Below are positions 1 through 44,950 of a stretch of DNA of 44,950 nucleotides, piece by piece. The stretch covers positions 1 through 44,950 of the IMG/VR virus record IMGVR_UViG_3300034069_000108; one strand, given 5' to 3'. The notes under the pieces were generated by a model. That model had not been told where the DNA came from and made no database searches. It saw only the letters and a program-made list of their open reading frames with translations. The stretch is from a virus. How positions within the stretch are numbered: position 1 is the stretch's first letter; each line of letters opens with the position of its first letter. Made by a program: the position numbers and the translations under genes.

Positions 1-141
1 CAACCGAAAAGAGTGCGTTTTTCGAGGACAGTAACCACGTCCCAAGTGGACTGCGACACGGAAATGTCCCTCATGCGGTACTTGGGGCGCGGCATGATGC
101 TACACCCCGAACCGAAGCGTGAGGCGACCCGGCAGACGTGC
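1..141. repeat. Exact direct terminal overlap: bases 1-141 equal 44810-44950 (unit length 44,809 bp). Indicates a circular, circularly permuted or terminally redundant genome, most likely an assembly overlap.
   Basis: Both ends read caaccgaaaagagtgcg...gaggcgacccggcagacgtgc base for base. The CDS 44680..44904 start is duplicated at 1..95. Confidence 0.95.
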
Positions 142-231
142 TCGAATGTTCTTGACACGCTGATAGTCCACCCACGCCGCACAGTGATGGCAGTGGTCGT
201 TGTTGAAGTAAGCACGTTCAGAATACGGCAT
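100..231 (-). CDS. hypothetical small protein, 43 aa (MPYSERAYFNNDHCHHCAAW...)
   Basis: ATG at 231 preceded by an AAGGAAC SD. The stop lies 5 nt before the next ATG at 95. Below the ORF-track size cutoff; translated by hand. Confidence 0.45.
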   Translation of the reverse strand: MPYSERAYFNNDHCHHCAAWVDYQRVKNIRARLPGRLTLRFGV

Positions 232-441
232 GACTTCTGTTCCTTAAATCTGTATTTCTCACAAGGGCGGGTGCTAGGCGACACCTTTACGACATAGGAG
301 ACTGTTCCGTGGTCCGACTTACCGTCTACCGGTTCACCGTGTCAGGGCTACTGAGATTCCGTCCTTACGCACAAGCTGGTCACTCCGTCGCAGTTTTATA
401 GTCCTTGTTAAACTACACCCTTGTGAAAACTGGTTGCACCC

Positions 442-648
442 TTACAGGGCGATCTGGATCGACGGCCGGAGATTGGTCATGTCGTTGCGATTGCGGAGCA
501 GGCCGACGGCGGGCTGTTCATCGACCATGTGGGTGCCCGGAATGACACCGGCAGCGGCCATGGCGACGGACATCGCGGTGGGACGGAAGAGGGTCTTCTT
601 GCCGAGGAACTTGGCACCGGCGACGCTCAGGGGACGAGTTGCGGACAT
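442..648 (-). CDS. hypothetical early protein, 68 aa
   Basis: ORF track. ATG preceded by an AAAGGAA SD. Co-directional with neighbouring small genes. Confidence 0.55.
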   Translation of the reverse strand: MSATRPLSVAGAKFLGKKTLFRPTAMSVAMAAAGVIPGTHMVDEQPAVGLLRNRNDMTNLRPSIQIAL

Positions 649-733
649 ACTTAATTCCTTTCACACATGGTCAACCACACTGGTTGCTAGAGCCGTCTAA
701 CAATTAAGCTAAACGGCTCAGGTAACGAGTGCG

Positions 734-853
734 TTACTTCATTCTGTCCTCCGAATTTGGCGGAAAGAGCAACGAAAAGACCACACAGGCGATGACCAGT
801 GCGGCTAGGGCGAGTGTGAACAGCTCACTGGCGACGTCGTGGTGCCCCTTCAA
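734..853 (-). CDS. hypothetical small membrane protein, 39 aa, TTG start (..ELFTLALAALVIACVVFSLLF..)
   Basis: Hand translation. TTGA start/stop overlap with the upstream ORF. One hydrophobic helix. Confidence 0.3.
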   Translation of the reverse strand: MKGHHDVASELFTLALAALVIACVVFSLLFPPNSEDRMK

Positions 854-981
854 AGAAGCACCTGAACAATCTCCACGCTTTCCACACAGAACGAGATGGA
901 CAGGTCACAGAGGCGAGCGTCAAGCGAGACGTTCACCTCCGTTACAGACCCGTCGTGATGATTCAGTTGGACGACGAACAT
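850..981 (-). CDS. hypothetical small protein, 43 aa (MFVVQLNHHDGSVTEV...)
   Basis: Hand translation. Its ATG lies inside the 3' end of the upstream ORF. Part of a chain of overlapping small leftward ORFs. Confidence 0.3.
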   Translation of the reverse strand: MFVVQLNHHDGSVTEVNVSLDARLCDLSISFCVESVEIVQVLL

Positions 982-1139
982 AGGTCAGGATTGGCCTTTC
1001 GCAAGCGTTGCAGAAATTCCAGACGTTCCACAGGGGTCAGCCCGAACCAAATGGCTAGGGTGTGATCGTGCTCACACTTCTGGCGCAAGACACGCTGTTG
1101 GGCGGCGCGACGTGAAGCCGTCAGGCGACGTTCACACAT
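963..1139 (-). CDS. hypothetical basic protein, 58 aa (MCERRLTASRRAAQQRVLRQK...)
   Basis: Hand translation, ATG start, same strand as its neighbours. Confidence 0.35.
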   Translation of the reverse strand: MCERRLTASRRAAQQRVLRQKCEHDHTLAIWFGLTPVERLEFLQRLRKANPDLCSSSN

Positions 1140-1177
1140 AGTTGATTGACCTTAGCTTGACTTGTGGAAAGTGGTGG

Positions 1178-1744
1178 TTAAGCGACCGCCCGCAGACCCA
1201 GCTCGGGACCGTCGACCACCTGATCGTCAGCCGGTTGCACGTCAGCGACACGCACCAGCTTGAGGCCACCCAGAGCGATCGAGGCAGCACGGGCCGACGC
1301 AACGTCTTCCGGCTTGACCTTGCCTTCTTCGACCTGCTTGTCGATGCGCTTGGACAGACCCTTCACCATGTTGAGGATGGCGTCGAAGTCGAGCACCTTG
1401 CCTTCGGGGTTCTGTTCGGCGAGCGTGAAGAAGGGCGTTTCCCGCGCCGATTCGATGTTGAAGTCGGAGAAACCCTTGGCGTTGGGCTTGAGCATGCCGA
1501 CCTTCACCGCCAGACCGTCCTTCATCTGGAAACGAACCGGGGAATAAGTCTCGAACCAGAGTTGCAGCATGGTCCGGCGCATGGACGCAGGCATGGCGTT
1601 GAGAAGGTCCTTGGCCGTCGAGCAGTCACCGTGTTCCTTGGCGTGTTCCAGCACCAACACACCCGTGTCATGGATCAAATTATTGAGCTTCGTGGCGGTC
1701 GTGGTGATCGACTTGATGTTCTTTTTGATGGCTGCGAGGGTCAT
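1178..1744 (-). CDS. hypothetical early protein, 188 aa; first gene of the leftward arm
   Basis: ORF track. ATG preceded by an AAGGAAAC SD. Protein-like composition; I recognise no motif. Confidence 0.75.
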   Translation of the reverse strand: MTLAAIKKNIKSITTTATKLNNLIHDTGVLVLEHAKEHGDCSTAKDLLNAMPASMRRTMLQLWFETYSPVRFQMKDGLAVKVGMLKPNAKGFSDFNIESARETPFFTLAEQNPEGKVLDFDAILNMVKGLSKRIDKQVEEGKVKPEDVASARAASIALGGLKLVRVADVQPADDQVVDGPELGLRAVA

Positions 1745-1759
1745 GTTACTGTTTCCTTA

Positions 1760-1788
1760 TTGACAAACGTTCTCATTCATGGTATAAT
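1760..1788 (+). promoter_or_regulatory. consensus sigma70 promoter (TTGACA-17 nt-TATAAT) driving the HNH gene
   Basis: ttgaca aacgttctcattcatgg tataat read directly. Perfect hexamers and spacer. Confidence 0.75.
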
Positions 1789-1815
1789 ATGCGTAATAGG
1801 GAGAACGTACACACT

Positions 1816-2304
1816 ATGACACGCATACTTACTGACGAACAGAAAGAGCGCAAGAGGCTTTACAACATTGAATATCGTAAGGCCAATCGCGAGAAATACC
1901 GTGACTATAACAAGGCGTGGGTCAAGAGGTCCGGTCACAAGTCTACTGAACAGACTCGCAATCGTCGCGCTTCACTCACTAAGGCTCAACAGATGTTTGA
2001 AAGGTCGCGTGACCGTGCAAAGCATCAAGACATTGCCTTTGATATTACCCCAGAGGACATTGTGATACCTGAATTTTGTCCGTATCTTGGAATACCCATC
2101 GTTACTGGCGTTGGTAAGATGACTGACAACTCACCTTCACTTGACAGGATCGACTCGGCTAAGGGTTATATCAAAGGGAACGTCGAAGTTATTTCGTTTA
2201 GAGCTAACACCATTAAGAACTGTGGAACACCTCAAGAACACATGATGATTGGTATTCGACAGTTGAAACTGCTTAATCAGCAAACCCCACCACAGTCGCA
2301 TTGA
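1816..2304 (+). CDS. HNH/His-Me-finger (endonuclease VII-like) homing-endonuclease-like protein, 162 aa; paralog of 44195..44683
   Basis: Motif FCPYLGIPIV...SPSLDRIDSAKGYIKGNVEVISFRANTIKNCG. The start was moved to the ATG at 1816 (SD GGGAGA) because the ORF-track ATG at 1789 abuts the -10 box. Opposite strand to the flanking genes. Confidence 0.75.
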   Translation: MTRILTDEQKERKRLYNIEYRKANREKYRDYNKAWVKRSGHKSTEQTRNRRASLTKAQQMFERSRDRAKHQDIAFDITPEDIVIPEFCPYLGIPIVTGVGKMTDNSPSLDRIDSAKGYIKGNVEVISFRANTIKNCGTPQEHMMIGIRQLKLLNQQTPPQSH

Positions 2305-2754
2305 GTTGCGTAAACGTCTTAGCGGTGGGGGTTAACGAGGGATTTAATCTTAGGCTAACTCTCTTAGGTTAGCTCCCTCAATTTGTCATGCCCTAGGCTG
2401 CAACAGTCTAGCACGACTCAGACACCGTTGGATGTTAGCTAGGTCCAAAGCCTTCCCTACAGGGACGCCCCGACTCGTTAATTCGAGTCAGTCACGGACA
2501 CACTAAGTTTAAAGTACGGAGTTCGCACCCGCCTTAGTGCCTAACAACTAGAGGGACTTACTTTGGGAAGGAACGCACCCGAAAGTGCTCATTCGCCCGT
2601 TTCATGGCCTCTAATCGGTTGACTACGTTGCTTTCACCTCTAGCACACAAGCGGCTAACCCTGTGTCGTCGAGCACCCACTAGCCATGACACCTGTTACA
2701 GCGACACCGTGGACCCATTTAGAGGCAATGCTGAAAGCACCGCTGATGTAGATA

Positions 2755-2784
2755 ACTCTAGTCGAAACCAACGGTTCCTGTCAA
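2755..2784 (-). promoter_or_regulatory. candidate leftward sigma70 promoter (TTGACA-18 nt-TAGAGT)
   Basis: The reverse complement reads ttgaca ggaaccgttggtttcgac tagagt. Perfect -35; the -10 keeps T1, A2 and T6 only. Confidence 0.25.
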
Positions 2785-2984
2785 TCCCCTATTTTAGCGT
2801 CGGAGCCTAGAGAGGGACCACAAAGGGTGTCTAAGGCAATTCGGCTGCAAAACCCTCGTTTGCGAGAGCTTGTTGGGGAGTTGGCTAGAAGCCCGGTCCG
2901 TCTCGATGTCCAATAGGTAGGCCGGGTTGATTTGGAATGCAACTGTTATTTTCGGTCGTTGTTTGGATAGTTATTGTTTGTTTG

Positions 2985-3142
2985 TTGCGTGGCAGAAGTG
3001 CGGGTTGTAACAATGTTGCAGAAGGGGTGGAATGTTGCGTGCTGTTGTTCGTTTGTGTCGTCCGAAGCGTGGTCATGCGTAACAATCTTGCGTGAACTCC
3101 GTGTTCTTTGTTAGATGATTACCCTACGTGCGTATATGCGTG
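2985..3142 (+). repeat. iteron-like recurrence of a TGCGTG core (TTGCGTG x3, ATGCGTG x1) at roughly 50-bp spacing inside the GT-rich block
   Basis: ttgcgtg at 2985, 3035 and 3088; atgcgtg at 3136. AATGTTGC also occurs twice (3012, 3031). Confidence 0.5.
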
Positions 3143-3307
3143 CGTGTGTTCCTTGTGATCCTACGTGTGAGGTGTGTTGTATTGGTAAGACAGCAGATGG
3201 TGTGTGTGTGTTGTGCTATTGCTACTCATTTGCATTGTCTCTTTGCCAGTGGGGGCGAGGCTGCTGTTGCGAGAGGTCACTCGTGATACTCGTTCTCATT
3301 AGCAGGA

Positions 3308-3387
3308 GGGGGACAGGGGGGGGGTCCTTCCGGCCGGGGGTGCTAATGCGAATCACTTGCAAGAAGACCCCTATGGGTGGGGGGGGG
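3308..3387 (+). other. poly-G cluster: G5 (3308-3312), G9 (3316-3324), G5 (3336-3340), G9 (3379-3387). G-quadruplex-capable, slippage-prone homopolymers.
   Basis: Counted directly in gagggggacagggggggggtccttccggccggggg and gggtggggggggg. Confidence 0.7.
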
Positions 3388-3440
3388 CATGGATTGGTGT
3401 GTCTCTACCGGGCTTCATCAGGTGACCTCAGTCGTTACAG

Positions 3441-3468
3441 AAAAAAATTGAAGTTTTTACTACCTCAA
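3441..3468 (-). terminator. rho-independent terminator on the minus strand (UUGAGG-9 nt-CUUCAA followed by U7)
   Basis: Plus strand aaaaaaattgaagtttttactacctcaa. On minus-sense RNA the stem closes with a G-U pair; on plus-sense RNA the same position is an A-C mismatch. Confidence 0.45.
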
Positions 3469-3667
3469 TTTTAAGCCGTTTTAAAGGCCTTTGACTACCG
3501 GCCGCTACCCATGTACCAGACGACCCCGTATTGGCGCTGTACGGTGCCTTTCCGGAGGATTTAGGGGTAAGTAATTGACAGAGTAAAGGGCTCCTTACCA
3601 GTCGCCCCAGTCCTGGCCCGGAAACCAGCGTGAGGACTACCTGAAAAATAAAATCTTGATTAGAGTA

Positions 3668-3722
3668 TTACTAAGAGATAATTCTTTTAATAAGTTTCTT
3701 TATATATACCTCTTACTAAGAG
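3668..3722. repeat. operator-like repeats: TTACTAAGAG at 3668-3677 and 3713-3722. The second sits in a 13-bp palindrome, CTCTTAcTAAGAG (3710-3722).
   Basis: Read directly. Located between the divergent promoters at 3731-3759 (-) and 3794-3822 (+). Confidence 0.4.
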
Positions 3723-3730
3723 TAATAGAT

Positions 3731-3759
3731 AGGGTATCATACAATTCCATTTTTGTCAA
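3731..3759 (-). promoter_or_regulatory. candidate leftward promoter (TTGACA-17 nt-TACCCT with an extended TGn -10)
   Basis: The reverse complement reads ttgaca aaaatggaattgtatga taccct. Perfect -35, TG at -15/-14, weak -10. Confidence 0.35.
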
Positions 3760-3793
3760 TATAAATCTTTTTGTCATTCGTTAAAGAAAGTGC

Positions 3794-3822
3794 TTGACAA
3801 ATGGAGTGTTTTGGAGTATAAT
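3794..3822 (+). promoter_or_regulatory. consensus sigma70 promoter (TTGACA-17 nt-TATAAT) for the rightward packaging/structural arm
   Basis: ttgaca aatggagtgttttggag tataat, 32 nt upstream of terS. Confidence 0.8.
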
Positions 3823-3854
3823 AGAAGGACAGAGCACAGGGAGGTTTAAAATTT

Positions 3855-4430
3855 GTGACTGACACAGAAGAAGGGCTTCCGCTCCACACCAACAAAGCTT
3901 TAGCCATGCAGAAGGCGAAGCGTAAAAAGATTTCAGACAAGTCACAACAGGCCATTGACGACGGTGACATTCAGGCAGTGATCGACTCTTTGTCGGGCAA
4001 ACAGGTCGCTTTCTGTGAGGAGTACCTCAGGGACCTGAACGCAACTCAAGCCGTCCTGAGGGCTGGTTACAACACCCGCTTCCCCAATCGAATCGCCTTC
4101 CAGTTAATGGAAAATCCAGCGATTAGGATTGCGATCGACGCCCTTCGAGCTGAACGAAATAAGAACAGCGACGTAACAAAAGACTTCGTCCTAAAGGGCA
4201 TTCAAAAGGCCATTCGACTAGCGGAAGAATCGGGCAATCTCAACGCCCTGCTTCGTGGTCATGAATTGCTTGCTCGTCACCTTGGCATGTTTGTCGAGCG
4301 GACTGAAATCAGTGGGCCGGACGGCGAAGCAATCAAGATGGAACAAAAAGTAAAAGAAGATGTCGCAGATTTCACCAGCAAGCTTTCTCGCCTCGCTTCC
4401 GTCGGAACAACGGGCACAACTTCTAAGTGA
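3855..4430 (+). CDS. terS: terminase small subunit (Terminase_2-like)
   Basis: Motif KQVAFCEEYLRDLNATQAVLRAGYN. GTG start after GGGAGG. Immediately upstream of terL. Confidence 0.85.
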   Translation: MTDTEEGLPLHTNKALAMQKAKRKKISDKSQQAIDDGDIQAVIDSLSGKQVAFCEEYLRDLNATQAVLRAGYNTRFPNRIAFQLMENPAIRIAIDALRAERNKNSDVTKDFVLKGIQKAIRLAEESGNLNALLRGHELLARHLGMFVERTEISGPDGEAIKMEQKVKEDVADFTSKLSRLASVGTTGTTSK

Positions 4431-5772
4431 ACTAAGCGACAAAGAAAAGGCCCTTCTGGCAACGGACTGGAAATTCTGGGCACGACCCGACCAGCTTCCG
4501 CCAGAAGGTGACTGGTTTGTTTGGATGATCCTTGCAGGCCGAGGTTGGGGTAAGACCCGAACTGGTGCCGAGTGGATTCGCAAGCAGGCCCACGACTTTC
4601 CGGGTTGCAGAATTGCCCTCATCGGTGAAACTGCCGCCGACTGTCGAGACGTTATGATTAAGGGGGACTCGGGCCTGATCGCCTGTGACCCCACTTTGTC
4701 TGAAGAATGCTGGTCTCCTACCAATAGGTGCCTTACTTGGCCCAACGGTTCTAAGGCTTGGACCTACAACGCTACTGAACCAGACCAGCTTCGTGGTCCT
4801 CAGCATCACTTTGCTTGGGTCGACGAGTTGGCTAAGTACCGTTACATTCAGGAAGTTTGGGACCAGCTTCTGTTTGGTCTTCGTTTGGGCCTTGAGCCTA
4901 AGGTGCTTGTCACCACTACCCCCCAGCCTAAGGCTCTTGTTAAAAAGCTTTACAACGACCCGACCACCCACGTAACCAAAGGGTCGACAATGGACAACGT
5001 GGCCAATCTGGCTGCGTCCGCTGTTCAGCAGATGTACGACCGGTACGCCAACACGCGCCTCGGACGACAGGAACTTGAGGGTGAAATCCTCGGAGACATT
5101 CCCGGAGCGCTTTGGTCTCATGCAGCAATCGACGAATCAAGAATCACTGACGCGCCTGAAGACCTCGAACGAGTCATCGTTGCCGTTGATCCTGCCGCGT
5201 CCTCTAATGAAGGATCAGACGAAACTGGTATCTGTGTTGTCGGTTTGGCTAGAGACGCTGACGGATACGCCCGAGGGTACGTCCTAGAAGACGCTTCTCT
5301 ACGTGGTTCTCCTCAGGACTGGGCCAAGTCGGCAGTGCGAATGTATCGAAAGTGGTCAGCCGACAAGATCGTAGCGGAAAAGAATCAGGGCGGGGAAATG
5401 GTTGAAACCGTTCTTCGCACCATCGACCGCAACGTTCCGATCAAGCTGGTTCACGCAAGTCGAGGCAAGGTCATTCGAGCAGAGCCTATTTCCGCTCTTT
5501 ACGAGCAGGGTCGGGTTCATCACGTTGGCAAGTTCGACAAGCTTGAAGATCAGATGTGTTCGTTCTCCATTGACGGAGTTCGCAACGCAAGCGAAGGAAG
5601 CCCGGACAGGGTTGACGCTCTCGTCTGGGGCCTGACTGAACTGTTCGAAAAGATGACCGGACGGTCTCGAAAAGGAAAAGACCCTACTGTTAAAACTGAA
5701 TTGGACGTTAAGTACGAAGAAAGGTGGAAGCCCAGTCATCGGGACGTTCCTACCTCTTGGATGATGGGATAA
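4360..5772 (+). CDS. terL: terminase large subunit
   Basis: N-terminal DWKFWARPDQLPP, Walker A GRGWGKTRTG, Walker B-like WVDEL, C-terminal nuclease-type acidic residues. Overlaps terS by 71 nt. Confidence 0.9.
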   Translation: MSQISPASFLASLPSEQRAQLLSELSDKEKALLATDWKFWARPDQLPPEGDWFVWMILAGRGWGKTRTGAEWIRKQAHDFPGCRIALIGETAADCRDVMIKGDSGLIACDPTLSEECWSPTNRCLTWPNGSKAWTYNATEPDQLRGPQHHFAWVDELAKYRYIQEVWDQLLFGLRLGLEPKVLVTTTPQPKALVKKLYNDPTTHVTKGSTMDNVANLAASAVQQMYDRYANTRLGRQELEGEILGDIPGALWSHAAIDESRITDAPEDLERVIVAVDPAASSNEGSDETGICVVGLARDADGYARGYVLEDASLRGSPQDWAKSAVRMYRKWSADKIVAEKNQGGEMVETVLRTIDRNVPIKLVHASRGKVIRAEPISALYEQGRVHHVGKFDKLEDQMCSFSIDGVRNASEGSPDRVDALVWGLTELFEKMTGRSRKGKDPTVKTELDVKYEERWKPSHRDVPTSWMMG

Positions 5773-5779
5773 TTTAAAC

Positions 5780-7894
5780 TTGGCCACGAATAAAAACAAG
5801 ACGACTGAAGGGAGCGAGACTGCCATTGGCGTTGATGTCCTAGCTTTCGACACGACTCCTGTTGCTAAGAACTACGTTCCGGAAGGGTTTGACTCGAAGG
5901 AAGAGTTCCTTAAGGACATGCGGGAGGAGTACGACGCAGACTTCGACTTCGACCGTGAGAATCGTGACCACGCACTTGAAGACAAGAAGTTTAGTGCAGG
6001 CGAGCAGTGGGACCCGGTTGTTCTTCAACAGCGCAAAGGGCTTCCCTGCCTCGTCATTAACTCTGTTCCACAGTTCATTGCTCAGCTAGTTGGAGACTGG
6101 CGAGAAAGCAAGCGAGGTGTCAAGGTTCTTCCAACGGAGAACGGCGACAAGGAAATTGCAGATGTTCGAGCTGACCTTATTCGTTCGATTGAGACGCAAA
6201 GCCGAGCCGACCGAGTTTACGACAACGCGTTTGAGTCGTGTGTTTCCTGCGGTGACGGCGCATTTCGAGTGGCCGTGGAGTACGCCAAGGACGACGTGTT
6301 CGACCAAGACGTATTCATTCGACCGATCGACGACTCACTGTCCGTCATCTGGGACCGACTTTCGGTTGACCCCACTGGACGAGACGCACGTCACTGTTTT
6401 GTGGACGATCTGATTCCTCTCAAGGACTTCGAGCGTAAGTGGCCGGACCACAAGCCTTCTGAGCTTGGCCGACGCACCTACAACACGATGACTTCTTCGC
6501 GGTGGATTGAGCCGGACGGTGTTCGAGTTACCGAGTACTGGCGCTTGATCGAGCGTAACAGAATGCTTTGCCTCTTCGAAGACGGCTCTGTTCGTTTCAT
6601 TGACGAAAGTGAAGAAGTTAGCAAGCTCGACACTCTGATCGGCAAGCATGGCAATCCGGTTAAGACCCGCATCGCCCCCTGCACTTACGCTCAGATGCAC
6701 CTAGTTACTGGATTCGACATTCTGTCTGGTCCTTACGAATATCGCCTCACTCGTCTTCCCATCGTTCGCATGACGGGTCGCGTGGTCAACATCTCGGGCA
6801 ACCGAGTTCGTTACGGCATTGTCCGCTTCATGAAGGACAGTGTGAGGCTCCGAAACTTCTGGCGTAGTGTGGCTGCTGAACAGCTTGGTTACGCTCCGAA
6901 GGCTCAGTGGATTGCACCAGAGTCAGCAGTTGAAGGCCGAGAGGACGAGTTCCGCAAAGCCCACCTGACCCGCGACCCTCTGATTATCTACAACGACGAT
7001 GCAACGGCTCCGCCTGAACGTCTTGGTCCTCCGCCCATGCAGACTGCTCTGCACAATGAGGCTGAGATTAACTCCCAAGACATGAAGGACGTCACTGGCA
7101 TTCACGACGCTTCGCTTGGCATCAAGTCAAACGAAACTTCTGGACGAGCAATCTCTGCCCGCCAGCGTGAAGGTGACATTGCTTCCATCACGTACTACGA
7201 TAACGGTAATGCTGCTGTCCTAGAGGCTGGTGACATTTGTAATCAGCTCATTAGTCAAATCTACGACGGCACTCGAATCGTTCGCATTATCGGCGAAGAC
7301 GAAAAGATTAAGTTTCTTAAAATCAATGACCCTGCTGACCCTATGTCCCCGGACCTTTCGGTTGGCAGATACGACGTGGCTCTTTCTACCGGGGCTAGCT
7401 ACACGACTCGACGAGTTGAAGCTGCTCAGGCTATGATGGACGCTGTACAGGTTTGGCCCCAGCTCCTGCAAGTTGCAGGTGATCTTGTTGCTAAGGCACA
7501 GGACTGGCCGGGTGCTGACGACTTGGCCGAACGTCTTAAGAAAACTGTTCCCCAACAGTTCCTCGACGAAGACGACAAGACGGCCCCTGACCCCGCACTT
7601 CAGGAAATGCAGATGCAGATGCAGGCTCTTTCTCAGGAGAACCAAAGCCTCAAGGAGGACAAGGAACTTCAGGTTAAGAAGCTCATCATCGACATTTACA
7701 ACGCAGAGACTCAACGTATTCGGGCACTGTCGGACAATCAGGTTGATGGAAACAACATCGAACTTGACGGTATCAAAGCCATTCTGGACGGTGGTCTCAA
7801 ACTTCACGCGGCTGGTCTTCAAACGGAGCAGCACGAGAGGTCACTAGCTGAGCCCACTCAACCCCCGAGTGAGCAAGGAAGAGAGACTATGTAA
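5780..7894 (+). CDS. portal protein (704 aa)
   Basis: Size and position directly after terL. Acidic coiled-coil C-terminus. TTG start as in the ORF track. Confidence 0.85.
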   Translation: MATNKNKTTEGSETAIGVDVLAFDTTPVAKNYVPEGFDSKEEFLKDMREEYDADFDFDRENRDHALEDKKFSAGEQWDPVVLQQRKGLPCLVINSVPQFIAQLVGDWRESKRGVKVLPTENGDKEIADVRADLIRSIETQSRADRVYDNAFESCVSCGDGAFRVAVEYAKDDVFDQDVFIRPIDDSLSVIWDRLSVDPTGRDARHCFVDDLIPLKDFERKWPDHKPSELGRRTYNTMTSSRWIEPDGVRVTEYWRLIERNRMLCLFEDGSVRFIDESEEVSKLDTLIGKHGNPVKTRIAPCTYAQMHLVTGFDILSGPYEYRLTRLPIVRMTGRVVNISGNRVRYGIVRFMKDSVRLRNFWRSVAAEQLGYAPKAQWIAPESAVEGREDEFRKAHLTRDPLIIYNDDATAPPERLGPPPMQTALHNEAEINSQDMKDVTGIHDASLGIKSNETSGRAISARQREGDIASITYYDNGNAAVLEAGDICNQLISQIYDGTRIVRIIGEDEKIKFLKINDPADPMSPDLSVGRYDVALSTGASYTTRRVEAAQAMMDAVQVWPQLLQVAGDLVAKAQDWPGADDLAERLKKTVPQQFLDEDDKTAPDPALQEMQMQMQALSQENQSLKEDKELQVKKLIIDIYNAETQRIRALSDNQVDGNNIELDGIKAILDGGLKLHAAGLQTEQHERSLAEPTQPPSEQGRETM

Positions 7895-7896
7895 AA

Positions 7897-8199
7897 ATGC
7901 CCACGAGTATGCTTGGCTCTACGGACAACCCTCAGGTTCCGGTCCAACTGATTCAGATTCTGACCAAGATCAATGAGAACATTAGCGACGTTAAAGAACG
8001 CGTTATTCGCATTGAAGCACAGGATCATCAGTTCGCGATCAGAACCTTGAGGGCTGACCTAGAAGAAGAGGCCAAACAGCGTCGCGCACTTGAGGACAAG
8101 GTCAACGCGTTTACGAACAAGATGGCTCCAATCCTTGCAGGCGGCACTGCTCTTGTTACATTGGTGTTAAACTACTTAGTTCGAGTTATGCACCTTTAA
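7897..8199 (+). CDS. hypothetical coiled-coil protein with a C-terminal transmembrane helix (100 aa)
   Basis: ORF track. ATG 3 nt after the portal stop. C-terminal APILAGGTALVTLVLNYLV. Confidence 0.6.
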   Translation: MPTSMLGSTDNPQVPVQLIQILTKINENISDVKERVIRIEAQDHQFAIRTLRADLEEEAKQRRALEDKVNAFTNKMAPILAGGTALVTLVLNYLVRVMHL

Positions 8200-8350
8200 A
8201 AGAGGCCGAGGGTACACCACCGGTAAAGACTGACTTGACACTCAGTTGCCTCACTAAGTTTCGACCAGCTTCCGGTTAAGTTTGCTCCGGTGGCTGTGGC
8301 TCGTTTAAACAAAAGTAAACATTCGGTGAAGGACCGCAACACAGAAGCTT

Positions 8351-9400
8351 ATGGCTGACAGTGAACCTAACAACGTTGACAATTCGAACATTTCCACCGT
8401 CACTCCTGACACGGACGATCTTGACGCTTTCAATGACCTTTTCCATGGTCGAGTAAAGGAAGCTCCAAAGTCCGAGGCAGAAGAGCAGACTGAAGAGACG
8501 GACGAAACTGCCGACACCCAAGAAGTTGAAACGGACGAAGACGAAAAGCCAGCAGAAACTGACGAGGAGCATTCCGACGGGGATGACGACGAAGACAGTG
8601 ACAAGTCTGGTGAAAAGCCTACTAAGAAGCCTAATCGGTTTCAGGACCGTATCAACGAACTGACTGCAAAAGCACGAGAGGCTGAACGTCGGGAGAAAGA
8701 ACTCACCCGCCGTCTGGACGAAATCGCAGCTAGGCAGTCTCCCCCTGTTGAAACCCCCGCTGCTCCTAAAGCTGCCGAGGACGTTGGGCCCACCCCGGAC
8801 GACCAGAACGAAGACGGTTCTGACAAGTATCCGCTGGGTGAGTTCGACCCTCAGTACATTCGCGATCTGACGCGCCACACCATTCAGAATGAGCAGAAGG
8901 CAAGCAACGAACGACTCGAACAGGAACGAGTTCAGCGTGAAACCCAGCAGGCTCGTGAACAGCTTAATACCCAGTGGACTGAAAAGCTCACGAAGGTAGC
9001 AGCCGAACACGACGACTACATGGAAAAGACGATTGAGCTAGAATCTACGTTCGACGGTCTGGACTCTGGTTACAGCGACTACTTGGTCAACACCATTAAG
9101 TCTCTGGATCACGGCCCGGAAGTGCTTTACCACTTTGCAAACAACCTCGAAGAGGCACAGAAGTTTGTGAAGATGGGGCCACTTGCAGCGACGCTTGCAC
9201 TTGGCGAACTTAACGCACGGTTCAAGGCGACGGTCGACCAGTCTCAACAGGAAAAACCTCAAGCACGAGTGACGAAAGCTCCGGTGCCTCCTCAGGTCAC
9301 GAACAAAGGGACCAAGACGAGGACTTCGGTAAGCGCCGACACTGACGACCTAGACGCCTTCACCGACATGTTTTACGCCCCCAAACGGAATCGGCGGTAA
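8351..9400 (+). CDS. scaffolding protein (acidic, coiled-coil; 349 aa)
   Basis: Lies between portal and capsid genes. Long D/E-rich N-terminus and E/R/Q-rich helical segments. Confidence 0.65.
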   Translation: MADSEPNNVDNSNISTVTPDTDDLDAFNDLFHGRVKEAPKSEAEEQTEETDETADTQEVETDEDEKPAETDEEHSDGDDDEDSDKSGEKPTKKPNRFQDRINELTAKAREAERREKELTRRLDEIAARQSPPVETPAAPKAAEDVGPTPDDQNEDGSDKYPLGEFDPQYIRDLTRHTIQNEQKASNERLEQERVQRETQQAREQLNTQWTEKLTKVAAEHDDYMEKTIELESTFDGLDSGYSDYLVNTIKSLDHGPEVLYHFANNLEEAQKFVKMGPLAATLALGELNARFKATVDQSQQEKPQARVTKAPVPPQVTNKGTKTRTSVSADTDDLDAFTDMFYAPKRNRR

Positions 9401-9460
9401 CGGACATGAAGAGGCGTTCTTTCCACCCACATTAAAACTTTTACAGGAATGAATTAACAA

Positions 9461-10783
9461 ATGGCTGTTGTAGTCGATCAAGCAAAACTGGTTCTCAATT
9501 CGTTCGCCGCTATCTTCCAGAACAACCTCGCTTCGGCGGACCTTGTTACTTGGAAGCAGTACGACGGTGAAATGGAGGACCGCAATCGTCTGACTGTGGC
9601 TGAGCAGGTTGGTCCTCGCTTTGCTGTCACTCAGACCACGAATGGCGTTCAGGACCTTACTGCCGGTGTGCAGGACGTCGTGTTCGGCAGTGAGCAGTTC
9701 GCGATCAATCAGGTGTTCGGCACCTCGATGGGTTGGGGCGACTTCCAGAAGATTCGTGACATCAACGACGCCCGTGAAAGCACGGCAATTAAGAACGCGG
9801 CTATGAACCTCGCCGAGCGTATTGACGCCTACGTCATGCGTACTGCGGTTCTTGCTTCGGACAACTGGACCGGCACTCCCGGTAACAACGTCTCTACCTT
9901 CGACAACGTTGCTGCGGGTTACACTCGCCTCAAGGAAGAGGGTGTTGACGAAGCGGACCTCCGCGCCATCCTGACTTACAACGACAAGCAGGCTCTCGGC
10001 TCGGCGGTTGTGAATGCTCCGGCACTCAACGACATCGACAGTGGCATCTATCGTAAGGGCTTCGAAGGCACGGTCGCGGGTATCCCGACGTACTTCTCGC
10101 AGCAGCTTCCGACGATCACCTTCGGCACTCGCACGAACGGCACTGTCAACGGCGCTAACCAGAACGTCAACTATTCGGCAGTTTCGGTCTCGGGTGCTCC
10201 GGGCCAGTACCTGACTCAGCTCATCAGCCTTTCGGGCCTTGGTGCTGGTGGTACGATTGCGGACGGCGAAGTGTTCACCATTGCTGGTGTTAATGCTTAC
10301 GACAACCGTCTGGGTGCAAGCCTTGGTCGTCTTCAGCAGTTCCGAGTGATTGGTCCTGTTGGTACGCAGGCTGGTGCAACTGCCTACACGGCTGACGGTA
10401 CTGGTAACGCTGCTGCGGTTCGTATCTTCCCTGCGATGATCGTTCCGGGTACGGGCACTGGTGGTGACATCAACGTCAACAACGCTAACGCTACTGTCAC
10501 TGCGGCTCCGGCTGCGGGTGCGGCTGTCACGTTCCTTGGTACTGCTTCGGCTGCCTCGCGTGTTCGTGCCATCCTTCAGAAGCAGGCGATTGTTGTCAAC
10601 ACCGCTGACCTGATTATCCCCGCGACTGGTGAGGCAATGCGTAAGGGCCTGACCACCATTCCGCTGAGTGTCCGCATGTGGCGTGACTCGGCGTTCAGCA
10701 CTGGCGACCACCGCGTTCGTTTCGACGTGGCTCTCACTGCTAACGTCCGTGACCGTCGTCGCATCGTCCGCATCAACGGCTAA
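9461..10783 (+). CDS. major capsid protein (440 aa)
   Basis: Position after the scaffold, size, strong codon bias, and a strong terminator immediately downstream. Confidence 0.8.
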   Translation: MAVVVDQAKLVLNSFAAIFQNNLASADLVTWKQYDGEMEDRNRLTVAEQVGPRFAVTQTTNGVQDLTAGVQDVVFGSEQFAINQVFGTSMGWGDFQKIRDINDARESTAIKNAAMNLAERIDAYVMRTAVLASDNWTGTPGNNVSTFDNVAAGYTRLKEEGVDEADLRAILTYNDKQALGSAVVNAPALNDIDSGIYRKGFEGTVAGIPTYFSQQLPTITFGTRTNGTVNGANQNVNYSAVSVSGAPGQYLTQLISLSGLGAGGTIADGEVFTIAGVNAYDNRLGASLGRLQQFRVIGPVGTQAGATAYTADGTGNAAAVRIFPAMIVPGTGTGGDINVNNANATVTAAPAAGAAVTFLGTASAASRVRAILQKQAIVVNTADLIIPATGEAMRKGLTTIPLSVRMWRDSAFSTGDHRVRFDVALTANVRDRRRIVRING

Positions 10784-10791
10784 CACGTTAA

Positions 10792-10830
10792 GGGGCTGGC
10801 TGGAACTAAACACCCGGCTGGCCCTTTTTC
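10792..10830 (+). terminator. rho-independent terminator after the capsid gene, plus-strand specific
   Basis: gggctggctgg-10 nt-ccggctggccc then ttttt. The 11-bp stem needs three G-U pairs, so it forms only in plus-sense RNA. Confidence 0.7.
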
Positions 10831-10857
10831 GTTTCAATTCGTGGAGGAGCCTACTAC

Positions 10858-11124
10858 TTGGCTGACTTTATTCAGGAACGCTATCATGCGTATCCAATCG
10901 CTGTTAACGGAACGTACGCGTTTCCCAGCGGCACTCCGACTAATCTTGCTGGTTTCTTGTGTATTACTAGCGGCACTCTCACCGCAACACGAGCAACCGG
11001 TGCGATCCTTATCAACGCTTTTCCCGTAACCGCTGGCGTGTACTACCCCATGCCGTTCCACATCGGAGCGGGTGCAAGTGTCACTCTTGCCGGTGGCGCT
11101 TCGGGAACTTTGGGAGTTTCGTAA
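10858..11124 (+). CDS. virion-module hypothetical protein (88 aa)
   Basis: TTG start 9 nt after GGAGGAG. Located in the structural arm. Confidence 0.6.
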   Translation: MADFIQERYHAYPIAVNGTYAFPSGTPTNLAGFLCITSGTLTATRATGAILINAFPVTAGVYYPMPFHIGAGASVTLAGGASGTLGVS

Positions 11125-11130
11125 ACAACT

Positions 11131-11601
11131 ATGGCAGCTTCTCAGTACTCCAACGCAGACAGTTTTTCAGCGTCGCTGCAAGGTCAGATGGACGCTTTGA
11201 AAGCTCTCATTCCTACCCCTTCTCAGGTCATGCCGGTGGGTGTGGCAGACGTTGGGGTTGCGGGAAGTGATCCGACCAAGTACAGTATTGAAGGGCACAC
11301 TCACGCGAGTAAGGCCCGAAAGCAACGAGTTCTAGGTGTCACCGCTGCGACCTACACTTGGACCTATCCAACCCCGTTTGACACGGGTGTTACTCCAATC
11401 TGTAACGCCATTGTGGAAGACCCGGCTAACTCAGCAACTGACAGCTACAACGTACAGGTGGTAGGTAAGCCAACAAACACTCAGGCAGTATTTCGAATCA
11501 TTCGTCAGTCTGCTGGTATTATTGGGCTGTCTGCTCTGTCTTTGTCGTTCAATCCAACCCCCGGTACTGTGAACCTGCACCTGACAGCACTAGAACCCTA
11601 A
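11131..11601 (+). CDS. virion structural protein, function unassigned (156 aa; possible head-tail adaptor by position)
   Basis: ORF track, tight packing in the structural arm. I recognise no motif. Confidence 0.65.
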   Translation: MAASQYSNADSFSASLQGQMDALKALIPTPSQVMPVGVADVGVAGSDPTKYSIEGHTHASKARKQRVLGVTAATYTWTYPTPFDTGVTPICNAIVEDPANSATDSYNVQVVGKPTNTQAVFRIIRQSAGIIGLSALSLSFNPTPGTVNLHLTALEP

Positions 11602-11621
11602 ACTAACAGGAATCAACTTGA

Positions 11622-12350
11622 ATGGCCCTTGTAACTGAAATTGTCAAGGACGCCTACCGGGAGGCTAACCTTATCCCGATCACTCAGTCTCCGACGCTTG
11701 ACGAACAGACTGAGGCCCTTCGACTGCTCAATCGATTTGTGCGGTCCATCTTTGGTAACGAAGCAGGCGACCGACTCCAATCGTTTCCTGTCGGCACCAA
11801 CAACGTAGCAACTACGGCGTCCCTTCCGACGTACAACTTCACGGGCGCTAACTACGTGCCTCTGAACAGTCGTCTGATGTTTAACGTCACTGCACCCACG
11901 ACTGTCAATCTGCATCCCGATCCGGAAGACGGTTCGCGTGTTGCTGTGGTTGACGCCAGCGGAAACTTCGGTACGAATGCTGTTACTCTGAACGGTAACG
12001 GACGAAAGATCGACGGCGCTAGCACGGTTCTTCTGAACAGTCCGGGCGTGCAAAAGGAATGGTTCTACCGGTCTGACCTTGGATCGTGGATGGCGATTTC
12101 GGCCCTTGGCTTGAATGACACCTTTCCGTTTCCGCTTGAGTTCGAAGACTTGTTTGTCATTGGTCTTGCCACTCGCCTCAATCCGCGTAACGGTGTTTCG
12201 ATTGACGATCAGGCTATGATGAACTTCCGTCGTATGCGTGGTCTGTTCCGTGCTCGTTACAGCCAGTCGATTCAGATGGAGACCGAAGACGGTTTGATCC
12301 GCCTGACTGGTAGCCGACTCAACCGAGTGTCTAAACCCGGCAACAACTAA
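11622..12350 (+). CDS. virion structural protein, function unassigned (242 aa)
   Basis: ORF track; AGGAA SD; position. Confidence 0.7.
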   Translation: MALVTEIVKDAYREANLIPITQSPTLDEQTEALRLLNRFVRSIFGNEAGDRLQSFPVGTNNVATTASLPTYNFTGANYVPLNSRLMFNVTAPTTVNLHPDPEDGSRVAVVDASGNFGTNAVTLNGNGRKIDGASTVLLNSPGVQKEWFYRSDLGSWMAISALGLNDTFPFPLEFEDLFVIGLATRLNPRNGVSIDDQAMMNFRRMRGLFRARYSQSIQMETEDGLIRLTGSRLNRVSKPGNN

Positions 12351-12363
12351 AAGGTAACGTACT

Positions 12364-13761
12364 TTGATTATTCCGTTGGGAACGCAAGACTGGGCCTCTC
12401 TTTCTGAGAACTACACCCGGTTCCGCTTGCACAACATGTACCTTGTGACTAACCCCACGACTCCTGACGGCTTCTCTCGTGTGTCTCGGCCTACCCTGAC
12501 CTCCCTAACCACCATCGGCACTGGTCCTATTGTTGGTATGTGGAGGCAGGAGGCCACCTTCGGAGGTGACTGGATCGTCGCTTCTGGCACTCAGCTTTTC
12601 CGTTACAAGTCGTCCACTAATACCGCCACTCTTCTCGGAAGCATTCCCGGAACTGGCCTGTGTCAGATTGACGGTACGGACAAGCGAGCTGTGGTTGTTC
12701 GAGACGGCACGGCTTATTCCACGGACGGCGCTTCGGTTACTACGATTGTAATGCCGAATGACGTTGACCCGTACACTCCTAATCCTGCTAAGGTAGGTTC
12801 GGTGGCTGTCATCAACGGCTACATCCTGATGACCGTCCTAGGCACTCAGCGTTTTTACTGGATCACTCCGGGGGCAGTCAATCCTGACCCGTTGAACTTT
12901 GCCAGTGCAGAGCGTCTTCCTGATCCGATTGTTTCCGTACGAGTTATCTCTGACGAAATCTGGTTCATGGGTGCCAGCGGTCCCGAGGTCTGGATGACGA
13001 CTGGCGACCTTGACTCTCCGTTTCAGCGTACTGCTGGGCGAGTTTACAGTGACGGCTGCCTGACCAACAACACTTGCGTCAATGCGGTTTACGAAGGTCT
13101 TCCTTGTTTGCTCTGGGTCACGGACACCAAGTCGGTGGTTCTGGCTCAAGGGCAGATTGCTAAGGTAAGTGACGAGTCTGTTGAAGAGCTTCTTAAGACT
13201 GCAACTAACCTACGAGCTTGGTTCTTTCGACACAATCGTCACGACTTTTACATTCTGACTTGTGACCAGTTCACTCTGGCATTTGACATGATTATGAAGT
13301 CTTGGGCCAAGTGGGACTCTTACCGCCGTGACAACTGGAAGGCTCATCTGGGTCTTCAGAGTCCGTCTGGTGTGTTCGCTGGCAGCCTCGAAAGCAATCA
13401 GGTCTGGCAGTTCGACGAAGGGTCTGCGGACTCGGACGGGCCTGTCATTCGAGAAGTGTCCGGACTAATTGACAACCCCGGAGCGGCTCAGCCTTGCAGC
13501 AACGTCTTTGTTAAGGTCAACAGTGGTTGGTCCCCGCAGTACGACTTTGAGCCTCGCCTCGAACTGAGGTGGAGTGACGACCAAGGTGGTACGTGGTCTG
13601 ACTACGTCTCTTCTGGCTTGGGCAACAAAGGTGAGTACAACGAAACAGTGCAGTTCAGGTCTCTTGGTCAGGTCCGTCGTCCGGGTCGGGTCTTTGAGTT
13701 CCGCTTTACTGACAACGCTCGCTTTCGAATTGACTACGCTTCAATGAACGAAAAGGACTAA
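12364..13761 (+). CDS. virion structural protein (465 aa; possible tail hub/nozzle by size and position)
   Basis: ORF track; TTG start. Beta-rich sequence, W/F-rich C-terminal half. Confidence 0.7.
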   Translation: MIIPLGTQDWASLSENYTRFRLHNMYLVTNPTTPDGFSRVSRPTLTSLTTIGTGPIVGMWRQEATFGGDWIVASGTQLFRYKSSTNTATLLGSIPGTGLCQIDGTDKRAVVVRDGTAYSTDGASVTTIVMPNDVDPYTPNPAKVGSVAVINGYILMTVLGTQRFYWITPGAVNPDPLNFASAERLPDPIVSVRVISDEIWFMGASGPEVWMTTGDLDSPFQRTAGRVYSDGCLTNNTCVNAVYEGLPCLLWVTDTKSVVLAQGQIAKVSDESVEELLKTATNLRAWFFRHNRHDFYILTCDQFTLAFDMIMKSWAKWDSYRRDNWKAHLGLQSPSGVFAGSLESNQVWQFDEGSADSDGPVIREVSGLIDNPGAAQPCSNVFVKVNSGWSPQYDFEPRLELRWSDDQGGTWSDYVSSGLGNKGEYNETVQFRSLGQVRRPGRVFEFRFTDNARFRIDYASMNEKD

Positions 13762-13767
13762 CAGAAG

Positions 13768-14577
13768 GTGGCAGAACCTACTTTCAAACTGCCGCGTCTG
13801 CCTACCAACTGGAACACCCAGCCTCAGCTTTTTGAGCGGTACTGGGACATGACGATGAACAAGATCGAGGACATTCTAAACCGAATCCTCGTCTTGCCTA
13901 TCATTCAGGAAGGGTTGGCTCAGGCGGCTGCGGCGGCAGCTCTTGCTAAGCAGCTTGCTAACAACGCTCAGACCAGTGCAGACGGGGCCCAGACCTCCGC
14001 TAACAATGCTCAGACGACTGCCAACAAAGCGGTGTCGGACGCTGCTGCTGCGGACCAGAAGGCTACGAATGCTGCTCAAGCTGCCAGTGGCGCGCAAGGG
14101 ACAGCAGACAGTGCTTACAGTGCAGCTACGGCAATCAACCCTCTGTTGGTGGCTGAACGAGACAACGGCGGCACGGTATTTCAGACGATCACCAACGCCT
14201 TCACTGTCATTCCAATTAGCACGGTGGTGAAAGGCTCAGGCTACAACACTTCAACTGGCCTTTACACGGTGCCTTCGGCGGGTAACTACCTGATTGTTGG
14301 TCACGTTCGTTTGCCTGACGGTGCTACGGCTGGTGTTGGTTTGGCGGTTGGGGTGGGGACTGCGAACTCAGACGACGCTGCCTTACATTGGGACGCTACT
14401 GTTACACTGTCTAACACTTCTGCTGTTCGACGCAATGAATTTAACGTAACTCGTGTTCTTCCAAACGTTACGGCAGGTCAGCAGATTCGTCTTTACATGT
14501 ACGTGGACAACGGAACAACCGGTCTCGGGATCACTAAGGCCAGCCTGTCTGTGTTTCGCCTTCCTCAGTCTGGTTAA
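13768..14577 (+). CDS. tail fiber with an Ala-rich coiled-coil stalk and a C1q/TNF-like C-terminal jelly-roll domain (269 aa)
   Basis: Stalk repeats AQTSADGAQTSANNAQTTANKA. C-terminus TGLYTVPSAGNYLIVGHVRL...IRLYMYV resembles a C1q globular head. Confidence 0.75.
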   Translation: MAEPTFKLPRLPTNWNTQPQLFERYWDMTMNKIEDILNRILVLPIIQEGLAQAAAAAALAKQLANNAQTSADGAQTSANNAQTTANKAVSDAAAADQKATNAAQAASGAQGTADSAYSAATAINPLLVAERDNGGTVFQTITNAFTVIPISTVVKGSGYNTSTGLYTVPSAGNYLIVGHVRLPDGATAGVGLAVGVGTANSDDAALHWDATVTLSNTSAVRRNEFNVTRVLPNVTAGQQIRLYMYVDNGTTGLGITKASLSVFRLPQSG

Positions 14578-14605
14578 CTTACTTCTTTTTCGGAGATTTA
14601 AATAA

Positions 14606-16585
14606 GTGGCTGCTCAGCTATTTCTTCTTCCCTTTCGACCGGCTATTGGTCCTAACAGCTTGGCAGTTCCGGGGGCGTCCCTGTTCTTCTACCAAACTAA
14701 GACGCTGGCTAAGGCCCCTGTCTACACCGACAGCACCCTCAACACTCCGCTGACCAACCCCGTGGTGGCTAACGCTGCGGGTGTTTGGCCTTCGATTTAC
14801 TTGGACACTACTCTCACTTACCGGGTGGTTCTAAAAGACAACAACGGTGTTACGCTTTCTGACGTTGATCCGTTTCTTCCTTCTGTCATTGACGGGCTTT
14901 CTGCCGACATTCTTGCAGCAGTTGCTTCGGCGACCTCCGCTGCGTCGTCTCTGAACGAACTGAACACGGACACTCGGGTGCTTCTCGAAAGCGTTTCGGG
15001 TTTCAAGATTGCTCAGCCGATCAGTCAGAATCCTAACGAAGTTCGAGTAACCCTGCCCAGTCTTGTAGACCAGCAGACGTTTGAAGTGCTGATCGCTCAG
15101 ACCAACACCTCGAACATGTACGCTACGGTTAACGGCAATCGACAAGGGATCAAGAAGCCGGGTACGGGTGCTAACCTTGCTGCTGGCGACTGGCCGGTTG
15201 GCTACATCGCTAACCTGACTTACTCGGCGTCGGGTGCAGGCTTCTTCCTGAACAGCATTCGTCAGTCGAGTTTTGTAACCAACAGCCAGCTGGGTTCGAT
15301 CACTACGGACGCTAGCGGGTCTCGCCTTGCGGTTGAAGCTCTGGTTGGTCTTCCGGCTGCACTGCCCAACGCGGGTAACGTAAACAGCTTGGTGGCCAAT
15401 CGTGCTAACCCTGCTGACGGTGAAACTTTTGAAGTCTTCATCACTGCGACCAACACCTCTCAGAACGTCACCCTCAAGGTCGGCAACATTTCCAACCGAG
15501 TAGTGGCTAATCCGGGTACGGGTGCTAATCCTGCTGTTGGAGACCTTGCTGCTGGCACGATACGTAAGTTCACCTACTCGTTTGCCGGGTCTGTGTTTTC
15601 TATGGGTGCCGCTCGGGTGCCTACGTTCAATGCTTCTGTCCCAGTAACTGCAAATCCGCAGGGTGGACAGGACGCAGACTTCCTCAACAACCCTTGGGGC
15701 ACGGTAGCTAACAGCGGCAACGGTTCGACGTCTACTCCGATCCCTAAGAATCTTGTGGTTATTGGATCGTCTAACGCTGCGGTCGGGTACGTGGACACTA
15801 ATCTGCTTCCGTCTAACGTGGCTGCTGCTGCGATCAGTTCGGGCTTTCCCGGTGGTGGCATTCAGGTGAATCCTGACAATCAGGCTACTCAGGGCGCTCC
15901 ATGGTCGGACGCTTCTCGTCAGCTTGGTCTGTCCACTCCGTTCATAAACGGCACGGCCAAGTGGGTTCTGTGTTTCTTCTGGATGAACGACGCACGAACT
16001 ATCTTTTACTGCGACTACGGTGGTGTTCAGTCTCAGTTTGGTTCGATGTACGGCATTGTGGACTACATTCGGTCCAAGGGTGCTGAGCCTGTTCTTGTGA
16101 CTGGGTTCCATCCTGACCCTCGTGCCAGCCCTTCGTGGAATGACACCAAGGCGCTTGATCCGTTTTACTTCACGGACAATCCTCAGCGGACTATGGTTTA
16201 TCCTGTCAGCAAGGCTGCTCCGGTAAGTCCAACGGTTGACATGGTTCCTGCGGCTACTGATGCGGACTTCATGGTTCAGCGTGACTGGACGGGACGAGGC
16301 ATCATTCGAACTGGGTACAAGCGAGTTTGGCACGTCAATCGGGCAATTCGTTTGTGTGCGGCTCAGAAGGGTTGTGCAGTTCTGGACCTTGAGTACAGCT
16401 CGTACCGTAACTGTCTTGAGTTGATCGGCGACAAGTCGGCGGACCTCGAACAGTACTACAGCACGGGCAACCCGCTTCACCCGAAAGCTCTTCTGTATCA
16501 GCAGGCTGTTGTGCCTGTCATTCAGGAGTGGGCTCGGGCACAGGCCAACATGCAGTTCCCTGAGTTTAGGATTTTCCGTGGATGA
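14606..16585 (+). CDS. tail fiber/spike (659 aa) with an internal tandem domain duplication and a tentative C-terminal SGNH/GDSL-like esterase domain
   Basis: N-terminal FFYQTKT..APVYTDSTLNTPLTNPVVANAAGVWPSIYL fiber-type motif. Repeats at aa 141-217 and 256-333 (TFEV.I..TNTS...PGTGAN). VVIGSSNA, WMND and NPLHP resemble SGNH blocks. Confidence 0.75.
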   Translation: MAAQLFLLPFRPAIGPNSLAVPGASLFFYQTKTLAKAPVYTDSTLNTPLTNPVVANAAGVWPSIYLDTTLTYRVVLKDNNGVTLSDVDPFLPSVIDGLSADILAAVASATSAASSLNELNTDTRVLLESVSGFKIAQPISQNPNEVRVTLPSLVDQQTFEVLIAQTNTSNMYATVNGNRQGIKKPGTGANLAAGDWPVGYIANLTYSASGAGFFLNSIRQSSFVTNSQLGSITTDASGSRLAVEALVGLPAALPNAGNVNSLVANRANPADGETFEVFITATNTSQNVTLKVGNISNRVVANPGTGANPAVGDLAAGTIRKFTYSFAGSVFSMGAARVPTFNASVPVTANPQGGQDADFLNNPWGTVANSGNGSTSTPIPKNLVVIGSSNAAVGYVDTNLLPSNVAAAAISSGFPGGGIQVNPDNQATQGAPWSDASRQLGLSTPFINGTAKWVLCFFWMNDARTIFYCDYGGVQSQFGSMYGIVDYIRSKGAEPVLVTGFHPDPRASPSWNDTKALDPFYFTDNPQRTMVYPVSKAAPVSPTVDMVPAATDADFMVQRDWTGRGIIRTGYKRVWHVNRAIRLCAAQKGCAVLDLEYSSYRNCLELIGDKSADLEQYYSTGNPLHPKALLYQQAVVPVIQEWARAQANMQFPEFRIFRG

Positions 16586-16998
16586 CACGACTGACTTGTG
16601 CTGAAACGTGCAAGAAAGTGACTCAACACTATCCTGACTATTTCACCTTTGACGTAGAGACTTGGTTTGAGAATCCTCTCAATCGAGCCTACGTTGAAGG
16701 GGAAAACATTGGGTTTGCTGAGTGGAAAGGGAACGACAACTTCTGGGTTCACTTCTGTTTCCACACTGCACGAGGCCGAGAGGCTATTAACGTAACAAAG
16801 CGAATGGTCAACGAACTGTTCAACGAAACTAACTTCAATTCTTGTGTTGGTCTAATTCATGAAGACAACAAGAAAGCTAGATGGCTGATCCGTCAGGTTG
16901 GTTTCAAATCTTTGGGTTTAAGTGACACTGAGAACGGTGTCTGTGAAATGTTTTATTTAACAAAGGAAGACGCTCGCGATGGGCTTCAGTGCAAATAA
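16582..16998 (+). CDS. hypothetical protein in the tail module, possibly GNAT-fold (138 aa)
   Basis: ATGA overlap with the fiber gene. HTARGREAI and ARWLIRQVGFKSLG look weakly like acetyltransferase motifs. The fold call is low confidence. Confidence 0.6.
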   Translation: MTRLTCAETCKKVTQHYPDYFTFDVETWFENPLNRAYVEGENIGFAEWKGNDNFWVHFCFHTARGREAINVTKRMVNELFNETNFNSCVGLIHEDNKKARWLIRQVGFKSLGLSDTENGVCEMFYLTKEDARDGLQCK

Positions 16999-17479
16999 AT
17001 CTAAGCAAAGCTCTGTCCAGCAGTCGTCGGGTTCAAGCCAGTCGAACAATCAGGCTTACCCTTTCTTGAAGGACGCTTATGCTCCTACGACCAGTCTGAC
17101 GGGTACGGCCAGTGGCGCTATTGCCAGCCTGCTTGGTCTCAATGGTGACGACGGACAGAACGAAGCCTTCAACAACTTCAAGGACAGCAGCGGCTACAAC
17201 TTCATTCAGGATCAAGGCATTCAAGGTATTGAGTCGAGTCAGGCAGCTAAGGGGTTGCTCGGCTCTGGCTCTACGTTGAAAGCGATCAGCGGCTACAGTT
17301 CGAATCTTGCTAAGTCGTTTCTTGACAGCTACCTCAGCAATCTTGGTGGTCTCAGCAACACTGGTCTTCAGGCTGGTCAGATCATTGGCGGTGCAGGCAG
17401 TCAGTCGAGCAGCGAACAGGAAAGCAGCGGTTCGTCGAAGGGCAGCAGCTTTGGTCTGTCTCTTAAAGGTAAGGGCTAA
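16979..17479 (+). CDS. G/S/Q-rich virion protein (166 aa), candidate internal/ejection protein
   Basis: ORF track; AAGGAAG SD. Low-complexity composition typical of internal proteins. Confidence 0.6.
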   Translation: MGFSANKSKQSSVQQSSGSSQSNNQAYPFLKDAYAPTTSLTGTASGAIASLLGLNGDDGQNEAFNNFKDSSGYNFIQDQGIQGIESSQAAKGLLGSGSTLKAISGYSSNLAKSFLDSYLSNLGGLSNTGLQAGQIIGGAGSQSSSEQESSGSSKGSSFGLSLKGKG

Positions 17480-17485
17480 ACAACA

Positions 17486-18535
17486 ATGGACCTCACGACT
17501 ACTTCTCCGGTGCAAGGGCAGCCTAGCCCGAACAGCAAAGTTTCTCCGCTGTTTGGCATCCCCACTCAGGAGCTTCCGGCTACCAGCGTAGTCAGCAACG
17601 ACGGTCCGACTACTGACTTGGATCGTCCTCAGCCTCAGAAGCACGGGGCCGTTCACAACATCCTTTCCACTCTTGGTGACTTTCTGCTTGACGCTACTGG
17701 CCTCAGCGGGGTCATCAAGACTCGCAGACTAAACGAAGCAATGCAGGGGTTTGACGAAGACCCTCAGGGCACTATCAGTCGAGTGAGTGGAATTGACTAC
17801 GGCGTCGGCTCCAAGCTTCGGGACCAGTACATTGACAATCAGCGTTTGGCTGCTGCTCAGGAAAGCACTGCTGAGGCTCGGGCTGCTCGTATTCAGTCGG
17901 CTCAGATTGTTCAGAATGATCGGACTCGACAGCGGGCTGCGGCAATGCTCGGAACGATGGCCAGTTGGGACGATGCCAAGCGGTCTGCTAACTACGGAAC
18001 TATGAGGGATCAGGTTCTGAAGTACGGGGCGGCTAACGGTCTCGACCTCAGTGCTGAACTTCCTTCGTCTTACGACGGCAACGCTCTTGACGGCTTCATC
18101 GACAGTGCTGTTCCGGTTGGTACTCAGCGGGCTCAGCGGCTCACGCAGGACAAGAATGAAGCAACTGCTCAGCTTGGTAAGGACCGCATTGAGGTCACTA
18201 AGCGTGGTCAGGACATTAGCTCGGCGGATCGTGCTGCTGGTCGTGCTGTCTCCATTCGGGGTCAGGACCTTAGCCACGAAGACCGGGTTGCGAGTCGTAC
18301 CTCTGCGGACGCTCGTGCTTCGTCTCGTGGTTCGAGTGTGAAGGCTGTTGGTCGCTACGTTGGTGACGACGGTAAGTACCGAGTGATGATGGCAGACGGA
18401 AGTGAACGCACTTCTAACGCCACTGTTCGTCCAAATGGCAACGGTGCTAAGATCAAGCCAGTAGACGGAATGCGACGTGTTGTTAACGGGCACACCTACG
18501 AGTTGCGTGGGGGCAAGCCTGTTCGAATTGACTAA
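17486..18535 (+). CDS. candidate internal virion/ejection protein (349 aa)
   Basis: Position between the fiber genes and the large internal protein. A/R/Q-rich helical sequence. Confidence 0.65.
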   Translation: MDLTTTSPVQGQPSPNSKVSPLFGIPTQELPATSVVSNDGPTTDLDRPQPQKHGAVHNILSTLGDFLLDATGLSGVIKTRRLNEAMQGFDEDPQGTISRVSGIDYGVGSKLRDQYIDNQRLAAAQESTAEARAARIQSAQIVQNDRTRQRAAAMLGTMASWDDAKRSANYGTMRDQVLKYGAANGLDLSAELPSSYDGNALDGFIDSAVPVGTQRAQRLTQDKNEATAQLGKDRIEVTKRGQDISSADRAAGRAVSIRGQDLSHEDRVASRTSADARASSRGSSVKAVGRYVGDDGKYRVMMADGSERTSNATVRPNGNGAKIKPVDGMRRVVNGHTYELRGGKPVRID

Positions 18536-18554
18536 TTCTTAAAGGACTTAAACT

Positions 18555-21497
18555 TTGGCTGACGAAATTTCGATGGAACAGTTTCTTGCAGGTACGGACG
18601 CTGCGTCTGTCCCTGAGAAGAAGCTTTCCCCGTATCAGAAGGCCCCTTGGTACTCGATGTACCGTGAGCTGAAGGACAATGCTGTTCCTTTGGCTGACGC
18701 CCCTACCGACCCTGAACAGCTTGACCAGCACTATGCTCTTGCAGCTAAGCAGGCTTACGAACGTCAACAGCAGGCCCCGTCTAATCGCTTCTCAGAGGCA
18801 GTAGACCGTCAGGGTGGTTGGGGTATCAGTCCTGAAACTAGGGCGTCCCTTGGGGCTGACGACAGCGCTGGGGGCACTCTTGTCGACCAAGTAGTCCGAC
18901 CTCTTCGTAACGCTCCGGCCAACATTGCAGACCTTGGGGCTCGGGCCTTGCAGGGTTTGCAGGTTGGCTTTGAAGGAACGGCCAAGACGGTTGACGACGT
19001 AGTTGACTCGACTGGCATTAACGACATTGTTCGCAAGTACACGGGCCGGGAGTTCCATCCGGGTGACGCTGCTCTTGCTCTTGCTGAGGCGTTTCCTGCG
19101 GGTGGTGCCGAGGTTGGTGGTCTTGCTGCTAACTTCTCTCGTCCTAAGGGAAGTGTGCTTACTGAAGAAATGCAGGCTCGTTACAACAACGAAGCTAAGG
19201 CTCTGTTCGACTCGGGTGCTACCAAAGAACAGATGAACGCTTGGGCCAAGGACCGGGGCATGACTCCGTTCAGTGAAGACCTTGACAAAGCAATCGCTGC
19301 CCGTCAGGTTGAAGGCCCGGCTCTTCCGGAAGGTGTCCCTGCTGCTCAGGTTGCAGACGACGTAACCAAGATGCAGGGGCTGGCTGACGAAGCTGCTAAC
19401 TTCAAGTCGACTGCGTCTGCTGAGCCTAAAGCCACGGACCTGTTTCCCACTGACGAAAGTCGAATGGCGGACGCAGAAGCGTGGGCTAAGAAGCTTGGCG
19501 CTCCTGAAACTCCGGCGGCCCCTGTTGGTGAAGCCAGTCTTCCTGTTGCGGAGGACGCAGGGACGCTTAGTCGTAAGCAGGCTGACGCTTTGTTCAAGCA
19601 GGAAACCGCTGCTCCTGAGGTTCAGAATCCTAAGGAATGGGGCAAGTCCCTTGAAGAACAGGCGAAGCAGTTCACTGAACAGAAGCAGGCTGAGCCGGGT
19701 CCTGTGTCGGCTACGGGCGACCTTTCTGCGGAAGCTGCTCAGGTTGACAATGCGGTTGCTTCAGAAGCTCCTGCTGCTGCTCCCACGGAAGACGTAGTTA
19801 GCCGACTGACTTCGTCCCTTAATGATGCAGCTAAGTTGCAGGCTACTGTCCAGCGTCGTCTCACGTCTCAGGGACGTCGGGATCAGATTGCTCGGGCTCG
19901 TGAAGCCAATGCGGCTGCGGGCGGTGGTGAAGCAGGAATGCGTGCTTCTCTGGCTGCTATGAAGGGTCAGCTTCCCAAGGCTACCTTCGAGCCGGTCCGT
20001 GGGGACTTCACCCCTGAAGAGCTGGACGGTCTGTTCAAAAGCTTGGACACTCATCCGGACTTGCAGGGCTTCGCTGCGACTAACGCTAAGGTCGCTCTTG
20101 CCAAGCTGCTCGACGGTCAGGTTCCTGCTCCTCATGAAATCAAGCTTCTGGACCGAGCCTTTCCGAAGGAGTTTATTGAAGCTGCCTCTAAGAATCGTAA
20201 CACCACTGAAAAGGTGCTAGACGCTGCTGGCAACGTTCTGAATCTTCCTCGCAGTCTCATGTCTACGTTTGACTTGTCTGCTCCATTCCGTCAGGGTGTT
20301 TTTCTTGTCGGACGCAAGGAGTTCTGGAAAAGTTTTTCCACGATGTTCAAGGCGTTCGGGGATCAGAAGGCTTACGACGGACTGGTTGAAAGCATTCGGC
20401 AGCATCCTAACCATCCTTGGATGGAAGAAGCCGGGCTGGCTGTTGACCACGGAAGCACGGGCCTCACCTCGCGAGAGGAAGCGTTCATGTCTCAGTGGGC
20501 AGAGCATCTTCCCGGCAGCACCAAGCCTATTGTTGGTCCTGTGGTTAAGGCTTACAACAACACGGCTGGTCGCATGGTCAAAGCGTCGGAACGGGCTTAC
20601 TCGGGGTTCCTTTACAAGGTCCGGGCAGACACGTTCAACACGATCTTGGAACAGACGAAGGCAGCAGGAATTGACATAGTCAACGACCCCAAGGCAGTCA
20701 AGGACATTGCTTCTTTTGTTAACAATGCAACTGGTCGTGGTTCGCTGGGTCCTCTTTCTCAGGCTGGTCCAGTTCTGAACGGTCTGTTCTTCTCTCCTCG
20801 TCTCATTGCTTCTCGTGCCACTCTTCTGAACCCTGCTTACTACGCCACTCTTTCTCCGGTTGTTAGAAAGGAAGCCATCAAGTCCCTTCTGGCATTTGGT
20901 GGACTGGCAAGCACTGTCACGGGTCTGGCAGCGGCGGGCGGGGCCAGTGTTGAAACCGACCCGAGGTCCTCAGACTTCGCTAAGATTCGTGACGGTAAAA
21001 CCCGCTACGACATTCTTGGCGGTTTTGGTCAGTACCTTACCCTTGGTGCAAGGCTGGCAACGAACGAAACTAAGAACATGAAGGGTGAAGTGCAGACGAT
21101 GGGTCAGAGGTACGGAAGTGCCAATCGCCTAGACGCTGTGATTCGCTTCGCAACTAACAAAGAAAGTCCGGTGGCTTCGTTTGTCACTGACTATCTTCGT
21201 GGTAAGAACGCCGTAGGTGAACCCTTCGAGGCTCGCAAGGCAGCGTTGCAGCGTATGCTTCCACTGTTCTGGCAGGACTTGGCTGACGTAACTAAGGACG
21301 AAGGTCTGACGGGTTCGATGAAGATTGCTCCCGGCCTATTTGGTGTCGGCGTTCAGACCTACGAAGAGCCTGTTTCTAAGGCGGACTTCTTGTCCGGTAA
21401 ACCTGTTGAGAACACCCCGGCCTCAGAAGCTCCGGCACCTGAAGTTAAGGACAGCATCAGCATGGACGAATTTCTCAAAGGAAGTGAAGTAAAATGA
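18555..21497 (+). CDS. large internal virion/ejection protein (980 aa)
   Basis: Largest ORF, at the end of the structural arm just before the lysis genes. Ala-rich N-terminal half. I recognise no catalytic motif. Confidence 0.7.
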   Translation: MADEISMEQFLAGTDAASVPEKKLSPYQKAPWYSMYRELKDNAVPLADAPTDPEQLDQHYALAAKQAYERQQQAPSNRFSEAVDRQGGWGISPETRASLGADDSAGGTLVDQVVRPLRNAPANIADLGARALQGLQVGFEGTAKTVDDVVDSTGINDIVRKYTGREFHPGDAALALAEAFPAGGAEVGGLAANFSRPKGSVLTEEMQARYNNEAKALFDSGATKEQMNAWAKDRGMTPFSEDLDKAIAARQVEGPALPEGVPAAQVADDVTKMQGLADEAANFKSTASAEPKATDLFPTDESRMADAEAWAKKLGAPETPAAPVGEASLPVAEDAGTLSRKQADALFKQETAAPEVQNPKEWGKSLEEQAKQFTEQKQAEPGPVSATGDLSAEAAQVDNAVASEAPAAAPTEDVVSRLTSSLNDAAKLQATVQRRLTSQGRRDQIARAREANAAAGGGEAGMRASLAAMKGQLPKATFEPVRGDFTPEELDGLFKSLDTHPDLQGFAATNAKVALAKLLDGQVPAPHEIKLLDRAFPKEFIEAASKNRNTTEKVLDAAGNVLNLPRSLMSTFDLSAPFRQGVFLVGRKEFWKSFSTMFKAFGDQKAYDGLVESIRQHPNHPWMEEAGLAVDHGSTGLTSREEAFMSQWAEHLPGSTKPIVGPVVKAYNNTAGRMVKASERAYSGFLYKVRADTFNTILEQTKAAGIDIVNDPKAVKDIASFVNNATGRGSLGPLSQAGPVLNGLFFSPRLIASRATLLNPAYYATLSPVVRKEAIKSLLAFGGLASTVTGLAAAGGASVETDPRSSDFAKIRDGKTRYDILGGFGQYLTLGARLATNETKNMKGEVQTMGQRYGSANRLDAVIRFATNKESPVASFVTDYLRGKNAVGEPFEARKAALQRMLPLFWQDLADVTKDEGLTGSMKIAPGLFGVGVQTYEEPVSKADFLSGKPVENTPASEAPAPEVKDSISMDEFLKGSEVK

Positions 21498-21958
21498 AAG
21501 CTTCGGGTAAAGTAATTGCACTAATTAAAGACAGCGAAGGTTTGTCTCACCTACGGAAGGACGGCCTCGTTGAATCCTACGCAGACGCAGCTTACGGCTG
21601 GAAGGTCCCTACGATTGGGTGGGGATCGACGGGTTCTGACATTGTTAAGGGCACGGTCTGGACTGTGTCGCAATGTGAAGCCCGCCTTCTCAAGCACATC
21701 GAGTCAATGTACGACGACATCTTGGACGCCCTTGGTGACGCTAAGACTACTCAGGGCCAGTTCGACTCCTTTGTTGACTTTGTTTACAACCTTGGGATTG
21801 GGAACTTTAAAAGCTCGACCCTTCTCAAGCTGCACAAAGCAGGTAAGTACAAGGAAGCAGGAGACCAATTTATTCGTTGGAACAAAGCCAACGGCAAGGT
21901 CCTCGGCGGCCTAACCAAGCGGCGTCTTGCAGAGCGGGACCTTTACCTGAATGGCTAA
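21494..21958 (+). CDS. endolysin, GH24 (T4/P22 gp19-type) lysozyme
   Basis: DSEGLSHLR...YADAAYGWKVPTIGWGSTG...QGQFDSFVDFVYNLGIGNFKSSTLL...RWNKANGKVLGGLTKRRLAERDLY aligns by eye with P22 gp19. Confidence 0.92.
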   Translation: MKASGKVIALIKDSEGLSHLRKDGLVESYADAAYGWKVPTIGWGSTGSDIVKGTVWTVSQCEARLLKHIESMYDDILDALGDAKTTQGQFDSFVDFVYNLGIGNFKSSTLLKLHKAGKYKEAGDQFIRWNKANGKVLGGLTKRRLAERDLYLNG

Positions 21959-22232
21959 CAGCCTCGTCGTAGAAAGGTTCGCCACTCCTCAGTTCGTTAT
22001 TTCGTTTATGCTGGTGAGCTTGTTCACTGGCGCGTACGTTATGCACCCCAACGACGGCACTCTAAACGGTGCAATCATCGCAGCTTTCTCGGCAGCTTGG
22101 GGGTACTACATCGGCAGCAGCAAAGGAACTAACACTCAGGCAGACAATCTCGGAAAGGTTCTCGACCTAGCTAACAGCCCCAAGAAAGTGGAGGTGACAA
22201 ATACTGAAAGCAATCCAGTCCCTGTGACTTAA
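21951..22232 (+). CDS. holin candidate, two transmembrane helices (93 aa)
   Basis: Overlaps the endolysin stop. TM1 FVISFMLVSLFTGAYVM, TM2 GAIIAAFSAAWGYYIG, hydrophilic tail. Confidence 0.6.
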   Translation: MANSLVVERFATPQFVISFMLVSLFTGAYVMHPNDGTLNGAIIAAFSAAWGYYIGSSKGTNTQADNLGKVLDLANSPKKVEVTNTESNPVPVT

Positions 22233-22293
22233 AAACAAAAAAACCCCGCTCAGCAGTTACCGTAAAAGGTTTCCGCTGGCGGGGTTTTTTTGT
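22233..22293. terminator. bidirectional rho-independent terminator at the convergence point of the two arms
   Basis: An A-tract, then stem ccccgc(t)cagc / gctggcgggg (10 bp, one bulge, 20-nt loop), then a T7 tract. Confidence 0.8.
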
Positions 22294-22425
22294 TTAGTTC
22301 TTGTAAACGTGCTGATCTATCAAGTCGATAATAGTAGCAAAGTACGTAATGTCTTGCTCATTAACGAAGTAGTCCATTCGTTGCAGATATTCCTGCATCA
22401 GGAAAAACTTTTGCTCTTCAGTCAT
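22294..22425 (-). CDS. hypothetical acidic protein, 43 aa (MTEEQKFFLMQEYLQRMDYF...); last gene of the leftward arm
   Basis: Hand translation. ATG 1 nt after the i-spanin stop; the ORF ends at the terminator. Confidence 0.45.
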   Translation of the reverse strand: MTEEQKFFLMQEYLQRMDYFVNEQDITYFATIIDLIDQHVYKN

Positions 22426-22426
22426 T

Positions 22427-22984
22427 TCAGTTTCCGTTAACTGGGGTCTCTTCCTTGGGCTGGGCGGCAACGACCTGCTTCCAGAACTCTTGCCACTCGC
22501 TTGCCTTTATGGTGTTTTCGGAGCAGACGTAGAGGTCATTGGAGGGGACAGGAATGAGGGCTGCCTCACTGGTTCCAATAGAGCCGACGGCGGAGAAGGA
22601 AGACGGGGATAAACCGGCTGCTGCGCCACCACCTGAATTGGCTGAACGGGCACCTGCTTGGTTGTGCTGCACGCCGTCAATGTAACCAGCGACAATAGAG
22701 TTAGCAGCTTTAAGCTTCGCATTGTAGTCCTTACTCGTTTGGTCAACAACCGTCTGCCACTTACGTTCAGTTGCTAGAACAGTTGCCTTGTTGTTGTCCG
22801 CAGCCTGTGCCGCCGCCGCCTTGTACGTTGCCTGATCGGCCACCCGTGCGTTAGCACAGATCGTAGCTTGGTCTCGCCAGTGCGTCACTTTGCTGTTAAG
22901 ATGTACACTCAGCAGTGCCAGAGCGGCGATGACCCCGAAAGGCCACCACCGTCGAACAAACTGAGCAATCAAAACCCAACTCAT
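22427..22984 (-). CDS. i-spanin (Rz-like), N-terminal TM anchor plus coiled-coil periplasmic domain
   Basis: MSWVLIAQFVRRWWPFGVIAALALLSV then an A/Q/K-rich helix. Contains an embedded +1-frame lipoprotein ORF. The ORF track extends to a GTG at 23041 inside the upstream gene. Confidence 0.7.
   Translation of the reverse strand: MSWVLIAQFVRRWWPFGVIAALALLSVHLNSKVTHWRDQATICANARVADQATYKAAAAQAADNNKATVLATERKWQTVVDQTSKDYNAKLKAANSIVAGYIDGVQHNQAGARSANSGGGAAAGLSPSSFSAVGSIGTSEAALIPVPSNDLYVCSENTIKASEWQEFWKQVVAAQPKEETPVNGN
22507..22722 (-). CDS. o-spanin (Rz1-like) lipoprotein fully embedded in the i-spanin gene
   Basis: MRSLKLLTLLSLVTLTAC|STTK has a signal peptide plus an LTAC lipobox. The mature part is proline-rich. 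Alternative frame of 22427..22984. Confidence 0.75.
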   Translation of the reverse strand: MRSLKLLTLLSLVTLTACSTTKQVPVQPIQVVAQQPVYPRLPSPPSALLEPVRQPSFLSPPMTSTSAPKTP

Positions 22985-23025
22985 ATTATTTGTTGTCCAG
23001 TCGTAAATTGTTAACAACGCAAACT

Positions 23026-23469
23026 TTAAGAGGCTAGCCACTTGTCTACGTCGTCAAACGAAGTTAGGATGTTTGGAATGAACTTGTACATCACGTCCCA
23101 ACGAGGGTCAGCACCTTCCTCAAGAAGGATCGCCGTGTTACACCCTGCACCATAGGCCGCATACGTAATCTCCATGTGACCAGACTTACCGGCTGGAAGG
23201 ACAAGAAGCGCATGAGTGGCAGTGTCGAGATGATGCTTGTCAAACTGAAAGACGTGTTCCGCCGCGTACCCATTAAGGGCAGTGACGTAAGCCTGACTGT
23301 CAGTTCCGTGTTTCGCCTGTTCGTAAGTCTTCCAGTAGTCGTCGGCTTCAGGTCCCGCAGAGTACCAGTCGTCAAACACTTCAATGTTAACGTGGTTCTC
23401 ACGGACCCTTGCAGCCAGCTCGGGAACAGCCTTATTACGAAGACTGCCAATTAGGTAAAGCTTACTCAC
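23026..23469 (-). CDS. nucleoside 2-deoxyribosyltransferase-like / dNMP N-glycosidase-like protein (147 aa)
   Basis: KLYLIGSLRN N-terminus and ALLVLPAGKSGHMEITYAAYGAG resemble the NDT/Rcl superfamily core. Motif-level call only. Confidence 0.55.
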   Translation of the reverse strand: MSKLYLIGSLRNKAVPELAARVRENHVNIEVFDDWYSAGPEADDYWKTYEQAKHGTDSQAYVTALNGYAAEHVFQFDKHHLDTATHALLVLPAGKSGHMEITYAAYGAGCNTAILLEEGADPRWDVMYKFIPNILTSFDDVDKWLAS

Positions 23470-23687
23470 GAAGGATTATGTTCCTCATTGTTCTGCATCG
23501 ACTGAATGAGAGAAGTAAAGAAAGCCGACCACAAGCCACTGTTTGTTAGCACTTCGTCAATCTTAGCTGCGGTTGCGTCGTCAATAGGGAACTCCAACAC
23601 CAAGCCGTCAGGAGCACTGACAAGAAGAGTAGTTGGGCCGTCCTCGGTAAGAACCAAGTAAGGCAGATTGATGTTCTTCTGTTCCAT
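23466..23687 (-). CDS. hypothetical protein, 73 aa
   Basis: The ATG at 23687 follows the upstream stop by 1 nt (TAACATG junction). The ORF track shows a longer version. Confidence 0.55.
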   Translation of the reverse strand: MEQKNINLPYLVLTEDGPTTLLVSAPDGLVLEFPIDDATAAKIDEVLTNSGLWSAFFTSLIQSMQNNEEHNPS

Positions 23688-23688
23688 G

Positions 23689-23787
23689 TTAGTCGCTCCA
23701 ACCTTCATCAAAACTCACTACCCAATCGTAAACAGCCTGAAGTGGCCAACCCTGATCGAATAGTAGATTAATATCTTCGACGCTCAT
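23689..23787 (-). CDS. hypothetical small acidic protein, 32 aa (MSVEDINLLFDQGWPLQAVYDW...)
   Basis: Hand translation. TAACATG junctions on both sides. Confidence 0.35.
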   Translation of the reverse strand: MSVEDINLLFDQGWPLQAVYDWVVSFDEGWSD

Positions 23788-23788
23788 G

Positions 23789-24019
23789 TTAGTTCACCGT
23801 CTTGTTGAGTTCGCCACCCGTTGCAGGTCGCAGAGGAGTTGCCAGCGGTTCAGGCTGACTGAGAGTATTGTAGTCGCCACACGAAATGTGAATCATCTCA
23901 TGAGTGAAAACGTCCGACTCTTCGTCCTTAACAAAGGCCGTGTTGATGTCAACGCCTGCTTCAATCAACTGAAGAAAGGTCGTCAACTTCGTCTGGTCGT
24001 CCATTTCGGCAATATTCAT
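23789..24019 (-). CDS. hypothetical protein, 76 aa (MNIAEMDDQTKL...)
   Basis: ORF track 23789..24055. The ATG at 24019 is preferred. Overlaps the 3' end of 23961..24167, so one of the two is uncertain. Confidence 0.45.
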   Translation of the reverse strand: MNIAEMDDQTKLTTFLQLIEAGVDINTAFVKDEESDVFTHEMIHISCGDYNTLSQPEPLATPLRPATGGELNKTVN

Positions 24020-24167
24020 CTTCAAGTTTCCAATTCTTAACTGCGGGCTTGTCAAGTTCCACCCGTCTCATTTTAAACTTAGGCGTTCGTAGGTCCCGTG
24101 CAATGTGGTTCTGCCGCCTAACGCTTCGTTTCTGTTTCTTAAAGTACGCACGGATACCTTTAGTCAC
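23961..24167 (-). CDS. hypothetical basic protein, 68 aa (MTKGIRAYFKKQKRSVRRQNH...)
   Basis: GTG start 8 nt after AAGGAA, directly after the dCMP deaminase stop. Confidence 0.4.
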   Translation of the reverse strand: MTKGIRAYFKKQKRSVRRQNHIARDLRTPKFKMRRVELDKPAVKNWKLEDEYCRNGRPDEVDDLSSVD

Positions 24168-24171
24168 TTAG

Positions 24172-24615
24172 CTATTCCTTCACAACTTCAACGTACTCAA
24201 TTCCAGCTTCCTCGAAGAAAGCTTTTGACTTCTGCATTGAGTGACGCCACCGATTAAGAAACTCTTCGGTTGCCTCGTACTCGCAGACTACGCGGGTTAT
24301 CCCTGCTTGGACAACATGTAAAGCACACCCGCAACAAACAGGCCGATTAACATAGAGAAAAGAACCAGCCACGGGTTGAAATCTTGCATTGAGGATCGCA
24401 TTGACTTCAGCATGGATCACCCTTTCGTACTTGCGTTCTCGGTCTTCGTAAAGATAGGCGTCGTCCCTCATGCCTTTCGGAAAGCCGTTAAAGCCAAGGG
24501 AAACAACATGCTTGTCCTTAGCGATAACAGCCCCGACCTGTGTGGAAGGGTCCTTAGACCAAGTGGCTACTTCATTTGCTAGATGAAGAAACCTGAGGTC
24601 CCACTTACTTAGCAT
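24172..24615 (-). CDS. dCMP (deoxycytidylate) deaminase
   Basis: Zinc motifs HAEVNAIL and PCCGCALHVVQAGI. The ATG at 24615 overlaps the upstream stop; the ORF track gives 24642. Confidence 0.88.
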   Translation of the reverse strand: MLSKWDLRFLHLANEVATWSKDPSTQVGAVIAKDKHVVSLGFNGFPKGMRDDAYLYEDRERKYERVIHAEVNAILNARFQPVAGSFLYVNRPVCCGCALHVVQAGITRVVCEYEATEEFLNRWRHSMQKSKAFFEEAGIEYVEVVKE

Positions 24616-24994
24616 CGGCAGTCTTACGAATGTGAAGTTCAAGAGCAGCCAGAGCGCCCCAAGCCTCGTGAGCTAGGTGTTCAAGCTTGCTGTCAGGATC
24701 GTTGGTTTCACCCATTGCGTCCTTAAGAGCGTGCCGGAACTGTGCGTCCTTGTACCGTTCGTACCCTTCCTCCACCCCTTCCCATCCGTTCCAAGCGTAC
24801 TTCTTTGCACCGAAGGTTGAGATTTCGGCAACAGCCCAGAGGGCTCGGGGGAAGTAGTTGATAACGCCACGCCAAACAGAAGGCTTTCCTGCGTCGTACT
24901 TAACGGCCCCAGTCCCGATGAGAGAGGGGTCGTCAGTCGTGTAGTCGCCGTTGCTGTAAGTGGTAGCGGGCAATGTTTCGATCACGTCGTCCAT
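24605..24994 (-). CDS. dATP/dGTP pyrophosphohydrolase-like protein (DUF5664 / MazZ-like N-terminal domain family)
   Basis: KYDAGKPSVWRGV...AVAEISTFGAKKY...RYKDAQFRHAL...DSKLEHLAHEAWGALAALE matches my memory of that family's consensus. Confidence 0.6.
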   Translation of the reverse strand: MDDVIETLPATTYSNGDYTTDDPSLIGTGAVKYDAGKPSVWRGVINYFPRALWAVAEISTFGAKKYAWNGWEGVEEGYERYKDAQFRHALKDAMGETNDPDSKLEHLAHEAWGALAALELHIRKTADAK

Positions 24995-25164
24995 TACTGT
25001 TTAATTCCAATCAACTCTTGGACATCTTCAATGTTGTCCTCGTTAATCCAGTCGTAGTCTTCGCAGGCATTGAGAATGACTTCAATGGGAACCTGTAGAA
25101 ATTCTACAAGCTCCCACCCTTCCAGCCGGTCTTCAGCAGCCCTCCGCTCAAAACTCGTGAGCAT
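24994..25164 (-). CDS. hypothetical acidic protein, 56 aa
   Basis: The internal ATG at 25164 lies just after the upstream stop (25169). TAATG overlap with the next gene. Confidence 0.45.
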   Translation of the reverse strand: MLTSFERRAAEDRLEGWELVEFLQVPIEVILNACEDYDWINEDNIEDVQELIGIKQ

Positions 25165-25168
25165 CTTT

Positions 25169-25891
25169 TTAAACCTTAGTCCTTGTTCCGTCCGACCAAC
25201 TGCCGCAGTTCTGACACTGAAGCCGCTGAATCTTAAATGCCTTCGTACGTCGGAAGCCTCGTGCATGAACGTGGTTTGATCCACAAGCTCCGCACTCGTG
25301 CTTTTCCTTACCCATGTGAGGGTGGTTACGAATGAAAGGCTTGATCTTCTGGTACAGCTTTTCAAGAAGACGAACGTCCTGAATGCAGTACTTCTTCATC
25401 TTTGCCCGAGCCTTTTCAGACCCGTTCATCACGTCCTTCCACAGGTTGAACCCTTCGTGCTTGACCTTGCCACCGACCTTCAGAAGAGGGCCAATGTAAG
25501 CCAGACGATTCATGTTGAACCCGAACTTCTTTACCGCCTTAATGACGTCAATAGAGGTAACAACGGGAGGAGGGTTAAGACCAGCAAGAAGGATTTCTCC
25601 GGTAATCTTCGGAAGATCGTACTTGTCGCCATTGTACGTAACAACTGCATCGGCTTCTTCCAGAAGAGCGAGGGCGGCCTTGGCCATTCCTTCCCGTGTG
25701 TCGTCCCATTCACTGAAGAACATGAACTCCTTCGAACCTTCCCAGTGAGCACAGAAGCACAACATGCCGCCGTGGTCAATGAGCTGGTCAGGGCCCACGT
25801 TTTCGTCCCACATTCGCCAGACGTACGCCAGAGCGGGACGCCACTCAATGTCCAGCACAAGCACCTTACCCGGTGTCTTATTCACTTTCAT
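25169..25891 (-). CDS. DEDD-type 3'-5' exonuclease (RNase H-like fold) with a C-terminal zinc ribbon
   Basis: LVLDIEW (Exo I), TYNGDKYDLP (Exo II), YCIQDV (Exo III). C-terminal CGACG...CQNCG. Confidence 0.7.
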   Translation of the reverse strand: MKVNKTPGKVLVLDIEWRPALAYVWRMWDENVGPDQLIDHGGMLCFCAHWEGSKEFMFFSEWDDTREGMAKAALALLEEADAVVTYNGDKYDLPKITGEILLAGLNPPPVVTSIDVIKAVKKFGFNMNRLAYIGPLLKVGGKVKHEGFNLWKDVMNGSEKARAKMKKYCIQDVRLLEKLYQKIKPFIRNHPHMGKEKHECGACGSNHVHARGFRRTKAFKIQRLQCQNCGSWSDGTRTKV

Positions 25892-26300
25892 GCTTACTCA
25901 ATTCCTTGGGCTTTACTGCGTCCCTAAACTCGTTAGGTCGCTCTTTAATCCACTTAACTGGAACAGTGCCTTCTGCATGGAGGAACCCGTACTTGCGAGC
26001 CCAGTCTGCATAAGTGTTCTTGCTGCCCTTGGACAACTTCTTATTTGCGTCCATAAACACAAAGCGAATGTCCAGATCAGGATGACACCTTTTCACTGCT
26101 GCCATCTTTGCCCTTGCCTTGACGTCGAAGTAACCCTTGGCCTCAATGATGATTCCGTTGGGCAACACAAAGTCAGGAAGGTAACGACCAAAGATGGTGT
26201 ACTCAAGCTTAAATGGTTCGAACTCCACAGTGATGCCGTTACTCACTGCTTCGTTGTAAACCGTCTCTTCGAACTTACTTCTAAACTTCAATTCTCGCAT
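25878..26300 (-). CDS. T7 gp3-type endonuclease I (Holliday junction resolvase)
   Basis: YLPDFVLPNGIIIEAKG, HPDLDIRFVF, KGSKNTYADWARKYGF and PVKWIKE align with T7 endonuclease I. Confidence 0.9.
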   Translation of the reverse strand: MRELKFRSKFEETVYNEAVSNGITVEFEPFKLEYTIFGRYLPDFVLPNGIIIEAKGYFDVKARAKMAAVKRCHPDLDIRFVFMDANKKLSKGSKNTYADWARKYGFLHAEGTVPVKWIKERPNEFRDAVKPKELSKHESE

Positions 26301-26469
26301 GTTCTAGTTGGTCTTCATTAAAAATGTGCAACATTCCGTTGTCTTTCATTTCTGCTACAATTCTTACTTGACCAGTTAGATTAGTAAAGACAGAGACTAC
26401 GGTGCTTGGAAATTTGTAACCTTTTGGTTTGAAAACCTCATCACCTTCTTTAAACTTAGGCATCTTCAA
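26281..26469 (-). CDS. hypothetical protein, 62 aa
   Basis: ORF track. Overlapping junctions with both neighbours. Confidence 0.55.
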   Translation of the reverse strand: MKMPKFKEGDEVFKPKGYKFPSTVVSVFTNLTGQVRIVAEMKDNGMLHIFNEDQLEHARIEV

Positions 26470-27313
26470 AGCTCACCTTAGGCTCTCTCACTACCTTAGT
26501 TAGGTAACGTGGACCTGTGCTGTAGTAGTACGTTTTAAGTTCTGGCCAACAGGTAAACTTGTGAGGACAGTACGAACAACCCGTACCCAGCTTCATGTTT
26601 CCAGACTTGCCGTCGGGCACGTCAGGGTAACAACGAGGCGGAAGGTTGGGGCTGGCGACTACTTCCTTGATGTGTTTAATGCGGTCACGAACTCGGTAAG
26701 CTTGCATCACTTCCTGTGGAATTTCGCAGAAGCAAATCTTACCCAGCGTCTTGTCTACTGCGAGGAACCCACCCCGTTCGAGGCCGAGTGCTTCGACGTA
26801 GCCGCAGAGCTGCGCAGTATATCCGAAGGGGTCATTGCCCGGCTCGAATAGTGCGCCGCTGTCAAACTTCTGAAACGAGAACGAAGAGGCTGACTTAACG
26901 TCAACCAGAACGCCATCAATGATTGCGTCAATGTGCCCTTTAATGCCTTCAAGTTCCACCTCGCCTTGTTCGTTTTCAACCGTGTGGCCTGCCATCTTAG
27001 CGTAAAGCAACATCATCTGTTCAATGACGTCACCGTAACTGAACTTAATCAACGTGGCAGGAAGTAGCTTTTCTTTCTCACCTTCTCCGTTAATGTCGTA
27101 CCAAAGCTGCCTGTCAGGACGACCAATGTTGGACATCCGCAGGTGGGCTCCGCCTTCCCGTTTAACGTGGAATCGGGTTTCCATAATGTCGTGAAGGTTA
27201 TTTCCGAACTCTCGGAAAAGCGCCAGCTCCTGAACCGCAACGTCGGGCTCAAGAACGTCTTCCTTTCCGAAGAGTCCGTAAATGTCGTTCACAAGGTCGT
27301 CAATACTTGGCAT
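26456..27313 (-). CDS. PD-(D/E)XK nuclease (RecB/Cas4-like) with a C-terminal Cys cluster
   Basis: GHIDAI...VLVDVKS is a D...D/ExK motif. C-terminal CYPD...GCSYCPHKFTC. Confidence 0.7.
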   Translation of the reverse strand: MPSIDDLVNDIYGLFGKEDVLEPDVAVQELALFREFGNNLHDIMETRFHVKREGGAHLRMSNIGRPDRQLWYDINGEGEKEKLLPATLIKFSYGDVIEQMMLLYAKMAGHTVENEQGEVELEGIKGHIDAIIDGVLVDVKSASSFSFQKFDSGALFEPGNDPFGYTAQLCGYVEALGLERGGFLAVDKTLGKICFCEIPQEVMQAYRVRDRIKHIKEVVASPNLPPRCYPDVPDGKSGNMKLGTGCSYCPHKFTCWPELKTYYYSTGPRYLTKVVREPKVSFEDA

Positions 27314-27334
27314 TTTATCTTTCTAATGAGAGGT

Positions 27335-27378
27335 GACTGGTAGGGGATTGCACACCATACCAATTTAATCTACCAGTC
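27335..27378 (-). promoter_or_regulatory. intergenic 9-bp perfect stem (GACTGGTAG / CTACCAGTC, 26-nt loop); possible RNA processing or attenuation site
   Basis: Read directly between the stop at 27408 and the start at 27313. No U-tract follows. Confidence 0.4.
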
Positions 27379-27407
27379 CTTACCGTGTGCTCGACCACAA
27401 ATTAGGG

Positions 27408-27920
27408 TTAGCCTTCCGAGTTGCCGTTAGACGAAGCTACCTGACCTTGCTCATTGGCCAGAACTTCCTCGTGCTTACGCTTGGCTTCGTTGTCCGCACT
27501 TGCCTCGTTAAAGGTAAGACCGTACTGACGAAGAGTTTCAAGGCCGTGCTCGAAGTCGTGACGATAGGTGGTGCCAGTCTGGTAGCCGATCACGTTGTCG
27601 AGAGCAGTACGCAGGTTGGTAGCCTTGTCGTAGTCGATGGTGTCGAGGCCAGCAGTTTCCTGCGGGGCAATCGTGCCGTTGTTCTCAGCAGTGAAGCCGC
27701 TAATCGTCGGGCTGTTGGGATCGACAGCAGCAACGTCCTTGTGACCGTCACGAGCCGCAACCTGATCCGTCACGTTTTCAACGTTCGTAGTCGTGTCCGG
27801 TTCCTTAGCTGCGGTCTTGGTGTCAGTACGGGTGTCGTCCGGGCGCTTGTCAGTGTTGGCTGCGTTAGCCTCGCCTGCACCACGGTTTGCGTCGTTGTTG
27901 CGATTCTTGTTGTAAGCCAT
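27408..27920 (-). CDS. hypothetical protein with a disordered N/T/D-rich N-terminus (170 aa)
   Basis: ATG at 27920 preceded by CAGGAGAAG. The ORF-track start at 27974 is less likely. Confidence 0.6.
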   Translation of the reverse strand: MAYNKNRNNDANRGAGEANAANTDKRPDDTRTDTKTAAKEPDTTTNVENVTDQVAARDGHKDVAAVDPNSPTISGFTAENNGTIAPQETAGLDTIDYDKATNLRTALDNVIGYQTGTTYRHDFEHGLETLRQYGLTFNEASADNEAKRKHEEVLANEQGQVASSNGNSEG

Positions 27921-27925
27921 ATTAT

Positions 27926-28162
27926 TTACTTCTCCTGTTTGATCTTCACAATGTCCACACTCTTGGGAATCCAAAAGTTTTGCTTGACAGTGAGAAGATT
28001 AGTCACGCCCAGCACTGGGTCAATAGCCTGTGGGTAAAGCTGCAAAGCTTCTCGGGCCTTGGCTTCTGCCTCCTCTTCCGTTCCGGCGGTAACAACCAAA
28101 TGAACTTCACGAGTCACGATCTGGTCAACCTTAGCGGTCACTTTGTAACTGACTTTACTCAC
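27926..28162 (-). CDS. hypothetical protein, 78 aa
   Basis: ORF track. GTG start 8 nt after AAGGAA. Confidence 0.55.
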   Translation of the reverse strand: MSKVSYKVTAKVDQIVTREVHLVVTAGTEEEAEAKAREALQLYPQAIDPVLGVTNLLTVKQNFWIPKSVDIVKIKQEK

Positions 28163-28303
28163 TTACCATTTCCTTGAAAAATGTGCAGGCCTTTCACCCG
28201 CTGGGGCTATTCGAATGTCGCCTCTGTTAGGACAGGGTTAGCAAGCTAGAGCCCAATCACCGTGCATCAACCTAACTCGCACACGGCTTACTCGTAAGAA
28301 CTT

Positions 28304-28855
28304 TTAGAAAGGCACTTCGTCGTCAAGGTCTTCCTCAGCCAGACCGAAGTCCTTCTTGAAGTCGTCCTTTACAGGGGCCTTCTTAGCCGGAGCCTTAGCG
28401 CCAGCGTCGCCCTTGTCCATACCCCCGAACTCCGAAGACTGGTACTGGACCAGCTCCGTAATGCGAAGAGCGACAGGATACATACCCTTCTTCTTACCAA
28501 CTCCGTAGTCACGAATGTCAAGCTTCACGTCGCCATCACTGCCGTTGCCGATCAGCTTGGTCTTGTCCCACTCACTGTCCTCAGCGTCGTAAAGACGGAT
28601 CGGAGGGTTGGGGTTGCCGTCCTTGTTGAACTCGGTCTTGCGAAGAACCAGAACCTTACGGTCGGGGTTTTCCTTGTCCTTGAGTCGGTCGGTCAGTTTG
28701 TGCTGCTTGAGAACCTTCACGCCGTCTTCATTCGGCTCGAACTCGAAGGTCCACTCTCGGGCGTCTCCGCCGTAATTAGGCCGGGGCTCACCCGTAACCT
28801 TTGCCCAGTAAATCTTACCAGAGATAAACACAGTTGCTTTGTTATTAGCGGGCAA
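28304..28855 (-). CDS. ssDNA-binding protein, T7 gp2.5-like architecture (183 aa)
   Basis: Acidic C-terminal tail ending EEDLDDEVPF (gp2.5 ends ...DEDGDF). Sits in the T7-like replication module. TTG start at 28855, 7 nt after AAGGAAG; the ORF-track N-terminus (to 28978) is actually the tRNA gene. Confidence 0.65.
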   Translation of the reverse strand: MPANNKATVFISGKIYWAKVTGEPRPNYGGDAREWTFEFEPNEDGVKVLKQHKLTDRLKDKENPDRKVLVLRKTEFNKDGNPNPPIRLYDAEDSEWDKTKLIGNGSDGDVKLDIRDYGVGKKKGMYPVALRITELVQYQSSEFGGMDKGDAGAKAPAKKAPVKDDFKKDFGLAEEDLDDEVPF

Positions 28856-28898
28856 AATCTTTCTTCCTTTTAGTTTTTTCTTAGACGTTTCTGTGAAA

Positions 28899-28974
28899 TG
28901 GCCCCAGACCAAGGACTCGAACCCTGCTAGGCGGTTTTGGAGACCGCTGCATCGCCCCTTAATGCTTGTCTGGA
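28899..28974 (-). tRNA. trnW: tRNA-Trp (anticodon CCA), 76 nt with encoded CCA end
   Basis: Hand-folded cloverleaf. Acceptor TCCAGAC/GTCTGGG, D stem GCAT/ATGC, anticodon stem GCGGT/ACCGC with loop CTCCAAA, T arm CAGGG-TTCGAGT-CCTTG, then discriminator G and CCA. Confidence 0.85.
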
Positions 28975-28976
28975 AC

Positions 28977-29024
28977 ATTGCTTCCGCCGACTCGAACGGC
29001 TTTAGGTCTTCCTTACAGAAGCAA
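28977..29024 (-). ncRNA. tRNA-like minihelix (acceptor stem plus T arm only), 2 nt upstream of tRNA-Trp
   Basis: TTGCTTC-16 nt-AGCCG TTCGAGT CGGCG-GAAGCAA-T. The 7-bp acceptor-like stem is perfect and the T loop is canonical. There are no D or anticodon arms. Confidence 0.3.
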
Positions 29025-29093
29025 ATAAAGTAAGGGGTTCGTTTTTTAACGGGACTGTGTATGTCTTTCCCAATCCCCTTACCTTGTCCTCAT

Positions 29094-29121
29094 AGTATAG
29101 CAGAAATGGTGTAAATGTCAA
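29094..29121 (-). promoter_or_regulatory. strong sigma70 promoter (TTGACA-16 nt-TATACT) driving minihelix, tRNA-Trp and SSB
   Basis: The reverse complement reads ttgaca tttacaccatttctgc tatact. Confidence 0.7.
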
Positions 29122-29321
29122 GCACTTTCTTCGTCTTCGTCAGGTCCTTCCTCAAACTTTCTAATCTCACGCTTGCCAAGCTCAGTCAGAATGGGAATGC
29201 CGTCCCGATCAAAGCCGTAAGTCCAACGAAAAGCCTTACAGAACTCCTTGGTTTGAGTGTACTCACCGTCGAGAGGGTCCCACTGGTCAGTGAGAAAGCG
29301 GTACTCCTTAGGTGTCATCAT
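29118..29321 (-). CDS. hypothetical protein, 67 aa
   Basis: ORF track. ATGA overlap with the upstream small ORF. Confidence 0.55.
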   Translation of the reverse strand: MMTPKEYRFLTDQWDPLDGEYTQTKEFCKAFRWTYGFDRDGIPILTELGKREIRKFEEGPDEDEESA

Positions 29322-29497
29322 TCAGGCTTCTCCTTTTCGTAAGCGTAGTCCCACTCTGCACACAAGTAGTTGATAGCCGCTGTCTGCATCGGGGTTTCAG
29401 GTTTCAAAGGCTCGTAAGGGTAAATGACACCACCTCTTGTAACACCATGAGTGTACTTAAGAAAATACCACGCCCTTCCGTCGTCGTTAAACTCCAT
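29318..29497 (-). CDS. hypothetical protein, 59 aa (MEFNDDGRAWYFLKYTHG...)
   Basis: Hand translation. Overlapping junctions on both sides. Confidence 0.45.
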   Translation of the reverse strand: MEFNDDGRAWYFLKYTHGVTRGGVIYPYEPLKPETPMQTAAINYLCAEWDYAYEKEKPE

Positions 29498-29633
29498 TGT
29501 CCAGCCTTTTCAGTTCTTGGAAAAACTCTTCAAACTCTGTGTAGTCCCACTCCTCCATTGGCCAAGTCTTGCCGTTAGACAAAGTTTCTCGCCTCTTGAT
29601 GATGGCAAGCTCAGCGTCACTCCACTCCGACAT
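29487..29633 (-). CDS. hypothetical protein, 48 aa (MSEWSDAELAIIKRRETL...)
   Basis: Hand translation. Overlaps both neighbours. Confidence 0.4.
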   Translation of the reverse strand: MSEWSDAELAIIKRRETLSNGKTWPMEEWDYTEFEEFFQELKRLDNGV

Positions 29634-29712
29634 TTTTAAACTCCTCGCTGCCCTTCCTTGTAAGAAAAAAACTGTGAAGGTCCTGAAGACGGTCAGCTTC
29701 CTTAGAGGTCAT
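29617..29712 (-). CDS. hypothetical peptide, 31 aa (MTSKEADRLQDLHSFFLTRKG...)
   Basis: Hand translation. No clear SD. Confidence 0.25.
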   Translation of the reverse strand: MTSKEADRLQDLHSFFLTRKGSEEFKNVGVE

Positions 29713-29759
29713 AGGCAAGTCTGCTGCGTACCTCCAAACAAGTGTCTCGTACTCCTGTC

Positions 29760-31577
29760 TTAGTGAGTTTCTGCCCATGTCAACCCTTGCTTTGCTTCTC
29801 CGGTGAGAGGAACGTTGAGGTTAAGCTCTTCGCCAGCTTGTTGAATACTAAGTACACTGAGTCGAGCGTGCTCAGCGGCGTCGTCAGGTGCCACGTCGTA
29901 CTGCCATTCGTCGTGAATGTCTCCAACCTTGAGGCTGTCCAGTCCTGCTCGCTTAATGTGCTTTGAAAGAAGGACGGCTCCAAGTGCCATGACTCGGGCA
30001 CCTGAACCTTGAAGCTTGTAGTTAAGGGCTGCATGTGGACTTGGACAGATGACCCCTGCCCCGTCCACAAGCCAAACCCGTCCGGTTTCTTGCTCAGCTT
30101 GACACTCCGTAATTAGGTCCTGCACACCCAGCCGGTCCAGAAAGAGCTGCCTTATTCGGGCACCTTCCTTGTTACTGACCTTGAGGGTCTTGGCAACCTT
30201 AGGTCCTCCTGCACCATAAAGCGCTGCGTAAATAAGGGTTTTGGCATTAGGTCGAGTAATTCCAACCAAGTCCGCATTGAACTGGTGAGGATCACCATTT
30301 ACGACCTGCTCTGTGAAGTCTGCCCGGTTAAGGAAATGAGCGAGCATTCGGAGTTCAAGACCTGCTGCGTCAGTTCCAACAAGAACTCTTCCATGTCGTG
30401 CAGTCCATAAATCTCGTGCCTCATATGTAAAGTACCCGTCTTCTCCTCGAAGAACCACTCCGTCTTTTGAGGTGCGAACTGCGGGAATGTTGGCCGTGTT
30501 TGGGGCCTGATGTCTGAACCTGAGGGTATCTGCAACGAATAGCTTACCGTGAATGCAAGAGTCGGCTTCATTCCAGTTCTCCAACCAAGTGTTAATCATG
30601 TTGGCCCTGCCGTTGACCGACATCCACTTGGTGATTAGTGCCACCTCAGGAATGCCAGACGCTTCGGCAAACGCAACAAGAGACTTTTCAGTTACCTTTG
30701 GCTGACCTTCTGGATGAGCCTTGGACTTTGGGGTTCGTTCTTCAGCCACCCACCCCAGTGCTTCTAGCTTTTCTGCTCGCTGCTTGGGGCTTCCGATGTT
30801 GAAGGGGACGTCTTCGAAGGCGGTGTAGGTTCGTCCGTCAGGGCTGACTTCGACTCGATAGCGTTCAAGGTCTCTTTGATAGATGACACGTTGCTGACCA
30901 GATCGAGTAAAACAATCTCCAGTGCGAACTTCTCGTCGCTCGGCTGGAAAGGCTCTTCGGATTTCATCTTGAAGCTCCTCTTCTCGTTTGCGTAGCTGTT
31001 GGTAAAGCAGCATGGCTCGCGGGCCGTCGAAGTGAAAGCCATTGATCTGCTGCCGATGAAGGATGGTTGTGATGTTGTGTTGGATGTAACAGGTACGTTC
31101 GCTGAAGCCCACCTTGTTGAGGACCTTGACGATGCGTCGGAACAGTTCGGCGGTTACTCGAACGTCCTGAGCACAGTACCTAATCATTTCGTCCGAAAGG
31201 TGGGTCCAGTCGTTGAACTCAAACTTCGGAAAGCCAATCCTGCCGCCCCACTCTCCGAGGCTGTGACCTCCCGGAATGGAAGGATGGTAAAGCATACAAA
31301 GGATCAGAGTGTCCACAACCTTAGACACGCTTAGCTTTGTCTTGGCCAGCTTGTTAAGCTGAGGTGCGTCAAATTTCACGATGTTATGGCCAACGTAGAA
31401 AGACCCTGCGGTTGCCGCAAAGAAGGCCCTAATTTCGTCGAGGGTTGTACACGTTCCGGTTTCTCCCGTCCATATATTCTCCCAGCACATAACCCAGACA
31501 ACAGTTGCGTCAAGGTCGTCGGTCTCAATGTCGATGGCGTAGTAGTCTTGGGCCTGCGTTTCCCAGTCTAGGTACAT
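29760..31577 (-). CDS. family A DNA polymerase with an N-terminal 3'-5' exonuclease domain (605 aa)
   Basis: Exo I YAIDIETDD. Motif A GTDAAGLELRMLAH, motif B RPNAKTLIYAALYGAG, motif C GDIHDEW. Confidence 0.93.
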   Translation of the reverse strand: MYLDWETQAQDYYAIDIETDDLDATVVWVMCWENIWTGETGTCTTLDEIRAFFAATAGSFYVGHNIVKFDAPQLNKLAKTKLSVSKVVDTLILCMLYHPSIPGGHSLGEWGGRIGFPKFEFNDWTHLSDEMIRYCAQDVRVTAELFRRIVKVLNKVGFSERTCYIQHNITTILHRQQINGFHFDGPRAMLLYQQLRKREEELQDEIRRAFPAERREVRTGDCFTRSGQQRVIYQRDLERYRVEVSPDGRTYTAFEDVPFNIGSPKQRAEKLEALGWVAEERTPKSKAHPEGQPKVTEKSLVAFAEASGIPEVALITKWMSVNGRANMINTWLENWNEADSCIHGKLFVADTLRFRHQAPNTANIPAVRTSKDGVVLRGEDGYFTYEARDLWTARHGRVLVGTDAAGLELRMLAHFLNRADFTEQVVNGDPHQFNADLVGITRPNAKTLIYAALYGAGGPKVAKTLKVSNKEGARIRQLFLDRLGVQDLITECQAEQETGRVWLVDGAGVICPSPHAALNYKLQGSGARVMALGAVLLSKHIKRAGLDSLKVGDIHDEWQYDVAPDDAAEHARLSVLSIQQAGEELNLNVPLTGEAKQGLTWAETH

Positions 31578-31590
31578 TCAGTCTGTCCTT

Positions 31591-33228
31591 TTAGTCTTTA
31601 GAGTACATTTCGAACTCGTTACCGGCAGCGGAGCCCCCTTTCTCAAACACGTCAGAAAGCTCCTTAGACAGCTCTTCCAGCACGCCTGTGACTTCGTTGT
31701 ACCAGAGGTAGCAGGCAGGGCCAGTTCGTCCGCAAAAGCGGTTCTTCTCGACGATTAGATGGGTTACATTACGACGCCACGGATCGGGGTCCGTCTTGTC
31801 ACGATGCAGCTTAACAACAATGTTGGCGATCTGTTCGGGACCCGCAGACCCACGAATTTCACCAGCACGATTGACGTGAATGACAGCCCCAACCCAGACG
31901 TTGAGGTTCATACACAGCATCTTCAGCTTGGTGCTGATTTCATCGAGTTGCTTTCGCTCGTCTCCACTATGATCTGACACAACGATGCTGAGGTGATCCA
32001 GCACAATATAGCTACACCCGAGTGCGGCCATATGTCGAATCTTAGCGAGAACAGCGTCGACGTCGTTAGCACCAAAATGGTCCCAAATAACCACCCGACG
32101 ATGGTTGATGACTTTGTCAAAGTACTCTTTCAACTCGGCCTCAGTACGATCCGTGTCGGGAAGATGGTAAGGCTTCTTAGCCTCAACAGACATCAAGCCC
32201 ATAATCGTGTCGTAGTTTGGCTCTTCGAGGTGAAGAATGCCGACCCCTTCTCCGGCTTCAATCAGCTCAGGGTTCATCAAAAGACTGTGTTCGATGGCCT
32301 TCATTACGGAGGTCTTACCAACACCAGTCGCAGCCGTGAACAGCATAACCTCAGACTTGCGAAGCCCGTAAGTCATATGATTCAAACCGGCAAACGGAAG
32401 CGGAATGCTTTTCGGAACCTTGTGGTTGATGACCTCCTCCCAGAGGTCCTGACCGATCTTCAAACCGTCGGGCATGTAGGCAGGAGCGCGGAACCATTCG
32501 TCCACGTACTGCTTTTCCATGCCCTTCATCAAGTAGTCGTTTGCGTCCTTGGCGTCCTTCAGCTTGAGGATGTGGACCTTGCCGGGCTCAAACAGTTGGG
32601 CGATCTGATTAGCCGCCTTCTGTCCGGGCTCGTCATTGTCCATGCAAACAACGATCTTTTCGAAGCTGTTCAGATATTCAAAATTATCCGCACAGTTTTT
32701 CTTTGCTTCCGAAGCCGACTTAACAGAAACGCAAGGGTATCGCGAGCCAGTGAGCTGGAATCCGGCGAGGGCATCACACTCACCTTCCACAACGGTAATA
32801 GCTTTACCACCTGCCGGGAAGAGTTGCTGACCAAAGAGAGTTCCTGCTTGAACATCACCCTCCCAGTAAAAAGCCTTCTCACCTTTACGACGCACCTTGT
32901 TGGCGACGTGGGCTCCGTTCTCATCGAAATAAGGATAAACATGACCAGCAGGACTCTGTGGGTTGGTGTTGACCGTGACCTTGAACTTGTTGACAGCCCC
33001 AGCAGAAATGCCCCGGTCCTTGATGGCGATCTGTTCACCACCCGGAAGCGGGGTAAGTTGCCTGTCTGCTGCGTGTCGGACTTCGTGCTGGTCTGAAATA
33101 ACTGTGGTTCCTTTGCCGTTGCCAGAATGAAAACCACAAACAAAACAATGCTCGTGGTCTTCGTAAACTGCGAGGCCGTCGGACGAACCGCACTCCCCGC
33201 ACTTGGTATGTTTGATGAACTTACTCAT
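31591..33228 (-). CDS. bifunctional primase-helicase (T7 gp4-like)
   Basis: Zn finger CGECGS...CFVCG, TOPRIM VVEGECDALA...DNDEPG, DnaB-type Walker A TAATGVGKTS, Walker B IVLDHL. Confidence 0.93.
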   Translation of the reverse strand: MSKFIKHTKCGECGSSDGLAVYEDHEHCFVCGFHSGNGKGTTVISDQHEVRHAADRQLTPLPGGEQIAIKDRGISAGAVNKFKVTVNTNPQSPAGHVYPYFDENGAHVANKVRRKGEKAFYWEGDVQAGTLFGQQLFPAGGKAITVVEGECDALAGFQLTGSRYPCVSVKSASEAKKNCADNFEYLNSFEKIVVCMDNDEPGQKAANQIAQLFEPGKVHILKLKDAKDANDYLMKGMEKQYVDEWFRAPAYMPDGLKIGQDLWEEVINHKVPKSIPLPFAGLNHMTYGLRKSEVMLFTAATGVGKTSVMKAIEHSLLMNPELIEAGEGVGILHLEEPNYDTIMGLMSVEAKKPYHLPDTDRTEAELKEYFDKVINHRRVVIWDHFGANDVDAVLAKIRHMAALGCSYIVLDHLSIVVSDHSGDERKQLDEISTKLKMLCMNLNVWVGAVIHVNRAGEIRGSAGPEQIANIVVKLHRDKTDPDPWRRNVTHLIVEKNRFCGRTGPACYLWYNEVTGVLEELSKELSDVFEKGGSAAGNEFEMYSKD

Positions 33229-33654
33229 TTAGAACATGTCGATCCACCGCTTGAGGTCAGGGACAGGAACCAGAGGGTCAACCACACGAAAGCCCACAAA
33301 GCCAGTACCGGAGTCTGCGATCGCCTGAAACACCTTGATCCGGTCGTCCTTGTTGAGAAGGTTGAGGGCTCGTGCTGCTTCGGTTGCAAAGACGTACCGG
33401 TTGAAGAAGTCTTCGTCTTCCGTTACGATGTAGTTCTCTTGTCCCTTGCGGAAGGCAGTGAACCGTCCTGCAAACTCGTAGTCGCCACACGGTTCCCAAC
33501 CGTCGTCCAGAAGAGCCGACTGCCAGTCATGGTAGCCATTGACCAGAAAGACAGTGTCGTTGTCGGTGTCCTTCGGAGGTGGGTTGCAGATGTAACGAGA
33601 ACCAGTGGGCTGGCTTCGGAAAACTACGTCTTCGAACTTAACATTTTCTGTCAT
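33229..33654 (-). CDS. hypothetical protein, 141 aa
   Basis: ORF track. TAAATG and ATGA junctions with its neighbours. Confidence 0.7.
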   Translation of the reverse strand: MTENVKFEDVVFRSQPTGSRYICNPPPKDTDNDTVFLVNGYHDWQSALLDDGWEPCGDYEFAGRFTAFRKGQENYIVTEDEDFFNRYVFATEAARALNLLNKDDRIKVFQAIADSGTGFVGFRVVDPLVPVPDLKRWIDMF

Positions 33655-34178
33655 ACCAAACCTCGTTCTTTCAGAATGTCGTCCAACATGATGGGTCGAA
33701 AATTAGTACGCTCGACACAGGCACAGAAGTACCGTGGATCAGGCTTGCCTAGTGGCAGACCTACTTGATTGCTGTGCAAGTGACCATGAATATTTAGCTT
33801 CCATCGGGCCAGTGACTGTTCGTGGATCGGAATGTGGGACATAATAAATCCCTTCTTCACGATGTAACCACGAACGTCGTCAAACACTTCGGCGTACTGA
33901 CGCATCTTAGTCGGCTCGTGATTACCGGGGACCAGAACCTTACGGCCCTTAAGACGCCCGACTGTCTCACGAATCTTCACCGCACTGAATGCAACGTCAC
34001 CAAGAATGTAGACCCTGTCCTTGTCGTCAACCATTTCGTTGTACCACTGGATCATGTCTTCGGTCATCTGCCCAGCGTCGTCCCAAGGACGGACCTTTGT
34101 GCCGTCGAAATTGGTGAATTTACAGATGTTCTCATGGTAGAAGTGAGGATCAGAATAGACCCAAGTGGTTCCGCTCAT
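33651..34178 (-). CDS. calcineurin-like metallophosphoesterase
   Basis: Motifs SDPHFYH, ILGDVAF, VPGNHE, GHLH. Confidence 0.8.
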   Translation of the reverse strand: MSGTTWVYSDPHFYHENICKFTNFDGTKVRPWDDAGQMTEDMIQWYNEMVDDKDRVYILGDVAFSAVKIRETVGRLKGRKVLVPGNHEPTKMRQYAEVFDDVRGYIVKKGFIMSHIPIHEQSLARWKLNIHGHLHSNQVGLPLGKPDPRYFCACVERTNFRPIMLDDILKERGLV

Positions 34179-34184
34179 ACTATT

Positions 34185-34213
34185 ATCCTACAGACTTTTC
34201 ACAGATTTGTCAA
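34185..34213 (-). promoter_or_regulatory. candidate promoter (TTGACA-17 nt-TAGGAT) abutting the phosphoesterase ATG
   Basis: The reverse complement reads ttgaca aatctgtgaaaagtctg taggat aatagt ATG. It would imply a near-leaderless mRNA. Confidence 0.25.
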
Positions 34214-34219
34214 GCCCTT

Positions 34220-34360
34220 TTAGGCCCGACCGCTGATCTTGGCATAGATCGACAAAACAATCAACCAGAGGATGAGGGCAATAGGAAAGCCGATGATGGC
34301 CCCCTGAACAGGACCCCGGGTGAGTGCCGGAATCGTCTCTTCGTGGCGGTGCAGGCTCAC
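34220..34360 (-). CDS. hypothetical small membrane protein, 46 aa (GTG start; ..AIIGFPIALILWLIVLSIYA..)
   Basis: GTGA overlap with the upstream stop. One clear TM helix. Confidence 0.3.
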   Translation of the reverse strand: MSLHRHEETIPALTRGPVQGAIIGFPIALILWLIVLSIYAKISGRA

Positions 34361-34581
34361 TTGGCTACCACCCGGTAAGCGACACAGAACTTGCCGTTCA
34401 CCCAGCGCCGACCCACACTGTCGAGGTAAGCCTCGCTGACGGAGTCCATTCGGTTGACCCATTCGTTGGTCTTTTCGTCCAAGGTTTGCACCTTAAACGT
34501 CTTCGGAGTGTTCTTTGACATAGTAAGTTTCCTGTACTGTTCGTTGCGTTGGTTGACGTAAGCCTGAGTGGTGTCACTCAT
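34357..34581 (-). CDS. hypothetical protein, 74 aa (MSDTTQAYVNQRNEQYRKL...)
   Basis: The ATG is embedded in the upstream stop context (TATGAGTGA). The ORF track shows a longer version. Confidence 0.45.
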   Translation of the reverse strand: MSDTTQAYVNQRNEQYRKLTMSKNTPKTFKVQTLDEKTNEWVNRMDSVSEAYLDSVGRRWVNGKFCVAYRVVAK

Positions 34582-34870
34582 AGCTGTCCTCATTGTGGAA
34601 CGGAAGCTTGTACTGGTCAGGGTGACTGTGCCACGAGCCGACCTCAAGGGTTTCAACGTCAGAGTCAACGTCAAGGTCCCCAAGCTCTTCGAACTTCTCT
34701 TCGTCACCACGAACAAAACCGTCCGTGTAAGCCGCCTCCATTGCAGCTTCAAGACAGGTAGAACAAGGCTCGAATGCCCCGGTGCCGGGAAGCTTGCCGC
34801 CTTCCTTGTTCCAAACTACTTCGGTCTCAGACAGACCACGGTCGCAGACATGACAGTTCAACTGAACCAT
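34574..34870 (-). CDS. zinc-ribbon protein with a long acidic C-terminal tail ending in Glu (98 aa)
   Basis: CHVCD...CSTC, then GDEEKFEELGDLDVDSDVETLE...FHNEDSYE. ATG 5 nt after GAAAGGA. First gene after the promoter at 34927-34954. Confidence 0.6.
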   Translation of the reverse strand: MVQLNCHVCDRGLSETEVVWNKEGGKLPGTGAFEPCSTCLEAAMEAAYTDGFVRGDEEKFEELGDLDVDSDVETLEVGSWHSHPDQYKLPFHNEDSYE

Positions 34871-34886
34871 TCCTTTCAATTTAATT

Positions 34887-34922
34887 GACTTAGGGAGGGG
34901 GTTTACCGGCCTAAGCTCTTAA
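34887..34922 (-). promoter_or_regulatory. conserved 5' leader element, copy 1 (TTAAGAGCTTAGGCCGGTAAACCCCCTCCCTAAGTC)
   Basis: Begins 4 nt after the -10 box. About 30 of 36 positions are shared with the copy at 43472-43506. Contains a CCUCCC anti-SD-like run. CTTAGG/CCTAAG can pair. Confidence 0.5.
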
Positions 34923-34926
34923 CCTT

Positions 34927-34954
34927 ATTATACCACAGATTACGAATCTGTCAA
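34927..34954 (-). promoter_or_regulatory. consensus sigma70 promoter (TTGACA-16 nt-TATAAT with an extended TGn)
   Basis: The reverse complement reads ttgaca gattcgtaatctgtgg tataat. Confidence 0.75.
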
Positions 34955-34957
34955 GCT

Positions 34958-35233
34958 TTAAATTACGTCATTGAGGTCGTCGTCCGTCAGGGCCCAAGGA
35001 AGGTCCTTGAAAACCTGACGCTGAAGACGGGCAATGAGAAGGTACTCACGGAGGTGTCCGCTGCGACGAAGAAAGAAGAAGTCGCCAAGGGCTTCCATCT
35101 CGTCATCGTAAGCCAGATGGACGTCCCACTTGTCGTCAATCTCAAGCTGGTCACGAATTGCTTTGTCACCAACACGAGAAAGAAGAACGAACTTCTTGAC
35201 GAGATTGTTCTCAAGAATGACCTGAGTTGCCAT
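34958..35233 (-). CDS. hypothetical protein, 91 aa; last gene of the amidoligase operon
   Basis: ORF track. 15 nt downstream of the ATP-grasp stop. Confidence 0.65.
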   Translation of the reverse strand: MATQVILENNLVKKFVLLSRVGDKAIRDQLEIDDKWDVHLAYDDEMEALGDFFFLRRSGHLREYLLIARLQRQVFKDLPWALTDDDLNDVI

Positions 35234-35248
35234 CTGACTTACCTTAGC

Positions 35249-36022
35249 TTAGAGAAAGCGCTGAAAAGCTTCGACGTACTTCTCAGCCGTCCGCTCTTCA
35301 AGGCCACATGCCGTGTTGATTTCGAGGACGTAAGCCTGCTGTTCACGCTCGTTCCACATGACGTCCACACCACCGAAGTCGAGGTTCAAGGCTGCTGCTG
35401 CGTCAACTGCCTGCTGGATCACGTCGGCCGGAACGTCCTCGACTTGGACTTCAACAAACGCGAAACCGCCAGCAAGGTTGCGAACCTGCCAGTTAGGGTT
35501 TTCGTTGTCGAGCTTGCGGGCCTTACGCTGTACGAAGAAGGCACCCCCATTGAGAACATGAACACGGAACTCGTCCTTCTTCTTGACGTACTGAGTGTAA
35601 AGCGGTGCGTCGACCACCTCGTCCGGCGTGTTGGCCATAACGATGCCCGCACCACTGTGGCCGTTCAGCTTGGTGCGACAGACCACGACCGTGCCCCAGC
35701 CTACCGCAACAGCCCGCTCCTGACTAAACTCTGGTACTCGGACACCGGCTTCCTGAAGCGCATTGAACGAAGTGAGCTTGCACGACGCTGCCTTAACGGC
35801 TTCAGGGGCGTTGAGCCGGGTGGCGGCCGGAAAAACAGGACAACCAGAAGCACCCCAGTTAATAACCAAGTCACCAGCTCGGGGGTTGTACTTACTTCCG
35901 ACATGCTTGAGGACCTTTCCGCCCATTGCTTCGGCCAGCTTCTTCGCACTGGCACTGCCCTGATTGTAAGGATAAACGCGGACCACGGGACCACGTGCAA
36001 CCTTGTTCTGCTTCTTAATCAT
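35249..36022 (-). CDS. ATP-grasp ligase (RimK-like, phage type; 257 aa)
   Basis: Short pre-ATP-grasp region, then VVCRTKLNGHSGAGIVM, YVKKKDEFRVHV and FGGVDVMWN..AYVLEINTACGL, which resemble the ATP-grasp core and Mg-binding E-N. Confidence 0.8.
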   Translation of the reverse strand: MIKKQNKVARGPVVRVYPYNQGSASAKKLAEAMGGKVLKHVGSKYNPRAGDLVINWGASGCPVFPAATRLNAPEAVKAASCKLTSFNALQEAGVRVPEFSQERAVAVGWGTVVVCRTKLNGHSGAGIVMANTPDEVVDAPLYTQYVKKKDEFRVHVLNGGAFFVQRKARKLDNENPNWQVRNLAGGFAFVEVQVEDVPADVIQQAVDAAAALNLDFGGVDVMWNEREQQAYVLEINTACGLEERTAEKYVEAFQRFL

Positions 36023-36051
36023 CGTACTTCACTCCAAACTTGTGTGTTCTA

Positions 36052-37284
36052 TCAGTCTTCTTCGTCGAGGTCGTCACGAAGCGGGACAAGAGCTTCGAAG
36101 TCGACAGGACGGGCGTGCTGGGGTTCGTCCCATGCCTGAAGAAGACGGGCGCGTTCCTGTGCTGCCTGCATCATGCGTTCTTCCGCGTTCCGTACGTTAG
36201 CCGCTGCCTCAGCAAAACCGTCACCGAGGCGTACGTTCACCATTCCTTCCGGGTTGAAAAGAACACGTCCCGGAGCCTGACGAACACGGTTGACACGCGC
36301 TGCCGGACGGCCTCGCTGCGCCGCAAGAAGTGCTGGATCGACATCGAGAGCCGGTTCTTCATCACCAGCGAACGAGGCCCAAAAGTCGCGACCCCTAAGA
36401 CGCACCTGATCGAACTCGGTCCCGATGCGGTAACAGAGCATCTGCACCATGCGAAGACCTTCGTAAATCGAACCGCTGATGAGGTCGTCATTCAGGTTTG
36501 CCGTCAGAGCGTCGTAAGACTTGCGGCTGAACACTTCACGAAGAAAGCCCTTCGGCGTCTTGACCGAAATGTCTTCGATCAGGGTGGCCGGGTTCTTCAT
36601 CGTGTAACAAGCGTACTGACAGAACTCGTTCAGAATGTCGAGCCAAGCCAGAATGTCGGTCTTGTTGTCAAGCCCACGCATTGCACGGAACTCGACGGTG
36701 CCGAACTTGTTGATCGACGCCATGTTAAGCGAACAGTACCGCTGGTCCTCACGAAGAGTGCCGAACGACTGATGCTTGAACACTGCTTCCATCACCCAGT
36801 TGACCTGCTCTTCGGCGTGACGACTCGAAAGACAGAACAGGTTGCCCTTGCGGTCTTCACCACAGTAAGCGTCCAGAATGTCCTCAAGGATCGTGAACAG
36901 AATGAACAGATTGACGAGCTGGTACGCGCTCTTGTCGCCCATGTTGAAGTGGACGTGGAACGAAGTGCGATTCGAACACACGAGCTTGGCCTTGCGACCT
37001 TCGAAGTAGGTGAACAGCTTTTCGACACGGTCCACGCACTTTTCGTACTTGACAGGCCCGTTGAAGACCCACTCACAGCACGAGCCATGATGAGCACGAA
37101 GAGACCCGTCGTTGTGCGGAGCCCAGTCCTTCATCAGCTCAACACCTGCCTCCGACCCGTCGAAGTCCACGTTGCGACCTTCGCACTCCAACTCAAGGCC
37201 GAACACGTCTCCCTGCTTTGCACCACGACCCATACGAGTGACTGCCGGAACAGGGCTATTCAGAAAGTCTTGCAGCTTGGTCAC
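36052..37284 (-). CDS. glutamine-synthetase-like amidoligase (Amidoligase_2 family; 410 aa)
   Basis: FGLELECEG...HNDGSLR...CEWVF...SFHVHFNMG and FGTVEFRAMRG resemble the family core. Confidence 0.8.
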   Translation of the reverse strand: MTKLQDFLNSPVPAVTRMGRGAKQGDVFGLELECEGRNVDFDGSEAGVELMKDWAPHNDGSLRAHHGSCCEWVFNGPVKYEKCVDRVEKLFTYFEGRKAKLVCSNRTSFHVHFNMGDKSAYQLVNLFILFTILEDILDAYCGEDRKGNLFCLSSRHAEEQVNWVMEAVFKHQSFGTLREDQRYCSLNMASINKFGTVEFRAMRGLDNKTDILAWLDILNEFCQYACYTMKNPATLIEDISVKTPKGFLREVFSRKSYDALTANLNDDLISGSIYEGLRMVQMLCYRIGTEFDQVRLRGRDFWASFAGDEEPALDVDPALLAAQRGRPAARVNRVRQAPGRVLFNPEGMVNVRLGDGFAEAAANVRNAEERMMQAAQERARLLQAWDEPQHARPVDFEALVPLRDDLDEED

Positions 37285-37451
37285 TTCGTGTTACTCCTTA
37301 GATATTCTTCTAGAGCTTTTTCAGCCGTCTCTCTGGCCGTTTCTGCCCTAATTTCGTCCATACAGTTGTTGCCTCTGCTGGAAAGAATTTCCCAGACAGC
37401 AGCTTTTCTGTACTCGGCCATCAGTTGCTTTAAGCGAGAGGAATCCGACAT
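37281..37451 (-). CDS. hypothetical helical protein, 56 aa
   Basis: ATG at 37451, 7 nt after GGAGG. Overlaps the upstream gene by 22 nt and the next gene by a GTGA junction. Confidence 0.5.
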   Translation of the reverse strand: MSDSSRLKQLMAEYRKAAVWEILSSRGNNCMDEIRAETARETAEKALEEYLRSNTK

Positions 37452-38098
37452 TCTTCTGCCTCCTGCTTCAGAAAGTGGAACTTCGGGGGAAGTCGTAGCG
37501 CCTTGTCGTCCTTGAGAGCGATGCCGCACTTGACACCCTTGTGCATCAGAAGCAGTGCTTCCAAGTCGTGGTCGATTGCCAGAGCAAAGGTCCGCGAAAT
37601 GGCCACCGAACTGTGTTCCGCGTCACCAAGAAGCTCGCCCACGTCAGCAAACGTCGGGTACTTGCCGTTCACCATGTCGACGAAGCCCTGAGAAGCGATA
37701 ACCGACGCAAAGGAAACGTCGTCGTCCCGGTTGCCACGAATGTTCGTCAGCTTAAGCGTCTTGGAGTTGAGCCCCTGCTGATTTTGACGGACCGGGCTGC
37801 GGCTGGCGTAAAGAGCCTTGCCCTTGAAGTTAAGGTAGCCCATCTTGAACGGCGCAAGGTCGAAGTTGCGAGACGAAAGGTACTTACGCACTTCCTTCTG
37901 CTCCGGGCCGCCAAAACCACGAGTCTGGTAAGGCAGTTCGACGAAGAAGACGCGAGCCACTTCCTTCTTGTCTTCGGCTCCGTCAATTTCCTTGACACGA
38001 GTGATGTAAACGGGCTTGCCGTCGTACATGACCACCGTGTTGGCGAGACGGAAGTTGACCTCTTCCAGCGTCTCGTACTTGTCACCCTTGAGGCTCAT
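37430..38098 (-). CDS. conserved-looking hypothetical protein, 222 aa, inside the amidoligase operon
   Basis: ORF track; AAGGAAG SD. I recognise no motif. Confidence 0.75.
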   Translation of the reverse strand: MSLKGDKYETLEEVNFRLANTVVMYDGKPVYITRVKEIDGAEDKKEVARVFFVELPYQTRGFGGPEQKEVRKYLSSRNFDLAPFKMGYLNFKGKALYASRSPVRQNQQGLNSKTLKLTNIRGNRDDDVSFASVIASQGFVDMVNGKYPTFADVGELLGDAEHSSVAISRTFALAIDHDLEALLLMHKGVKCGIALKDDKALRLPPKFHFLKQEAEECRIPLA

Positions 38099-38116
38099 GG
38101 GTACGCTTCCTTGTGC

Positions 38117-38950
38117 TTAGAGTTCGCGGGCTGCGAGGTAGGCTTCACGGCCACCGCACTTGGCGAGGTAGTCCTTCAGATAGTACTCAGCCGAGTAGGT
38201 GTCGGACTGGTTGATGATCTGCTGAAGAACGTCTTCGCCGACGATGTTGAGTGCCCGCTTGCCAGCCATCAGGTCCTGCACGGCCTTGACGGTCTGATTG
38301 AAGACGAACTTCATCCGCTTTTCGTTGAGCAACCACGCATTCGAAAGGACGCGGTACTCGACACCGTACGACTTCGGGCGGAAGGCTCCGGCCTTGCCGT
38401 ACATGCCGCGGCGCTTCGTGTCCTTGTCGAACATCAGGCTGGGCAGGCCGAGGTAAGCGTCGAGCTGCTTGACCAGAGTGGCACACCGAATCATGTGGTC
38501 GTCGGACGTGGGGTCAGCACCCTGACAGAAGCCGATGTGAACGTGACCGCTGGCCGTACGCATCGTGGTCTGATTGTCCGGTCGCGGGTTGGCACCGAGG
38601 GTGTAAGCGTTGAAGTCGGGCTCGCAGCCCAGCTCCTTGGCTTCGTCCGGCTGAGCACGGAAGTGATTGCCGTTGAACCGCGCCGAAGGAACGATAGCGA
38701 AGTTGTAGTCCGGAACCATGTCCTGCATCTGCTTCATGACCGTGGTGATGTTGGTCACAAAGTCGTCGGCGTTGTCCACGGCGTCGATGTTGAACTCAAG
38801 TGCCATGCCGTCGACCTGAACCGCGCCCTTGTCGACCTTGTGCGGGTTCGCCTTGGTGCCGGGAATCAGGCCGTGTGCGCTGCGGAACTGGCCTTCCTTG
38901 TTGGTGACGAACAGTTCAGGGTCGGCACCGATGGTGATCTGAAGAGTCAT
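38117..38950 (-). CDS. phiEco32-type COOH-NH2 ligase (GCS2-like carboxylate-amine ligase; 277 aa)
   Basis: N-terminal ITIGADPELFV and the following layout match my memory of the COOH-NH2_lig family. AAGGAA SD. Confidence 0.78.
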   Translation of the reverse strand: MTLQITIGADPELFVTNKEGQFRSAHGLIPGTKANPHKVDKGAVQVDGMALEFNIDAVDNADDFVTNITTVMKQMQDMVPDYNFAIVPSARFNGNHFRAQPDEAKELGCEPDFNAYTLGANPRPDNQTTMRTASGHVHIGFCQGADPTSDDHMIRCATLVKQLDAYLGLPSLMFDKDTKRRGMYGKAGAFRPKSYGVEYRVLSNAWLLNEKRMKFVFNQTVKAVQDLMAGKRALNIVGEDVLQQIINQSDTYSAEYYLKDYLAKCGGREAYLAAREL

Positions 38951-38986
38951 GTTGAAGTTATTCCTTGCTAACAGAAAAATGCGGTT

Positions 38987-40264
38987 TTAATGGATGGAAA
39001 CAGCAGCCTTGGGCTCTTCATGAGCCGGATGGGAGCCGTCGAGGCACTTCTTGCAGACCGGACGACCCGGAGCCAACCACGCAAACCTGTCGTTCACGCC
39101 GATGTGTTCCAGTTCGCACCAGCTACAACCCGCGTCGAGGTCGTCACGAAGCTGATTCAGGGTCAGAGCCTTGCCCTGATACCCTTTGTAAGTCTTCCGT
39201 GCGTCGTCGATCGAAACAACCTTGTTACCCGTACCGTCGGGCAGGGCCAGCGTCGATCCAGTTTCGCTCTTCGGGGGTTGCTTCTCGCCAGAATCGCTTG
39301 TCGGGGTCCCAGATGGCGAAGTCGAAGTCAGCGGGGGAGTTCCTTTCTCCACCCACATTCGGCGGGTCGAGTCGTAAACCTTCCCCTCCAGCGTCCGGTT
39401 GCCGTACGACCCCGTTATCGGATGTGTGCTGCTCTGGCTGCTTGTTTGAGTCGTCGACGTTCCTTGCGGGTGAGGGTTCGTCGTGTTGTTGGGTCCACCC
39501 CGTCCACCAGTCGGTTGAAAAAAACCAGCGGTCTGCTTGCCGACCACGCCTCCTTCACGCTCGATGGTCAGCTCTTCGTTGTACTTGGTCGGAGCCGGAA
39601 TCTTGTAAAGCGTGTCTTCCGTGAAGGCGTAAACCTTGTCTTCGTGGAGCTTCAGATCGGACCGGCTGGTCGCAACCTTAATCATCCAGATTTCCGAAGC
39701 CCAGAACAGGGTCTTCTTGTCGTCCGACCACGCATAGAACAGGGTGCGTTCCTTGTTACGAACGATCCGCAGTTCTTCGGCGATGTGGTCGTAGTACGTG
39801 AGAGCCCACGCACCTTCGGCCTTGGCGATGGCAGCCTTGACGCCGTTGATGGCGATTTCGTTGTACAAGGCTTCAGAGTCCGTCCCGAAACGATTGTGGT
39901 CGGTCAGGGCATGCTTGTTCTTGAGGGTGCCGTTGTGAGCGCCAACCACCAAGCAACCCCCGTCCTCGTCGTCGATGGCGAAAGGATGAGCGTTGGTCTT
40001 GATGTTCTTGCCGATGGTGCCTGCACGGTTGTGGCCGATCCAGACGAAGTCGTTCAGCTTGAGATGTTCTGCCAGCTTGGGACCTTCGGTGAACTCGTAA
40101 CCCGGAACCGTCTGCTTGAGGATGGCAGTGTCCGCATTGTGACGGATGGCAGCGACGCCGGTCGAGTCACGACCCCGAAACGTGTCGAGGTAAAGCATGG
40201 TGGCGAGGCAGTCCTTGTGCTTCTGAAGCATGTTGGACGACATGATGCCGACGAGACCGCACAT
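38987..40264 (-). CDS. class-II (Ntn) glutamine amidotransferase with an S/T/P/G-rich linker and a C-terminal zinc ribbon (425 aa)
   Basis: Begins MCGLVGI (catalytic Cys2). RGRDSTG, HNR and GAHNG are GATase-II-like. The linker spans about aa 250-340. C-terminal CSWCE...CKKC. Confidence 0.85.
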   Translation of the reverse strand: MCGLVGIMSSNMLQKHKDCLATMLYLDTFRGRDSTGVAAIRHNADTAILKQTVPGYEFTEGPKLAEHLKLNDFVWIGHNRAGTIGKNIKTNAHPFAIDDEDGGCLVVGAHNGTLKNKHALTDHNRFGTDSEALYNEIAINGVKAAIAKAEGAWALTYYDHIAEELRIVRNKERTLFYAWSDDKKTLFWASEIWMIKVATSRSDLKLHEDKVYAFTEDTLYKIPAPTKYNEELTIEREGGVVGKQTAGFFQPTGGRGGPNNTTNPHPQGTSTTQTSSQSSTHPITGSYGNRTLEGKVYDSTRRMWVEKGTPPLTSTSPSGTPTSDSGEKQPPKSETGSTLALPDGTGNKVVSIDDARKTYKGYQGKALTLNQLRDDLDAGCSWCELEHIGVNDRFAWLAPGRPVCKKCLDGSHPAHEEPKAAVSIH

Positions 40265-40265
40265 G

Positions 40266-40424
40266 TTACTTAATCTCCTTCTTCTGGACAGTCACCACTT
40301 CCCGTGAGACCAGTTCGAAAAGACGACGCCCTGCGTAAAGACCGCTTTCGGCGTTAGCGAGGACTTCCTTCTCGGTCTTCTTTTCCGTAAAACCGTACGG
40401 AGTTTCGTAAGTAAATTTACGCAT
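40266..40424 (-). CDS. hypothetical protein, 52 aa (MRKFTYETPYGFTEKKTEKE...)
   Basis: ATG at 40424 after AAGGG. TAACATG junction to the GATase gene. Confidence 0.45.
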   Translation of the reverse strand: MRKFTYETPYGFTEKKTEKEVLANAESGLYAGRRLFELVSREVVTVQKKEIK

Positions 40425-40441
40425 GTTCTTCGCCCTTTCGA

Positions 40442-41128
40442 TTAGCAGGCAGGAATGACGTAGCTGTCGACCAAGTCGAGGAAAAAGTCTCGACACTCGC
40501 CGAAGGAAAACTCCGGATGAGGCTGGAAGCAGAGCGACCGAGTGGACTGATACCAGCACGCTTCCACGTCGGCATTTTCTTCCGGCTGTTCGAGGCGAAT
40601 TTCCTCACTGGCCGACTTCTTCACCGTGGCGAGGGTGGCAACGGCGAGAACTTCCGCGTCATCCGCCGGTCGCATCATCTGGTGATGGGTGGAAGTCATG
40701 TTGTGACGAACAGTGCCGTCGCGAAGGTCGACCACCGAATGGCCTCCGGTACGAGCGTGGTTGTTGACGTCCTGCCACAGCCTGCCGCCGTTCATCACGG
40801 TCAGAAACTGCGACCCACGACAGATGCCGACCATGGGCTTCTTGGACGCCACCGCGTCGATGTAAACCTGCTGTTCGACTTCGTCCCGCGCCGTGTTGAA
40901 GAACGTTTCCGCAAGGGCCTTTTCGCCGTACAGGGCAGGGTCAACGTCCGCACCGCCGGTGAAACAGATGATGTCAGCGTCTGCGACCGAAGTTGCACCC
41001 TTGAAGCCAGCGTCGAAGAACATCTTGATGTACTGGAACCCCCCGCCAACGACGAGAACACGCAGGTCCATGACTTCACGGGCCATTGCGGCTTCGTTGG
41101 CTTTCTTGACTTGTTCTTCGGTAAGCAT
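40442..41128 (-). CDS. class-I GATase-like / peptidase C26 (gamma-glutamyl hydrolase, PuuD-like; 228 aa)
   Basis: Nucleophile elbow VGICRGSQFL and CFQPHPEF (His-Glu). ATG at 41128 after AAGGAAAAC. Confidence 0.8.
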   Translation of the reverse strand: MLTEEQVKKANEAAMAREVMDLRVLVVGGGFQYIKMFFDAGFKGATSVADADIICFTGGADVDPALYGEKALAETFFNTARDEVEQQVYIDAVASKKPMVGICRGSQFLTVMNGGRLWQDVNNHARTGGHSVVDLRDGTVRHNMTSTHHQMMRPADDAEVLAVATLATVKKSASEEIRLEQPEENADVEACWYQSTRSLCFQPHPEFSFGECRDFFLDLVDSYVIPAC

Positions 41129-41217
41129 TTGTTCGTTTTCCTTGTTGTTAACTAAAGAGGTTGAGAAGCACATGAGCGGCAAAATTACCTAAAAGAAGGT
41201 AAAAAAGCACTTGACTT

Positions 41218-42213
41218 TTACAAATCGACCTCAAGAAAGACAGTGTCTTTGTTCGGCTTCGGCGCAGCACGTTTGCGAGCCGGTTTCTTTGCGACTTCAG
41301 CCACGGGAAACACGGCCTCGGCGTCGTCAATGCCAAGCTCCTTCTGCCATGCGAGGGCTGCCGCGACCATTTCTTCGGCCGTTGCGCCGTTGCCGGTGAT
41401 TTCACCGCCCCAGCCGTCCGACTTCTTGAAGGGCTTGCAGAACTTGGTGGCCTTGTCCCGAGCCTTCACTAGAAAGGCAGGCGGCAGGTCGTTCTTGGGC
41501 TTGGTCGACTTGAACACCGTGGCGGTGTCCGTGGCTTCGCGGTTGACTTCACAGTTGACAAGCCCCGCAATGTCGTACTCAGCGTTGTGCCAGCCGAACA
41601 CCGAAACGTGACCGTTGACGTCCTTGGCACTGAACACTGCACCCTTGTACGTGGTAATGTACGTACAGATAAGAACGGCGAGAAGAGGCTTGACACCGCC
41701 TTTCGTGAGGGTCAGCCACGCGTCGAGGGCCTGCTCACCTTCGGTCGTGTACCGCAACACCTTGCACATCCACATGACTTCGGCTTCGGTTGCGCCGTCC
41801 GGGCCGCAGAGGATGATGGCACCGTGATTGGTGAGGGAGTCGGGGTCGTCACGATTGACCACGTACTTGCCGAACGGGCAGTCGTCCGAAGCCATCCACA
41901 GAATGATCGCGTCGGTCGCTTCCGCCGAAGCCTTGGACATGGCGTGCTTGTGACAGGTGAGAACGAGAAAGTTTTCCGCGTTCTTTCTGTAGTCCGCAGG
42001 AGTTGCCCAGCCGTAACCTGCGTGGGGGTCCTTGCAGAAGTTCCGGAATCCTGCGGAAACCCAAGCATGGCAAGCGGAATGTGCCTGACCGAACTTTTCG
42101 CCCTTGAGGTTCATCATGGCCCCCATACAGCGTCCGCCGTCCCAAGCCTTGGTCGTGGACGCCAGAAGCGCCTTGGCCTTGTCAACCACTTCCTTGGTTA
42201 CAAACTGTTCCAT
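41218..42213 (-). CDS. hypothetical protein, 331 aa, inside the amidoligase operon; basic K/R/P-rich C-terminal tail
   Basis: ORF track, which starts at a GTG at 42219; the ATG at 42213 is preferred. I recognise no motif. Confidence 0.75.
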   Translation of the reverse strand: MEQFVTKEVVDKAKALLASTTKAWDGGRCMGAMMNLKGEKFGQAHSACHAWVSAGFRNFCKDPHAGYGWATPADYRKNAENFLVLTCHKHAMSKASAEATDAIILWMASDDCPFGKYVVNRDDPDSLTNHGAIILCGPDGATEAEVMWMCKVLRYTTEGEQALDAWLTLTKGGVKPLLAVLICTYITTYKGAVFSAKDVNGHVSVFGWHNAEYDIAGLVNCEVNREATDTATVFKSTKPKNDLPPAFLVKARDKATKFCKPFKKSDGWGGEITGNGATAEEMVAAALAWQKELGIDDAEAVFPVAEVAKKPARKRAAPKPNKDTVFLEVDL

Positions 42214-42239
42214 GTTCACTTCACCTTGCTGAATTGTGC

Positions 42240-42383
42240 CTACCGGATTTGACCAGTCCGCTTGTAATGACGAAAGTCGTCCTTGACCTGACGAGGTGTC
42301 TGGCCGTAAGACGTCATGAAAAAGTCCTCCAAGGTCAGCGTGCTGCGTGACTTACGGAGGACGGACGCACATTTGGAAGCCAC
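42240..42383 (-). CDS. small basic ORF, 47 aa from the GTG, or 25 aa from the ATG at 42317 with a strong GGAGGA SD
   Basis: Hand translation: ..MTSYGQTPRQVKDDFRHYKRTGQIR. Fills the gap between two operon genes. Confidence 0.3.
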   Translation of the reverse strand: MASKCASVLRKSRSTLTLEDFFMTSYGQTPRQVKDDFRHYKRTGQIR

Positions 42384-42386
42384 TCT

Positions 42387-43055
42387 TCACCACCCTTTCA
42401 TCGGTTGGTCCATGTAAACATTGACCTGCCTGCGAATTTCGTTGTGATGCGGTCGACCATTTTCGTAGCCAGCGTTCCACGTCAGACGACCGAACCAGCG
42501 CCACCCTTTCCGGACGCATTTGGAGCCCCTGTGGAAGGCGTTGTGGTCGAAGTGGACCAACTGGTTGCTGGGAGCCGAAACGAGGCTGAGAGCCCCTTCT
42601 TCGACGTCCTGATTGACCAAGTCGTTCCAGACTTCGTAAACGTTAGGGCCGAACAGTGGAACCTCGGGGTAGGACTGCTTGCCGACCGCAAATTGGGTGG
42701 GCGAAATGTCTCCGTTGACCAACGCAAGGACCATTGTCGCCGTGTTGGCGGGGTCTTCGTAGTTGGGCTGACCGTCCGACCGGGACCGAGGGACGTCGTC
42801 GTGGTGCCATCCCGGAATGCAAGGCCACCAGCCCGGCATCAGCATGTGAACCCGACTGTCGAAACAGGCATTGACCTGCATCCGTTCGTTGCCGAAAACC
42901 GCTTCCAGAAAAGCCTTGGTGATCGGTCCACCGTTCTCGTGGGCGAAGGCCGGAGTTGCGGAGAAGAACATGGGCTCGTCCTTCACCGTCTTTTCGTCGA
43001 ACTCGGGAAGCTTTTCACCGAGAAAGACCTTGCTGTCAAATTCAAACATCTTCAT
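42387..43055 (-). CDS. putative Fe(II)/2-oxoglutarate-type (cupin-fold) oxygenase (222 aa); first gene of the operon
   Basis: IPGWHHDD (HxD) and, about 95 aa later, FDHNAFHRGSKCVRKGWRW (distal His, Arg). Start taken at the ATG at 43055. Confidence 0.55.
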   Translation of the reverse strand: MKMFEFDSKVFLGEKLPEFDEKTVKDEPMFFSATPAFAHENGGPITKAFLEAVFGNERMQVNACFDSRVHMLMPGWWPCIPGWHHDDVPRSRSDGQPNYEDPANTATMVLALVNGDISPTQFAVGKQSYPEVPLFGPNVYEVWNDLVNQDVEEGALSLVSAPSNQLVHFDHNAFHRGSKCVRKGWRWFGRLTWNAGYENGRPHHNEIRRQVNVYMDQPMKGW

Positions 43056-43439
43056 GGTTAAAAGCCTTGCTAAAAGGTCGGAGTCCACTGGGACGGAGTT
43101 GCACCGCCACGTTTGAGTCTGCACTGACGCTTGCTGTGTCTTTTTATGTACCAAACCTGCCACCTGCCGTTTAAACGCGCCCGGTTAGCAAAGGAAGACC
43201 GTCAGGTTATTCGAAACGCCAAGCTGTTGCCAGAGGAAAGAAGGGCAGTCAAACACAGGAGATCAGGCTGACCAAAATGAACCACGTTCATGATGCGCCT
43301 TAGGCCGTGCCGGGACCACTGTTGGGCTAACGTACTTGCAAGTCAGCCAGCTATGCAGCCAGCCTACGTTTGCTTACTTCGTGGACGTAATATTCCAGCC
43401 CTGCTGAATGGCTGCCCACCGTTCCTCTGAATTTTTTAC

Positions 43440-43467
43440 TTGACTTTTTTGACTTTTATGTTATAAT
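43440..43467 (+). promoter_or_regulatory. near-consensus sigma70 promoter (TTGACT-16 nt-TATAAT) pointing antisense into the minus-strand genes at 43502-44143
   Basis: ttgact tttttgacttttatgt tataat. TTGACTTTT is tandemly duplicated. Confidence 0.65.
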
Positions 43468-43471
43468 ACTA

Positions 43472-43506
43472 TTAAGTGTTGCAGGCCAGTAAACCCCTCC
43501 CTCAGT
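43472..43506 (+). promoter_or_regulatory. conserved 5' leader element, copy 2 (TTAAGTGTTGCAGGCCAGTAAACCCCTCCCTCAGT)
   Basis: Begins 4 nt after the -10 box, as in copy 1. Overlaps the stop codon of the minus-strand ORF 43502..43594. Confidence 0.5.
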
Positions 43507-43594
43507 AGCGTTTATTACTGATCCACTTACCTGCTATGATAGCTAGGGGGATCGAGGCAACCGCCCAGATCACAATGTAGAGAAAGATTTTCAT
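43502..43594 (-). CDS. small membrane protein, 30 aa (MKIFLYIVIWAVASIPLAIIAGKWISNKRY)
   Basis: Hand translation. GGAG SD. One TM helix. Confidence 0.45.
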   Translation of the reverse strand: MKIFLYIVIWAVASIPLAIIAGKWISNKRY

Positions 43595-43606
43595 TTTCCT
43601 TACTCC

Positions 43607-44143
43607 TCATTGATGTTTAAACTCATTGAAGTTCGTCGCCCATAATTCTCGTTTGAAAGCGGGGGCACCTCGGTAGGTCCAGACAGGCTTACGACTACGG
43701 GGTGTCTTAAAACCGTCCAGATAACGCCATTTGTGTGTCATACAGAGACGATAGTCGAAAAACACATCGCCTGTGTCAAATCCGCTTGAATTGAAGTCGA
43801 ACACCAACGGTCCAGCAGGAATTGCTTCCGCTAGGTCTGCACAAAGACGTACGACCGGCTCGCTTTTGTGGTTACGCCTGTGGTCCGTCCTGAACTCGTA
43901 TTCGTTAGCCAACTCAAGGCCATGCTCCACCAACCAGAAGAAGTTGGAACGACTGCGGGCTGCCCACTTGGAGCAAGGGTGAGCAGTGTGAGTCGAACGG
44001 TAGATATTTTCGTTGTCAACACCCATGAGCCGAAGCGAAGTGGACAGTAGCTGGCAAGTTTCGACCAGCATCTTATTACACCGGACGTCATCCAAGGCTT
44101 GGGCACACTCACGAGGACAGGGTGAGGTTAAAAATATATTCAC
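43607..44143 (-). CDS. conserved-looking phage protein of unknown function (178 aa)
   Basis: MNIFLTSPCP..AQALDDVRCNKMLVETCQLLST and THTAHPCSKWA..S..NFFWL..HGLELANEY look like a widespread phage/virus family that I cannot name with confidence. Confidence 0.7.
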   Translation of the reverse strand: MNIFLTSPCPRECAQALDDVRCNKMLVETCQLLSTSLRLMGVDNENIYRSTHTAHPCSKWAARSRSNFFWLVEHGLELANEYEFRTDHRRNHKSEPVVRLCADLAEAIPAGPLVFDFNSSGFDTGDVFFDYRLCMTHKWRYLDGFKTPRSRKPVWTYRGAPAFKRELWATNFNEFKHQ

Positions 44144-44172
44144 TTGACTTCCTTACCATTTTAATGTATAAT
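44144..44172 (+). promoter_or_regulatory. near-consensus sigma70 promoter (TTGACT-17 nt-TATAAT) driving the second HNH gene
   Basis: ttgact tccttaccattttaatg tataat. The downstream AATAGGGAAAGG resembles the leader of the other HNH gene. Confidence 0.75.
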
Positions 44173-44194
44173 AATAGGGAAAGGATTCGACAAG

Positions 44195-44683
44195 ATGACT
44201 ATGGAATACAAGACCAGCCTCGCTAAACGAGAGGCGCAGAAGAAGTACCGTGAAGCTAACCGCGACTACTATGTCGAGTACGCTAAAAGGTACAACCCCC
44301 GTTACTGCGACATGAATCGCGAGCAACGCAAAGAGTACGCCAAAGCCTACCACCTGAAGAAAGTAAACACCTTTGAAGGACGCACCCTGAAGATTTTCCA
44401 AGGAGCAAAAGGCAGGGCTACCAAAGCTGGAATTGAATTTACGATCGCTTACGAGGACATTGATTGGGTTAATGTCTGTCCTCTTCTTGAGATTCCTATC
44501 GTCTACGACTACGCTGGCGCATTGCAGTGGGACTCACCGTCGCTGGACCGTGTAGACAGTACGAAAGGTTATGTCAAGGGGAATGTTCGAGTGGTTTCAC
44601 GCCGAGCTAACACCCTCAAAAACTGCGGGACAGTTGACGAGATTGAAATGCTTGGCCGAAACATTCGGGGATATGCGTCCTAA
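44195..44683 (+). CDS. HNH/His-Me-finger (endonuclease VII-like) homing-endonuclease-like protein, 162 aa; paralog of 1816..2304
   Basis: VCPLLEIPIV...SPSLDRVDSTKGYVKGNVRVVSRRANTLKNCG. Same length and motif order as the paralog. Reverse orientation to its neighbours. Confidence 0.75.
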   Translation: MTMEYKTSLAKREAQKKYREANRDYYVEYAKRYNPRYCDMNREQRKEYAKAYHLKKVNTFEGRTLKIFQGAKGRATKAGIEFTIAYEDIDWVNVCPLLEIPIVYDYAGALQWDSPSLDRVDSTKGYVKGNVRVVSRRANTLKNCGTVDEIEMLGRNIRGYAS

Positions 44684-44904
44684 AACTCGGCGATTACACC
44701 CCCGTTGACGTCGTTTGTCATCGCAAGGGTCAGCCAAGCAATGTGCTTTGCTTGTACTTCGTCTCTGGACCTGCTGTACTTGTCCGAAGACTGTTTAGCC
44801 AGTTGGACCCAACCGAAAAGAGTGCGTTTTTCGAGGACAGTAACCACGTCCCAAGTGGACTGCGACACGGAAATGTCCCTCATGCGGTACTTGGGGCGCG
44901 GCAT
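44680..44904 (-). CDS. hypothetical early protein, 74 aa
   Basis: ORF track. Its 5' part lies in the terminal overlap and is therefore also seen at 1..95. Confidence 0.55.
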   Translation of the reverse strand: MPRPKYRMRDISVSQSTWDVVTVLEKRTLFGWVQLAKQSSDKYSRSRDEVQAKHIAWLTLAMTNDVNGGVIAEF

Positions 44905-44950
44905 GATGCTACACCCCGAACCGAAGCGTGAGGCGACCCGGCAGACGTGC
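44810..44950. repeat. second copy of the 141-bp terminal overlap (equals 1-141)
   Basis: Identical sequence, read directly. Confidence 0.95.

Follow-up and report, generated by a model that had tools for sequence, protein, structure and literature searches.

A conserved multi-helix RNA and conserved DNA motifs in the gene-free control region of a metagenomic phage

What is encoded by about 1.5 kb of phage DNA that contains no gene, but separates the two transcriptional arms of the genome? The question is raised by positions 2305-3854 of the 44,950-nucleotide sequence IMGVR_UViG_3300034069_000108 from IMG/VR, which was analysed over its whole length and is called the window below. A preliminary description of this DNA had noted the absence of credible coding potential, and had considered a large structured RNA, an early-promoter or genome-end region, a packaging site or an origin. 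The gap is real. The longest ORF inside it encodes 119 amino acids (3115-3474, plus strand) and has no Pfam match, and tblastn searches for the gap ORFs as proteins in relatives gave only one or two fragmentary pieces each, compared to 95 and 21 for flanking control genes. Coding potential of these ORFs was rejected on these two grounds. The layout of the gap is kept in dozens of uncultivated relatives, and the gap is composite. Its uneven composition, also noted earlier, was borne out: 2301-2900 has a GC content of 0.50-0.53, 2801-3400 is G+T-rich (GC skew +0.27 to +0.36, AT skew down to -0.44), and the GC content of 3601-3800 is 0.33. At the DNA level, neither the gap nor 24 kb of the window showed similarity to GenBank phages.

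As the central control region, the gap has a leftward early/replication arm on one side and a rightward terminase/structural arm on the other. It had been called the divergence point of the arms, which is correct only after re-annotation and not as the genes were first drawn: the real gene at 1178-1744 is encoded on the minus strand (79% identity to the corresponding gene of the relative L010), while the plus-strand ORF at 1789-2304 is an insertion. This insertion is a free-standing endonuclease gene with a promoter of its own (Table 1) and a paralog at 44195-44683. It occurs sporadically and is missing from L010, L091, and L096, where homology begins at window position 2283. The endonuclease gene lies outside the conserved region, and its final 22 nt overlap the terminal hairpin of the RNA described below. 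The early operon includes an unusual amidoligase/GATase/ATP-grasp cluster, and the phage encodes a T7-like PolA and a primase-helicase. The first early protein (phrog_1448) has no match in Pfam or PDB. No RNA_pol domain indicative of a phage RNA polymerase was found in any ORF of at least 440 amino acids, and the phage appears to be wholly reliant on the host RNA polymerase. A tRNA-Trp at 28899 was the sole ARAGORN find. The GC skew tracks transcription, and the gap is not marked by it.

Table 1. Position and strand of features in and next to the gene-free region.
Feature	Position	Strand	Basis or remark
Consensus promoter of the inserted endonuclease gene	1760-1788	+	12/12
EndoVII/HNH homing-type endonuclease gene, free-standing insert	1789-2304	+	phrog_3322, E=5e-34
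Dom1, 3' domain of the RNA	2277-2386	-	Helices 24-26 of alignment A6, compensatory changes
Dom2, middle domain of the RNA, about 8 helices	2387-2593	-	Helices 16-23 of alignment A6
Core domain	2594-2755	-	Alignment A4: 42 pairs, 24 compensatory
P(-)2, sigma70-type, TTGACA-18-TAGAGT, upstream AAAATAGGGGA box	2755-2784	-	Predicted start at about 2748
Dom4, upstream of P(-)2	2785-2934	-	Moderate support
A+C-rich, G-poor unstructured stretch, rut-like if read leftward	2935-3290	-	0 alifold pairs
Iteron-like repeats TGCTAATGCGAATCA	3214-3228, 3290-3304, 3341-3355	+, -, +	Bracket the first G9 run (3316-3324)
G9 run followed by CATGGAT, family hallmark motif	3379-3394	+	Motif alignment of relatives
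A-tract/T-tract ACAGAAAAAAATTGA, candidate bend or unwinding element	3437-3451		12/12 aligned relatives
Near-palindrome GCTACCCATGTACC	3504-3517		Alignment of relatives
TTGACA box (3575-3580), then hairpin GGGC-TCCTTACCAGTC-GCCC (3588-3607)	3575-3607		Alignment of relatives
AT-rich segment, GC 0.33, CTAAGAG-type direct and inverted repeats	3640-3730		Directly downstream of P(-)1
P(-)1, TTGACA-17-TACCCT with TGn, leftward	3731-3759	-	Predicted promoter
P(+), perfect TTGACA-17-TATAAT	3794-3822	+	Predicted promoter
P(+) leader and GGAGG ribosome-binding site of the small terminase gene	to 3854	+	Gene start at 3855

A minus-strand RNA with many conserved helices

Positions 2277-2934 were found to encode, on the minus strand, an RNA of many helices that is conserved among relatives. 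An alignment of six sequences, built without any structure model, contains 159 pairs in about 26 helices, and compensatory changes affecting both sides were found for 83 of the 159 pairs. Of the cells in these pairs, 90.9% are paired, while the corresponding values are 75.6% for shuffled and about 40% for slid controls (0/500 shuffles). The many perfect stems that had drawn attention to the region are in the single sequence no commoner than expected by chance, with MFE z-scores of -0.13 for the plus and -0.85 for the minus strand. Since these scores are not significant, the structure is visible only by comparison with relatives. The stems GAGGGA/TCCCTC enclosing GCTAAC/GTTAGC, GACTCG/CGAGTC, and CACTAAG/CTTAGTG are all present, and relatives keep them by compensatory changes. 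The element GCAC-CCGAAA-GTGC, on the other hand, lies in a variable hairpin and forms a UUCG-type loop when read on the minus strand.

Several lines of evidence identify the strand. The alifold energy is -128 for the minus strand and -80 for the plus strand, or -306.7 compared to -241.7 when ribosum scoring is used, and for pairs common to both strands the wobble cells number 39 versus 10 in favour of the minus strand. The UUCG loop and the invariant G-U pairs of the core favour the same strand. A plus-strand RNA was rejected on the basis of the alifold energies and the wobble asymmetry. The large structured RNA that had been suspected in 2305-2930 thus does exist, and its covariation is strong, but it is encoded by the minus strand and belongs to no Rfam family.

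The core domain is found family-wide, while the peripheral domains are specific to the sub-clade. The core folds into a three-way junction closed by the helices P1 and P2, from which a long arm (P3-P4-P5) and the hairpin P6 extend. Its conserved sequences are CAUCAG at the 5' end, GCUUAACGA, and AGUCAACCGAU..CCAUGAAA. Examining covariation among aligned relatives, as the preliminary description had proposed, gave support here as well as for the whole fold: double changes were found in 36 of the 42 pairs, and 91.5% of the cells are paired compared to 62% after shuffling (0/500 shuffles). A covariance model of the core, R1, recovered 17 loci, every one of them antisense to terminase genes (TerS).

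The 3' domain, dom1, consists of a terminal 9-bp hairpin around a 4-bp hairpin and a GGGGA/UCCCC helix with a variable inserted hairpin, and it contains the invariant sequence CUAAGAUUAAAUCCCC. Its model, R2, gave matches in the seven closest relatives only, and none in distant relatives. The middle domain, dom2, includes CACUAAG/CUUAGUG, GACUCG/CGAGUC, a UUCG-type hairpin at 2576-2589, and the invariant sequence AAGUAAGUCCC. Its helices have wholly different sequences among the relatives, with the pairing retained. When it comes to dom4, 85.8% of the cells are paired compared to 76.7% after shuffling, double changes occur in 10 of 16 pairs, and the wobble asymmetry of 10 versus 2 again favours the minus strand. 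The corresponding model, R3, matches close relatives as well as L099 and L095.

A search of the whole window against Rfam 15 gave no match at the gathering score. When 2200-3950 was searched on both strands with E-values up to 10, the single match was a chance match to L31-leader (E=0.83), and nothing was found in the gaps of nine homologous loci. GOLLD, ROOL, HEARO, introns, and tmRNA, all named in the preliminary description for an Rfam search, were without a match and are therefore excluded. Group I/II introns and tmRNA were further rejected since ARAGORN found only the tRNA-Trp and the flanks are either intergenic or a separate endonuclease gene. Exact-pattern scans of IMG/VR using two conserved motifs of the RNA gave 0 matches, and then nine chance matches without the core. 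Fragments of the gap RNA could be included among the 10,006 candidate structured RNAs that have been catalogued from IMG/VR (PMC10690425).

Promoters and DNA motifs of the gap

A sigma70-type promoter, P(-)2, is predicted directly upstream of the core, and transcripts initiated there would begin a few nucleotides ahead of core helix P1. It is one of seven TTGACA-N16-18-TAnnnT sites in the genome, where 0.76 would be expected, and all seven are co-oriented with the genes. The upstream box of P(-)2 is common to early promoters of Brevundimonas phages. In eight to nine of 16 loci the -35 box has a constant spacing to the core. However, P(-)2 is missing or shifted in five to six of the 16 core-bearing loci, and since dom4 in addition lies upstream of this promoter, the true 5' end of the RNA is uncertain. 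The second predicted leftward promoter, P(-)1, is in many relatives a perfect TTGACA-17-TATAAT, and the back-to-back pair formed by P(-)1 and P(+) is conserved in relatives. The promoters and start sites in the gap are all predictions. No consensus promoter was found on the minus arm between the gap and about 35 kb, a distance comprising about 11 kb of leftward genes. The early operon would therefore have this RNA as its 5' leader, with a length of about 470 nt if transcription starts at P(-)2 and a greater length if it starts at P(-)1. No intrinsic terminator was found in or after the RNA, and such terminators are not enriched in the early arm.

Homologues of the first leftward gene are found 1.3-2 kb from the left end of Cd1, BC, RSB1, Petty, tf, and other phages. 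In Autographiviridae, for instance Caulobacter phage Cd1, phrog_1448 is the first gene, preceded by sigma70 promoters and a leader of about 600 nt; the promoters of Cd1 are annotated at 467-912 and its first CDS at 1510. Since the homologues of the first early gene are the first left-end gene in T7-like phages, the gap resembles an early region of the T7 left-end type, with 1-1.5 kb free of genes, host-type promoters, and a homologous first early gene. At the left end of Cd1, phrog_1448 likewise follows a gene-free stretch of about 1.5 kb with early promoters of the sigma70 type and a long leader. Cd1 also has C-runs near the end, and its promoters share the ATAGGGATTGACA box with those of this phage. 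The leader of Cd1, BC, and Babayka is itself conserved and apparently structured. Unlike in Cd1-type phages, no single-subunit RNA polymerase was found, the two arms are divergent, and the terminase genes adjoin the control region instead of lying at the far end. As regards layout, the T7 left end named in the preliminary description is an apt comparison. Homology between the Cd1-type leader and the gap RNA could not be upheld, as profile and covariance searches gave a local match only, GGUCCGC..GCGGGUGCU, at E=3.5, in addition to the shared promoter boxes.

Outside the third occupied by the RNA, the gap comprises promoters and DNA signals with a probable role in packaging, genome ends or replication. 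In the G+T-rich middle no RNA structure was found on the minus strand, and the plus strand has weak G-U-rich pairing only. The minus strand of 2935-3290 has in five relatives an A content of 0.34-0.41, a C content of 0.30-0.33, and a G content of 0.12-0.16, and short conserved blocks such as ATGACCACG are found within it. The C/G ratio of this stretch has a median of 1.8 and a maximum of 3.8, the 99th percentile of the genome being 1.86, and 29 of the 43 windows making up the top 1% of the genome lie in the gap. An unstructured segment of at least 80 nt with C well above G is thus present, and may constitute a rut site.

The right third of the gap contains conserved DNA motifs and back-to-back promoters. 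The claim that 3441-3640 is hairpin-dense was not supported, as only two small conserved hairpins and near-zero consensus structure were found, and RNA structure was essentially absent from 3370-3645. The stem of the hairpin at 3588-3607 covaries (GGGC/GCCC versus GGGCC/GGCCC), while its loop is conserved. The centre of the near-palindrome at 3504-3517 is flipped in L017 and L027, suggesting that it is a DNA site. The operator-like repeats described for the AT-rich part were found again as two copies of TTACTAAGAG and an overlapping inverted copy at 3668-3722, and equivalent AT-rich, repeat-bearing segments exist in relatives. Three of the four genome matches to the iteron-like sequence lie in 3214-3355, and related copies flank the G-run in L091, L093, L094, L001, L002, L097, and L100. 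The two G9 runs are the only runs of seven or more G in the window, and each of 15 loci that were examined has a run of at least six G at a distance of 300-1100 nt upstream of TerS.

The small terminase, TerS, is a Terminase_2 protein of the SPP1 type (PF03592, E=6e-17), TerL is Terminase_6N/6C, and the portal is of the P22 type. The pac region of SPP1 (pacL-pacC-pacR) and cosB of lambda are recognition regions for terminase. The present phage is similar in having short repeats and putatively bent A/T DNA directly upstream of the small terminase gene, which belongs to the same Pfam family as SPP1 G1P, and these A/T-rich repeat boxes could be part of an SPP1-type pac site. Unlike SPP1 pac, the block extends at least 470 nt upstream and contains a G9 run and a conserved hairpin. 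HNH-dependent cos packaging of the HK97/phi12 type was rejected on the types of TerL and portal, and because the HNH gene has been inserted only sporadically, being missing from L010, L091, and L096.

A pac or terminal site, or an origin, in 3290-3760 is possible. We give a little less than an even chance to the reading that this segment is the physical genome end or terminal-repeat boundary together with the packaging recognition site, and neither an origin nor an RNA element. Eleven independent contigs of relatives end at the G-run or within about 120 nt of it, and both Cd1 and BC have C-runs 85-130 nt from the left end, which are oriented towards the homologous early gene in the same way as here. 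The SPP1-type TerS gene is 470 nt away with the AT-rich repeat boxes in between, and the circular assembly is compatible with terminal redundancy. However, the window and many other contigs run straight through the G-run, the breaks scatter in and near it and are not found at one fixed nucleotide, L035 begins with an artefact-like G19, and the likeness to the C-run of Cd1 is weak. The breaks may be an assembly artefact caused by the homopolymer.

Possible roles of the RNA

The best explanation, to which we assign about an even chance, is that the RNA is an early-operon leader acting in cis, and that the gap in addition contains a Rho stop and a packaging or end block. The leader would act on its own transcript. 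In the mechanism that we prefer, the folded core, being made first, would sustain elongation by the host RNA polymerase across several hundred nucleotides that are not translated and across the long operon. It might do so as an RNA-based processive antiterminator similar to HK022 put or EAR, or just by barring Rho and 5'-end nucleases. HK022 put (about 70 nt, two stem-loops) and Bacillus EAR (about 120 nt) are RNA-only processive antiterminators found in operon leaders. Like these, the core is a folded RNA situated just past a promoter, a few nucleotides after the predicted P(-)2 start, and ahead of a long transcription unit for host RNA polymerase, here about 11 kb; no phage protein is obviously required and no phage polymerase was found. 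Unlike these, the core is about 160 nt, forms a three-way junction, and is part of a 470-650-nt leader. No similarity to put or EAR was found in the gap RNA, nor any Rfam family at E<=10. Antitermination by the leader is suggested by its position only, and as the early arm shows no enrichment of intrinsic terminators, the need for it would come from Rho alone. Transcripts from P(-)1 would enter the poly-C and the C-rich unstructured tract, where Rho probably stops them. The block of G-run, iterons, A/T-tract, and AT-rich repeats next to the SPP1-type small terminase gene would be the packaging-recognition or terminal-repeat region, and P(-)1 and its AT-rich DNA possibly double as a transcription-primed origin for the T7-like replisome.

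Conservation of the core only throughout the family could equally fit a ligand- or protein-binding aptamer. The core would then be a sensor, riboswitch-like or a protein operator, tuning the early operon to a metabolite or to a phage or host protein. In agreement with this, the transcript opens at its 5' end with a three-way junction of about 130-160 nt whose junction nucleotides are conserved, the peripheral domains vary around a constant core, and the operon contains the unusual amidoligase/GATase/ATP-grasp cluster. Nevertheless we find such a sensor improbable, as it has no recognisable expression platform with alternative terminator and anti-terminator, the first start codon is 300-470 nt downstream of the core, and no riboswitch model matched. 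Also unlikely is a large non-coding RNA that, like GOLLD, ROOL or OLE, stands alone and acts in trans. It would be processed from the early transcript and serve as a particle or scaffold, for instance in host-factor sequestration or anti-defence, and would not regulate its own operon. The gap RNA does display the large multi-helix fold with covariation characteristic of GOLLD, ROOL, HEARO, and OLE. It shares with GOLLD and ROOL that it is phage-borne, several hundred nucleotides long, and non-coding, with many covarying helices and multi-way junctions. Its size and complexity, the absence of a known family, the invariant unpaired motifs, which suggest binding partners, and the homing endonuclease inserted exactly at the 3' boundary with the RNA left intact point in the same direction. 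Unlike GOLLD and ROOL, however, it matches neither of their covariance models, has no terminator of its own, and lacks the tRNA neighbourhood often seen for them; it is found in the 5' leader of the early operon, adjoining the first early genes and not separated from them by a promoter, and its family-wide conservation is limited to the 160-nt core.

The RNA might also be a replication pre-primer analogous to RNA II of ColE1 or to transcripts at the T7 primary origin, a folded product of the host RNA polymerase with a 3' part that remains hybridised to the DNA, where the family-A polymerase of the phage would extend it. The gap would then be an origin. The T7-like PolA and primase-helicase in a phage with no RNA polymerase of its own detected, the AT-rich DNA (GC 0.33) after the predicted P(-)1, as at the T7 origin, the iteron-like repeats, and an RNA of about the size of RNA II would be consistent with transcription-primed replication. 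The chance of this is nonetheless slim. The leftward RNA over the G-run is C-rich and G-poor, not G-rich, so a persistent R-loop is disfavoured. Furthermore, T7-type primase sites are not enriched, the skew that tracks transcription leaves the gap unmarked, and the RNA runs directly into genes. Finally, the conserved pairings might reflect DNA-level structure (cruciforms or single-stranded origin DNA) or an alignment artefact, with no functional RNA at all, as might be thought from a single-sequence folding energy no better than that of shuffled sequence. This is hardly credible. More than half of the pairs are compensatory in an alignment made without a structure model, the shuffled and slid controls are far lower, and a 650-nt multi-junction fold is not expected of a DNA element; the wobble asymmetry between the strands, together with the covariation of the core and of the whole fold, largely refutes it.

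A wider proposal is that the gap RNA represents an undescribed class of large phage RNA, having a core of about 160 nt in a 0.5-0.65-kb fold of more than 20 helices. Its action on the host machinery would be autonomous, for instance by reprogramming host RNA polymerase/Rho through RNA alone as infection begins, or in the form of a processed particle similar to ROOL/GOLLD. The long structured leaders in the early regions of T7-like Autographiviridae, Cd1 among them, would be its diverged relatives. We put this forward tentatively, as a possibility that is rather unlikely in its entirety.

Few classes of bacterial or phage RNA are known that exceed about 400 nt and have many covarying helices. 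Large many-helix RNA classes have repeatedly led to new biology. Here, such an RNA forms the head of the early operon in an apparently host-polymerase-dependent phage, and is found in at least 17 independent metagenomic phage contigs, while an analogous, possibly homologous, structured leader exists in cultured T7-like phages of Caulobacter and Brevundimonas. Two questions thereby become directly testable, namely by what means phages of this kind ensure the transcription of their early genes, and whether control of host RNA polymerase/Rho by RNA alone is commoner than the single example of HK022. The G-run block has a practical use as well, since it explains why assemblies in this phage group break at one place, and it marks the probable packaging or terminal region. 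If the RNA is indeed a new class related to the Cd1-type leaders, RNAs of this kind would be widespread in the early transcription of phages and amenable to experiment.

Gene-free region and the two arms

The window represents a phage genome of about 44.8 kb that was assembled as a circle, with bases 1-141 recurring exactly at 44810-44950. This 141-nt end overlap (a k-mer overlap) would fit either terminal redundancy or circular permutation. The gap is limited by the stop codon of ORF 1789-2304 on the left and by the GTG start of the small terminase gene (3855) on the right. The preliminary description of this region as free of ORFs is borne out as a whole; the longest gap ORF encodes 119 aa and has no Pfam match, and a translated search found no gap ORF that is kept as a protein among relatives, while the flanking genes give 95 and 21 matches. 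Its sub-division was also accurate: the composition is balanced to about 2900, there is a strong G+T excess at 2900-3400, and GC is 0.33 at 3600-3800, where TTACTAAGAG repeats are found. The stems it named are present in the sequence but taken alone they are not above chance, since single-sequence folding is no better than for shuffled sequences (z -0.13 and -0.85).

For the gap and for 24 kb of the window, no similar DNA was found among GenBank phages. About 100 related loci were collected from IMG/VR, metagenomes and Logan assemblies, using the small terminase and the PHROG 1448 protein as seeds. Full gene-free gaps of 1.3-1.9 kb are found in L010, L096, L099, and L100, and the whole gap can be aligned between L010 and the window. 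The profile of this alignment matches the right third of the gap in many loci, while the left part is matched in L091-L094 and L096, and partly in more distant loci. One locus, L002, has an extra 77-aa minus-strand ORF (3841-4074) inside or beside the gap, and L002, L010, and L027 have ORFs of 66-86 aa downstream of the terminase promoter and ahead of the small terminase gene (TerS); the window has neither.

The first minus-strand gene belongs to PHROG 1448 and is 79% identical to a minus-strand gene of L010. The product of ORF 1789-2304 is an EndoVII/HNH homing-type endonuclease, and the gene has a perfect predicted promoter of its own. It is missing from the relatives, whose homology to the window starts at 2283, which suggests a recent homing event with a highly conserved sequence as its target. 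Given these re-annotations, the gap separates a leftward arm (early genes, an amidoligase/GATase cluster, a T7-like primase-helicase, and PolA) from a rightward arm (Terminase_2 small subunit, Terminase_6 large subunit, P22-type portal, and structural genes). A search of the large ORFs gave no RNA polymerase domain.

Coordinates of features in the window and in related phages (locus named where not the window)
Feature	Coordinates	Strand	Remarks
PHROG 1448 gene	1178-1744	minus	
EndoVII/HNH gene	1760-2304 (ORF 1789-2304)	plus	free-standing, own near-consensus promoter; exactly at the 3' boundary of the RNA, stop codon in its terminal-hairpin loop
EndoVII/HNH paralogue	44144-44683 (ORF 44195-44683)		free-standing, own near-consensus promoter
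Gap	2305-3854		
RNA 3' domain	2277-2386	minus	model R2: only the 7 closest relatives; compensatory changes in A6
Hairpin	2576-2589	minus	UUCG-type loop
RNA core (P1-P6)	2594-2755	minus	
P(-)2, predicted	2755-2784	minus	-35 box 23-24 nt before first core position in 8-9/16 loci
Upstream box AAAATAGGG(G)ATTGACA	2784-2795	minus	also in L113 (Brevundimonas phage BC) ~590-610 and L111 (Babayka) ~1940-1990
RNA dom4	2785-2934	minus	model R3: close relatives plus L099 and L095; moderate covariation
C-rich tract	2935-3290	minus	
G-run	3379-3387		G9-11 in relatives
P(-)1, predicted	3731-3759	minus	back-to-back with P(+)
P(+), predicted terminase promoter, perfect consensus	3794-3822	plus	
tRNA-Trp(CCA)	28899-28974	minus	early-arm tRNA genes of relatives: L097 2231-2303, L100 6370-6443
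phiEco32-like cluster	35249-41182	minus	RimK-like ATP-grasp, amidoligase, COOH-NH2 ligase, two glutamine amidotransferases; also kept in L091, L096, L097, L100
Cd1 leader (L110)	912-1510		cultured phage; one local match to the P3-P5 arm of the core at 1089-1131
BC leader (L113)	~800-1419		cultured phage
Babayka leader (L111)	~2340-2962		cultured phage

A folded RNA is encoded on the minus strand

The stretch 2277-2934 encodes a folded RNA. In A6, a plain MAFFT alignment of six sequences made with no structure bias, helices with wholly different sequences remain complementary, for instance CACTAAG/CTTAGTG against CAAGG/CCTTG, CTACAG/CTGTAG, and CAATAG/CTATTG. Paired cells amount to 90.9%, against 75.6% in shuffled alignments and about 40% when partners are slid, and 83 pairs are changed on both sides (42 shuffled, about 20 slid). 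None of 500 shuffles reached the observed values.

The difference between the strands speaks against the rival reading of a structure in the DNA only. RNAalifold predicted 159 pairs on the minus strand and 115 on the plus strand, 81 and 56 of them with compensatory change, at consensus energies of -128 and -80 kcal/mol (-306.7 and -241.7 under ribosum scoring). For the 125 pairs common to both strands there are 39 minus-only wobble cells versus 10 plus-only, and the core displays several invariant G-U pairs when read on the minus strand.

A three-way-junction core of about 160 nt is family-wide and ringed by lineage-specific domains, because a covariance model of the core matches 17 of 42 loci, including distant ones with terminases 40-50% identical, while the models of the peripheral domains find few relatives. 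All 17 matches are antisense to the terminase, between it and the early genes. In the core alignment 91.5% of cells are paired versus 62% after shuffling, with double changes in 36 of 42 pairs; the 17-match alignment was fitted to the model and so leans towards structure, and a separate MAFFT-based core alignment is independent of it. The suggestion of a large structured phage RNA is right as far as the covarying RNA goes, but this RNA lies on the other strand and belongs to none of the families named. When the window and nine relatives were checked against Rfam 15, the region matched no family. Judged against Rfam 15, it appears to form a new family, although a catalogue of 10,006 candidate viral RNAs has been published (PMC10690425) and may contain fragments of this RNA.

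C-rich tract and DNA motif block

The C-rich tract has no minus-strand consensus structure at all. In five relatives its minus strand contains A at 0.34-0.41, C at about 0.31, and G at 0.12-0.16, and of the 43 windows in the genome with the most extreme excess of C over G, 29 lie in it, a composition that is the signature of a putative Rho-utilisation (rut-like) tract.

The right third of the gap has almost no conserved RNA structure and is a block of DNA motifs: iteron-like copies of TGCTAATGCGAATCA, present in both orientations, two G9 runs that are the only ones of the genome, the hallmark motif G9-CATGGAT, an A/T tract, a near-palindrome that has a flipped centre in two relatives, a small covarying hairpin whose loop is conserved, and AT-rich repeats. 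Eleven independent metagenome contigs of relatives (L001, L004, L023, L035, L044, L091-L094, L097, and L098) stop at the G-run or within about 120 nt of it, and that of L035 starts with G19. This could be a physical end or a homopolymer assembly artefact. The block adjoins an SPP1-type terminase gene and may serve packaging or mark the genome terminus, and it might double as a transcription-primed origin.

Predicted promoters and a probable early leader

TTGACA-N16-18-TAnnnT occurs at seven distinct sites in the genome, with 0.76 expected by chance. All seven are co-oriented with the local genes, and two are the leftward sites within the gap. The P(-)1/P(+) pair is kept in most loci, often with both perfect consensus. 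An upstream ATAGGGGATTGACA box of P(-)2 is seen again at early promoters in T7-like phages of Brevundimonas, pointing to a shared type of early promoter that includes an UP-like element. Since the next leftward site of this kind on the minus arm lies only at about 35 kb, and no intrinsic terminator was found in the RNA or downstream of it, the predicted promoters point to the RNA being the 5' leader of the early operon. Rival readings, each less probable, take the RNA as a stand-alone molecule, a sensor or a replication pre-primer. Phage RNAs derived from 5'-UTRs are already documented as a general phenomenon (PMC10914365).

A T7-like early region, also listed as an option in the preliminary description, does apply, only on the other strand. 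Homologues of the first early protein (PHROG 1448) are found in 416 GenBank phage records, all those inspected being Autographiviridae, and in most records listed the gene lies 1.3-2.3 kb from the record start. Caulobacter phage Cd1 has it as its first CDS, after five annotated sigma70 promoters and a leader of about 600 nt. Cd1, BC, and Babayka share a conserved leader, with identity in 400 of 639 alignment columns; it folds better on the sense strand, displays compensatory changes, and matches no Rfam family. Homology between it and the window RNA is a lead, not a result, because the core model finds only a local match in the Cd1 leader (GGUCCGC..GCGGGUGCU, E=3.5) and profile searches find shared promoter boxes only. 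C-runs in Cd1 and BC, 85-130 nt from the left ends, loosely resemble the G-run of the window on the early strand.

Transcripts from P(-)1 would be curtailed by Rho within the poly-C/C-rich tract. The folded leader, acting in cis, would keep the host polymerase elongating along the early operon and stabilise the long transcript that it makes, either through antitermination like that of the RNA-only antiterminators put (HK022) and EAR (Bacillus), or through protection from Rho and nucleases.

Follow-up and report, generated by a model that had tools for sequence, protein, structure and literature searches.

The minus-strand block that runs from position 43055 down to 34958 of the window, by which we mean the whole analysed stretch of 44,950 nucleotides (IMG/VR record IMGVR_UViG_3300034069_000108), is not a new system but an uncultured podovirus copy of a known cassette. 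Judging from its enzyme families, we consider it somewhat probable (roughly 55%) that this cassette encodes a cytoplasmic, glutamate-centred build-and-trim pathway. An earlier note on this DNA had described a phage operon that combines ATP-dependent carboxylate-amine ligases with amidotransferase and amidohydrolase folds, and had related it to the phiEco32 set (Iyer et al. 2009); Pfam matches support the former, and the kinship is likewise borne out.

The seven-gene cassette has already been described, in later literature that the earlier note did not cite (Hardies 2013; Duhaime 2017, PMC5498523; further PMC4819975, PMC11945000 and PMC10580990) under names such as "gamma-glutamyl amide / unusual peptide bond operon" and "putative peptidoglycan modification module". 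Its reported carriers are phiEco32/Kuravirus, LUZ24/PaP3/tf (Bruynoghevirus), PA11/TC6, CW02 and phiRIO-1 (PMC5498523). We found no experimental work on it in the literature, and no member with a known substrate, product or phenotype; the earlier statement that no product has been established agrees with papers from 2023-2025, in which the function is still described as unexplored or 'putative' (PMC10580990, PMC11945000).

The block itself is real and densely packed, and a recheck of the ORF coordinates bore out the positions and minus-strand orientation given before (Table 1); the JGI gene call for its first gene is likewise 222 aa long. Intergenic spacers range from -22 to +89 nt. Among the tight junctions noted previously, TAACATG lies between the 52-aa ORF and GAT-II and GTGA between the 56-aa ORF and the amidoligase, while an ATGA overlap occurs between none of the listed genes. 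At the other end, a sigma-70 promoter with 12/12 consensus positions and an extended -10 element fixes the downstream boundary of the block. In the early/replication arm, the cassette genes all point the same way and stand upstream of those for the primase-helicase and the DNA polymerase. Genes of replication and nucleotide metabolism adjoin the cassette, encoding a dCMP deaminase, a MazG-like protein and a deoxyribosyltransferase-like protein. All seven cassette proteins are predicted to be soluble and cytoplasmic, with no transmembrane segments or signal peptides.

Table 1. Genes of the block, from its upstream end, and the promoter that follows it.
Feature	Coordinates	Strand	Length	Family, role or status
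'Oxygenase-like' protein	42387-43055	-	222 aa	phrog_1843; neighbour only, not conserved in the cassette
Basic ORF	42240-42383	-	47 aa	no assigned role
u331	41218-42213	-	331 aa	cassette protein; partner gene of C26
Peptidase_C26 / class-I GATase-like thiol amidohydrolase (C26)	40442-41128	-	228 aa from ATG	predicted gamma-glutamyl-X hydrolase
52-aa ORF	40266-40424	-	52 aa	hypervariable small-ORF slot in the C26 / GAT-II interval
Ntn class-II glutamine amidotransferase (GAT-II)	38987-40264	-	425 aa	Pfam GATase_6
phiEco32-type COOH-NH2 ligase (type 2)	38117-38950	-	277 aa	cassette signature gene
u222	37430-38098	-	222 aa	beta-rich core protein; phrog_11055
56-aa ORF	37281-37451	-	56 aa	doubtful gene or recent insertion
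Amidoligase_2 (glutamine-synthetase-like amidoligase)	36052-37284	-	410 aa	Pfam + PHROG
RimK-like ATP-grasp amino-acid ligase	35249-36022	-	257 aa	Pfam + PHROG
Acidic protein	34958-35233	-	91 aa	final gene of block
Consensus sigma-70 promoter	34927-34954	-		TTGACA, 16-nt spacer, TG, TATAAT; start of next transcription unit

In profile searches, the C26, GATase_6, COOH-NH2_lig, Amidoligase_2 and RimK/ATP-grasp_3 assignments proposed earlier all found their match, whereas the oxygenase-like protein found no profile. The catalytic residues that had been predicted for GAT-II, C26 and the ATP-grasp protein are present and kept in homologues, and the catalytic or signature residues of the cassette enzymes as a whole are intact, being kept across 16-22 homologues per family. 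The C26 protein (Pfam Peptidase_C26, 3.6e-21) has its catalytic Cys103, His204 and Glu206 in common with 16/16 homologues; its top NCBIfam matches are gamma-glutamyl hydrolases, far under their cut-offs, and its nearest PDB sequences are 3FIJ and 7D4R. GAT-II (GATase_6, 9.6e-13) carries Cys2, Arg80, Asn111-Gly112 and Asp129, all conserved in homologues. Its Ntn domain (residues 1 to ~230) is followed by a linker of low complexity and, at the C-terminus, by a CxxC...CxxC zinc ribbon, and its 425 residues include no synthase domain; the four-Cys C-terminus is shared with the PA11, PaP3 and NJ01 homologues.

The COOH-NH2 ligase (Pfam 4.2e-11, PHROG 2.4e-89) has homologues in 319 phage records and keeps D10, E12, E52, H136, H138, E198 and R200 in 22/22 of those compared; the amidoligase (Pfam 1.8e-8, PHROG 1.2e-47) keeps E31, E33, E35, D59, H110, H112, E198 and R200 in 18/18. 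For the former no solved structure or characterised relative, and for the latter no PDB or characterised relative, is detectable by sequence. The ATP-grasp protein matches Pfam RimK (7.9e-5) and ATP-grasp_3 (8.7e-5) barely above their gathering scores and its PHROG at 4.5e-82; R116, E151, R153, D220, E234 and N236 are kept in 19/19 homologues, and the closest NCBIfam families, MvdC, MptN and RimK, all lie far under their cut-offs. Since no cassette enzyme comes anywhere near the cut-off of a characterised NCBIfam equivalog, the specific chemistry proposed here is a family-level analogy.

The earlier claim of three different ligase folds is not supported, given that COOH-NH2_lig and Amidoligase_2 have a common motif plan, ExE...HxH...E[FY]R. 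Iyer and co-workers (2009) reportedly assigned both to the glutamine-synthetase (GS)-like superfamily, as does Pfam; an hhalign comparison of the two families did not confirm the shared superfamily.

Across 55 related loci, we recorded the COOH-NH2 ligase in 51, GAT-II in 50, the amidoligase in 45, the ATP-grasp protein in 44, C26 in 41, u222 in 35 (by HMM match; Kuravirus NJ01_101 was recovered with jackhmmer) and a gamma-glutamyl cyclotransferase (GGCT) in 13. The same gene set and order are found in PA11, NJ01/Kuravirus, PaP3, an oyster Zobellviridae phage and metagenomic relatives. The C26, 222-aa and 331-aa proteins recur in cassette loci, so that they are not additions peculiar to this version, as the earlier note had it. 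In place of C26, PaP3 (GGACT, 6e-24) and NJ01 carry a GGCT, and the same replacement is reported for UFV-P2 (PMC3890496). When 185,579 species genomes were scanned, the only hits were MAG contigs, mostly phage-sized (45-55 kb), and one 1.1-kb scaffold; none of the MAG contigs had a recognisable chromosomal context. The cassette is confined to phages.

Not all genes of the block belong to it. The oxygenase-like protein matches phrog_1843 (7e-54), and no match was found in Pfam, NCBIfam or PDB sequences. Its label therefore has no support from these profiles, although an invariant HHDD...H...RWFGR (H84-x-D86...H175...R186) does exist throughout 1667 homologues. The gene is missing from 53/54 related loci, its sole other carrier being a near-identical sibling (L024), and the family is otherwise spread across T4-like phages and actinophages; we therefore regard it as a mere neighbour, not as the pathway member it had been taken for. 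The 47-aa protein is identical in the sibling, where its gene shows two synonymous changes, and has no homologue in the other loci. In the slot of the 52-aa ORF, the sibling has a barely related 63-aa ORF, and the ORFs found there in other loci, 57 to 221 aa long, are unrelated. The 56-aa ORF is doubtful, either a recent insertion or not a true gene: in the sibling, a 31-nt spacer replaces the ~170-bp segment between flanking genes whose identities are put at 86-96% and at 96-99%. By contrast, the 91-aa ORF differs from its sibling by nine synonymous changes and a single non-synonymous one, in the start codon, a pattern that marks it as a real gene under purifying selection; its protein has weak homologues in two further loci (L002, L004).

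In the pathway that we favour, the two GS-like ligases and the ATP-grasp enzyme would each convert a carboxylate into an acyl-phosphate and then couple it with an amine; of the bonds formed in this way, one or more would be a gamma-glutamyl amide. GAT-II, which keeps the residues for binding the alpha-amino and alpha-carboxylate groups of glutamine or of a gamma-glutamyl group, may pass glutamine-derived ammonia to a ligase-activated carboxylate or hydrolyse a gamma-glutamyl amide. C26 would remove the gamma-glutamyl group from an intermediate or the product, a step that GGCT probably performs in the LUZ24-like and Kuravirus cassettes, and if these enzymes do remove it, gamma-glutamate would be a transient handle. 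The PuuA/PuuD-like logic proposed in the earlier note gains support because it is the lineages without C26 that carry a gamma-glutamyl cyclotransferase.

The two large proteins that had been put forward for structure prediction gave confident AlphaFold models, yet no PDB match. The u331 model (pLDDT 89.9) resembles no PDB fold (best E-value 0.64), and its BFVD matches are proteins of phages CW02, CVT22 and GAP52, such that the fold recurs only in cassette phages. The family (172 cluster representatives, the remote ones without a Pfam domain) has C48, H49, N120, D123, K151, R154, E158, H202 and DGWGG invariant, and its gene immediately precedes C26 in 16 loci and may often be translationally coupled to it. 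In all lineages, u222 (pLDDT 89.7) comes after the COOH-NH2 ligase and before the amidoligase, although in PaP3 it is equivalent by position only; it has the family-wide motif GYxN...RxPxRxxKQGL. Gene order and conservation suggest that both could be cassette-specific partner, scaffold or substrate-binding proteins.

Alternatively, a protein could be the acceptor to which the ligases attach glutamate or a peptide, be it u222 itself or one of the host, for instance a translation factor, with the hydrolases reversing or editing this in the manner of RimK/PafA. The ATP-grasp protein is indeed RimK-like, peptide tagging has reportedly been considered for such ligases by Iyer and co-workers (2009), and u222, conserved but devoid of an enzyme signature, is wedged between two GS-like ligases and exposes an invariant loop, RxPxRxxKQGL. 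Moreover, its top Foldseek matches are nearly all EF-P/eIF5A, bearers of unusual amino-acid modifications. This similarity is non-significant, however (best E 0.045, TM 0.2-0.33), and was reproduced neither by a broader profile comparison nor by a PDB sequence-profile search; the hairpin at the position of the EF-P Lys34 loop is variable, and the small ORFs, being hypervariable or absent, offer no conserved tag protein. We regard protein modification as quite unlikely.

The cytoplasmic prediction also bears on the possibility that the ligases furnish murein precursors with unusual peptide linkages, which the hydrolases then trim, the altered wall blocking superinfection or readying the cell for lysis. 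The murein stem peptide does contain a gamma-D-glutamyl bond, and murein precursors are substrates of ATP-grasp ligases, for example Ddl, and of MurT/GatD, a pair made up of a GATase and a ligase. The proposal recurs in several papers (PMC5498523, PMC10580990, PMC11945000), where it is credited to Iyer 2009 and Hardies 2013, but it is pure analogy, and we found no experiment on it. As signal peptides and membrane segments are missing from all seven proteins, only cytoplasmic murein precursors could be targets, and none of the seven has an NCBIfam equivalog match among the Mur ligases, Ddl, Fem or MurT/GatD. In addition, the cassette lies among early and replication genes rather than lysis genes, and its carriers are all virulent phages, whose short infection cycles leave little time for a new wall to matter. 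Peptidoglycan remodelling is conceivable, if on the unlikely side.

Finally, the nucleotide-metabolism neighbours and the zinc ribbon of GAT-II, putatively nucleic-acid binding, would fit ligases that decorate a modified base of the phage DNA with glutamate, an amine or a peptide, and in some viral contigs amidoligase and GATase domains occur alongside thymidine-hypermodification genes (PMC8989533). This output, which had been suggested earlier, is disfavoured because most restriction enzymes cut the DNA of cassette-bearing LUZ24-like phages: that of U17 was cut by 11/16, making it the most sensitive of four phages (PMC11945000), and that of tf was cloned as RsaI, HpaI, EcoRV and SmaI fragments and is cut by HaeIII (PMC3517423). 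Furthermore, no hydroxymethylase, 5-hmdU kinase or transglycosylase was found among the replication-arm proteins scanned. Bulk DNA modification is unlikely, and base hypermodification as the purpose of the cassette highly improbable.

Compared with its described relatives, the present cassette has the same five enzyme families as those of phiEco32, LUZ24, PA11, CW02 and phiRIO-1, with which it also shares strand, place and the order COOH-NH2 ligase, ~200-aa protein, amidoligase. At the protein level, the closest identity, 53-58%, is to COOH-NH2 ligases of Zobellviridae. The backbone of the phage is new, with no megablast match and a primase-helicase only ~40% identical to that of SIO1-like phages. 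Unlike the LUZ24-like phages and Kuravirus, which use GGCT, it uses C26, and unlike the named podovirus cassettes it has a sequence-recognisable u331 subfamily and, at its upstream end, the unrelated phrog_1843 gene and small lineage-specific ORFs.

Among characterised systems, RimK (the ribosomal protein S6 glutamate ligase), MptN and microviridin MvdC/D share the ATP-grasp domain, whose ATP and Mg ligands are conserved. Pfam RimK and TIGR00768 are among the best matches of the phage protein, which reaches 27 bits where the RimK family cut-off is 143; in contrast to RimK systems, this protein has ~257 aa, and no S6-like or precursor-peptide substrate is encoded. In E. coli PuuA/PuuD (putrescine utilisation) and Pseudomonas PauA/SpuA, a GS-like gamma-glutamyl-amine synthetase works with a C26 gamma-glutamyl hydrolase. 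Here, too, the cassette combines a GS-like amidoligase with a C26 hydrolase of the Cys-His-Glu kind, whose PDB neighbours are 'probable glutamine amidotransferases' of the PuuD type. PuuD is among its top NCBIfam matches, yet at 23 bits against a cut-off of 266, and the amidoligase has no NCBIfam match at all. PuuB/PuuC-type oxidation steps are absent from the cassette, and its two further ligases, the Ntn GATase and the two phage-only proteins have no counterpart in that pathway. Butirosin synthesis employs BtrJ (ATP-grasp) and BtrG (gamma-glutamyl cyclotransferase) with a transient gamma-glutamyl 'handle', and ergothioneine synthesis employs EgtA (a GCS-type ligase) and EgtC (a class-II GATase-like hydrolase). 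In both, an ATP-dependent ligase installs gamma-glutamate, and a GGCT or an Ntn-GATase-like enzyme later removes it. While the cassette, unlike these pathways, has no carrier protein, PLP enzyme, or sulfur or oxidation enzymes, its interchange of C26 and GGCT and its adjacent pair of GAT-II and COOH-NH2 ligase appear to mirror this handle chemistry.

The gene block on the minus strand (43055 down to 34958) is a further copy of a phage cassette that has already been described. This cassette was reportedly first noted in 2009. Hundreds of virulent phages have a copy, among them the E. coli Kuravirus group and, of relevance to therapy, LUZ24 and PA11 of Pseudomonas, and we consider a cytoplasmic, multi-step, glutamate-centred pathway to be its best-supported interpretation. 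In the literature, a change in the cell surface and a block to superinfection have been proposed as its effects (PMC5498523), and in 2025 the cassette was named a 'putative peptidoglycan modification module' (PMC11945000); the literature that we searched contained no experimental test of the cassette or of its peptidoglycan role.

Among 50,697 GenBank phage records, 319 are matched by the COOH-NH2 ligase of the block. Its identity to these relatives is 47–58% in the Zobellviridae (PA11, TC6, O4, CW02, CVT22), about 38% in LUZ24/PaP3/tf-like Bruynoghevirus and about 35% in Kuravirus (the phiEco32 group), Privateer and Aeromonas phages; further carriers are phages of Vibrio, Sinorhizobium, Leptolyngbya and Cellulophaga. 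The gene order in PA11 is C26 peptidase, two hypothetical proteins, the Ntn class-II glutamine amidotransferase (GAT-II), COOH-NH2 ligase, a hypothetical protein, amidoligase and ATP-grasp, followed at some distance by the primase-helicase and then the DNA polymerase. In Kuravirus NJ01, two unknowns precede the COOH-NH2 ligase, a 205-aa unknown, the amidoligase, GAT-II and ATP-grasp, with a gamma-glutamyl cyclotransferase (GGCT) further along. An equivalent gene set is found in PaP3, where we confirmed the GGACT protein at 6e-24, and in UFV-P2, where it is annotated in the same way (PMC3890496). At the DNA level, no phage record matched the 8.2-kb block by megablast, so that near-identical DNA is absent there, and the phage backbone is likewise far from cultured phages, its primase-helicase being about 40% identical to those of SIO1-like podoviruses.

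The window spans the full 44,950 bp of one JGI metagenome contig. The earlier note had placed the block correctly: it consists of twelve minus-strand ORFs, separated by -22 to +89 nt. Of the tight junctions it described, TAACATG (52-aa ORF to GAT-II) and GTGA (56-aa ORF to amidoligase) are present, and an ATGA overlap was not found between any of the listed genes. Immediately 3' of the 91-aa ORF, a sigma-70 promoter with a perfect match and an extended -10 element is the start of the next transcription unit and therefore sets the downstream limit of the block. The primase-helicase and DNA polymerase genes follow downstream on the same strand, which places the cassette in the early/replication arm of a podovirus-type genome, a layout shared with PA11, PaP3 and the related loci L004 and L024, the latter a near-identical sibling contig.

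Features of the block and its surroundings, with profile matches and occurrence among related loci
Feature	Coordinates	Strand	Length	Match	Loci (of 55)
HNH/endonuclease VII-like gene	44195-44683	plus		phrog_3322, 1e-28	
Promoter-like site	44144-44172				
Gap 5' of first gene	43056-43606		~550 nt		
Possible hydrophobic peptide	~43594-43500	minus	~30 aa		
Near-consensus sigma-70 promoter	43440-43467	plus		11/12 positions	
AAAAGTCAAGT, exact	43438-43448; 41209-41219	minus	11 nt		
Oxygenase-like protein	42387-43055	minus	222 aa	phrog_1843	1 (sibling contig only)
u331	41218-42213	minus	331 aa		
C26	40442-41128	minus	228 aa	Peptidase_C26, Pfam 3.6e-21	41
GAT-II	38987-40264	minus	425 aa	GATase_6/GATase_7 (N-terminal 230 aa only), Pfam 9.6e-13	50
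GAT-II linker, then zinc ribbon	38987-39560	minus			
COOH-NH2 ligase	38117-38950	minus	277 aa	COOH-NH2_lig (PF14395, phiEco32-type), Pfam 4.2e-11; phrog_3815, 2.4e-89	51
u222	37430-38098	minus	222 aa		35
Segment with 56-aa ORF	37281-37451	minus	~170 bp		
Amidoligase	36052-37284	minus	410 aa	Amidoligase_2, Pfam 1.8e-8	45
ATP-grasp	35249-36022	minus	257 aa	RimK and ATP-grasp_3, Pfam about 8e-5	44
Most likely shadow ORFs	within 36040-40273	plus	491, 476, 427 aa		
Sigma-70 promoter	34954-34927			perfect, extended -10	
Primase-helicase	31591-33228	minus			
DNA polymerase	29760-31577	minus			
Nucleotide-metabolism set and tRNA-Trp (CCA) gene	23026-24994; 28899-28974				
Probably spurious ORF overlapping tRNA-Trp (CCA)	28304-28978				

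Upstream, the first gene is preceded by a gap that holds no convincing ORF and matches no Rfam family; a possible short hydrophobic peptide and a near-consensus promoter directed away from the block lie within it. The Rfam search of the block likewise found nothing, and the sole tRNA lies outside it. The sequence AAAAGTCAAGT is present in each of the block's two widest gaps between genes, one lying ahead of the first gene and the other separating the 331-aa gene from C26, and might serve as a phage promoter or regulatory element; as a non-random pair it was rejected, given that 38 of 100 shuffles equalled two matches, which is within chance. Still further upstream, a plus-strand HNH/endonuclease VII-like gene, probably a homing endonuclease, sits amid minus-strand early genes with a promoter-like site of its own. 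The long plus-strand ORFs antisense to the amidoligase, to the COOH-NH2 ligase and u222, and to GAT-II are most likely shadow ORFs; they mirror the genuine genes of the minus strand, and nothing else speaks for them.

Pfam profiles named in the earlier note match all five enzymes, and PHROGs concurs with these assignments at far stronger scores. The COOH-NH2 ligase lies above its gathering score, as do GAT-II, the amidoligase and the ATP-grasp protein, whose genes are contiguous from 35249 to 40264. For each enzyme, we aligned 16–22 homologues from related loci and found the expected catalytic residues present and conserved. C26 has an intact Cys-His-Glu triad (Cys103, His204, Glu206), and GAT-II begins with MCGLVG (Cys2) and keeps R80, N111-G112 and D129 in 21–22 of 22 homologues. 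Likewise conserved are D10, E12, E52, H136, H138, E198 and R200 in the COOH-NH2 ligase; E31, E33, E35, D59, H110, H112, E198 and R200 in the amidoligase; and R116, E151, R153, D220, E234 and N236 in the ATP-grasp protein. Against the characterised NCBIfam equivalogs, every block protein falls far below the cut-off; the best matches of the ATP-grasp protein are MvdC, MptN and RimK. The COOH-NH2 ligase and amidoligase families have no solved-structure relatives detectable by sequence, and an hhalign comparison of the COOH-NH2_lig and Amidoligase_2 alignments gave no significant score for common ancestry.

GAT-II deserves a separate description, as its match to the GATase models is confined to residues 1 to about 230. 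The remainder contains no synthase (acceptor) domain; it consists of a low-complexity linker rich in Ser, Thr, Pro, Gly and Gln and a C-terminal CxxC...CxxC zinc ribbon. The four cysteines of this ribbon are common to the GAT-II homologues of PA11, PaP3 and Kuravirus NJ01, while neither the length nor the sequence of the linker is constant. In all twelve products of the block, no signal peptides or membrane segments are predicted, so that these proteins are presumably cytoplasmic. This bears on the peptidoglycan hypothesis of the literature: predicted cytoplasmic location of all cassette proteins counts against modification of peptidoglycan itself, and an action on its cytoplasmic precursors is the one form in which the proposal would be possible.

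To define the cassette, we gathered 55 related loci from IMG/VR, GenBank phages, public assemblies and the GTDB genome collection, and searched their ORFs with HMMs built from our alignments (Table); many of these contigs are truncated. GGCT was found in 13 of the 55 loci, and nearly all untruncated loci carry C26 or GGCT, some of them both. A pattern-seeded profile scan for the COOH-NH2 ligase in 185,579 species (one genome each), which has limited sensitivity, yielded 33 loci. All are on MAG contigs, most of them phage-sized (45–55 kb) and one a 1.1-kb scaffold, and none has a recognisable chromosomal or prophage context.

Some loci depart from this arrangement. Five MAG and IMG/VR contigs (L013, L037, L041, L042, L044) show a second cassette architecture that lacks a separate u222 gene and has a much larger GAT-II (490–700 aa), an amidoligase of 440–610 aa with an N-terminal extension of 160–290 aa and, frequently, C26 and GGCT together. 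A fusion of u222 into these large amidoligases or GAT-II proteins was considered and rejected, there being no HMM or motif match. On L018, a jumbo-phage-sized IMG/VR contig of 170 kb, two COOH-NH2 ligase and two GAT-II genes, C26 and ATP-grasp lie in one cluster (3253-10924) that looks like a duplicated or expanded cassette. In L002, another related locus, the genes next after that for ATP-grasp encode an RNA ligase (PF09414) and a DUF3307 protein (L002 14823-15898), and Kuravirus NJ01 has a tRNA nucleotidyltransferase within a few kb downstream of the cassette; together, they hint at a possible RNA or translation link.

The comparison also changes which genes are to be seen as additions. The earlier note had recognised a phage operon of ligases and amide-cleaving enzymes of the phiEco32 kind, and this part of its interpretation stands. 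It had further counted an oxygenase-like gene, a PuuD-like hydrolase and two large unknowns as extras; C26, u222 and u331 prove to be standard cassette parts, and it is the oxygenase-like gene and the tiny ORFs that are unrelated neighbours outside the pathway. The 'oxygenase-like' label itself finds no 2OG-oxygenase or cupin profile match, even though an H-x-D...H...R pattern (H84, D86, H175, R186) is invariant in 34 homologues. Neither alone nor as a 34-sequence family does this protein match Pfam, NCBIfam or PDB sequences; when the members were scanned individually, one matched DUF6445 at 0.016 and seven an unrelated model at 0.006 at best, and a PDB profile search returned noise only. Homologues of its family, phrog_1843, number 1667 and come from T4-like phages of Aeromonas and Escherichia, from mycobacteriophages and from Gordonia phages, groups that are absent among the records matching the cassette COOH-NH2 ligase.

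The sibling L024 is 86–99% identical in protein sequence across the block and lacks the 56-aa ORF: the segment is replaced there by a 31-nt spacer (L024 5528-5558) between flanking genes that are 86–96% identical, and is a recent insertion or deletion within the cassette. In the slot of the 52-aa ORF, L024 has a barely related 63-aa ORF. The 91-aa ORF, by contrast, is a real gene, because it differs from its L024 counterpart by nine synonymous changes and a single non-synonymous one (in the start codon). For Pup/PafA-like tagging, we looked in the cluster for a small, conserved tag protein ending in Gln or Glu and found none; related loci either lack its small ORFs or have hypervariable ones.

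Two uncharacterised families remain within the cassette. The 222-aa protein u222 is 50–73% identical among 113 close homologues, its gene always follows that of the COOH-NH2 ligase, and an iterative search reaches Kuravirus NJ01_101 at 1e-21; the family-wide signature is GYxN...RxPxRxxKQGL. Its AlphaFold model (pLDDT 89.7) is a chain of small beta-barrels. The top Foldseek matches in the PDB are almost all EF-P/eIF5A, with a best E-value of 0.045, a probability of 0.47 and TM-scores of 0.2–0.33, which is not significant, and in a single hhalign comparison, 69 columns aligned collinearly with E. coli EF-P at a probability of 1.2%. A broader profile did not repeat this likeness and a PDB profile search found nothing; we have therefore dropped the EF-P/eIF5A fold as a claim and keep the similarity as an unconfirmed lead.

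The second family, u331, comprises 58 close homologues, and a library of 1.84 billion proteins contains 172 representatives of its clusters, each about 260–350 aa long; the remote representatives have no Pfam domain, and the representative library holds no annotated or fused relatives. At the 16 loci reached by iterative search, u331 lies immediately upstream of C26, often with a 4-nt overlap. Its model (pLDDT 89.9, pTM 0.88) matches no PDB fold (best E-value 0.64); in a viral structure library, it matches proteins of CW02 (E 2e-7, TM 0.58) and CVT22 (E 9e-6), which are uncharacterised cassette-phage proteins. Its invariant residues (C48, H49, N120, D123, K151, R154, E158, H202 and DGWGG) suggest a putative enzyme. 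The upstream unknowns of PaP3 (orf49/50) and NJ01 (103/104) were rejected as sequence homologues of u331, nothing being detectable; the one indication of kinship is a Foldseek match of the model to a protein of the Kuravirus-like phage GAP52 (E 0.011, probability 0.99), which suggests that they may be related. PDB sequence searches with u331, u222 and the oxygenase-like protein, singly and as profiles, gave nothing meaningful.

The strongest computational evidence on the chemistry is the substitution of C26 by GGCT. These are two unrelated folds that cut gamma-glutamyl amides, and their interchange therefore argues that the pathway first forms a gamma-glutamyl bond and later removes it. The three ligases would form acyl-phosphates and build amide bonds, at least one of which would be a gamma-glutamyl amide; GAT-II would either hydrolyse such an amide or supply ammonia; the gamma-glutamate would be taken off by C26 or, in other lineages, by GGCT; and u222 and u331 would act as cassette-specific partners.

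As to the target, genes for a dCMP deaminase, a MazG-like dATP/dGTP pyrophosphohydrolase and a nucleoside deoxyribosyltransferase-like protein lie in the replication arm, which would suit a modified DNA, but the ten proteins of this arm that we scanned include no base-activating enzyme (dUMP/dCMP hydroxymethylase, 5-hmdU kinase, DpdA). Moreover, most restriction enzymes tried cut the DNA of two other cassette-bearing phages, U17 and tf: that of U17 was sensitive to 11 of 16 (PMC11945000), and that of tf was cloned from restriction fragments (PMC3517423). Bulk DNA hypermodification is unlikely. A protein target, u222 itself included, is a minority possibility. A bolder version, to which we would give something like one chance in five, sees in the cassette a phage-only pathway rather than a cell-wall module: u331 and u222, with their unprecedented folds, the three ligases and the two gamma-glutamyl-cleaving enzymes would together build an adduct, joined by a gamma-glutamyl link, on a universal target in the cytoplasm, which would be u222 itself or else a host factor of translation or of nucleic acids. 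Here, u331 would be a Cys/His-bearing putative enzyme coupled to C26, and u222 a multi-beta-barrel protein between two glutamine-synthetase-like ligases. If true, phages would thereby direct a post-translational or metabolite modification of a novel type.

For testing the question of the cassette, the copy in the window has no advantage over the cultured carriers. What the comparison provides is a definition of a seven-part core that includes u222 and u331, a tie of its chemistry to gamma-glutamyl amides through the C26/GGCT substitution, the exclusion from the pathway of both the tiny ORFs and the oxygenase-like gene, and evidence that counts against bulk DNA modification. Compared with the PuuA/PuuD pathway, the amidoligase of the block has no NCBIfam match, and C26 scores 23.4 bits for PuuD against an equivalog cut-off of 266 bits, which it does not reach; the best NCBIfam matches of C26 are nevertheless gamma-glutamyl hydrolases, namely gamma-glutamyl-CDP-amidate hydrolase and PuuD.

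What the first reader, a model, noticed from the sequence alone, without database searches (positions are those of the whole stretch)
43440..43506. Duplicated promoter-plus-leader module; this copy fires antisense into two genes
Two near-consensus promoters, at 34927-34954 on the minus strand and 43440-43467 on the plus strand, are each followed after exactly 4 nt by the same leader of about 35 nt.

The leader consensus is TTAAG-N-G-N-T..AGGCC(G/A)GTAAACCCC(C)TCCCT(A/C)AGT. About 30 of 36 positions are identical, while the -35 and spacer sequences differ. The leader carries CCUCCC, which is complementary to a GGAGG Shine-Dalgarno.

Copy 1 precedes the zinc-ribbon acidic-tail gene. Copy 2 has no downstream plus-strand ORF. 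It runs antisense through the 30-aa membrane ORF, whose stop codon lies inside the motif, and through the 178-aa gene.

This suggests either a shared RNA-level regulatory element or an antisense RNA control point just upstream of the amidoligase operon.
Basis: seen in the sequence. Interest (0 to 1): 0.62.

Follow-up and report, generated by a model that had tools for sequence, protein, structure and literature searches.

The report
Inverted promoter-leader module in podophage
An uncultured phage carries two copies of a very strong bacterial-type promoter fused to the same short transcribed leader; the copy that fires backwards into the end of the early genes sits at the same place in all six closest relatives, so it is a real control element and not an accident, although what it does is still inferred.

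Summary
Two near-consensus sigma-70 promoters, 34927-34954 (-) and 43440-43467 (+), are each followed after 4 nt by a 35-nt leader. The leaders match at 29-30 of 36 positions, while the 16-nt spacers between the promoter hexamers are unrelated.

Copy 1 is the ancestral site. A consensus promoter with a related leader lies ahead of the zinc-ribbon gene in about 20 related uncultured phages.

Copy 2 is an inverted duplicate:
- It is present in 6 of 6 genomes whose Pyr_excise-like gene is at least 61% identical to the window's.
- It always lies between the last small early ORF and a conserved non-coding stretch ahead of the gamma-glutamyl ligase cassette.
- It always fires antisense, and no intrinsic terminator follows within 900 nt.
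- It is absent from five more distant relatives.

The two leaders match each other within a genome in 3 of 4 genomes but differ between genomes.

CCUCCC is not a conserved anti-Shine-Dalgarno sequence. It is the 3' arm of a weak hairpin whose pairing differs between lineages.

Best reading: a promoter plus stem-loop cassette resembling the PeSL cassettes of T4-type phages. Its inverted copy acts as a head-on promoter and antisense-RNA source that bounds the early unit. That mechanism is inferred, not shown. Notes from this scan describe similar promoter-leader cassettes in other phage families.

The parts
34927..34954 (-). Copy 1 promoter: TTGACA-16-TATAAT with TG before the -10 hexamer and an A+T-rich stretch upstream
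   Evidence: 12/12 match; sequence. Homologous promoters stand ahead of the zinc-ribbon gene in relatives.
34888..34922 (-). Copy 1 leader, about +1 to +30 of the transcript. It can form GCUUAGG/CCUAAGU around GG-UAAA-CC.
   Evidence: RNAfold gives -9.5 kcal/mol, z = -2.5 to -2.8. A related leader is present in about 20 relatives.
34574..34870 (-). Zinc-ribbon gene with an acidic tail, the first gene downstream of copy 1
   Evidence: homologues aligned; relatives found.
43440..43467 (+). Copy 2 promoter: TTGACT-16-TATAAT with TG before the -10 hexamer and a T-rich stretch upstream. It points against the leftward gene flow.
   Evidence: 11/12 match. Antisense consensus promoters sit at the same junction in L104, L106, L108, L114 and L115.
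43472..43506 (+). Copy 2 leader, which overlaps the stop codon of the 30-aa ORF. Its hairpin potential is weaker: UUG(C)AGG/CCUCAG with a bulged C.
   Evidence: RNAfold gives -4.3 to -4.6 kcal/mol, no better than shuffles.
43502..43594 (-). 30-aa membrane ORF with a GAGGAG Shine-Dalgarno sequence, the last ORF of the early block. The predicted copy-2 RNA would cover it fully in antisense.
   Evidence: L114 has a similar 35-aa membrane ORF in the same place.
43607..44143 (-). Pyr_excise-like gene of 178 aa with a GTG start. It would be read in antisense if the copy-2 RNA extends that far.
   Evidence: Pfam PF03013, E = 1.9e-6; 36 homologues.
43056..43439 (-). Conserved non-coding stretch between copy 2 and the first gene of the gamma-glutamyl ligase cassette. 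It is a candidate structured leader RNA and is not part of the repeat.
   Evidence: Nearly identical in L114. Blocks are shared with L108, L115, L104 and L106. No Rfam match.
44144..44683 (+). HNH endonuclease gene with its own consensus promoter. It is the only plus-strand gene downstream of copy 2.
   Evidence: tblastn matches to the HNH genes of relatives.

Best explanation
The two sites are paralogous copies of one regulatory cassette. The cassette is a very strong host sigma-70 promoter (an A+T-rich upstream stretch, TTGACA, TG plus TATAAT) fused to a fixed initial transcribed region of about 35 nt. That region has a purine-rich start, GG, an A-rich stretch at about +14 to +19 and a C-run at about +20 to +25, and it can form a short stem-loop whose pairing differs between lineages.

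Copy 1 is the ancestral copy. It restarts transcription after the 8-kb gamma-glutamyl ligase cassette and drives the zinc-ribbon and replication genes.

Copy 2 is an inverted duplicate that arose in one subclade and has been kept there. It sits head-on at the 3' end of the early block. I infer two effects:
- RNA polymerase bound at or firing from copy 2 obstructs read-through of early transcription into the non-coding leader and ligase cassette (transcriptional interference).
- Copy 2 produces an untranslated antisense RNA across the last early ORF or ORFs, probably ended by Rho or by collision rather than by a terminator.

The likeness of the two leaders within a genome is most simply due to occasional gene conversion or recombination between the copies, as described for PeSL cassettes of T4-type phages.

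Shown: the repeat, its conservation, its position, its orientation and the strength of the promoter match.
Inferred: that transcripts start there, and what they do.
For: - The repeat is real and not due to chance.
- A copy-1-type module stands ahead of the zinc-ribbon gene in L046, L047/G003, L048, G002, L089, L090-L093, L095, L099, L101, L106, L108, L110, L111, L113 and L117.
- A copy-2-type antisense module is present in 6 of 6 genomes with Pyr_excise at least 61% identical: the window, L104, L106 (= L107), L108 (= L109), L114 and L115. Five of them have a 12/12 promoter, and the junction is always the same.
- The module is absent from L110, L111, L113 and G002. No Pyr_excise or p258 homologue and no antisense promoter were seen in G003.
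- The copy-2 promoters of L106 and L114 share 14/16 spacer positions with the copy-1 promoter of L111, so the whole module was duplicated.
- Within-genome identity of the two copies: 55 nt in L104, 25 nt in L106 and 83% in the window, but only the first 9 nt in L108.
- No plausible ORF and no intrinsic terminator lie within 900 nt downstream of any copy 2.
- PeSL cassettes are defined as strong sigma-70 promoters with A+T-rich upstream DNA plus a GGGG...CCCC stem-loop that serve as recombination sites (PMC2839356).
Against:
- Hairpin support is weak. RNAalifold finds no consensus pair. Mean z against dinucleotide shuffles is only -0.3 to -0.6, and the opposite strand folds as well or better in 15-16 of 23 cases.
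- The interference and insulator role is pure inference. Relatives without copy 2 have the same gene order, so copy 2 is not essential to the architecture.
- If copy 2 is only a roadblock, nothing explains why its leader is conserved. That may point to a factor that recognises the leader.
Confidence: 0.45

Rival explanations
1. The leader is a recognition site for a genome-specific factor, working like lambda nutL/nutR or a leader-binding repressor. In this reading the leader RNA, a small G/C-clamped hairpin with an A-rich loop, recruits a phage protein to RNA polymerase at two outward-facing promoters. Both transcripts then share one control: processive antitermination or timed shut-off. With antitermination, the copy-2 RNA could run antisense through the roughly 5 kb of early genes into the co-oriented late genes.
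For: - The two promoters point outward from the ligase cassette, as PL and PR point outward from the lambda immunity region (own knowledge).
- The leaders match within a genome and differ between genomes (window, L104, L106). This is the pattern known for nut sites and their cognate N proteins.
- A-rich apical loops recur: UAAA, UAAAA, GAAAG, AAGAAG.
- L104 copies 1 and 2 both keep GGAGG/CCUCC but with loops of 9 and 7 nt. An RNA hairpin tolerates that; a dimeric DNA operator would not.
- The leader is retained in copy 2 although no ORF follows.
- Copy 2 has the same orientation as the late arm.
Against: - No boxA lies on the sense strand. Only the reverse complement of TTAAGAGC resembles boxA.
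- No conserved stem register exists.
- No candidate N-like protein was identified.
- The two L108 leaders differ after +9, so matching is not obligatory.
- The late arm has its own 12/12 promoter at 3794.
- The genome is poor in intrinsic terminators that would need overriding.
Confidence: 0.2
2. The leader is a DNA-level operator. A phage or host DNA-binding protein binds the +1 to +35 region of both promoters and represses them together.
For: - The position relative to the -10 hexamer is fixed in all copies.
- Palindromic arms often begin 1-3 nt after the -10 hexamer, that is, upstream of the likely start site (G003, G002, L089, L096, G001).
- Both strands fold equally well.
- The leaders match within a genome and differ between genomes.
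Against: - The distance between the arms varies widely between lineages (7, 11, 15, 20 nt) and by 2 nt between the two copies in L104. This is unlike the half-sites of one repressor family.
- No repressor candidate was identified.
Confidence: 0.12
3. Copy 2 is a functionally neutral by-product of recombination, a mobile promoter cassette copied in inverted orientation. Any transcription from it is tolerated noise.
For: - The modules behave as recombination substrates. Within-genome identity has sharp borders.
- The 5' half of the L108 copy-2 leader (TTAAGAGCTTAGGCC) equals that of the window's copy 1, and the loop of the window's copy 2 equals that of L089 copy 1.
- Homing endonuclease genes with their own consensus promoters sit next to these sites in L046 and the window.
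Against: A neutral 28-bp promoter would not stay at 12/12 or 11/12 in six genomes whose neighbouring protein is only 61-67% identical. The chance expectation is 0.155 such sites per genome.
Confidence: 0.1
4. Type I toxin-antitoxin-like pair. The 30-aa membrane peptide is a toxic or tightly dosed protein, and the copy-2 RNA is its convergent antisense antidote, as in txpA/RatA or bsrG/SR4.
For: - The window and L114 have 30-35-aa hydrophobic ORFs with strong Shine-Dalgarno sequences.
- The 3' ends of these ORFs overlap the start of the convergent RNA.
Against: - In L104 and L106 the ORF under the antisense RNA is a 41-50-aa hydrophilic helical peptide. L108 has unrelated 67-aa and 48-aa ORFs. 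L115 has none called.
- The RNA has no terminator, so no discrete antitoxin RNA is defined.
- The same leader heads an ordinary mRNA at copy 1.
Confidence: 0.06
5. Replication origin of the T4 oriF/oriG type: a strong promoter whose transcript forms a primer or R-loop just downstream.
For: - A strong promoter with a fixed initial transcribed region and no gene behind it at copy 2.
Against: - The RNA is C-rich, not G-rich, which does not favour stable R-loops (own knowledge).
- No A+T-rich unwinding element follows the leader.
- Copy 1 is an ordinary mRNA leader.
Confidence: 0.05

Closest known systems
PeSL (promoter-early stem-loop) regulatory cassettes of T4-type phages (Arbiol et al. 2010, PMC2839356; Comeau et al. 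2014, PMC4122927)
   Same: A strong sigma-70 consensus promoter with A+T-rich upstream DNA is joined to a stem-loop built from a G-run and a C-run. The unit is repeated within a genome. It shows signs of recombination between copies and between phages, and it lies at the borders of an exchangeable gene block.
   Different: There are two copies per genome, not about 50. The copies are inverted, not direct. The stem-loop lies downstream of the -10 hexamer, inside the transcript. No terminator activity is indicated, because no U-tract follows. The host phages are Zobellviridae-like podoviruses, not T4-type myoviruses. The flanked block is an 8-kb enzyme cassette, not single ORFans.
Lambda PL-nutL / PR-nutR, and HK022 putL/putR
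   Same: Two outward-facing early promoters are each followed by the same short RNA element. The copies match within a phage and differ between phages.
   Different: No sense-strand boxA and no fixed boxB geometry are present. No N-like protein is known here. The element starts at the very 5' end of the transcript. The put RNAs are about 70 nt long with two stems.
Convergent-promoter and cis-antisense controls in phages: P22 sar/ant, lambda OOP/cII, coliphage 186 pR/pL interference
   Same: A promoter faces an incoming transcription unit, and the predicted RNA is antisense to the 3'-most gene and its ribosome-binding site.
   Different: sar and OOP are short RNAs with terminators, whereas no terminator follows copy 2 within 900 nt. 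The target gene is not conserved among relatives. The promoter is a duplicate of an ordinary mRNA promoter-leader.
5'-terminal stem-loops that stabilise mRNA (ompA type; own knowledge)
   Same: A hairpin lies within a few nucleotides of the predicted 5' end of both RNAs, at a fixed distance from the promoter.
   Different: The predicted stems are weak and inconsistent, and several begin upstream of the likely start site.

Membership tests
PeSL cassettes (T4-type phages) | [quoted passage not shown] | tested here: met
   12/12 and 11/12 hexamer matches with TG before the -10 hexamer. A/T-rich stretches lie upstream. Six such promoters are observed against 0.155 expected.
PeSL cassettes (T4-type phages) | Adjacent stable stem-loop, typically GGGG...CCCC | tested here: inconclusive
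   The GG...A-rich...CCCC pattern is conserved. Clear stems exist in L104, L089, L106 and the window's copy 1. There is no consensus structure, and mean z is only -0.3 to -0.6.
PeSL cassettes (T4-type phages) | The stem-loop terminates or attenuates transcription coming from upstream | not testable with these tools
   No U-tract follows the stem on either strand. A reporter assay is needed.
PeSL cassettes (T4-type phages) | Many direct copies per genome, flanking single ORFans in hyperplastic regions | tested here: not met
   There are exactly two copies, inverted and 8.5 kb apart.
Lambda-type nut site | boxA (CGCUCUUA-like) 5' of boxB on the transcript | tested here: not met
   The sense strand reads UUAAGAGC. 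Only its reverse complement resembles boxA. The comparison with boxA rests on my own knowledge.
Lambda-type nut site | boxB: a 5-bp stem with a GNRA-like pentaloop | tested here: inconclusive
   Apical G/C stems of 2-5 bp carry A-rich loops of 4-9 nt, and the geometry varies.
Lambda-type nut site | Cognate arginine-rich N-like protein | not tested
   No candidate was sought systematically.
Lambda-type nut site | The two sites of one phage match each other and differ from those of other phages | tested here: met
   Met in the window, L104 and L106. L108 is an exception.
Short cis-antisense RNA (P22 sar, lambda OOP) | A discrete RNA ended by an intrinsic terminator | tested here: not met
   No hairpin followed by a U-tract lies within 900 nt downstream of any of the six copy-2 promoters.
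Type I toxin-antitoxin | A small hydrophobic toxin ORF conserved opposite the antisense promoter | tested here: not met
   The ORF is hydrophobic in the window and L114 only. The ORFs in L104, L106 and L108 are different.
Any Rfam family | Covariance-model match | tested here: not met
   No hit at gathering thresholds across the window, and nothing relevant at E up to 5 around copy 2.

The most novel reading that the evidence does not exclude
The leader is a genome-specific loading signal of the nut or put kind. It would make RNA polymerase that starts at both outward-facing promoters resistant to termination. The copy-2 transcript would then run antisense across the whole early region into the co-oriented late genes. 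One conserved inverted promoter would both silence the early genes and feed late transcription in a podovirus that encodes no RNA polymerase.
Probability: 0.1. Interest if true: 0.75.

Novelty: new variant of a known kind. Interest (0 to 1): 0.45.

Why it matters
Phages of this group have no RNA polymerase of their own, so they must time their genes with host sigma-70 polymerase alone. How they do that is unknown.

A perfectly conserved consensus promoter aimed against the early operon, built by inverting a copy of the middle-gene promoter-leader, is a simple and testable candidate for how the early unit is bounded or shut off.

It also extends the promoter-plus-stem-loop cassette idea (PeSL) from T4-type myoviruses to an unrelated podovirus lineage. 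There the two copies bracket the widely exchanged gamma-glutamyl ligase cassette.

The module is short (about 70 bp), strong and portable, so it can be tested directly in laboratory E. coli.

Tried and rejected
- **Exact-core scan of IMG/VR** (AGGCCRGTAAACCCC): 43 hits. None has a promoter or the rest of the motif, so they are chance matches or unrelated coding sequence.
- **Megablast of 33000-44950 against cultured phages:** no match.
- **tblastn of the zinc-ribbon protein against cultured phages:** no match.
- **tblastn of the Pyr_excise protein against cultured phages:** at most 37% identity, so the subclade is known only from metagenomes.
- **Citrobacter phage CVT22**, the nearest named family member by its ATP-grasp gene: tightly packed genes and no such module.
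- **Rfam:** nothing.
- **Anti-Shine-Dalgarno reading:** rejected. CCUCC is not conserved (L089, L099, L114, L115, L106 copy 2), pairing with the downstream Shine-Dalgarno sequence is 3-5 bp at best, and copy 2 has no gene.
- **One conserved RNA secondary structure:** RNAalifold gave 0 pairs on a 17-sequence alignment. The stems are not in register in a second alignment. I therefore ran no count of structure pairs test, and I claim only lineage-specific hairpin potential.
- **G:U wobble as evidence for the sense strand:** rejected, because the opposite strand folds as well or better.
- **Terminator for the early transcript on the opposite strand:** the hairpin is followed by A/U-mixed sequence, not a U-tract. 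Left open, not claimed.
- **Invertible segment:** no invertase gene was seen, the cassette has the same orientation in every relative, and copy 2 is absent in relatives that have the same cassette.
- **CRISPR-repeat mimic (RNA anti-CRISPR):** considered because of GGUUGAAAG-like loops. Not pursued, because the geometry does not match known repeats and the host is unknown.

Full report
**What the window is.**
The 44,950-bp window is a complete uncultured viral genome whose two ends repeat 141 bp. Its G+C content is 52.9%.
- Its ATP-grasp protein is 45-50% identical to those of Zobellviridae and allied podoviruses: Citrobacter phage CVT22, Salinivibrio CW02, Pseudomonas O4 and Vibrio VPp1.
- No cultured phage matches it at the DNA level.
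- Late genes run on the plus strand.
- The genome has six promoters with at most one mismatch to TTGACA-N16-18-TATAAT, against 0.155 expected from dinucleotide shuffles. These are at 1760+, 3794+, 29121-, 34954-, 43440+ and 44144+.

**The observation.**
- After TATAAT and 4 nt, copy 1 (minus strand) reads TTAAGAGCTTAGGCCGGTAAACCCCCTCCCTAAGT at 34922-34888.
- After TATAAT and 4 nt, copy 2 (plus strand) reads TTAAGTGTTGCAGGCCAGTAAACCCCTCCCTCAGT at 43472-43506.
- They agree at 29-30 of 36 positions with two single-base indels. The 16-nt spacers between the hexamers are unrelated, and similarity stops at about +35.
- The 20-nt core occurs exactly twice, and no shuffle of 100 had two matches. A sequence-only covariance model finds no third copy.
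- The stop codon of the 30-aa ORF lies inside the copy-2 leader.
- The 178-aa ORF behind it is a genuine Pyr_excise-family gene.

**Copy 1 is conserved at a homologous position.**
I used the ATP-grasp and zinc-ribbon proteins as anchors in IMG/VR, in metagenome contigs and in the large protein collection. In about 20 distinct relatives I found a consensus promoter followed by a related leader immediately upstream of the zinc-ribbon gene, or of a homing endonuclease gene inserted in front of it.

Even the promoter spacer is conserved across many of these genomes, in the form TTGACAAATCTGAAAAATGTGGTATAAT.

The features of the leader that recur at a fixed distance from the -10 hexamer are:
- a purine-rich start (TTAAGAG, TATAGG or TTGTAGG);
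- GG;
- an A-rich stretch at positions 20-26 after the -10 hexamer;
- a C-run.

Short-leader promoters of the same phages share only the TATAAG-like start.

**CCUCCC is not a conserved anti-Shine-Dalgarno sequence.**
- The closest relative L089, whose zinc-ribbon protein is 68% identical, has ...CCCTTACCTTTAAC there. That sequence forms a perfect 9-bp stem with GTTAAAGGT.
- In the window, CCCUAAG pairs with CUUAGG in copy 1, and CCUCAG pairs with UUG(C)AGG in copy 2.
- In L104, GGAGG pairs with CCUCC.
- The C-rich segment is therefore the 3' arm of a stem whose sequence and register differ between lineages.

**How good is the hairpin?**
Support is moderate at best.

Evidence for a hairpin:
- Individual cases are clear: L104 at -15 kcal/mol with z = -2.9, the window's copy 1 with z = -2.5, and L106 copy 2 with z = -2.7.
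- There are local compensatory changes. GGG/CCC in G003 becomes GUG/CAC in L046.
- U:A in the window's copy 1 corresponds to G:C in copy 2.
- L104 copies 1 and 2 both keep GGAGG/CCUCC although the C-rich arm is rearranged.

Evidence against a strong or common fold:
- RNAalifold finds no consensus pair.
- Mean z over 23 leaders is only -0.33 for the likely transcript and -0.63 when the six untranscribed bases after the -10 hexamer are included.
- The opposite strand folds as well or better in 15-16 of 23 cases.
- In several relatives the 5' arm starts 1-3 nt after the -10 hexamer, that is, upstream of the probable start site.

I therefore call it a stem-loop-capable element and leave open whether the active form is RNA of this strand, read-through RNA or DNA. 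The change in arm spacing (7 nt against 9 nt) between the two L104 copies argues against a dimeric DNA operator.

**Copy 2 is conserved too, and this is the main new result.**
The Pyr_excise-like protein has relatives at 61-67% identity in L104 (= L117), L106 (= L107, NCBI JAWVHD010001296.1), L108 (= L109), L114 and L115.
- Every one of them has a consensus sigma-70 promoter with a leader of this family. Five have a 12/12 match; the window has 11/12.
- In each genome it points back at the Pyr_excise gene.
- In each genome it lies after the last small early ORF and before a conserved non-coding stretch and the gamma-glutamyl ligase cassette.
- More distant relatives with the same gene order (L110, L111 and L113, 44-56% identical) lack it. 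So does G002, where a truncated Pyr_excise gene abuts the next gene.
- The spacers of the L106 and L114 copy-2 promoters match the copy-1 spacer of L111 at 14 of 16 positions. The whole module was therefore duplicated and inverted once, in the ancestor of this subclade.
- A neutral relic would not keep a perfect 28-bp promoter while the neighbouring protein diverged to about 62% identity.

**What lies downstream of copy 2.**
- None of the six genomes has an intrinsic terminator within 900 nt, and none has an ORF with a ribosome-binding site.
- The RNA would be antisense to the last early ORF. That ORF is not conserved:
  - a 30-35-aa membrane peptide in the window and L114;
  - a 41-50-aa hydrophilic peptide in L104 and L106;
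  - other ORFs in L108;
  - none called in L115.
- This argues against a dedicated toxin-antitoxin-like pair. It favours a role tied to position, at the boundary between the early block and the cassette.
- Copy 2 has the same orientation as the late arm, about 5 kb away.

**Likeness of the two copies within a genome.**
- In L104 the copies are identical over 55 nt, from -17 to about +27.
- In L106 they are identical over 25 nt of leader.
- In the window they are 83% alike.
- In L108 they share only the first 9 nt.
- Between genomes the leaders differ much more.
- Chimeras occur. The 5' half of the L108 copy-2 leader equals that of the window's copy 1. The loop of the window's copy 2 equals that of L089 copy 1.

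The simplest cause is occasional gene conversion or recombination between short homologous cassettes, which is the behaviour described for PeSL cassettes of T4-type phages (PMC2839356). The same pattern is also what a genome-specific factor binding both leaders would produce, as with lambda nutL/nutR and N. L108 shows that matching is not obligatory.

**Interpretation.**
High confidence:
- The two sites are paralogues of a conserved promoter-leader cassette.
- Copy 1 is the promoter of the zinc-ribbon and replication block.
- Copy 2 is a selected, outward-facing antisense promoter.

Inferred, moderate to low confidence:
- Copy 2 works head-on against early transcription by promoter occupancy, collision and antisense RNA. 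It thereby separates the early block from the non-coding leader and ligase cassette.

Rivals:
- a nut-like or repressor-like factor site;
- a DNA operator;
- a neutral recombination by-product;
- a type I toxin-antitoxin-like pair;
- a T4-type replication origin.

**Limits.**
- The subclade is known only from metagenomes.
- Both copies could be compared in only four genomes.
- Earlier notes of this scan describe similar inverted or multi-copy promoter-leader cassettes in Acinetobacter and other phages. Those are unchecked AI notes, and I used them only as leads.

Noticed in passing
window 43056-43439 (minus strand sense); L114 4010-4420; L115 1650-2060; L108 1540-1750; L104 3870-4830; L106 10760-11270: The gap between copy 2 and the first gene of the gamma-glutamyl ligase cassette is conserved non-coding sequence of about 220-970 nt. 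It is nearly identical between the window and L114. Shared blocks include CTTGCAAGT, CCGGCACGGCCTAAGGCGC and GGTCAGCCTGATCTC. A terminal hairpin GGNGG-UGCAACU-CCNCC shows compensatory changes: GGCGG/CCGUC, GGUGG/CCACC and GGGGG/CCCCC. There is no Rfam match. It is possibly an undescribed structured leader or riboswitch-like RNA for the cassette. Gaps at the same place also exist in relatives that lack copy 2 (L110, L111, L113).
   Followed up: partly
window 42387-43163 (-): The 258-aa ORF is probably over-extended. Its homologues in G002 and L114 start at the internal MKMFEFDS / MSDNKIIEIDS position. The true start would then be near 43055, and the upstream 108 nt would be non-coding.
   Followed up: partly
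L046 4672-5055; L049 and L100 upstream of the zinc-ribbon gene; window 1760-2304 and 44144-44683: Homing endonuclease genes, each with its own consensus promoter and an AATAGGGA-type leader, repeatedly sit right next to the promoter-leader modules. In L046 one is inserted between the copy-1 leader and the zinc-ribbon gene. The module borders may therefore be preferred insertion or recombination sites.
   Followed up: partly
G002 (L079) 2641-2829: In this relative the Pyr_excise-like gene survives only as a 62-aa C-terminal remnant that directly abuts the p258 homologue. There is no small ORF, no antisense promoter and no long non-coding gap.
   Followed up: no
whole window: Terminator-like sites are no more frequent than in shuffled sequence, and tend to be fewer (14 against 17.4, 16 against 20.3, 9 against 16.6). 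The phage seems to rely little on intrinsic terminators, so other ways of bounding transcription units are worth considering.
   Followed up: no
L116 (Citrobacter phage CVT22) 6500-6979: CVT22 has a gene annotated as an RNA polymerase sigma factor just downstream of its primase/helicase gene. I did not check whether the window encodes a counterpart that could redirect host polymerase.
   Followed up: no
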